From a virus (taxonomy: Duplodnaviria; Caudoviricetes): a DNA stretch of 24,749 nt. Position numbers and translations under genes: made by a program. Positions within the stretch are counted from its first letter, which is position 1. Every line of letters begins with the position of its first letter. Below the pieces are notes generated by a model. The model had not been told where the DNA came from. It ran no database searches and saw only the letters and a list, made by a program, of their open reading frames with translations. Below, one piece after another: positions 1-24,749 of this stretch. The stretch spans positions 1 through 24,749 of IMG/VR virus record IMGVR_UViG_3300038797_000068; one strand, 5' to 3'.

Positions 1-335
1 GTCAGCGGATCGATGCCGCCGATGACGTTGTTCAGGGTGTCCGCCGGGGTCGCGCCCTCTTCGACGATGACCACGTAGACCGGCACCTTGACCACCTTCA
101 GGATCTGGAACACCGCGTGATACAGCGTGCCCTCCTCGGCCCCCGTCGGGTCGAGCAGCGCCTGGGTGGTGAAGCTGTTGATGCGAAACGGCGCATTGCG
201 CGGAATCAGCGGGTCGGCCTGCGGCGCGGTGCCGACCAGGCCAATGACGTTGTCACCCAGGCCACCCATGGCCTCGGGAGATTCGGTGGCATTGACGGTA
301 ATGCCGTTGTGCTCGAAGTTCAAAACCTCAGCCAT
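1..335 (-). CDS. Tailocin contractile tail sheath protein, N-terminal part (runs off the window edge)
   Basis: Not in the ORF track; translated by hand from the ATG at 335: MAEVLNFEHNGITVNATESPEAMGGLGDNVIGLVGTAPQADPLIP... The H-x-G-I-T-V and VIGLVGTAP motifs are typical of P2 FI-like sheath N-termini, and the position fits. Confidence 0.85.
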   Translation of the reverse strand, partial: MAEVLNFEHNGITVNATESPEAMGGLGDNVIGLVGTAPQADPLIPRNAPFRINSFTTQALLDPTGAEEGTLYHAVFQILKVVKVPVYVVIVEEGATPADTLNNVIGGIDPL

Positions 336-337
336 GG

Positions 338-547
338 TTATTCAGCCTTCTTGGCAGCGGCTTTTTTCGCCGCGGTGGATGGAGAAGCCGACTCGGCAGC
401 TTCGGTTTTTTTCAGTTCCAGTCGACCGGCCGTGCGCAACGCGCTGGCCTCGACCTCGAGCAGATTCAGCGCCTGGCCGATGCTCGACCAGTGACCACCC
501 CCGACGGGGAATGGGCGCACTACGGTGTACGTTTGGCGTTCTGCCAT
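338..547 (-). CDS. Small hypothetical tailocin protein (69 aa) upstream of the sheath
   Basis: MAERQTYTVVRPFP... is the tail end of ORF 338..751. There is a GGAGA RBS before the ATG at 547, and the stop is 2 nt before the sheath start. Confidence 0.7.
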   Translation of the reverse strand: MAERQTYTVVRPFPVGGGHWSSIGQALNLLEVEASALRTAGRLELKKTEAAESASPSTAAKKAAAKKAE

Positions 548-566
548 GGGTGTTTCTCCATGCATG

Positions 567-590
567 AAAAAGCCCCTTGAAGAAGGGGCT
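567..590 (-). terminator. Intrinsic terminator-like hairpin
   Basis: Minus strand reads AGCCCCTTC-TTC-AAGGGGCT-TTTT. Confidence 0.6.
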
Positions 591-621
591 GAGGGGGGGG
601 GGTGAGTGGTGTGCAACCGGG

Positions 622-652
622 AAAGAAAACGCCCCGGCGGTGCGGGGCGTTT
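622..652 (-). terminator. Intrinsic terminator after the tail fibre chaperone
   Basis: Minus strand reads AAACGCCCCG-CACCGC-CGGGGCGTTT-TCTTT. Confidence 0.7.
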
Positions 653-1151
653 ATTGTGGATCTGGAGGTAGACCCACATTCGCAGCGGGGTCAGGTGCCG
701 GTTCAGGCCAGCCTTCCAGCAACATGGGGTTGCGGTATTCGCCGTTCTCAACTGCGCGTAGCAAAGCCAACTCTCGGTCGAAACAGGCTTGCACGTGGGT
801 GCGTACAGCCGTCGCCAGGCCCAGAAGTTCAGAGGCGTTCAATGCGATGAAACCGTTGCCGGTTTTCCAGTTACACGTGTAAGCCGGATCGATAATCGCC
901 GAAACCGCAGCGCCCGCAATCAAGGCCTGACCCTCGCGGGAGGTATCGATGACAAAGCCGTTGACCGAGACTCCGACGCGCTCGCGCCGGTAACGCTCAG
1001 CTGCAATCACGGCGGGATAATCCACCTCCGGAGATGGCGCAGCCGCCAGTGCCAAAGCGTCCGACTCGCTGATGGGCGACAGACCTTCCGGTGCTTGCGT
1101 TTCGTTCACGAAGGCAAAAACATTTCCAGCAGCGTCAATGAAATAGTGCAT
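651..1151 (-). CDS. Tail fibre assembly chaperone (DUF4376-like C-terminus)
   Basis: Directly follows the fibre with a TGATG overlap at 1151 (start MHYFID). The stretch AAERYRRE..G..V.G..IDT.RE.Q....WKT..GF..L resembles DUF4376. Confidence 0.75.
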   Translation of the reverse strand: MHYFIDAAGNVFAFVNETQAPEGLSPISESDALALAAAPSPEVDYPAVIAAERYRRERVGVSVNGFVIDTSREGQALIAGAAVSAIIDPAYTCNWKTGNGFIALNASELLGLATAVRTHVQACFDRELALLRAVENGEYRNPMLLEGWPEPAPDPAANVGLPPDPQ

Positions 1152-2503
1152 CAGCGGATCTCCACCCAATTGCTAATCGTGTAGCTGCCCGTCGGAACCT
1201 TGTAGGTTGAACCTGCAGGGATAATTGCGAACACCGCGAGGCTAAGGCCCGTGTTCGGGAACGACGATCCGAAGATGCTGACCCCATCGACAATGACCGT
1301 GGCAGTCTGGTTCGCGGTTGTACCGACAAGCGCCACGTTGACGACGATAGGCAGGGTTGAACTGTTGGTGTAGGTGACGTTGATAGCTCGCGACGCCTTG
1401 ACGTCTGTGGGGGTTTTGAACAGCTGGGAAAGTTTGTTGTTGAGCGTCAGCACCTGAGCTTCCAGCGCAGCGACGTCAATGTTTCCCTGGTTGATCGGTG
1501 CGTTCCAGGCTTTGATGCACCACATGACTGCCAGGTTGCGTGGGCGGGTTTCACTGGCAGTACGGGACGCTCCGTTGACGCCATCCGTGACCGCATCACG
1601 AATACGAGCATAGGAAGGGCCACGTACATCCTTTTTTGTCGCAGGTACGTCAAATCCGTCTTGAAATGTCGTGCCCGATCGCCCGCCATCAACATACCAA
1701 TAGTCGTGCCAATGACCTTGAAATGCGTCTATCTGGTTACTGCCAATCGCCCGCCCAGCATCCACCCCTCGTCCATGATCCCACCCGCGCAAAAACTCCC
1801 CACGGGACTCCGGCAGCCGAAAATTACCCGCCCCTTCTCCCCCGGTATTGAAGGTCGTGCCCAGGAACGCATACAGATCCGGATAGGTCGCAATGCTCTG
1901 CACGCTGCCATCAACTTCCAGAAAACCCGGCGGCACCGTCGCCTTGGGAAACGCCACCATCGAGCCCACTGGCAACGCCGAAGCCTGCGCGATCATGGCC
2001 TCGATTTCAGCCCTGGTACTTGCCAGTTCGTCAGCGAGGTAACCCATCACCCACGCCCGGGTCGCTTTCACCACGGTGTCGTCGATCAACAAGGTCACGA
2101 GCGAGGCGTTGCTGGTCTCGAAAATCGAGCGGATGTAGAACTCCTTGCCCGAACCCGACGTCGCCAGCACCGGCTTGAACGATTCCGGGTATTTGACGAT
2201 GGCGTAGAGAATGCCGGTGTCGGTCCAGAGCCCGGCTTCCCTCACGTACCAGCCACCCTCTTGCGGTGGGATGGTCACTTCGGCGAGCAGCCAGCTGGGG
2301 TTCTTTTCGTCCTGGAACAGGGCGTTGAGCGGCCCGCGCCAGACTTCCCGCTTGAGCGCAGTGGCGGTTGCCGCCGGGTTGTAAACCGCGCCGCCGCCAT
2401 CGCCGACCGAAATCTGCGACAACTTGATCGGCACGCCCGCCGCCTTGCAGGCGGTTTCGTAGGCAATTCCTGCGTTCGTGAGCAGGGTGTAATAGTCGGC
2501 CAT
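1151..2503 (-). CDS. Tailocin tail fibre protein (450 aa)
   Basis: P2 gpH/DUF3751-like N-terminus (YYTLLTNAG...VGDGGG...GGWYVREAGL), a tail collar domain (PVGSMVAF...YPDLYAFLG...FRLPESRGEFLRGWDHGRGVD), SETRPRNLA, and a beta-rich C-terminal tip. Confidence 0.92.
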   Translation of the reverse strand: MADYYTLLTNAGIAYETACKAAGVPIKLSQISVGDGGGAVYNPAATATALKREVWRGPLNALFQDEKNPSWLLAEVTIPPQEGGWYVREAGLWTDTGILYAIVKYPESFKPVLATSGSGKEFYIRSIFETSNASLVTLLIDDTVVKATRAWVMGYLADELASTRAEIEAMIAQASALPVGSMVAFPKATVPPGFLEVDGSVQSIATYPDLYAFLGTTFNTGGEGAGNFRLPESRGEFLRGWDHGRGVDAGRAIGSNQIDAFQGHWHDYWYVDGGRSGTTFQDGFDVPATKKDVRGPSYARIRDAVTDGVNGASRTASETRPRNLAVMWCIKAWNAPINQGNIDVAALEAQVLTLNNKLSQLFKTPTDVKASRAINVTYTNSSTLPIVVNVALVGTTANQTATVIVDGVSIFGSSFPNTGLSLAVFAIIPAGSTYKVPTGSYTISNWVEIR

Positions 2504-3139
2504 TCAGGACCCCTGTGGATAAATAGTGGAGATTTCGACGGTGTAGAGCGCGCCGGCCTTGAAGGCCAGACCCGACACCTCCAGCCCTTCGAGAACGATG
2601 GGATAAACCGTGGTCAGCTCACCGCACACCGTCGCGGCGCCGACGACGTGGTTGCCGAAGGCACTCAGGCCGACCGACACCGACAACAGGTCGCGCTCGC
2701 TCTTGGCCTCCGCCAATCGACGGTCAAGACGGGCATCGATGGCCTCGCTGTAGGGTTGTTCGGTGAACGCCCGGACGTTGAAGCTGTAGGGCGGGCCCGG
2801 TGGTGTCTGCTCGTACCAGGCGCGCACTTCGGGCCTCAGGCGCAGGCCCCTGGCGGCGTTTTCCAGGGCCTGCCGCGTCCCGGCCTGGCGCGCCGTGGGC
2901 CAGGCCAGTTGCACAGTCAGGCGTTTTTCCACCTCGCTCGCCTCTGAACTCCATTCGCTGACACCACGATCCGCCGCGAGGTACGGCAGAAAAGCCAACG
3001 GCGTCCCGGTCGGGTTCATCAGCTCGGGAAACGGCGGTGCGATGCGGTCAAGCAATACGCCAAAGCCGATATCCAGGGCTTTTTCCAGTGCAGAGCTATT
3101 AGGTGGCAACAGGCTCGATCGAGAGTGTTCGTCATTCAT
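2504..3139 (-). CDS. Baseplate/tail protein I (P2 gpI-like)
   Basis: SLLPPNSSALEKAL and LAFLPYLAADRGVSEW motifs; lies between J and the fibre. Confidence 0.88.
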   Translation of the reverse strand: MNDEHSRSSLLPPNSSALEKALDIGFGVLLDRIAPPFPELMNPTGTPLAFLPYLAADRGVSEWSSEASEVEKRLTVQLAWPTARQAGTRQALENAARGLRLRPEVRAWYEQTPPGPPYSFNVRAFTEQPYSEAIDARLDRRLAEAKSERDLLSVSVGLSAFGNHVVGAATVCGELTTVYPIVLEGLEVSGLAFKAGALYTVEISTIYPQGS

Positions 3140-4131
3140 AACGCCAGCACCTCAACCTCGACAGCAGTGCAATACGGCGCCTCGAAAGCCGTGGTCACGA
3201 TCGGCTCCAGCGGCTCGAGGATTTCCAGTTGAACCGCGCCTGCGCTGTGCAGCGTGTAGTCGATCCAGCTGGGGTCGACTCGCCCTTCCAGGCGATGACA
3301 GCTTTGGGCATACGCCTGCAATTGCTGCTGTGCGGCGAGCCTGGTCAGCCCCGAATCCGGGCCGGCATTGATCCTCGCGACGACGCGGATCCTGTAGTTT
3401 TTGATGTGCGCCCCCTGCACCGTGACCCGGTCGGTTTCCGGTCGCACGTCCGGCCGTGCGAAATGCTCGCGGACTCCGTCGAGCAACGCCTCGGAGGCCG
3501 AACCATCGCCCTCCCGCGCCAGCACCGTGACCATGACCTCGCCCGGGGCCGTGCGGCGTCCATTGCCGTCCTTGACCTGTGCCGCCAAGCCGTCCGGCGC
3601 GAAGGTGTAGGTCACCGTGACCTCGCCCGGCGCATGGGTATCGACCTTCACCACGGGGCGCTCGCCAAGGGTGAACACCTCGCGACGATACTGCATGCGC
3701 GACCCGGCAGCCGGCGCATGGGGCGCCAGGTAATAGCGCAAACGCGCGTCATCGTCGCTTTCATACACCGGCGCAATCGGCGGAAACGCCTGGGGATCGC
3801 CGGGGTCCAGCAGTTGACGCTCGAGCCCCATGTCGGCAAGGCGCGCATCCAGATTGCTGCCGGTCGCCCACCAGGCCAGCATCTGCTTGATCCGGGCGTT
3901 GTATTTGCGCTCATGGAGTTGCAGGCGCACACAAAAGGCTTCGAGCGCCAGGGTCAGCAATTCGCTTTCGTTTTCCAGACTCGCCTTGAGCTTCACCGCC
4001 GTCTGCGCAGACCGGGCGCCGACGTATTCGACGACGAAGCGCTTGAACTCGGCGAGCAGGTCCTCGAAAGCCTCGACGGTGACAATCGAGGGTTCGGCCA
4101 GTTGGTTCTGGCCAGGGATCAACATGCTCAT
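3136..4131 (-). CDS. Baseplate J-like wedge protein
   Basis: ATGSNLDARLA, ESDDDARLR, AAGS and VRPETDRVTV motifs of the P2 gpJ family; 4-nt overlaps with both neighbours. Confidence 0.9.
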   Translation of the reverse strand: MSMLIPGQNQLAEPSIVTVEAFEDLLAEFKRFVVEYVGARSAQTAVKLKASLENESELLTLALEAFCVRLQLHERKYNARIKQMLAWWATGSNLDARLADMGLERQLLDPGDPQAFPPIAPVYESDDDARLRYYLAPHAPAAGSRMQYRREVFTLGERPVVKVDTHAPGEVTVTYTFAPDGLAAQVKDGNGRRTAPGEVMVTVLAREGDGSASEALLDGVREHFARPDVRPETDRVTVQGAHIKNYRIRVVARINAGPDSGLTRLAAQQQLQAYAQSCHRLEGRVDPSWIDYTLHSAGAVQLEILEPLEPIVTTAFEAPYCTAVEVEVLAL

Positions 4132-4460
4132 GTCACCACCTCGAAGGTTTGCGTGCGATTGTTCCAGGTGCCGGCAAAGCGCAACACCAGCCCGGCGCCC
4201 CGGCGACTGGCGACGATGGCCTGCGGCTGGAAATCGCCGATGCCGTTCTGTTCGTTGTAAAAGGCCTGGGCGGCATGGCTCTGGGCGAGGAGCAACAGGT
4301 CATCGCCCAGGTTGCGACCCAGCAGGTCCGGGATCAGCGAGCCATACAGCGGACGCTTCTGCCGCGTGCCCAGGGGGGTGGTCAGCGCCCGGGTGGCACG
4401 CTGCACGAACTGCGGCCAGTCGTCGACCGCCGCCCCGGTGTTTCTATCGATTCCGATCAT
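4128..4460 (-). CDS. Baseplate gpW/gp25-like protein
   Basis: MIGIDRNTG...LTTPLGTRQKRPLYGS is the gpW signature. Confidence 0.88.
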   Translation of the reverse strand: MIGIDRNTGAAVDDWPQFVQRATRALTTPLGTRQKRPLYGSLIPDLLGRNLGDDLLLLAQSHAAQAFYNEQNGIGDFQPQAIVASRRGAGLVLRFAGTWNNRTQTFEVVT

Positions 4461-4470
4461 GGGAGACTCT

Positions 4471-5082
4471 TCATGCGGTACTGATGACGCGACCCTGGTG
4501 ATCCACCACCGGGCCGCTCAGGTGCACACCGGAAGCGTCGAGTCGCAAACCGACCGCGCCCAGTTGCAGTTCGATGGCCTCGGGCGTGATCACCAGACTC
4601 GCCGGCCCGAGATTCAACTCGAGCGCTTCGCGAGAGCCGTTGAACGCCGCCGGGCCGTTCTTCCAGTGCAAGGCGTGAAGGGCATCGTCGTAGCCGCTTT
4701 CCGTGCCGTCCAGGTAGAGGCGACGCGTCAGCGAAGCCTGGGTCGAGACGGGTGGAAACTGGCTGCCGTTGAGCCCGAACAACGCCACCGACTGCGCGCC
4801 GCCGTCGCCGCCGCCATGGTTGAGCAACAGGCATTGCTCGCCGACCGAGGGAATGCGCGATTCGCTTTGGGCCCCGGCGCTGGGGTTGAAAAAGCGGATC
4901 GCCGGGGTCAGCAACTCGCCGTGGCTGACTCTGCAGGTGTTGCTGGCCGCATCGACCTCCTGGCACACGCCGACCCGGCACACACTGTCGGTGCGCCGGT
5001 AAAGGTCTTCCAGCTGCGCTTCCATCTCGGCCAGGCGCTCGATGACCGGCCCCAGTTGCTGGCGTAAAAACCCGTCGAACAT
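4471..5082 (-). CDS. Baseplate spike protein V (gpV)
   Basis: OB-fold motif RVG...VD...RV and PSVGEQCLLL..GG; YLDGTESGYD beta-helix start. Confidence 0.9.
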   Translation of the reverse strand: MFDGFLRQQLGPVIERLAEMEAQLEDLYRRTDSVCRVGVCQEVDAASNTCRVSHGELLTPAIRFFNPSAGAQSESRIPSVGEQCLLLNHGGGDGGAQSVALFGLNGSQFPPVSTQASLTRRLYLDGTESGYDDALHALHWKNGPAAFNGSREALELNLGPASLVITPEAIELQLGAVGLRLDASGVHLSGPVVDHQGRVISTA

Positions 5083-5085
5083 GCC

Positions 5086-5610
5086 TCAGTCCTCCAGTTC
5101 GGTGTATTGATCGGGGTCGTCGATGTTCGAGACCTCCCAGGTCTTGGCGAATTTCGGGATGCCCAGCGGGTCGTCGAGCAGCAGCGCACCGAGGTAGAGC
5201 GTCTGGTCGAAGGCCAGGGTCCAGGCGGAATAGGCCTGCGCGTCACTGAGGAAAGTCGACGGCAAGGCGTCGATGTTTTGCGGCAGATCGCACTGACCGG
5301 ACGGCAAGCCCCAGCGGTTATCGGTGATCAACCCTTTGAGTACGCAGGCCAGATCGCACGCGGCCAGGCCTGGATCGGCCAGCGTCGGCGACGTGATGAT
5401 TTGCAGCGAGATCGTCAGGGCATGGGCGATACGTCCATCAGGGGCACGGCTGGCGCTGGCATTGCGCTCGCAGGTGATCAGGGCCCAGGCCTGGTCGAAG
5501 GTGGCGTCGAAGTCCTGGGGACTTGCGACGTTCAAACCCAGGCCCGCCGAGCGCAGGGCTTGAGCGATGGCAAGCAGCAGCCGCGACGGCCTGTCGATGT
5601 CGAGGGACAT
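5086..5610 (-). CDS. Conserved tailocin protein, probable tail completion/terminator
   Basis: 174-aa ORF between holin and gpV, the usual position of the tail cap gene in R-type tailocins. Function is inferred from gene order only. Confidence 0.6.
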   Translation of the reverse strand: MSLDIDRPSRLLLAIAQALRSAGLGLNVASPQDFDATFDQAWALITCERNASASRAPDGRIAHALTISLQIITSPTLADPGLAACDLACVLKGLITDNRWGLPSGQCDLPQNIDALPSTFLSDAQAYSAWTLAFDQTLYLGALLLDDPLGIPKFAKTWEVSNIDDPDQYTELED

Positions 5611-5696
5611 AAGGTGACTTCCTGTGCATAGGTCCAGGCTCCGGCTGCGGGTTCATGCAGCGAAGCGCGGTGGCCGTAACGGCCGATGAATGGGGT

Positions 5697-6044
5697 TTAC
5701 TGATCCGGACGGGAGTCCGGCGGCGGTACCTCGCATACGCCGATGCGCCTGGCCGCCCAGCGTTCATACAGGCCGATGGCGACATCCGCGCCCGCCATCG
5801 CCGTGAGGCAACCAAAAGCGCCGGCGACCCAGATCGACAGGCCGGCGGCATACAACAGCATGATCGCCGACACCCCGCAGATCATGCAGGCCCCGGAGCG
5901 CAAGGCCAGACGCCGCAGCAGCGACCAGCCGCGAGCGCCCTCCTTGTCGGCGCGCCACATTTCGCCGGACACCCCACCCATCAAGGCGAGCACGATGACC
6001 AGCCAGATCGGCATGTCCAGCAACGCCAGTTGCTCGTTTGTCAT
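5697..6044 (-). CDS. hol: Tailocin holin
   Basis: 115 aa with about 3 hydrophobic helices (MPIWLVIVLALMGGVSGEMWRADK...), AGGAGG RBS, first gene of the tailocin operon. Confidence 0.88.
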   Translation of the reverse strand: MTNEQLALLDMPIWLVIVLALMGGVSGEMWRADKEGARGWSLLRRLALRSGACMICGVSAIMLLYAAGLSIWVAGAFGCLTAMAGADVAIGLYERWAARRIGVCEVPPPDSRPDQ

Positions 6045-6112
6045 GTCACGCCTCCTTGGGTGATTGATGAATGAAAGGCAGGTGGTGGGTTAAGAAGAAA
6101 TGTCGTGTGGTA

Positions 6113-6156
6113 GGCATTCCAAAAAGCCCGGCTTGCACCGGGCTTTTCAGTAATGC
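6113..6156 (-). terminator. Terminator-like hairpin at the 3' end of the tailocin leader
   Basis: Minus strand reads AAAAGCCCGG-TGCAAG-CCGGGCTTTTT; the flanking GCATT and AATGC can extend the stem. Confidence 0.7.
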
Positions 6157-6376
6157 GGTCCTTCGCGTTGACCTTTCGGCGCGACTGGCGCGGTACGGGT
6201 CCATTCAGATTGTTTTTCCGACCGCGGTCCCTGCCCGCCGGATAACTGCTTCTGGTGCTTTACGCTGCACACCCGGGTCAGTTGCCAACCCTCTGAACCG
6301 TTGAGGCCGGTTCATCGCTGCCTGTTGTGGTGGAACTGAAGAGCTTCGTTGCGAGCTGCTTTGTCGAGCGGCTTGA
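6113..6376 (-). ncRNA. Putative structured cis-acting leader RNA
   Basis: Lies between a clear promoter and the holin, with no credible ORF. It has a boxA-like GCTCTTCA, three back-to-back hairpins, a GAAA tetraloop hairpin and a terminator. Confidence 0.5.
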
Positions 6377-6381
6377 GACGA

Positions 6382-6410
6382 AGAATATGCATGGATGCAT
6401 ATACAGTCAA
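6382..6410 (-). promoter_or_regulatory. Sigma70 promoter of the tailocin operon
   Basis: Minus strand TTGACT (6410-6405), 17-nt spacer, TATTCT (6387-6382). Confidence 0.75.
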
Positions 6411-6435
6411 TGCATAAATGCATTTATTTATGCAT
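6387..6435. repeat. Five ATGCAT palindromes over the promoter (candidate repressor operators)
   Basis: ATGCAT starts at 6387, 6395, 6410, 6418 and 6430. Confidence 0.65.
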
Positions 6436-6495
6436 TTTAATTGCACGAACGCATGGAAGCCCCGCAGGCAAAGGCGCTGACGATTTTTGCAGGCG

Positions 6496-6523
6496 AAAAA
6501 AAACCCGCACGATGGCGGGTTTT
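6496..6523 (-). terminator. Intrinsic terminator after prtR
   Basis: Minus strand reads AAAACCCGC-CATCGT-GCGGGTTTTTTTT. Confidence 0.8.
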
Positions 6524-6540
6524 ATCTGACAGAGGCTGGC

Positions 6541-7275
6541 CTAACGGGCGTACATGCCCCACCAGAAGACGTGACCGAGGATGACAATTTGCTCTTCCTG
6601 CATTTCCTGGAAGCTGTAGTCCTCGTCCGGGTGCTCATCGCGATTGAAACTGCGCAGGCGAATGCCGGTTGGCAGGCGATACAACTGTTTCACCCGCAAT
6701 TGCCCATTGTGGTTGATGGCATAGAGGTCGCCGTCGACGATATCGCCGATGCCACTCTTGCCGGCGTTGACCCCGACGGTGGCGCCGTCACGCAGCACCG
6801 GCAACATGCTGTTGCCGCGTACCGTGACGCATTTGGCCTGATCGAACTGCACGCCGTTGTGCCGCAGGCTGCGCTTGCCAAAGCGCAGGCTGGCGCGCTC
6901 GCTCTCTTCAATGACGAATCTTCCTGATCCCGCCGCCAATTCAACCTCGCGAAGAAAGGGGACCGACACCTCGTCGTCATCGACGGGCGTATCGTCGTCC
7001 CACAGACTGATGTCCTTGAGTTCGGCGTGCACTTGATCGCGCCCGGCACCGGCGGCGGACGCCACATCGGCGCGGCCGCGCAACTGGTCGGTGCTCACGG
7101 CGAAGTACTCGGCGATCTTCGAGATGTGTTTGTCCGAAGGGTCGACAATCTTGCCGCTGAGGATTCGCGAGAGGGTGGATTGAGGCACGCCGGTGCGACG
7201 GTGAAGCTCCGTGGGGGAGATCCCGTGCTGATCGAGCAGCGCTCTGAGGACGGTAGAAACATTGCGTTTTTGCAT
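6541..7275 (-). CDS. prtR: PrtR-like XRE/S24 autocleaving repressor
   Basis: N-terminal HTH (ISPTELHRRTGVPQSTLSRILSG), AAG cleavage site (ELAAGSG), catalytic Ser in VRGNSMLP and Lys in LRVKQL. Likely start is MQKRNV at 7275. Divergent from mutS, as in fluorescens-group tailocin loci. Confidence 0.92.
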   Translation of the reverse strand: MQKRNVSTVLRALLDQHGISPTELHRRTGVPQSTLSRILSGKIVDPSDKHISKIAEYFAVSTDQLRGRADVASAAGAGRDQVHAELKDISLWDDDTPVDDDEVSVPFLREVELAAGSGRFVIEESERASLRFGKRSLRHNGVQFDQAKCVTVRGNSMLPVLRDGATVGVNAGKSGIGDIVDGDLYAINHNGQLRVKQLYRLPTGIRLRSFNRDEHPDEDYSFQEMQEEQIVILGHVFWWGMYAR

Positions 7276-7474
7276 ATCGCGCATAGTGCTTGATCTTTTT
7301 TGCGAAGACAAATGCTGTTTTGCATAAACCGTGCATGGACAGTGGAAATGTTTCCCGAGGCTTTCATGCCTGCGTCAGGCGGACCGCCCATGGTAACCTT
7401 GCGCCCATCGCGGAAAAGCCGGGTCAATGCCCCTCCTTTGCCCTACACCTTTCAACGAATCTGCCTGATATCCG

Positions 7475-7585
7475 ATGAATAAAGCACTGTCCGATCTGTC
7501 CTCGCACACGCCGATGATGCAGCAGTACTTCGGGAAGTGGCTCGCAGGCCTTGAAATTCACGGGTATGCACTGGCAATTGTCTAA
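7475..7585 (+). pseudogene. mutS: 5' fragment of mutS (18 codons) fused to prophage-derived sequence
   Basis: Translated by hand: MNKALSDLSSHTPMMQQY|FGKWLAGLEIHGYALAIV*. HTPMMQQY is the conserved MutS N-terminus. The expected continuation (about [21 protein letters not shown]) is absent. Confidence 0.9.
7505..7529 (+). other. Probable prophage attachment core inside mutS
   Basis: MutS similarity ends after CACACGCCGATGATGCAGCAGTACT. The exact core length needs the other prophage end, which is outside the window. Confidence 0.7.
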
Positions 7586-7652
7586 AACCCAAACTCGACG
7601 TAGGCGCCTTTCGACCCAATGAAACCGGGCAAGGCCGAGTTAGTTTTAGACA
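7579..7652. repeat. Inverted repeat next to the att site
   Basis: TGTCTAAAAC (7579-7588) and GTTTTAGACA (7643-7652), extended inward by AACTCG/CGAGTT. Confidence 0.65.
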
Positions 7653-7748
7653 GCTTTTCACCCTTCCCGGCGTCCTGCCGACCGAATACCCAACCCCAAA
7701 ATCTACAATTCGTCGCCCTGCCCTCGCCCAATAGCCGCGCCTCGATTA

Positions 7749-7764
7749 CTGTATATGCAAACAG
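7749..7764 (+). promoter_or_regulatory. LexA (SOS) box
   Basis: ta-CTGTATATGCAAACAG-ca fits CTG-N10-CAG with an AT-rich spacer, 18 nt upstream of the ATG at 7783. Confidence 0.82.
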
Positions 7765-7782
7765 CATCAATAAGGCTTCACC

Positions 7783-8142
7783 ATGGACCCGCACGAAATC
7801 GAAGACACCAGCGACTGGCTCGGCTGTCCGACCGAACTTGAGACCTGCCGCCAGTTCCTGCGCATGTATGAGAACGAGGTGCAGGAGCTGAACCTGCAGG
7901 CACGCAAAGCGCGCGAGGACGTCTTCGGCTTGGTGCAGATGCACGCCGAGGTATCCAAGGAGCGGAATCAATTGCGGGTGGAGCTGGCCAATGCCCAGGC
8001 CGAAGTGTTGCGTCTACAGGGTCAAACCACTGAAATGTCCAGCAAGCTCCGAGGGCTGGCGAACGTCACAGCCCAAAATTCGCATCTGTTCAATGAGAAT
8101 CAGAGGCTTCTCAGGGAGAGGCAGGATCGCGATATCCGATAG
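7783..8142 (+). CDS. Hypothetical coiled-coil protein, probably SOS-induced (119 aa)
   Basis: MDPHEIEDTSDWLGCPTELE followed by heptad-rich helix; AAGG RBS and SOS box upstream. Confidence 0.75.
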   Translation: MDPHEIEDTSDWLGCPTELETCRQFLRMYENEVQELNLQARKAREDVFGLVQMHAEVSKERNQLRVELANAQAEVLRLQGQTTEMSSKLRGLANVTAQNSHLFNENQRLLRERQDRDIR

Positions 8143-8641
8143 TCCGGGCATACGCCTGACACGCCTTCAGCGCAATCACTGCCCGGTCGCCTTCGTCGGT
8201 GATGGCGATAATTCTTTGAGCATGCGCTGGGTCAAGTTCGGCTCGTACGGCTCCATGAACCACGCTGCCGGCGCTGGCGGTGGCAGGCACTGAACAGCCA
8301 CCGGCTGAACCCTGGGCGAGGATGACTGACAACCGCAGATCAGAAGTGGCAAGGCGATCGCGCAGGCGAGCCTGATTGGCTTGAGCATCGCTCAGTTCCT
8401 TGTGGTGGGTTTGGTCGCTGGCCGTCAGGCGCTGCTCGAGCGCGAGGCGCTTGTCCTGCTCGACCTTCTGGGCCGACGCGCCGATCATGGCCAGCTGATT
8501 GAGGGTGTCTGTGTGGGAGCGATCCTGCTCGGCGAGCTGACGCCCGTAGCGCCAGTCCTGCACCTGCCAGGTGCCGCCGGCGGTGATCAGCACCAGCAGC
8601 AGCGCACCGGCAAGTAGGATCTTCAGCGAAACCAGATTCAT
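8111..8641 (-). CDS. Rz: Rz-like inner-membrane spanin
   Basis: N-terminal TM helix, WQVQDWRYG, coiled coil, LRDRLATSDLRLSV and C-terminal ALKACQAY; follows the endolysin. Confidence 0.88.
   Translation of the reverse strand: MNLVSLKILLAGALLLVLITAGGTWQVQDWRYGRQLAEQDRSHTDTLNQLAMIGASAQKVEQDKRLALEQRLTASDQTHHKELSDAQANQARLRDRLATSDLRLSVILAQGSAGGCSVPATASAGSVVHGAVRAELDPAHAQRIIAITDEGDRAVIALKACQAYARTIGYRDPASP
8176..8388 (-). CDS. Rz1: Rz1-like outer-membrane lipoprotein spanin, nested in Rz
   Basis: Signal peptide with lipobox LICG-C and Pro-rich CLPPPAPAAWFM, in another frame inside Rz. Confidence 0.82.
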   Translation of the reverse strand: MLKPIRLACAIALPLLICGCQSSSPRVQPVAVQCLPPPAPAAWFMEPYEPNLTQRMLKELSPSPTKATGQ

Positions 8642-9063
8642 GGCACGCCCTTAAAGAAGACGTGCCCGCCCAGCTTGAGCGTCTGCTTGGCCTTCGCCGC
8701 CCAGGCCGGGGGCTTCTTCATGGAGATCGCGTAATAGTGCGTGGCGCCGCTGGTGGGGTCCGGCACCTTCCCATCGATCACTTGGTCAGCAGCAACCCGG
8801 CACTGGGCCAGCTCGCGAAACGGGATCGTCTTCAGTCCGATCAGGAACTGGTAATTCGGATCGGTCTTGTTCCAGCAGCTGAACTGCCAGGGCGCCTGAC
8901 ACACGCCAGCGTAGCCCTCACCCCACCAGGACTTCTCCTTTCCATCGAGCACGCGATTGCGGATCGCCCAAGCGACGGCCACCTTCCCGGGCGTCGATTC
9001 GCCGCGGGCCTCGCCCCAGATCGTGCGGGCGAGGATATCTCGTGCATTTTCCGATACAGACAT
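8638..9063 (-). CDS. Endolysin, SleB/Hydrolase_2-like cell wall hydrolase
   Basis: LARTIWGEARGE, VAWAIRNR, QFSCWN, GATHYY and GGHVFF motifs. Confidence 0.9.
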   Translation of the reverse strand: MSVSENARDILARTIWGEARGESTPGKVAVAWAIRNRVLDGKEKSWWGEGYAGVCQAPWQFSCWNKTDPNYQFLIGLKTIPFRELAQCRVAADQVIDGKVPDPTSGATHYYAISMKKPPAWAAKAKQTLKLGGHVFFKGVP

Positions 9064-9081
9064 GTCATTTCTCCACGCGCG

Positions 9082-9105
9082 AAAACGCCGGCATGCAAGC
9101 CGGCG
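9082..9105 (-). terminator. Terminator-like hairpin upstream of the endolysin
   Basis: Minus strand reads CGCCGGC-TTGCAT-GCCGGCG-TTTT. Confidence 0.55.
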
Positions 9106-9153
9106 CTTGGAAGTATCTACAGCAGGGGCTATACGAAGATCAGTCTTCCCTGA

Positions 9154-9993
9154 TTAGAAGAATTGGTCGTAAAGCTGGTCGAGCGTTCCGTCAAAACAGA
9201 ACGTGTTTCGCCGTGCGAATGTTTGTTGGTCGCCGGTCAGATAGACCCCATGGACCTTTCCTTCAAACTCGACAAACGAAACGTCGCTGGTGTTTTTCCC
9301 CTCGGTGCCAGCATCCGCCTCAAGGAAATGGCTCCCGGCGATGTTCGCCCCCTTGCTTGCGAAGTGCGTAAAGCTGAAGCAGTTGTCGATCGACTTTGCT
9401 GGATGAGTGACGAACTTCCCGCCGACTGACTTGAGGTACGTCAGCAAAAACGCACCTCTGTTTGGTACCCAGTGAATACTCGGGCATCCCACGTATTCGC
9501 CTGGGCTGCATAGCCGACCGCCTTTATAGACCCATGAAACCAAATCCAAGGATTCTGCGAAGTACACAGCAGGCCCTGAGTCATTGCTGATCTCAATGAC
9601 CGCGCGCCACCTATCGCCATACTTAGTGATGTCCAGGTTGTAAAACTTGAACGGCGAGTTCACGAGCATTGCATCGGTCGGGGCGGACGGCTCAAACGTC
9701 ACCGGATCGAGAACGGACCTGATGATCTTGTTGTTGTAACTCGACCAGTTGGTGTTTCCGAAAACGTGGATTTCGTTGTTTTCATCCACAACGACCGCAC
9801 CCATGCCCCCGGGCCATGGGTGCGATGCCAGCAATTCATCAGCAAAGTAATCTCGGATTTCAAGAGTATCCGCGTAAGCGTTGAACCATCCGCGCTTGAA
9901 TGCTGCCTCCAACAATCGGCCGTCATGTACAAATAAGGCACACTCCAGCCTGTCATCAAGGGGTCCCTTTTTTATCGCGCTGATCGTCGTCAT
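9154..9993 (-). CDS. Hypothetical protein, possible five-bladed beta-propeller glycoside hydrolase fold (279 aa)
   Basis: Likely start is MTTISAI at 9993, because the longer ORF begins inside a terminator. Beta-rich, with FAESLDLVSW (SxDLxxW), GCPSI and NTSDV motifs. Confidence 0.55.
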   Translation of the reverse strand: MTTISAIKKGPLDDRLECALFVHDGRLLEAAFKRGWFNAYADTLEIRDYFADELLASHPWPGGMGAVVVDENNEIHVFGNTNWSSYNNKIIRSVLDPVTFEPSAPTDAMLVNSPFKFYNLDITKYGDRWRAVIEISNDSGPAVYFAESLDLVSWVYKGGRLCSPGEYVGCPSIHWVPNRGAFLLTYLKSVGGKFVTHPAKSIDNCFSFTHFASKGANIAGSHFLEADAGTEGKNTSDVSFVEFEGKVHGVYLTGDQQTFARRNTFCFDGTLDQLYDQFF

Positions 9994-10063
9994 CGAAATT
10001 CTCGTATCCAATTGATATCCGCTGCACGACCCCTCCGAAGTAAGAGGCCGAATTGGCGGACAT

Positions 10064-10088
10064 AAAAAAACCCGCACTCGGCGGGTTT
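10064..10088 (-). terminator. Intrinsic terminator after the acyltransferase
   Basis: Minus strand reads AAACCCGC-CGAGT-GCGGGTTTTTTT. Confidence 0.8.
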
Positions 10089-10104
10089 CGTGAATTTATT
10101 GTAA

Positions 10105-11214
10105 TTAGGTAGCTGCCGACTCTCGGCTGCGCGAGAACCAAGGCAGATTACCGAATCGCTTACCGATGTTTCCGCAAGGCTTTTCAATAACTTGATAGGT
10201 GATCAGTGATGCTAAACATGACAGCAGTGTCACGACGATGAAGAATGCAGACTTTTGCTCAGCAAGCTCAGGCGACAGCCTTTCAATCAAAATGATGATT
10301 GGCATATGACATAAGTAGATCCCGTAACTTACAGTTCCTATCACGATGACTGCTCTGTTCGCCAGAAGCTTTTTGAACAGACTGCTTTCCGGTGTTCCGA
10401 ACACAATCAATGCAAATGCGATCCACGACATCAAAAAGAAATCATCGCGAAAAACTTTGCTAATCGCAGAGGGATAGGAGCAGTAAACCAAAATGAGGGA
10501 TGCGGCTACAATAACGACAGCATTCGCAGCCCTTCCGGACGCAGGAATAATCCCCCTGAACCTGAACGCCGCCACGCCTAAGCAGAAACTGAATAAGAAT
10601 GGTATTGGGCTCCAGTGCATCGCAATTGCAGCGTCTCCGTCAGGAACAGGCAGAAAGGTCGGGGTCTTTTCGGCGGCAATATGGATCGCTGCGCTGATTA
10701 CGATCATTGCTACAGCCACCAGCCTATTCCTACTAACGACAAGGAGCATGGGCATGAACAGATACCAAAACACCTCAATAGAAATAGACCACTCAACCCC
10801 TAGTATTGAGTTAGCAATTTTATAATCAAGAAAACTCACAAAACCTAAATGCATCAAGACATTGTAAGCATCGATTTCCGTATCGAAGCGGCCCTGCCAG
10901 TAAGTGGCAGTGACAGACAAAGCAATTGCTCCGACAATCCAGAAATAGTAAAGCGGTGCTATTCGCCAGAGACGTTTATTCAGATAGTCAAAATAACCTG
11001 AGGATGACACAAGAGACTGCGCAACGCTGAACCCTGAGATGACAAAGAAAACATAGACACCGGCCTTTCCAAGATCGACAAAGTTATTTGCGACCAAACC
11101 GAGCTCTCGTAGCCCAGCGCCACCCGTATGGATGAAAAGAACCGCAAGCGCGGCAAAAGCTCGCATGCCGGTTATGAAGTCCGTTTCTCCATACGATTTT
11201 GAAGGCAACAGCAT
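10105..11214 (-). CDS. Acyltransferase-3 family (OafA/Oac-like) membrane O-acyltransferase
   Basis: GMRAFAALAVLFIH, GVYVFFVISGF, RLWRIAPLY, WSISIEVFWY, GTVSYGIYLCH and IEKP motifs; about 10 TM helices; visibly more AT-rich than its flanks. Confidence 0.92.
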   Translation of the reverse strand: MLLPSKSYGETDFITGMRAFAALAVLFIHTGGAGLRELGLVANNFVDLGKAGVYVFFVISGFSVAQSLVSSSGYFDYLNKRLWRIAPLYYFWIVGAIALSVTATYWQGRFDTEIDAYNVLMHLGFVSFLDYKIANSILGVEWSISIEVFWYLFMPMLLVVSRNRLVAVAMIVISAAIHIAAEKTPTFLPVPDGDAAIAMHWSPIPFLFSFCLGVAAFRFRGIIPASGRAANAVVIVAASLILVYCSYPSAISKVFRDDFFLMSWIAFALIVFGTPESSLFKKLLANRAVIVIGTVSYGIYLCHMPIIILIERLSPELAEQKSAFFIVVTLLSCLASLITYQVIEKPCGNIGKRFGNLPWFSRSRESAAT

Positions 11215-11294
11215 CCGATTATTTCCGTCAATCTTAAAGCGCGCAGTATCCTCTTATTTGTGGGGGATTTGCATCAGAATTGATACACACCCAT

Positions 11295-11747
11295 CTACGC
11301 TGCTGCGACGCTTGGGGCCGGCAAAGAGATAAAGGCATCGGGCGTCACGGGCCAGGCTGGATCGTCATACCAGCCTACCGACGCCTTCATACGACCGAGC
11401 TCAATGCGGTACTTCTTCCAGGTAGTCAGCTGAGCCTTTCGCTTTTCAAGCTCTGAGACCTCTTCTGGTAGCGCCTCATCAAATTCGATAGCGTCATTGA
11501 TCGCGTCGATACGCCCCTGAATAGCTGCGATCTGCGAGTTTGCTTGCACCTGGCGAGCATCGAGCAGAAGCGTTGCGGCGGCTTCAATTTGTTGTGCCGT
11601 AGGTGCGCGTGCGGCCTCCTGAGCTGCGCGGATCTCAGCCAACTCAACGTCACCTATCGGCTCCAGGCCCGGCTGGATGTGTTGAGCGCCTGTGCCCTCT
11701 TCATAGCCCCAAACCTCACCTGTTGCACGGTCTATGTAGTGATCCAT
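11295..11747 (-). CDS. Phage tail fibre assembly chaperone
   Basis: TAATG overlap with the fibre stop (start MDHYID). C-terminal WKKYRIEL...WPVTP is the Caudo_TAP-like motif. Confidence 0.85.
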   Translation of the reverse strand: MDHYIDRATGEVWGYEEGTGAQHIQPGLEPIGDVELAEIRAAQEAARAPTAQQIEAAATLLLDARQVQANSQIAAIQGRIDAINDAIEFDEALPEEVSELEKRKAQLTTWKKYRIELGRMKASVGWYDDPAWPVTPDAFISLPAPSVAAA

Positions 11748-12997
11748 TATCCTAGCTCCGTCCAAAATGTCTGACTGCTTGATCCCGTGTTCAGGTTTGC
11801 GTTACCAACCATCCCCGGGGGTATGATGGCTGTTACGAATGAACGAGCCCCGTTTGCGGCATCACTACCACGGAAAGGAACGCCATTAACATTAATGATC
11901 AAGTGAGCGGTGGAGACCGCCCCGGTTATTGCGGCTTGAATGCTCACGAGCTTAGGTTTACCCGTGATATTTGGGTAATTCGTGTTGAATGCTCGGCTAC
12001 TGCTCACGTCCAGGGGTGTTTGGCCGTAACCGATACTCGACATTGCGGCGACGGCCTGACCGCCAGCACCTTGCACCAGGCTCGGAGGTGTGACCCACGC
12101 CCCAGCGGTCGCTTGTGTGAGATCTGCGATGCCCACAACTCTGAAAGGCACCGCAGTGCGCGCACTCGCTGAGTAAACGACGTTTGCCGATGTCGATCCA
12201 GAACTAATCGCCGTGGTGTTGATAAGCGCGGTTTCGTCCAGATTCACTCCACCAGCCAAATTTGCGATCGCTGGCTCTACCGTCCCTGCATTATCAATGG
12301 CGAGCACCGCCAGACGGGTGTACTGACCGTTCACAGAGCCGAGCGTAGCGCCCGACGGAACAACCAGAGATAACGCAGATGCGATTGGCCGAGTGTTCAC
12401 TACACCACTCGAAAGCGTGGAAGAACGGAAATCTAGGCTCGTGGGATTTATCCCTACAGTCAACGCACTTGATGCGACGGTGGCAGTAATCGGCTGAATC
12501 TGCTTTCCCGACACAGGCAGGGGATCGCGCACAATCATGTCAGTGCCGTCATACTCAACGTCGCTGATCATATCTGCCACGATGACAGCGGCAATTTTGC
12601 TGCCGGTCGAATCGTACTGTTTGAGATTCTTCGCGCCTTTGCCCGAGACGTTCAAAGTCCCATTGGCTGCGCCAGCATTGAACCTCACCCGGAACCGCTG
12701 GTTTGTGGCGTAAGCGCTGATCGCCGGGGATGGCGTCAGAGTGAATGCTGGCGAAGTACCAGCAGTCGTGTAAGCGGTGAGCGCCTGGGCGCGAATCAAG
12801 ACCCCCAGAGACTCAAGCAACTGATCCTGCTTTGCCTTTACTGGAGCAACGCCCGCGGCGGCCAGAATGCTCATCAGCTCTTCTTGAATCGCGTTCAACC
12901 AGTCGTCGGTGACAACGGTTGCCGGGATGCTGCCGACCGGATCGCCCTCCGTGAACTTGTTGTCGACCGTGGCGCCGGGCCCGTCAATTCTGTGCAT
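11747..12997 (-). CDS. Phage tail fibre protein (416 aa)
   Basis: MHRID...FTEGDP...PATVVTDDWLNAIQEEL is the N-terminus of Mu/SfV-type fibres; follows gp48. Confidence 0.88.
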   Translation of the reverse strand: MHRIDGPGATVDNKFTEGDPVGSIPATVVTDDWLNAIQEELMSILAAAGVAPVKAKQDQLLESLGVLIRAQALTAYTTAGTSPAFTLTPSPAISAYATNQRFRVRFNAGAANGTLNVSGKGAKNLKQYDSTGSKIAAVIVADMISDVEYDGTDMIVRDPLPVSGKQIQPITATVASSALTVGINPTSLDFRSSTLSSGVVNTRPIASALSLVVPSGATLGSVNGQYTRLAVLAIDNAGTVEPAIANLAGGVNLDETALINTTAISSGSTSANVVYSASARTAVPFRVVGIADLTQATAGAWVTPPSLVQGAGGQAVAAMSSIGYGQTPLDVSSSRAFNTNYPNITGKPKLVSIQAAITGAVSTAHLIINVNGVPFRGSDAANGARSFVTAIIPPGMVGNANLNTGSSSQTFWTELG

Positions 12998-13000
12998 GCG

Positions 13001-13591
13001 TCAATCTCCGTAAGCGAAGAGCGCGATCGTGTGCGCGGGCTTCAATTGATTAATTTTGCATTCGAGGGTGTCATTGCCCCAGGTGCGCAAGCGCTCGCCA
13101 GCGGCTGAGGCGCCAGCGCGGAAGGAAATGACAGTTGTTTCTGGCGCCCTGATTAACCAGGTAAAAACCCAGTCGCCATTCGTGAGAGGGTCGCCGGCGT
13201 GAGAGAGCCCTGCGCGAAATGGCCGGTACTCTTCAATGGTCACGTCGTAACCGAGCACCCCGGCCAGTTCTATGAAGTAGGCTTTGGACTGGCCGCCAGT
13301 GCTGGAAAGCTTCGCCAGTAATGCGTTTCGGCGCCCCTGCAGCGTCTCCTCCAGAACCCCGGAGCACTTGTCCGGTAGTCCTGCGACCCGCTCCCAGTCG
13401 CTCAGCATCTCACCCGAGGTCGAGGGGTTGGCCTCGGTCGGTAATGATTCGCCCCGGCCGTCGACCCGCGCCAGCTCAATCGACATGCCGTCGAGCAGAT
13501 CGTGCATCGTTGTTCCCGCTTCCCGGGGGAACGCTTGGCCAGGCGGCAGCAGCGTTTTCAGCTGCTCCAGGTAGTCGGCAGCTGTCGGCAT
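13001..13591 (-). CDS. Baseplate protein, Mu gp48/YmfQ (DUF2313)-like
   Basis: LLPPGQAF, LSDWERVAGLP, GGQSKAYF and LECKINQLKPAHT motifs. Confidence 0.88.
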   Translation of the reverse strand: MPTAADYLEQLKTLLPPGQAFPREAGTTMHDLLDGMSIELARVDGRGESLPTEANPSTSGEMLSDWERVAGLPDKCSGVLEETLQGRRNALLAKLSSTGGQSKAYFIELAGVLGYDVTIEEYRPFRAGLSHAGDPLTNGDWVFTWLIRAPETTVISFRAGASAAGERLRTWGNDTLECKINQLKPAHTIALFAYGD

Positions 13592-13600
13592 TACGCCTCC

Positions 13601-14659
13601 TTAAAAGCTGGAGAAGGTGATTGTCCCAGGCACAGCCATGTGCCCAGCGGCGTGCGTGACGTCAGCTGTTGGCGAAGTGATTTCGTTATCCGATTCGCCG
13701 GCGGCAATGGATACGGCCTCGCGCAGCCTGCTGATCAGGATCGGGCTGCCTGGCTTCGAATCGCGATCAATCAGGTCCGCCACTTCGGCCCGGACTGCCG
13801 CCTGGACCGCGGCGGTGTTTGGCGACAGCTTCACAGCCAAATTCAGTAGATCAGGGATAGGCGCCGCCACGAACACTTCGGCGGTCACCGGACAGCGCTC
13901 GTTGATGTAGGCCTGGACCTCGGCCACTTTGGCGGCGTCCGGGATGATGTCGGCTTCCCCGTCACACACGAAAAGGACCGTCACAGTCCCCGGCCCCATC
14001 TGAAGCGGGTACACCCAGACCCGTGTGACACCGGCAACCTCCAGTGCCCACAGCTCGTAATCAGATTCTGCGCCACCGTGCGGGGGCTGCCGGATTCGCT
14101 TCAACAGCCTGCTGAGCAGCTGAGCATCAGTTTCAACGTCAAGGCCGCCGTCGATATCAGCGGCCGCTGAGCCCGTCGACTGAACGCCAGCAACCGGAGA
14201 AAGCAGAAATAGTGGTGTGCCCGCCGGGCAATCGCCATCGGCGCCGGCCGCCAAGGCAACAACCGTGACTTGAAGCGTGGCGTCGGTGAACGTCGCATCT
14301 GCCAAGACGCGATACTGCACGCCGTCCTGCCGCTGAAGAATTGTCCCGGCGAGCACGGTCGACCCAACGGCACCAGCGAGCAACGCAGGGCCTGTGGAGA
14401 AGTCAGCAGCCTTGCGGAACACCTTCCATATGGCTGCCCAGCGCTCGAGGTATTCCTTCTCGGCGGTATCGATGATCGCCTGCTTGGCCGCCCATTCAAG
14501 GAAGCCGTACAGCATGTGCACCGCGCCAGCCTCTGACCGGGCCAGGATCCCCAGCAGCGAGCGGCGAAGAACCGCGCTCTGCACGCCGGTCACGCGCCCG
14601 CTGATATCAGTGGTTACCCGGTCGATGAGCTCCGTCAATGTGGGTCGAGCAAATGGCAT
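13601..14659 (-). CDS. Baseplate J-like protein (Mu gp47)
   Basis: Start MPFARPTL at a TGATG overlap; GGLDVETD, PPHGGAESDYELWA and GPGTV motifs. Confidence 0.9.
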   Translation of the reverse strand: MPFARPTLTELIDRVTTDISGRVTGVQSAVLRRSLLGILARSEAGAVHMLYGFLEWAAKQAIIDTAEKEYLERWAAIWKVFRKAADFSTGPALLAGAVGSTVLAGTILQRQDGVQYRVLADATFTDATLQVTVVALAAGADGDCPAGTPLFLLSPVAGVQSTGSAAADIDGGLDVETDAQLLSRLLKRIRQPPHGGAESDYELWALEVAGVTRVWVYPLQMGPGTVTVLFVCDGEADIIPDAAKVAEVQAYINERCPVTAEVFVAAPIPDLLNLAVKLSPNTAAVQAAVRAEVADLIDRDSKPGSPILISRLREAVSIAAGESDNEITSPTADVTHAAGHMAVPGTITFSSF

Positions 14660-15126
14660 CAGGCAGCCCTCTTGCCGGCCTGGGCCGACCATTCGTAGTT
14701 GTATCGGTAGCGCACCGCCGGTCCGGTTGGCCGGTCGATGTCGATTTCCAGCAGCATCACGCCCTGGGAGTAATACGACGCAGCGACCGAGATCTTGGTG
14801 GCCACCACGTCGTCAATCATCCAGGCGAGCGCCTCGCGGCAGTACTGCTCTGCCCTGCTGAGCGTCTGCGGCAATTGCTTCTCGCGCGCCAGCAGCCAGA
14901 GCAGCGAGCCCGTCTGGTCAGTCGCCGAAGCATTGGTGATATCCCCCCAGTAGCCGCGCAGATCATCCTGTGCGTACTCCGGCGGAATTTGTTCGGCGCT
15001 GGCCCTGCGGTCGGTGAACAGGCTGATAATGACAGCCGTCTCCAGCCCGTCGTCGCGCTCGAGGTCAAACCCGAACAACACCACATCGCCGCCGAACTCG
15101 GTCATTACCATCGCAGCATCGGCCAT
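14659..15126 (-). CDS. Mu gp46-like baseplate protein
   Basis: LETAVIISLFTDRRA, GYWGD, GSLLWLL.REK and EALAWM motifs. Confidence 0.9.
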   Translation of the reverse strand: MADAAMVMTEFGGDVVLFGFDLERDDGLETAVIISLFTDRRASAEQIPPEYAQDDLRGYWGDITNASATDQTGSLLWLLAREKQLPQTLSRAEQYCREALAWMIDDVVATKISVAASYYSQGVMLLEIDIDRPTGPAVRYRYNYEWSAQAGKRAA

Positions 15127-15644
15127 CAGTTCGGTACTCCCGCGCCGCTGTTGCTGTGGGTATGGGTGCTGTCGATTCGTTTGCCGTTGTTCGTGATGGT
15201 GCCGGTGGTGTCGATGTTGCCTGTCACATTGAGGGTGCCAACCAGTTCCAGGTTGCCTATCAGCTTGATCGTCGGCGCTGCGACCTCGACGTGCTGAACG
15301 GCCGTGATCTTCACCATGTCGCGCAGCAGTTCGATCTTGTTGCCCTGGTCGTCATACATGGCGACCTCTCCCGCCTCCAGGGGAATGCGATACCGGCGGT
15401 CATCGACGACCAGCACAATCCCCTGCTCGCGATTTCCGCCAATGAATGCGGCTGCGACGTCCCCACCCTTGGGGTGGCTGGTGAAGCCGTAGTTCTGCAT
15501 GCGCTCCACGCCATCGCGAAGCTCGCCCTTTAGCAACTCGACTTGCAGTTGCTGACGGCCTCCGGAATCGTTGACGTTTCGCAACACACCCCGCGCAATC
15601 ATCATCATCACGCGGCTGCCAATGTCTCGAAGGGGATTACCCAT
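15126..15644 (-). CDS. Baseplate spike (Mu gp45-like)
   Basis: Start MGNPL overlaps the hub stop; ERMQNYGFTSHP, GEVAMYD and C-terminal HTH motifs. Confidence 0.88.
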   Translation of the reverse strand: MGNPLRDIGSRVMMMIARGVLRNVNDSGGRQQLQVELLKGELRDGVERMQNYGFTSHPKGGDVAAAFIGGNREQGIVLVVDDRRYRIPLEAGEVAMYDDQGNKIELLRDMVKITAVQHVEVAAPTIKLIGNLELVGTLNVTGNIDTTGTITNNGKRIDSTHTHSNSGAGVPN

Positions 15645-16755
15645 CTTTTTTGTCCTCTTCCCCAATGGCTTCAGCCCAGATGTTCCGGCCACCCTTCTTG
15701 CCCTTCTTCTCCTTTTTGGAGTCGGGCGGTTCCGGGGAAAAAGCCTGCGGGCTGACGATGTCGAGCTTCGTTGTGGTGCCACCCTCGCCACGCTCATAGG
15801 TCGCTTGGCGAATGATCATTTGGCCATCCAGGCGCAGCCACGGAGACCTGACCTGAACCAGCATCCCCGGCTCCCACAGCGGGCCGCCCGGCGTTTGTCT
15901 CCAGCCTTGAACCGTGATCGACGCGGAAGCCGATTTACCCAGGCGGCTGTTGGCCTCCCAAGTAGCCCGCTCCTGGGCGCTGCCGCTCGAACTACCGGAT
16001 TCGGCAATGACCAGTAGCGGCCGGTACCGTCGAACCCCGCTGTCACTGGCACCACCCTCAATGTGAGCCTCGGTATCGCCTTCGCTGTCGGGGCTGTACG
16101 CGGCCTGACCTTTGACCAGGTAGTTCCGAAAGCGCTGGCTGTGGTCGATGCTCCCCGAGGCGCTGAGAATGTTTTCTCCCTGGACCAACCCCACCGATGC
16201 TCGCTTGTTGCCGGCGCGAGTGATCAGCAGCCCACCCGCGCCGTCCGGCATCAGCAGCAGCCGCCGTTGCCGGGCGTAGCGCTCGATCGCTTCGAAAGCA
16301 GTCTCGCCCTGCTGCAGCTTGCACACGGAAAAGACAGCCCCCACCGGCACGTCAGCTGATACGCCAACGCCAAACGGCTTGGCCAGGGTCTGGGCAAACC
16401 TCAGGAGATCGATGTTCTTCCACTCGTCCGGCGTGTGCACGGCACTGCAATCAATCAGGTCCGCCGTTTTGTCCCGGCCCTGAATGTTGATGGTGTGGTC
16501 ATTCGCGCTATAAGAGGGCCTGAAGATGTCGACGTAGCCGATCACCATGGGCACCCCGCCCAGGCGGACTTCGCAGCGATCACCAGGCAGGATTGGCCAC
16601 GGCTCTTCCTGCGCCGCCATTCCGTCCTGCCCTTCCCAGCGCTCTGTGAGCGTCACGGTGAATGCACCCGATGACGCATCAACCGCCCGGGTCACGCCGA
16701 TCTGCGTCCAACCCGCGTAATTCATCCCGTTGACCAGCAGCTCCAGGTCATCCAT
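15637..16755 (-). CDS. Baseplate hub protein (Mu gpP/gp44-like)
   Basis: Start MDDLELLVNG; GRDKTADLIDCS, GET and GENILS motifs. Confidence 0.88.
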   Translation of the reverse strand: MDDLELLVNGMNYAGWTQIGVTRAVDASSGAFTVTLTERWEGQDGMAAQEEPWPILPGDRCEVRLGGVPMVIGYVDIFRPSYSANDHTINIQGRDKTADLIDCSAVHTPDEWKNIDLLRFAQTLAKPFGVGVSADVPVGAVFSVCKLQQGETAFEAIERYARQRRLLLMPDGAGGLLITRAGNKRASVGLVQGENILSASGSIDHSQRFRNYLVKGQAAYSPDSEGDTEAHIEGGASDSGVRRYRPLLVIAESGSSSGSAQERATWEANSRLGKSASASITVQGWRQTPGGPLWEPGMLVQVRSPWLRLDGQMIIRQATYERGEGGTTTKLDIVSPQAFSPEPPDSKKEKKGKKGGRNIWAEAIGEEDKKDG

Positions 16756-17998
16756 TTGCAAGAACCTCAAGCTGTTTCCCGCCGGTCAGGAACCCCGGCC
16801 GGCGCGGATCGTTGCGCGTCACGATGTCCTCGGCCCGGCTGGCATCGCCGTAGAGCTGGTAAGCCACAACGAGTGACGGGAGCGTCTGCCGGGGTGCGAA
16901 AGTTGCCAAGCGTGGTAGATCCTGCTCAGGATCTGGAACGGCCTGGACGACCGCCGTCCTCAAATCAGTCACCGCGACATAGACCAGATCGCTGTTCGTT
17001 GTCTCGCTTTCATCATCCAGGCTGTCGGCGAGCTCGGTCCGCACGGCAATGGCCGCTTCGTAACTGTCGTACTTCGTGGGTTCCGACGCGGTCTTGGTGC
17101 CACCGTTGGAGACGTCCTCAGTGGTCTGCGTGACAACCGCAGCAACCGCAGCCTGAGAAATGGCCGCCTGGCGCACAAGGCCGGAAACGGCATTGGTGTT
17201 CTTCACCACCTGCTGCCGGCTGGGCGTCTGGGTGCTGGACCCGCTGTCGCCGCTCGAAAAATACTGGTTGTACAAGCTCATCAGCATCCCGAAGGCGCTG
17301 CCACCGAAGGCAGAACGGATGCTGCTGATCGCATCCACGACCTGATCGGCAAACTCGAACGGTTTCTGTATCAGGTCGAACGCATCCGATCCGATGCTCT
17401 TGACCTTGCCGTAATAGTCGGACACCGCCTGGATATCACTGGAGACGATGAATTCCGGAGAACTCAGAAAATCGCTCAGACCCTGGAGTTGCGACGTTGC
17501 TGACTCGGCCACGAACGATGGGTAACCCTTGGTTAGGAAATCCGACACGAAGTTTTCTTTTCCGGCCTCAGTGACTTCACCCGCCTTCGCGCTGATGGCG
17601 TTAACAGTGTCGACTTTGGCCGATGGGTATGACGCCTCGCCAGCTTCGAGGAAAGTCATCGTGAGAGTGCACTTACCACCCTCTTCCGACGCTTCGCTGA
17701 CGGTGAGCCCGCGGCAAACTACTGTCAGCTCCCCACGATACGGATGGACCAGCACTCCGGGCCCGGCCTGCTCGCAGGCCTTGATCAGCTCTTCACGAGC
17801 CACATCGTATTCCCGCCCTAGCAGATACCCCGTGATACCGAATTCCCGCGACTTGCGCCCCAGGTCCTCGGTATACGGAATATCACGTAGCGCGGTTTCG
17901 TGAACCGCCTGGCGCCGGCCGTGACTGCTGTCTGCCGTAGCCACAAAAAAGCCCACGCCGCGAAAGCTCGCGGCGCGGTAGTTGTCTCGCCAACCCAT
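16748..17998 (-). CDS. Mu gpN-like DNA circularisation/tail protein
   Basis: WRDNYRAASFRGVGF, EDLGR, GPGVLVHPYRG and C-terminal AYQLYGDASRAEDI motifs. Confidence 0.9.
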   Translation of the reverse strand: MGWRDNYRAASFRGVGFFVATADSSHGRRQAVHETALRDIPYTEDLGRKSREFGITGYLLGREYDVAREELIKACEQAGPGVLVHPYRGELTVVCRGLTVSEASEEGGKCTLTMTFLEAGEASYPSAKVDTVNAISAKAGEVTEAGKENFVSDFLTKGYPSFVAESATSQLQGLSDFLSSPEFIVSSDIQAVSDYYGKVKSIGSDAFDLIQKPFEFADQVVDAISSIRSAFGGSAFGMLMSLYNQYFSSGDSGSSTQTPSRQQVVKNTNAVSGLVRQAAISQAAVAAVVTQTTEDVSNGGTKTASEPTKYDSYEAAIAVRTELADSLDDESETTNSDLVYVAVTDLRTAVVQAVPDPEQDLPRLATFAPRQTLPSLVVAYQLYGDASRAEDIVTRNDPRRPGFLTGGKQLEVLANG

Positions 17999-18010
17999 GG
18001 GAAGCTCCGG

Positions 18011-19693
18011 TTATGGGGCCATCATCGAATAACCGATGTCGGTGTCGAAGGTCGCCCCCTGGCTGCCCTCGGTCTTCACCTTGGAGCCAGCCGGGACGTT
18101 GTTCAGGTCCACCTGCACCCGGACCGCTTGCGGCGGTTGGGCCATTTGCTGAACTGCGTTCTGGCCGATCTGCGCTGCGCGACGACCGAGGTCGGTATCC
18201 GCGGCACCGGTGGCAGCCGATGGCCTACCGCCATCTGCTCCGCCGACGCTGGCACCATCAATACCGAGGATGTTCTTCGCCCAGTCGGGCAACCCGTTCT
18301 TGATCGCGGCGACCGCCTCGGAGATTTTCGCGCCAAGAATTGCGCCAAGGTCCCAGCCCGTCAGGTATTTCAGCAGCCCATTGAAGCTCTCCATCATCAA
18401 CGTGACCGGGTTGAATTCTTGCCACAGCTTCCAGATGCCATTGACGATCCCGCCATTGAAGGCGGCTTTCACGCCAGCCCACTTTTCCTCGAAGAACGAA
18501 ACGATGTTGTCCCAGTTCTTGTAGATGACGAAAGCCGCCGCGCCGATAGCCACCACCGCGGCAAGGAACCAGCCGACAGGTGTAAGGGCGATGGTGACGC
18601 CCAGACCTTTCAACGCCACGGCCAGATTCAGAATGGCCAAAAGGAATCCGCCACCGATGTACAGGCCAAGGGCCGTGAACACCAAGTTCGCCGCACCGAA
18701 TGTATCCGACAGCGAGCTGAAGATCTGGATCACCGGCTGAACGCCGTCGTACAGGTCACCGAGGAAACCAGTAATCCGCTCGATATTTCCGGGCAGGTTC
18801 GCTGCAAACGACGTGGCGAAAGCCTCGATCTGAGGCCGGTATTTGACGATAGTCTCGATCAATTGCGAGCCCAGCTTATTCAGCTGAGGCACCAGGGCAC
18901 TGCCGATTGTGTTCCCCACACCGCTCAGCGCTGCGTGAATGGTGTCGAGCGTATCGCCGAAGGCTTCACCCTCGCGCACCGCGTCATCGGAAATGACCAA
19001 CCCCAGGCGACGAGCCTCGTCGGACATTTCCTTGAGCCCGGCGCTGCCGCCACGAATCAGCGGTAGCAGTTCGGTTGCGCTTTTCCCGAATATCTTCACG
19101 GCGGCCTGGGCCTGCAGCGATGGGTCTTTGATCTTCGAGATCCGATCGACGAAGGTATCGAACAGCGCGTCCGAGCTTTTCAGCTTGCCGGATGCATCCT
19201 TGATGTTGATGCCCAGGCCCTTGAACATTTCCTTGAGTTCTTTCGAGCCCGCTGTCGCGGCACCGACGTTGATCTGCATCTTCTGCAGAGCACCGCCCAG
19301 CGTTTCTGCCGACGACCCTGTCAGTTTCGCGGCAAAGCCCAGTTCCTGGAACCGCTCACGGCTGATACCGGTCCGCTCGGCGGTATCGCCGATAGCCCCG
19401 GTCGCGTCCGCGAACCCTTGGAAAAAACTGTTCAGCGCCGCGCCGGTGATACCCAGCGTGGCGCCCAACGCAAGCAACCGTTTCGCGCTCGAGTCGACGG
19501 CCTTGCCCACGCCAGCCACGGCACCGCCGACATTCTTCAAGCTGTTAGTGAAAATTGGCAGGCCGGTACGGTCAAGCGCCCCGGTGATACCGGCGCTCGC
19601 GGCCTTCACCTTGCCGAAGATCCCTCGCAACGGCGCCGTCACCCGGTCAACCGCCTTGATGATGACGTTTAGGGAGTAGCCTTTGTCTGCCAT
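18011..19693 (-). CDS. Tail tape measure protein (560 aa)
   Basis: Ala/Gly-rich helical protein starting [10 protein letters not shown], with central hydrophobic segments and W-spaced repeats; lies between the chaperone and gpN. Confidence 0.85.
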
Positions 19694-19833
19694 TCAACCC
19701 ATTCCTCGGTGCGTTCAAGCCACCAGTTCAGCTCGTCGAAATCCATTTCCATGACTTCCGACGGCTGTACGCTCATGACCTTGACGACAACAGTCACTCC
19801 TGACTGCCACCCCCGAGGTGCTTCAGCAAAAAA
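19669..19833 (-). CDS. -1 frameshift extension of the tail chaperone (gpE'/GT-like)
   Basis: Slippery T TTT TTG at 19833-19827. The -1 frame reads [53 protein letters not shown] and has the gpE'-like PSE..M...EL..W motif. Confidence 0.78.
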
Positions 19834-20096
19834 TCGCGTGCCTCCTGAATCACGGCGGCCTGGTCGTCCTCGCTCAGCTCTTCGATCAATGCCGGTGGAT
19901 GACCGACCATCTTGGCGCCGAGGTCAATGAGCGTGGCGAAGTCGATGTCGACGCCGCCGCTACCCTTGCCGTCGGAAGTCACGCGAAGCGCGTGGCCGCG
20001 CAGGTACTTGAGCTTGCGAGTGACGGTCAGTTCGCTGAACGTGTCTTTGCCGAAGGTGACCTGCTTGAGCAGTTGAATCGTTTTTTCCTTTGCCAT
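19794..20096 (-). CDS. Tail assembly chaperone (Mu gp41/P2 gpE-like)
   Basis: 100 aa between tube and tape measure, with IEELSEDD motif and the slippery site near its end. Confidence 0.8.
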   Translation of the reverse strand: MAKEKTIQLLKQVTFGKDTFSELTVTRKLKYLRGHALRVTSDGKGSGGVDIDFATLIDLGAKMVGHPPALIEELSEDDQAAVIQEARDFLLKHLGGGSQE

Positions 20097-20464
20097 TACT
20101 TCACTTCCTCGGCAGACATGCCTTCAAAACGGCAAGCGATGTTGCCTTCTTCGGTGTTGCCGGTGCCCTCGCCCGCGTACCAGGCTTCGCTCAGCGCGAT
20201 GACCTTGCCATTTGCGAGTTCCAGCGTGATGGTTGCCTCGTCGAGCGTGACCAGGTCTTCGAGACTCAGCTCGTTTCGATCAGTGATCTCGCCCTCGATG
20301 AAGGGAACCTGAGGGGTTTCCTTGTAGCCATGCACGACATCGGAGCCGACGATGCCTTCGCGTTTCGGCTTGCCGAGGTTGTAGGTGAAATTGCCCTTGG
20401 CGAAATAGATATCGCCGTTGACCTTCAAGGCGATGAGTCCGCCGATACGGTTTTTGCCTGCCAT
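20096..20464 (-). CDS. Tail tube protein (Mu gpM-like)
   Basis: REGIVGSDVVHGYKE.P..PFIE and TLELANGK motifs; follows the sheath. Confidence 0.88.
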   Translation of the reverse strand: MAGKNRIGGLIALKVNGDIYFAKGNFTYNLGKPKREGIVGSDVVHGYKETPQVPFIEGEITDRNELSLEDLVTLDEATITLELANGKVIALSEAWYAGEGTGNTEEGNIACRFEGMSAEEVK

Positions 20465-20488
20465 GGTTTATCTCCTGGCGATTCGCCG

Positions 20489-21961
20489 TTACAGGCGGAA
20501 CTGAATTTTGTTGGCGACGATACGCAGCTGGTTGACCAGGTCCGGCGGGAACAACGTATCCATACGGTTCGGATCGCTTTCGTTGCGCTCGCTGATCATG
20601 TTGGCCTTGAAGTCCGCCATGTTCTCAACCAGGCCGAGACGCTCCCACTCGCGGAACTTCGAAATGCCTTCCGCTTTCAGCACTACCGGGGTGACGACAG
20701 GTTGACCAACGCCGTAGCGCGTGCCGTCGTCTGCCAGCTTGTGCCGTGGATACTTGCGCAGGATGTAGTCGCGCCAGTCGTGACGGATGTACATCAGGGT
20801 GAACAGCGTCTCGCTGTCCAGGTAGCTGATATCGTTGCCGCCGGCGGTATTGGTTTTGTAGGTGGTGATCAGGCGCTCAACAACCATCGTGCCGTCGTTG
20901 TTAACCTTGCTCGTCGTGACGCCATCGAACAGCAGGAGATTGCGCTCTTTGTTGGTGAACTTGTCAGCCGCCGCTGGTGCCAGGCACCACGCGTATTGCA
21001 GGTTCTGAACCGGACGAGCCGGGTCAATGGCGACGTAAAGAGCAGCGATGGCCATGGTTTCGGCCGCTTTTTCATACGCCGGCATAGGCTCATCATTGGC
21101 CATCATGATGACCAGGTGCGGGTTGTTGTGGCTGTTACCCAGGCTAGCGAGCGAACCCTGGCTGCCACGAGCCGCTGTGAAGGCGTGGGCTTCGATTTCG
21201 CGATCCCAGGCAAACCGGCTGTTGAGCTCGGTTTTAACCGTTGCCAGCGTCGCGGCGTCCGAATACGGAACACCCCAGACATGGAGCCACTCATCACCCA
21301 GTGCAGCGAGAGCGGCGGCCAAATCCGGATTGCCGGAACCGCCGGCGAAAGCGCTGATGGTTACCGCGACACCAGCAGGCAAAACTTGACCGGTGTAGTA
21401 ATTGACCCGGGCATCCAGGGTGTTCCCAGCCTCGCCCTTGTGACGGCTGGTCAGCGTGACGGTGCCCGTGGACGCAGTGGCGGTGACAGGCATGTCATCA
21501 GCAGCAGTGACCGCCGCGACCACGGCAGTTGCTATGGCTGTCGCTGCATCACCACTGAGCACACCAACAGAAACACGGCGGCCAGCGATCATCAGTTCAA
21601 TGGTGCCCGAAGCAGTCGCTGGGCCGGTGAATGCCAGGGTGGCGGTGGCTGCGACGCCGGCAACATTGTCGCTCACCGGTAGCACTTGCAGTTCGGTATA
21701 AGTGTCGATGGCCATCGCAGCGCGAACCATACCTGCCAGCATCGAGCCTTTGCCAAACTGGATGTCGGCCTGTGCCGGGCTGGTGATGCGAATCAGGGTG
21801 TCGGCTGCGGCCAGTCCTGCGGCGAGCTTTTGGCCAATCAGCAACCGGCGATAGCTGACAGGTTGAGGCCCGCGCACCGCCTTGCTGTTGTCGATTTCGC
21901 TGTAGACACCGGGCTTACGAAGAGCGCCGGCACCAGGGATCGTATCCATTCCAATGGTCAT
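20489..21961 (-). CDS. Tail sheath protein (Mu gpL-like)
   Basis: PGVYSEIDNSKA, FGKGSMLA.M, DPARP, RLITTY, YLDSET, KLADDG and DLVNQLRI motifs. Confidence 0.93.
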   Translation of the reverse strand: MTIGMDTIPGAGALRKPGVYSEIDNSKAVRGPQPVSYRRLLIGQKLAAGLAAADTLIRITSPAQADIQFGKGSMLAGMVRAAMAIDTYTELQVLPVSDNVAGVAATATLAFTGPATASGTIELMIAGRRVSVGVLSGDAATAIATAVVAAVTAADDMPVTATASTGTVTLTSRHKGEAGNTLDARVNYYTGQVLPAGVAVTISAFAGGSGNPDLAAALAALGDEWLHVWGVPYSDAATLATVKTELNSRFAWDREIEAHAFTAARGSQGSLASLGNSHNNPHLVIMMANDEPMPAYEKAAETMAIAALYVAIDPARPVQNLQYAWCLAPAAADKFTNKERNLLLFDGVTTSKVNNDGTMVVERLITTYKTNTAGGNDISYLDSETLFTLMYIRHDWRDYILRKYPRHKLADDGTRYGVGQPVVTPVVLKAEGISKFREWERLGLVENMADFKANMISERNESDPNRMDTLFPPDLVNQLRIVANKIQFRL

Positions 21962-22146
21962 TGTTTTTCACCCTTGGTTTCGGCCGGTACCGCAGCCTCT
22001 TTGATCACGACGTCACCGGCCTTTTCCTTGCGGATCCAGTAACTGTTGAGTTCTACAGTCGCGCCTTCCGGCTTGATCTGTTCGTAGGTGTCTGGATGTC
22101 GCACCAGGCGGCCCTCGGCCGGTCTCACGAGCACACGCGTGGTCAT
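21958..22146 (-). CDS. DUF2635 / Mu gp38-like small tail protein
   Basis: VRPAEGRLVRHP...YWIRKEKAGDV; overlaps the sheath start. Confidence 0.82.
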   Translation of the reverse strand: MTTRVLVRPAEGRLVRHPDTYEQIKPEGATVELNSYWIRKEKAGDVVIKEAAVPAETKGEKQ

Positions 22147-22697
22147 GGGTTTAAGTCCTCGATGATGGTTTTTGCGCGGTCAGCCGGATCAGGCTGCGCA
22201 TTGCCAAGGCTGTACTCGGTTTTGATCGAGTTCAGATCCGGCAGGCTTTCGTTGAAAAGGTCGTCGGGGTGACGGTCGAAGTACTCAGCCTCGAAGATGA
22301 GGCGGCAGGCACCGGTCAGATGCTCTGATTGGTCGAGCAGTACCATGCGGGAGCGCACGTATTGCAGATCGTTGACGGTGTCGCCGAGCGTGTCATCCAT
22401 GAGCAGCAGCCTTTCGACTTGCCGGGCCAGCGTATCCAGCGTGTCGTCCAGCGCATCGTTTCCTTCGGCGTGAATCTCCACCACCAGTTCTACCCGGCGC
22501 CGGTACTCCCGGGGCGCCTGGTTAAAGATCTCGCCGGATTCGTCCATCGTGTAAACGATGATCGCGGGGAGTTCGCTCTGCCATCCGTTGGAAATGAGCG
22601 GCGCTACTCGACTGGCATAAACGCTTGCCCCGGCATTGGTGGCACCCATCAAGACAGCAACGGCCTGCTTGCGGATCAGTTCTCTTGGGTGAGCCAT
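22143..22697 (-). CDS. Probable tail terminator/completion protein
   Basis: HPRELIRKQAV...ELPAIIVYT..E, in the neck position; ATG at 22697. Confidence 0.65.
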   Translation of the reverse strand: MAHPRELIRKQAVAVLMGATNAGASVYASRVAPLISNGWQSELPAIIVYTMDESGEIFNQAPREYRRRVELVVEIHAEGNDALDDTLDTLARQVERLLLMDDTLGDTVNDLQYVRSRMVLLDQSEHLTGACRLIFEAEYFDRHPDDLFNESLPDLNSIKTEYSLGNAQPDPADRAKTIIEDLNP

Positions 22698-22699
22698 TT

Positions 22700-23047
22700 T
22701 CAAACCTTCCGGAGGGTAATCGTTACGCCAGCCACGCCATCAAATTGGGGTTCGTTGATCATGTACAACACACCGCGCGCCCGAACTCGGTCACGGTTTG
22801 TTGGGTTGTTTGGCAGATCAATCAGACGGACGCCGAGGATCGGGCTATTGGTCGATACCGGTGCGCCCGTTTCTGGATCAACAGTAACGTGAGCGGTATC
22901 GAACACGGCTTGGGCCAGCGGTACGCCGGGTTCGATTCCATTGGTCAGCCAGTACACAGCCCCCAATGGATCAAGGGTCGCGGTTGGCTCGCTGAAGGTA
23001 CGGATCGAAACACCGAGCATGCGCTGGGCCATGGAGGCCCAGCCCAT
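22700..23047 (-). CDS. Head-tail joining protein (lambda gpFII-like)
   Basis: 115-aa beta-rich protein ending DRV...GVLYMI.E.Q.DG....ITL; follows the DUF2190-like gene. Confidence 0.65.
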   Translation of the reverse strand: MGWASMAQRMLGVSIRTFSEPTATLDPLGAVYWLTNGIEPGVPLAQAVFDTAHVTVDPETGAPVSTNSPILGVRLIDLPNNPTNRDRVRARGVLYMINEPQFDGVAGVTITLRKV

Positions 23048-23397
23048 TACACCGGCGCCGGGGCAGAAACGCCGTTGAGACGGCAGGCGCCGGTCGCGCT
23101 CGGGTTGGCCGCGATCTCGGTTGCCACACCCACCAGCACCAGGCCGGTTGCAGAAACGTTGGTTAGCGCCCGGCTGGTGGTGTTCATGTAGATCAGATCG
23201 CCCTGAGCCCAGGCCTGCGCACTGATTTTGGTCAGGCCGAACACACCGCAGAGCTTCAGCACTACCGATGCGCCTGCTGCTTCAGTGGTGGCCGCAACGC
23301 CAATGAACGCGCCGACCTTGTAGAGCTCGCCCGAGACGGTACCGCCGGCCGGGGCGATGACGGTGATGCTGTCGCCGTGCTGGATGAAAGTTTTCAT
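23047..23397 (-). CDS. DUF2190-like capsid-associated protein
   Basis: MKTFIQHGDSI...G.VSG....G...GVA......G......GVF.L.K pattern; directly after the capsid gene. Confidence 0.85.
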   Translation of the reverse strand: MKTFIQHGDSITVIAPAGGTVSGELYKVGAFIGVAATTEAAGASVVLKLCGVFGLTKISAQAWAQGDLIYMNTTSRALTNVSATGLVLVGVATEIAANPSATGACRLNGVSAPAPV

Positions 23398-23431
23398 GCA
23401 AGGTCCCCTTTAGAGACAGAAACTGGAAATC

Positions 23432-23458
23432 AAAAAGGGCGCCGCGCGGCGCCCTTTT
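23432..23458. terminator. Terminator after the capsid gene (perfect 26-bp palindrome)
   Basis: AAAAGGGCGCCGCGCGGCGCCCTTTT at 23433-23458. Confidence 0.8.
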
Positions 23459-23480
23459 GGGTTCAGATCAACCTGGCGAA

Positions 23481-24749
23481 TTACGCGCCTGGGTTTTTGT
23501 ACGCGCCGCGGTAGTCGATCCAGCCGGCGCCGAACACGAGGCGCGCCTTGATTTCCATGCCGTCGACTTCGAAGCCTTCGCGAGTTTCAGTGAACACACC
23601 CTGCTCGCCTTCGAGGTAGGCGTATTCAAAGGTGTCGACCGCACCCGGTGCTGCGTACAGGTACCACTGGTTACCGGTGATGCGAGCATCGACGATCACG
23701 GTCAGCGAAGCGTTGCGAGCATCGTTGATGTCTACGTTCTTTGCTGGCACGTAGACCGAACTGGTGAACTGGAAGGCTTCCAGTTCCTTGTCCGGACCTA
23801 CAACCAGATACTCCGGCGTCAGGTTCAGGAACTCACCGGCTTTGGTTTTCTGCTTGCGCATGGCCGCGCGGGCGGCGGCCAGAGTGGCGGTGTTGATGGC
23901 GCCACCGCTACCTGCAACGTTACCGTGAGAGGCATCGAAGATCGGGTTGCCATCGATATAGTTCGGGTTGCCGAGCAACAGGGCCCAAACCACGTTCGAT
24001 TCGGTCGAGGCCGCCGCGACGCCAAATGCAGCAGGGATGCGCGTCAAAGCACCGAGATCATCATTCACAATGGTTTCCCAAGTGATTGCGATGATGTTGC
24101 CGTATTTGGCCACCTTGATTGGAGAGCCATCCTCGGCCAGCGTGCGGTACTTGTATTCGCCGTGCTCCTTGACTTGATCCAGCGCGGAGATATCACCGAG
24201 CGCGGCACGGGTCACCGCGCGGAAGTCCGGAACCGTGGTTTGACGACCAAGCGGGCGCCAAGTTTGCGGGGCAGTGGTGTACGCATCACGCAAGGTTCGA
24301 TTGACGGTGCTACCCAACAGCAGCGGGAAATCGCTGGTAGAGTGCATACCCGCAGCGCGAACTGCTTGACGGTCGCAACCCAGGGCTGCGCGAGCAAGCT
24401 CCTGCGGAGTCATGCCGCGGACATTGCCACCGGACATCTCGACGAACTCGCGAGCCATGTCCACCAGGCGCATTCCGCGGAACTCGCGGCCAGCATCTTC
24501 GAGTTTGATTTTCGGATCGCAGCGATGCAGCAAAGCGTTCTGCATGGCTTCTCGTTTAGCCGTCAGAACGGTCAGATCTTGACCGCCAGTTACAACAGTC
24601 GGCTGGCTGCTTCGGGTGTTCGGCTGTTCCTTTGCCTGGCGCTCGGCAAGCTTGTCGATGATCGCGGCGCTGGCATCGGAGACAGGGACAGCACGAGCGA
24701 TCAGGTCCTCGACGAACACTTCGTCATCCAGACTCGCCTTGCGCGCCAT
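23481..24749 (-). CDS. Major capsid protein, probably the C-terminal part of a protease/scaffold-capsid fusion; likely 5'-truncated
   Basis: SDFPLLL, PDFR, EHGEYKY, KYG..I.ITWETIVNDDLG and D.RG.YKN motifs of Mu gpT-like/Gifsy-2-type capsids, preceded by a helical scaffold-like segment that reaches the window edge. Confidence 0.85.
   Translation of the reverse strand: MARKASLDDEVFVEDLIARAVPVSDASAAIIDKLAERQAKEQPNTRSSQPTVVTGGQDLTVLTAKREAMQNALLHRCDPKIKLEDAGREFRGMRLVDMAREFVEMSGGNVRGMTPQELARAALGCDRQAVRAAGMHSTSDFPLLLGSTVNRTLRDAYTTAPQTWRPLGRQTTVPDFRAVTRAALGDISALDQVKEHGEYKYRTLAEDGSPIKVAKYGNIIAITWETIVNDDLGALTRIPAAFGVAAASTESNVVWALLLGNPNYIDGNPIFDASHGNVAGSGGAINTATLAAARAAMRKQKTKAGEFLNLTPEYLVVGPDKELEAFQFTSSVYVPAKNVDINDARNASLTVIVDARITGNQWYLYAAPGAVDTFEYAYLEGEQGVFTETREGFEVDGMEIKARLVFGAGWIDYRGAYKNPGA

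Follow-up and report, generated by a model that had tools for sequence, protein, structure and literature searches.

The leader between prtR and the holin gene of an R-tailocin operon holds a real, previously undescribed and richly structured RNA family. Its core is predicted to fold as a tandem pair of H-type pseudoknots, the second of which carries an inserted hairpin, and on sequence comparison we lean slightly toward this RNA being a cis-acting antiterminator that works independently of N. This reading draws on the place of the RNA, which is that of nutL or putL, on the boxA ahead of it, on the failure to find a shared partner gene, on its occurrence in three kinds of element and on its loss together with the operon.

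The window, the whole stretch of DNA analyzed here, comprises 24,749 bases of a virus record. On its minus strand, where all window features described below lie, prophage late genes (about 24749-8111) are followed by prtR (7311-6541), a 496-nt interval, the holin gene (6044-5697; PF16085), which is the first gene of the R-tailocin operon, and then baseplate, fibre and sheath genes (Pfam tail families) up to the window end. The prtR gene encodes a PtbA/PrtR1-type cI-like repressor with an HTH domain and an S24 peptidase domain; it shares 91-99% identity with 80 genomic orthologues, of which 79 carry a Pseudomonas label. Behind it, a U-tailed hairpin (6522-6487) is likely the prtR terminator, judging from its sequence and from weak Trp/Leu-leader terminator-like matches. 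The cluster is of the PtbA/PrtR1 type without prtN, and the available text of PMC4684702 describes clusters of this type as lacking PrtN. As the original prediction had stated, no prtN, N or Q-like gene lies between prtR and the holin gene, where we found no gene with a Pfam match.

The interval contains a sigma70-type promoter where one had been proposed, with TTGACT starting at 6410, a spacer of 17 and TATTCT ending at 6382, overlapped by ATGCAT palindromes (the whole spanning 6436-6382). These palindromes, which are repeated and conserved in relatives, are likely PrtR operators, and PrtR1 is reported to bind the cluster promoter region in P. protegens CHA0 (PMC12066065). A LexA box in the promoter spacer was not supported, as the closing CAG is present in only 1 of the spacers tabulated. 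A promoter-like site lies no more than 190 nt upstream of the RNA at 254 of 284 loci, compared to 24 of 979 random positions. Next in the window come a 5' hairpin with an ACAA-type loop (6374-6354), which is a module of the tailocin lineage and weak alone (folding z 0.11), and then the octamer GCTCTTCA (6344-6337), whose description as boxA-like was confirmed. It is a T>C variant of GCTCTTTA, the form found in most relatives, which equals the first 8 letters of the gammaproteobacterial boxA consensus (PMC5725501). The consensus form stands ahead of the core at 146/162 tailocin loci and 27/81 phage-like loci, against a background of 11 occurrences in 940,528 other bases; about two thirds of the phage-like copies have no boxA, nor do those plasmid copies that were checked. 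BoxA is a real but optional module, of which the window carries a variant copy.

Other leaders carry further elements near boxA. Some divergent phage leaders (L436, L411 and L425) possess a short GAAAA-loop hairpin upstream of the core, which we take to resemble boxB and which precedes boxA in L436 and L425. A long-leader class (L097 and L242) has six ANGGA motifs inserted between promoter and boxA; the window has 0 such motifs between promoter and core, and hence no Rsm/Csr sponge hairpin array. A small ORF over the core (36 codons, ATG at 6315) was rejected because its reading frame is not conserved: the candidate leader ORF has an SD-like site in 4 of 257 cases, a stop at codon 4 in 62, and 51 non-synonymous versus 12 synonymous variants. 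No conserved reading frame with a ribosome-binding site, as expected of a leader-peptide attenuator, was found among the homologous leaders.

Since single-sequence folding was not above chance for either the leader (z -1.45) or the core (z -0.61), and since the Rfam search proposed with the original prediction returned no family matching the leader (covariance models, E up to 5), the structure was tested comparatively, and its support comes from covariation rather than from single-sequence folding. The covariation set comprised 48 non-redundant sequences, and 98.9% of cells pair across it; since sequences were collected by two motifs, these two cannot vary within the set. In stems P1 to P4, 17 of 34 pairs changed on both sides, compared to 7.7 ± 1.2 in shuffles (0 of 500) and 1-4 pairs in slid controls; as the homologues are related, these frequencies and those given below for the pseudoknots are not probabilities, and the changes fall in separate lineages. 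Covariation was seen in each of the four stems, so the comparison across Pseudomonas tailocin and prophage leaders that had been proposed as a check came out in favor of a conserved fold.

The first pseudoknot domain (6323-6294) combines P1 (6314-6308 with 6300-6294), which is the first of the hairpins originally listed and was found as placed, with PK1 (6323-6320 with 6307-6304). Five of the seven P1 pairs changed on both sides. PK1, which joins the 5' end of the RNA to the P1 loop, covaries in divergent homologues, averaging 3.83 pairs versus 3.26 with permuted partners (3/5000) and reaching 9 pairs in two homologues. The second domain (6291-6244) comprises P2 (6291-6288 with 6278-6275), P3 (6273-6254) and PK2 (6283-6279 with 6248-6244), in which the P2 loop pairs with the segment just ahead of P4, using several different letter sets. 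In PK2, each of the 19 distinct arm combinations allowed 3 pairs or more, with a mean of 3.95 compared to 1.60 for permuted arms (0/5000). For these pseudoknot tests, 61 parsed homologues of 64 rows were used, after dropping one spurious match and two sequences without the junction motif. A kissing interaction between the P1 and P2 loops, considered by eye, was dropped: the letters of the P2 loop vary, and it is the 5' arm that shows covariation with the P1 loop.

The second and third hairpins had been located correctly but drawn differently. The second (6291-6275) has a 4-bp stem with its loop engaged in the pseudoknot rather than a 7-bp stem, and the three extra pairs of an extended 7-bp P2 showed no double change. 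In the third (6273-6254), GGTGT and GCACC form the stem and leave a loop of 10 nt, not of 8 nt; both partners of its pair 69/84 had changed in 16 of the 48 sequences. Within stem P4 (6242-6217), which keeps two conserved G residues unpaired, double changes were seen at 6 of 9 pairs, and 99.8% of cells are paired. The two pseudoknots, P4 and a conserved CAGUA-type hairpin were absent from the original prediction. A compact double-pseudoknot fold in a mobile element could also belong to a ribozyme that cleaves itself and thereby processes the transcript at its 5' end. We consider this highly improbable, given that no Rfam match appeared even at permissive E-values, that the order of the core helices differs, as we take it, from that of HDV-like ribozymes, and that the promoter-proximal place and boxA fit transcription control better. 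Likewise, searches of 13 homologous loci with the Rfam riboswitch, ribozyme, sRNA and antitoxin RNA models gave no match at E values of up to 1.

Searches beyond the window gave the RNA a wide yet bounded distribution. With the core as query, blastn matched 13 phage records and 27 Pseudomonas plasmids, and an estimated 1000 IMG/VR stretches contain a two-motif pattern, whose motifs lie 63-66 nt apart in the 199 matches examined. A model built from the 48 sequences found the RNA in 90/151 genomes of the genus (88/149 once the unpublished genomes G103 and G155 are set aside). A second model, to which a divergent subtype was added, found it in 13/151 family-level genomes at E < 1e-8, in 1/34 genomes of the genus of a PrtN-type genome and in 0/150 other class-level genomes outside Pseudomonadaceae; at the order level only two weak matches appeared, one of which was inspected and judged to be chance. 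No match was found in E. coli genomes by blastn, and the dicF leader of E. coli Qin has no homology to the RNA. Judged by these matches, this is an RNA of Pseudomonadaceae mobile elements in the samples searched. We found no description of it in the literature, where large lists of candidate RNAs in subscription papers or supplements might contain it, and the available texts of PMC10305613, PMC4936722 and bioRxiv 10.64898/2026.09.22.753630 do not describe it.

In the phages PseuP_224, Medea1 and Aurca01, the RNA lies downstream of an annotated cI, opposite cro and the replication genes, and begins the leftward early (pL) operon, which is the position of nutL and putL; Orimi01 has the same layout with no cI annotated. 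Each of these four phages carries one copy of the RNA in its whole genome, and no second copy at pR was found in the phage genomes searched. Among seven plasmid records viewed, the RNA stands directly before virB1 in four, before a broken transfer operon in two and before an insertion sequence in one, and the virB operons that it precedes are those of P. syringae plasmids. On L421, a second plasmid copy is split between P2 and P3 by an insertion of ~1.2 kb (254-345 and 1501-1610).

In tailocin loci, the presence of the RNA goes with that of the operon. It is present in 75 of 80 prtR loci, counts that are not independent since all tailocin copies probably share one ancestor, and the five loci without it are exactly the five holin-only remnants (L003, L022, L030, L058 and L061). 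These remnants keep prtR and the promoter, have no lysin, and place the holin gene 100-189 nt before cinA (cinA-recA marks the locus end in short prtR loci). By contrast, nine tail-less loci with holin plus lysin (1-2 kb) keep the RNA, three of them among the four lowest scores and one with the highest. The RNA is thus tied to the operon in cis, and since such short loci keep it, operon length is not a simple explanation of its retention. One tailocin-type locus (L256:6472-6609) keeps only the first pseudoknot domain, directly before the holin gene.

These patterns also bear on whether the leader could be a stand-alone sRNA, running from the promoter to the downstream helix P6 and acting in trans as a sponge or regulator, as the original prediction had offered as an alternative. 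The tailocin copies are bounded by a promoter and a terminator-like hairpin, and RNA-library contigs from seven runs, representing several studies, cover the core. Such contigs indicate presence and give no ends, strand or level, for which reason their higher depth over the leader was given no weight, and some continue into the holin gene. Moreover, the phage and plasmid copies have no terminator, and all five remnants that retain prtR and its promoter have lost the RNA with the operon. The alternative is weakened by these findings, and we regard it as very unlikely.

The RNA also appears to be an alternative to a protein activator. Three PrtN-type loci gave no match to it (best E 0.23), which suggests that the RNA and the activator are complementary; SOS-type control of tailocins is common to the PrtR/PrtN pyocin system and to PtbA/PrtR1-type clusters, while PrtN is absent from the latter. 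In one PrtN-type pyocin locus, a 112-aa protein of unknown function (phrog_4300; L469:6831-7169) is encoded upstream of the holin gene, and by eye it looks like a Q-type regulator. With spurious frames that overlap the RNA set aside, a single gene family, that of the repressor, occurred in a majority of the 69 phage loci (51), and the next families reached 28 and 26. The first genes of 29 phage operons, chosen by a noisy picking rule, belong to many families, none of them annotated as N; PF11438 was absent from 5 records. As N proteins diverge fast, this search for N as a whole is a weak one. A nutL/putL position without an N-like partner is what the antitermination idea requires. Four of the 29 first genes encode a sigma/LuxR-like HTH protein (phrog_3282; L090:3158-3523, L129, L138 and L142), a possible accessory factor.

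Downstream of the core, P5 (6201-6170) is a covarying outer stem capped by a CGC-CAGUN-GCG hairpin, and the CAGUA-type hairpin recurs at 212 of 284 loci. A GCC-GAAA-GGT tetraloop had been claimed here; it is not conserved, its 3' letters change together with the upstream arm of the outer stem, and its GAAA forms an internal loop within P5. P6 (6156-6114) is a long helix that ends in a 5-U tract in tailocins and has no U tract in phage and plasmid copies, and P5 and P6 together fold with z -3.92. A U-tailed hairpin follows the core at 154/168 tailocin-class loci, compared to 1/75 other loci and 0/3 plasmid loci, where the tailocin class includes about six phage loci without such a hairpin and 35 short loci were left unclassified.

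The terminator proposed near 6130 before the holin gene stands as a U-tailed hairpin (6143-6121), but its helix has a homologue in phages, a hairpin that lacks the U-tract. In phages, the P6 homologue lies just ahead of the ribosome-binding site of the first gene. From its sequence, P6 may terminate transcription in tailocins, and its terminator form probably arose once. Nonetheless, the A-tract of P6 is as conserved as its U-tract (77/83 and 78/83), and two P6 variants keep pairing while the U-run shortens, so it may be as a helix, and not as a terminator, that selection has conserved the hairpin at 6130. The two U-tailed hairpins predicted near 640 and 580 are present before the sheath module (649-622 and 589-564, together spanning 649-564), and a terminator scan by a tool listed only 589-564 of the three. 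Further downstream in the phage operons (69 loci), 28 terminator-like sites were found in the sense direction, compared to 15 in antisense and 2.7 in shuffles, which would give an antiterminator signals to overcome. In L007, L012, L015, L038 and others, a second copy of P6 lies upstream of the holin gene where cargo genes sit between leader and holin.

The form of P6 in phages raises the alternative that the RNA acts after transcription, with the pseudoknots protecting the 5' end of a long mRNA and P6 serving as a processing site that sets translation of the first gene. The leader of lambda N carries an RNase III site, and a long helix without a U-tract just ahead of the first ribosome-binding site would suit such processing, as would the recurrence of P6 before holin genes behind inserted cargo and the retention of the RNA by short lysis-only loci. 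This account leaves the enrichment of boxA unexplained, as well as the need for so complex and conserved a fold, and we consider it unlikely.

We also weighed a conditional attenuator, in which the leader would sense a ligand or a host protein during DNA damage and so add a further checkpoint to that of PrtR. RNAs that bind ligands can look much like tandem H-type pseudoknots whose loops are conserved, and one lineage has its six ANGGA motifs in the leader. Published data from CHA0 may also be read this way. A reporter with the 516-bp prtR1-hol interval was induced by mitomycin C by about 3 logs, in the wild type as well as in mutants lacking the tail cluster or prtR1, while deletion of two prophages left induction unchanged, and the authors infer further regulation by another mechanism (PMC12066065). 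On the other hand, the induction that remains without prtR1 in CHA0 could act at the promoter, a terminator stands behind the core in only 1/75 phage copies and 0/3 plasmid copies, and no mutually exclusive pairing between core and P6 was seen. We find an attenuator quite unlikely. If the CHA0 interval carries the RNA, the same reporter results would mean that polymerase gets through the leader with no help from proteins of the deleted clusters; neither 'terminat' nor 'sRNA' appears in the main text of PMC12066065.

Known antitermination systems offer several points of comparison for a cis-acting, N-independent antiterminator. The HK022 put RNAs are ~70 nt long, form two stem-loops, occur as putL and putR at pL and pR, and bind the zinc-binding domain of the beta-prime subunit, suppressing termination in cis (PMC9378689, PMC8632103). 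Like put, the tailocin-leader RNA is structured, lies just behind a lambdoid pL promoter, has no N gene found with it and is proposed to act in cis. Unlike put, it is about 110-210 nt long with four stems and two pseudoknots, occurs as one copy per phage, has an optional boxA, and is found in Pseudomonadaceae, in tailocins and plasmids as well as in phages. Homology to put was rejected: a search of the HK022 early region with RNA model R2 gave a best E of 1.3, and local alignment scores stayed at shuffle level, whereas putL aligns with putR. By analogy, the RNA may work like HK022 put, and it is not a put member. The lambda nut and rRNA-type boxA/Nus systems share with it a boxA, present in most tailocin relatives at the nutL position. 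There is no conserved boxB after this boxA and no N, a large pseudoknotted RNA standing there instead, and the boxA is dispensable and lacks the ANA tail of the consensus. We rejected a nut site since neither boxB nor an N gene as the first pL gene was found.

The AlpR/AlpA/AlpB system of P. aeruginosa pairs a cI-like repressor cleaved upon DNA damage with antitermination past a terminator before a holin gene (PMC7969949). The tailocin locus resembles it in its cI-like repressor and in the terminator-like hairpin in front of the holin gene, and differs in its factor: in P. aeruginosa a protein, AlpA, is loaded onto DNA at an element of the promoter (PMC7969949), whereas the tailocin leader has an RNA and no gene there. 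The EAR RNA of Bacillus is a complex cis-acting RNA reported to antiterminate a long operon (PMC8632103); it belongs to a different phylum and context, and the leader matches no Rfam family of any kind.

Altogether, the leader likely goes back to a lambdoid phage and its pL leader. Upon DNA damage, cleavage of PrtR would free the promoter, and the RNA would fold during transcription and protect RNA polymerase against termination, with no need of an N protein from the phage. The core (6323-6217) would bind polymerase or a host Nus factor, a target that we infer, and NusB/NusE on boxA, where present, could assist. The modified polymerase would then pass the U-tailed helix at 6156-6114 and afterwards the internal hairpins near 640 and 580. 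Counting against this antiterminator are the single copy in each phage, the patchy occurrence of boxA together with its off-consensus form in the window, the retention of the RNA in short loci, the equal conservation of the A-tract in P6, the weakness of the N search and the sigma/LuxR-like first genes, whose products could be a factor.

More broadly, the RNA could represent a new family of RNA-based processive antiterminators built on tandem pseudoknots and unrelated to put, which would replace N in lambdoid Pseudomonas phages and would have been co-opted twice, by the tailocin operon and by plasmid transfer, with the tailocin helix having become a terminator and thereby a gate on cell suicide; on the comparisons made here, we hold this wider account to be an even call. 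To our knowledge, very few examples of RNA-only antitermination are known (put and EAR). If true, this account would explain the expression of early genes in N-less Pseudomonas phages and the switch-on of PrtN-less tailocins, and it would bear on tailocin production for narrow-spectrum biocontrol. The authors of the CHA0 study expressly allow for an extra regulatory layer (PMC12066065), and the covariation supplies ready-made disrupt-and-restore mutations.

The window holds further features outside the tailocin operon. The region at 24749-8111 is a separate prophage late region (capsid, Mu-like tail genes, cell-wall hydrolase and Rz) directly upstream of prtR, and prophage and tailocin are therefore adjacent. 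Between the tail fibre and lysis genes of this prophage lie two moron-like genes (11214-9154), one encoding an acyltransferase-3 protein with a possible role in O-antigen modification and the other a 307-aa ORF without a Pfam match.

Follow-up and report, generated by a model that had tools for sequence, protein, structure and literature searches.

A tailed prophage inserted in the HTPMMQQ codons of mutS, with relatives that rebuild the start of the gene

Results

A host tailocin-type cluster and a tailed prophage meet at an orphan mutS start

The window, by which we mean the whole 24,749-nucleotide stretch of DNA analyzed here, is identical in extent to the viral record from which it comes (IMGVR_UViG_3300038797_000068). 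Its left part is occupied by a host tailocin-type cluster that lies outside the prophage (338..6044, minus strand); holin, baseplate, and tail fibre genes were recognized in it using Pfam and PHROGs, and collinear DNA is found in Pseudomonas loci. The repressor gene of this cluster, encoding HTH and S24 domains, is located at 6541..7311 on the minus strand, divergent from mutS. Its product, which we take to be PrtR-like, is 99% identical to the repressor of L001, a locus named Pseudomonas fluorescens. Alignments to intact loci cover the adjoining region at 7312..7474 (plus strand), which is the upstream region of the host mutS gene and is now orphaned. The region between mutS and cinA is a described tailocin site, and in P. 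putida BW11M1 a tailocin and a separate prophage lie side by side near mutS, as in the window; the prophages of that study are placed between genes, and the text of it available to us does not describe insertion inside mutS (PMC4684702).

The orphan mutS start itself spans 7475..7585 on the plus strand. Its translation begins with MNKALSDLSSHTPMMQQY, continues with 18 unrelated residues encoded by the phage arm, and ends at a TAA codon (7583-7585). All 18 of the first residues are identical to the N-terminus of the 859-aa MutS of L001, in which Pfam detected domains I–V, confirming the original prediction that the ATG at 7475 starts a MutS N-terminus that runs into foreign sequence. The 25-nt core within this frame, comprising the HTPMMQQY codons (7505..7529, plus strand), occurs as a single copy in the window and was matched in 0 of 100 shuffles. 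Blastn alignments covering position 7500 (n = 74) ended at 7529 in 70 cases, at 7527 in three, and at 7515 in one.

GTDB genomes were scanned with the neighbouring repressor of the window; of the 444 loci confirmed, the best 80 were kept, almost all of which carry a Pseudomonas label. Among these best 80 loci, the motif continues into MutS in 73 and is interrupted in three (L016, L041, and L074); the other four stop short of the motif. None of the 73 loci with a continuing mutS carries a frameshift at the motif, and comparison of the window core with intact mutS revealed no indel. One locus, L012, is titled Leclercia tamurae and has a Pseudomonas-like repressor (93%) and mutS locus; it is possibly mislabelled.

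Sequencing runs also contained this region. In isolate runs X2 and X4, the sequence of 6500-7529 was recovered with two and five differences, respectively, and was followed by the codons of an intact mutS, the arrangement expected of an empty site. In metagenome run X1, one contig covers the junction from 7480 to 7690 with nine differences, and mis-assembly of the junction was rejected on the strength of this contig. Since X2 and X4 show the empty site and the X1 contig crosses the junction, we conclude that the junction is real. The junction is the left one (attL) of a tailed prophage integrated at the HTPMMQQ codons of mutS; the predicted site of integration agrees with the breakpoint in 70 of the 74 alignments and with the phage genes that follow it.

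Immediately to the right of the junction, a LexA-like box at 7749..7764 (plus strand), whose CTGT-N8-ACAG sequence is presumably the LexA-box consensus, lies upstream of a 119-aa ORF (7783..8142, plus strand). This ORF is present at several related prophage ends too; searches of Pfam and PHROGs returned no family for it, and the atlas gave no named one. The genes that follow are all on the minus strand. According to Pfam and PHROGs, they comprise an Rz-like spanin and an endolysin (8111..9063), a Mu-like contractile tail module with fibre, baseplate, tape measure, tube, sheath, and terminator genes (11295..22703), and head closure, decoration, and capsid genes (22700..24749). A low-GC cargo is located between the tail fibre and lysis genes (9154..11214); it consists of a 307-aa gene, for which no Pfam or PHROGs family was found, and an O-acetyltransferase gene with a possible role in surface modification. 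The tail module is collinear with those of G404 and G405, and most of its proteins are 83-94% identical to their counterparts. With lysis, contractile-tail, and capsid genes on its right, the element is a tailed phage and not a small island, as had been proposed. The record ends inside the protease-capsid gene, leaving the integrase, attR, and the body of mutS outside it, and the far end was therefore examined in relatives.

Two arm motifs lie next to the core

Two 10-nt motifs next to the core form a perfect inverted repeat: the first, conserved motif lies at 7579..7588 (plus strand) and holds the TAA codon of the stub, and the second is its inverted copy at 7643..7652 (minus strand). The first motif is in the same place in 68 viral contigs, which were retrieved with a search pattern composed of the core and this motif. 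The second motif, which is outside that pattern, was found in 73 of 73 arms in the same register, four of 77 arms having been excluded from the count for different spacing. Of the 68 contigs, 53 carry a host-like start of mutS upstream of the core; a phage arm takes its place in 11 and a non-mutS gene in two, and the other two contigs are too short. An integrase is in view in 10 of the 11 contigs with a phage arm. Because of their position, and because similar motifs occur on the integrase side of attR, we infer that the two motifs are candidate arm sites of the integrase.

A window-like arm was also seen after a non-mutS gene or other DNA in L183, L209, and a 46,545-nt record of X2, where it possibly marks a secondary site or is a vestigial arm in phages using another integrase. 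The X2 arm junction at 7517 was considered for mapping the crossover and rejected, because X2 lacks this integrase and its arm may be vestigial. In Bordetella phage PHB09 (L340/L341), the integrase is 41% identical and the arm motifs are similar, with a core unrelated to mutS.

Related lysogens supply a new start and keep mutS full length

The attL pattern was found in 8 of 401 Pseudomonas genomes, and a reversed control pattern in none of the 401. The attR pattern was found in 11, seven of which also have attL, and the eighth attL genome, G180, has a variant attR. The eight attL genomes and G002 make up a two-ended set of nine; G104, G156, and G373 were counted only in the 401-genome tallies. 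In all nine two-ended genomes, an in-frame ATG is located 15 or 18 nt before the His codon, giving the element-supplied start peptides MTDLSS, MDLSS, MSDLSS, and MESLSS, and the distance from His to the stop is 849-853 codons, MutS being full length. A phage-supplied start at the far end, as predicted, is therefore present in these relatives. The accompanying suggestion that mutS is silent in the lysogen was not supported; all nine related lysogens keep the full ORF with a start. Excision in silico kept the frame and yielded full-length MutS in nine of nine.

Comparison of the attL and attR cores in the nine lysogens revealed synonymous differences at the Thr (5/9), Pro (5/9), and second Gln (2/9) codons, and an indel in none of the nine pairs. 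The longest run of sequence that attL and attR share without change in every one of the nine is ATGATGCAGCA, which corresponds to 7514-7524 of the window; strand exchange probably takes place within these Met-Met-Gln codons.

The relatives encode a PF00589 integrase, which has a DUF4224 gene upstream and is directed towards mutS. The integrase gene adjoins mutS in four of the nine lysogens, and about 0.5-2 kb of other DNA lies between the two in the remaining five; because of this intervening DNA, read-through from int is not a general means of transcribing mutS. A crude anti-SD duplex score ranged from −1.9 to −3.9 kcal/mol for the starts supplied by the element and from 0.1 to −2.5 for those of the host; by this measure the former appear no weaker. 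A sigma-70 scan of the arms, run with no shuffle control, gave weak 8/12 matches in 8 of 17 arms, and its best −10-like hexamer overlaps the conserved arm motif. No sigma-70-like site was detected on the plus strand of window 7200-8300, nor in the native region. For the mutS bodies, dN/dS was 0.003-0.012 in the three cases with close comparators, inside the control range (median 0.011, maximum 0.031, n = 68); in 11 window-type cases it was 0.04-0.11, above the control range, with distant comparators and a control that is not divergence-matched.

Two further loci, L019 (mutS start near 7798, minus strand) and L060 (near 482, minus strand), have only a phage-type mutS start, and no host stub was found between the repressor and mutS in either. 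L019, which retains a decayed integrase end, encodes a full-length MutS; in L060 the gene runs off the end of the locus. In both, the phage start looks to have been permanently adopted by the host, and they suggest that the arm alone can drive mutS, provided that the strains are not mutators. An HTPIV peptide in L019 was dismissed as a chance match inside another reading frame.

Excision is precise in the inducible phage phiAH14a

The genome of phage phiAH14a (KU708004) was sequenced from mitomycin C-induced particles; particles were obtained after mitomycin treatment, and lysis was not observed (PMC4936722). Its attP (L338, 1-300) has the core and the two arm motifs in common with the window and encodes an MTDLSS start, and its integrase is 90% identical to that of G002. 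When this attP was compared with the ends of the element in G052, the attR side matched at 412 of 412 positions and the attL side at 180 of 180, with no gaps. The attP is an exact recombinant of the two G052 ends, and excision is therefore precise for this integrase. A frameshift caused by excision, which had been envisaged, is supported neither by this scar-free attP nor by the nine in silico excisions. The phage is 55 kb long and has no similarity to the window DNA by megablast. The word 'mutS' has no occurrence in the main text of the phiAH14a paper (PMC4936722), in which the mutS site of the phage seems to be unreported.

An in-frame start codon was present in 12 of 12 attP-form records, including phiAH14a and G405. 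An ATG lies within 21 nt of the His codon in two of these arms (L241 and L338); in the remaining arms the available starts are TTG or GTG codons, or an ATG lying 51 nt upstream. The 39.6-kb record of G405 is complete and has terminal repeats. Its structural genes resemble those of the window, most of the proteins being 83-93% identical (fibre, 48%; gp45, 71%; Rz, 64%), and they occur together with this integrase and an attP in which the in-frame start is TTG. Provirus G404 has the tailocin, attL, window-like structural genes, and the integrase, and is cut before mutS. In X1, a second contig carries the excisionase, integrase, arm, core, and first mutS codons at a depth of 32.1, compared with 27.6 for the attL contig, in a metagenome whose contigs are not assignable to one cell.

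The window capsid had no match in seven two-ended lysogens (G002, G052, G154, G180, G210, G249, and G297), nor in those parts of G117 and G132 that were compared. Conversely, in 16 other records matched by capsid, no close relative of this integrase was found. The integration cassette appears to be a swappable module, and our view of the far end rests on the arm and not on the capsid. An exact junction scan of viral contigs returned no match, and megablast of the window against 50,697 phage records matched lysis genes only, in two records. A search for this integrase in Gammaproteobacteria, run with no positive control, found it in 0 of 400 genomes at E ≤ 1e-60.

Comparison with known elements in mismatch-repair genes

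Chu et al. (2017) reported elements of 4 to >150 kb in the HTPMMQQ motif of mutS, each with a new start, in hundreds of Beta- and Gammaproteobacteria, and some of these elements are prophages (PMC5296598). Their Table S2 gives about 20 Pseudomonas strains, and their P. putida F1 element, 43 kb long with tail, portal, and terminase genes, excises cleanly (PMC5296598). The window shares with these elements the insertion point and the orphan host start, and its relatives share the element-supplied start and scar-free excision. A 2-bp scar was reported only in V. splendidus 12B01 (PMC5296598); this frameshift scar is absent in the relatives of the window, as judged from the nine core pairs and the phiAH14a attP. 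A 12B01-like integrase within 300 bp of mutS is a further feature of the published elements (PMC5296598), and an adjacent integrase was found in four of the nine relatives. Among the papers listed in our search of the non-subscription literature, 'HTPMMQQ' was found only in PMC5296598.

The window-type integrase, with its PF00589 domain and upstream DUF4224 gene, is co-directional with mutS, and it shows no significant similarity to the integrase of the E. coli 536 element, a truncated Arm-DNA-bind_3 protein whose gene is divergent. The latter, beside mutS at 16977-17726 of L281, stops after about 250 codons and lacks a Pfam catalytic-domain match; excision of the E. coli 536 element was detected by Chu et al. 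(PMC5296598).

A second Pseudomonas element type uses the same motif and is distinguished by HTPIV stubs and MNKAISDLSS-like starts, with this integrase not beside mutS. Its attL was seen in L016, L041, L268, L269, and L273-L275, and its attR in L092, L094, L254, L257, and L263; L004, L068, G078, G195, G291, and G380 gave a single match only, to the second-type start. In L190, L199, L220, and L228, a window-type attL lies behind an MNKA(I/T)SDLS start, possibly representing two elements stacked in mutS. Judging from these sequences, several integrases seem to target the HTPMMQQ motif.

SpyCI of S. pyogenes resembles the window element in being mobile and in occupying the 5′ end of a gene for mismatch repair. 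It is inserted in mutL, silences the operon when integrated, measures 13-20 kb, and has no capsid genes (PMC4129442), whereas capsid, tail, and lysis genes are all present in the window element, whose relatives restore the start of mutS. Active lysogeny, that is, excision without virions or lysis that reactivates a host gene (PMC13492144), also fits poorly here, as the lysis and structural genes of the window look intact.

Discussion

We consider it highly probable that the window contains one end of a temperate phage whose attachment site is a set of conserved mutS codons and which repairs the start of the gene. The prophage is inserted in codons 11-19 of mutS, and its integrase probably exchanges strands within the Met-Met-Gln codons; as these differ little from host to host, they make a reliable target. 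At the right end, an integrase and an in-frame replacement start are likely, and with them full-length MutS would probably still be produced in the lysogen. The phage arm may also supply a working promoter. With the 5′ end rebuilt, the site would be usable without disabling mismatch repair, and on excision the host start would be joined to the gene again, leaving no scar. The excisionase, tyrosine integrase, replacement ATG, full-length MutS, and precise attP were seen in relatives only.

Other explanations would give the phage a say in the mutation rate of its host. MutS could remain intact while the phage arm sets another level of expression or other cues, for example if the integrase occupied arm sites lying over the promoter, and lysogens would then differ in mutation rate. 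The native upstream region is indeed severed from mutS, no convincing promoter was found in the arms, and the best −10-like hexamer lies partly within the arm motif; this possibility was raised, as conjecture, in the discussion of Chu et al. (PMC5296598). However, several different integrases accompany related capsid types, so that the mutS cassette looks interchangeable, and the full set of lysis and head genes suggests that excision leads to lysis and not to a surviving cell in a new state. We regard such a regulatory swap as quite improbable. Only a small chance is given to a broader proposal as well, in which the integrase belongs to a distinct family (the comparison being with E. coli 536 only), a phage promoter lies over the arm sites, integrase or SOS signals tune MutS and the mutation rate, and decayed loci such as L019 and L060 keep the phage start; we think this unlikely. 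The original prediction raised a possible mutator switch. In such a switch, mutS would be silent while the phage is integrated, as with SpyCI, or frameshifted on excision, as with Vibrio 12B01, producing hypermutators. The target motif is the same as that of the 12B01 element, and the far end of the prophage is outside the record. Against this, all nine relatives rebuild the start and excise in frame, the attP in phiAH14a virions is scar-free, as are P. putida F1, E. coli 536, and B. multivorans CF2 (PMC5296598), the window core has no indel, and a frameshift at the motif occurs in 0 of 73 continuing mutS loci. No positive evidence for a mutator switch emerged, and we find it scarcely credible.

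A last alternative is that the window junction is a relic of an earlier mutS element and that the late genes come from a prophage, defective or recombined, that has lost the ability to excise here, mutS being fixed under a phage-derived start. Such outcomes have parallels in G117, a 16.5-kb element without head genes, in the L019 and L060 remnants, and in X2, where a window-like arm is joined to other DNA in the absence of this integrase and mutS is intact. In the window, however, both arm motifs are intact and the late genes align over their full length with those of the complete record G405, which makes a relic very unlikely.

Taken as a temperate phage that repairs the gene it enters, the window element is likely an ordinary further example of the kind published in 2017, Pseudomonas prophages included, and not a mutator switch. 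It adds one more case in which phages take a conserved gene of mismatch repair for their attachment site and restore that gene at the same time. The mutS site is now tied to a cultured, inducible phage, phiAH14a, which offers a ready system for the open question of Chu et al., namely how the swap of the mutS promoter bears on mutation rate. If the promoter swap does alter the mutation rate, that rate would be set by a phage in about 2% of the Pseudomonas species sampled (8/401).
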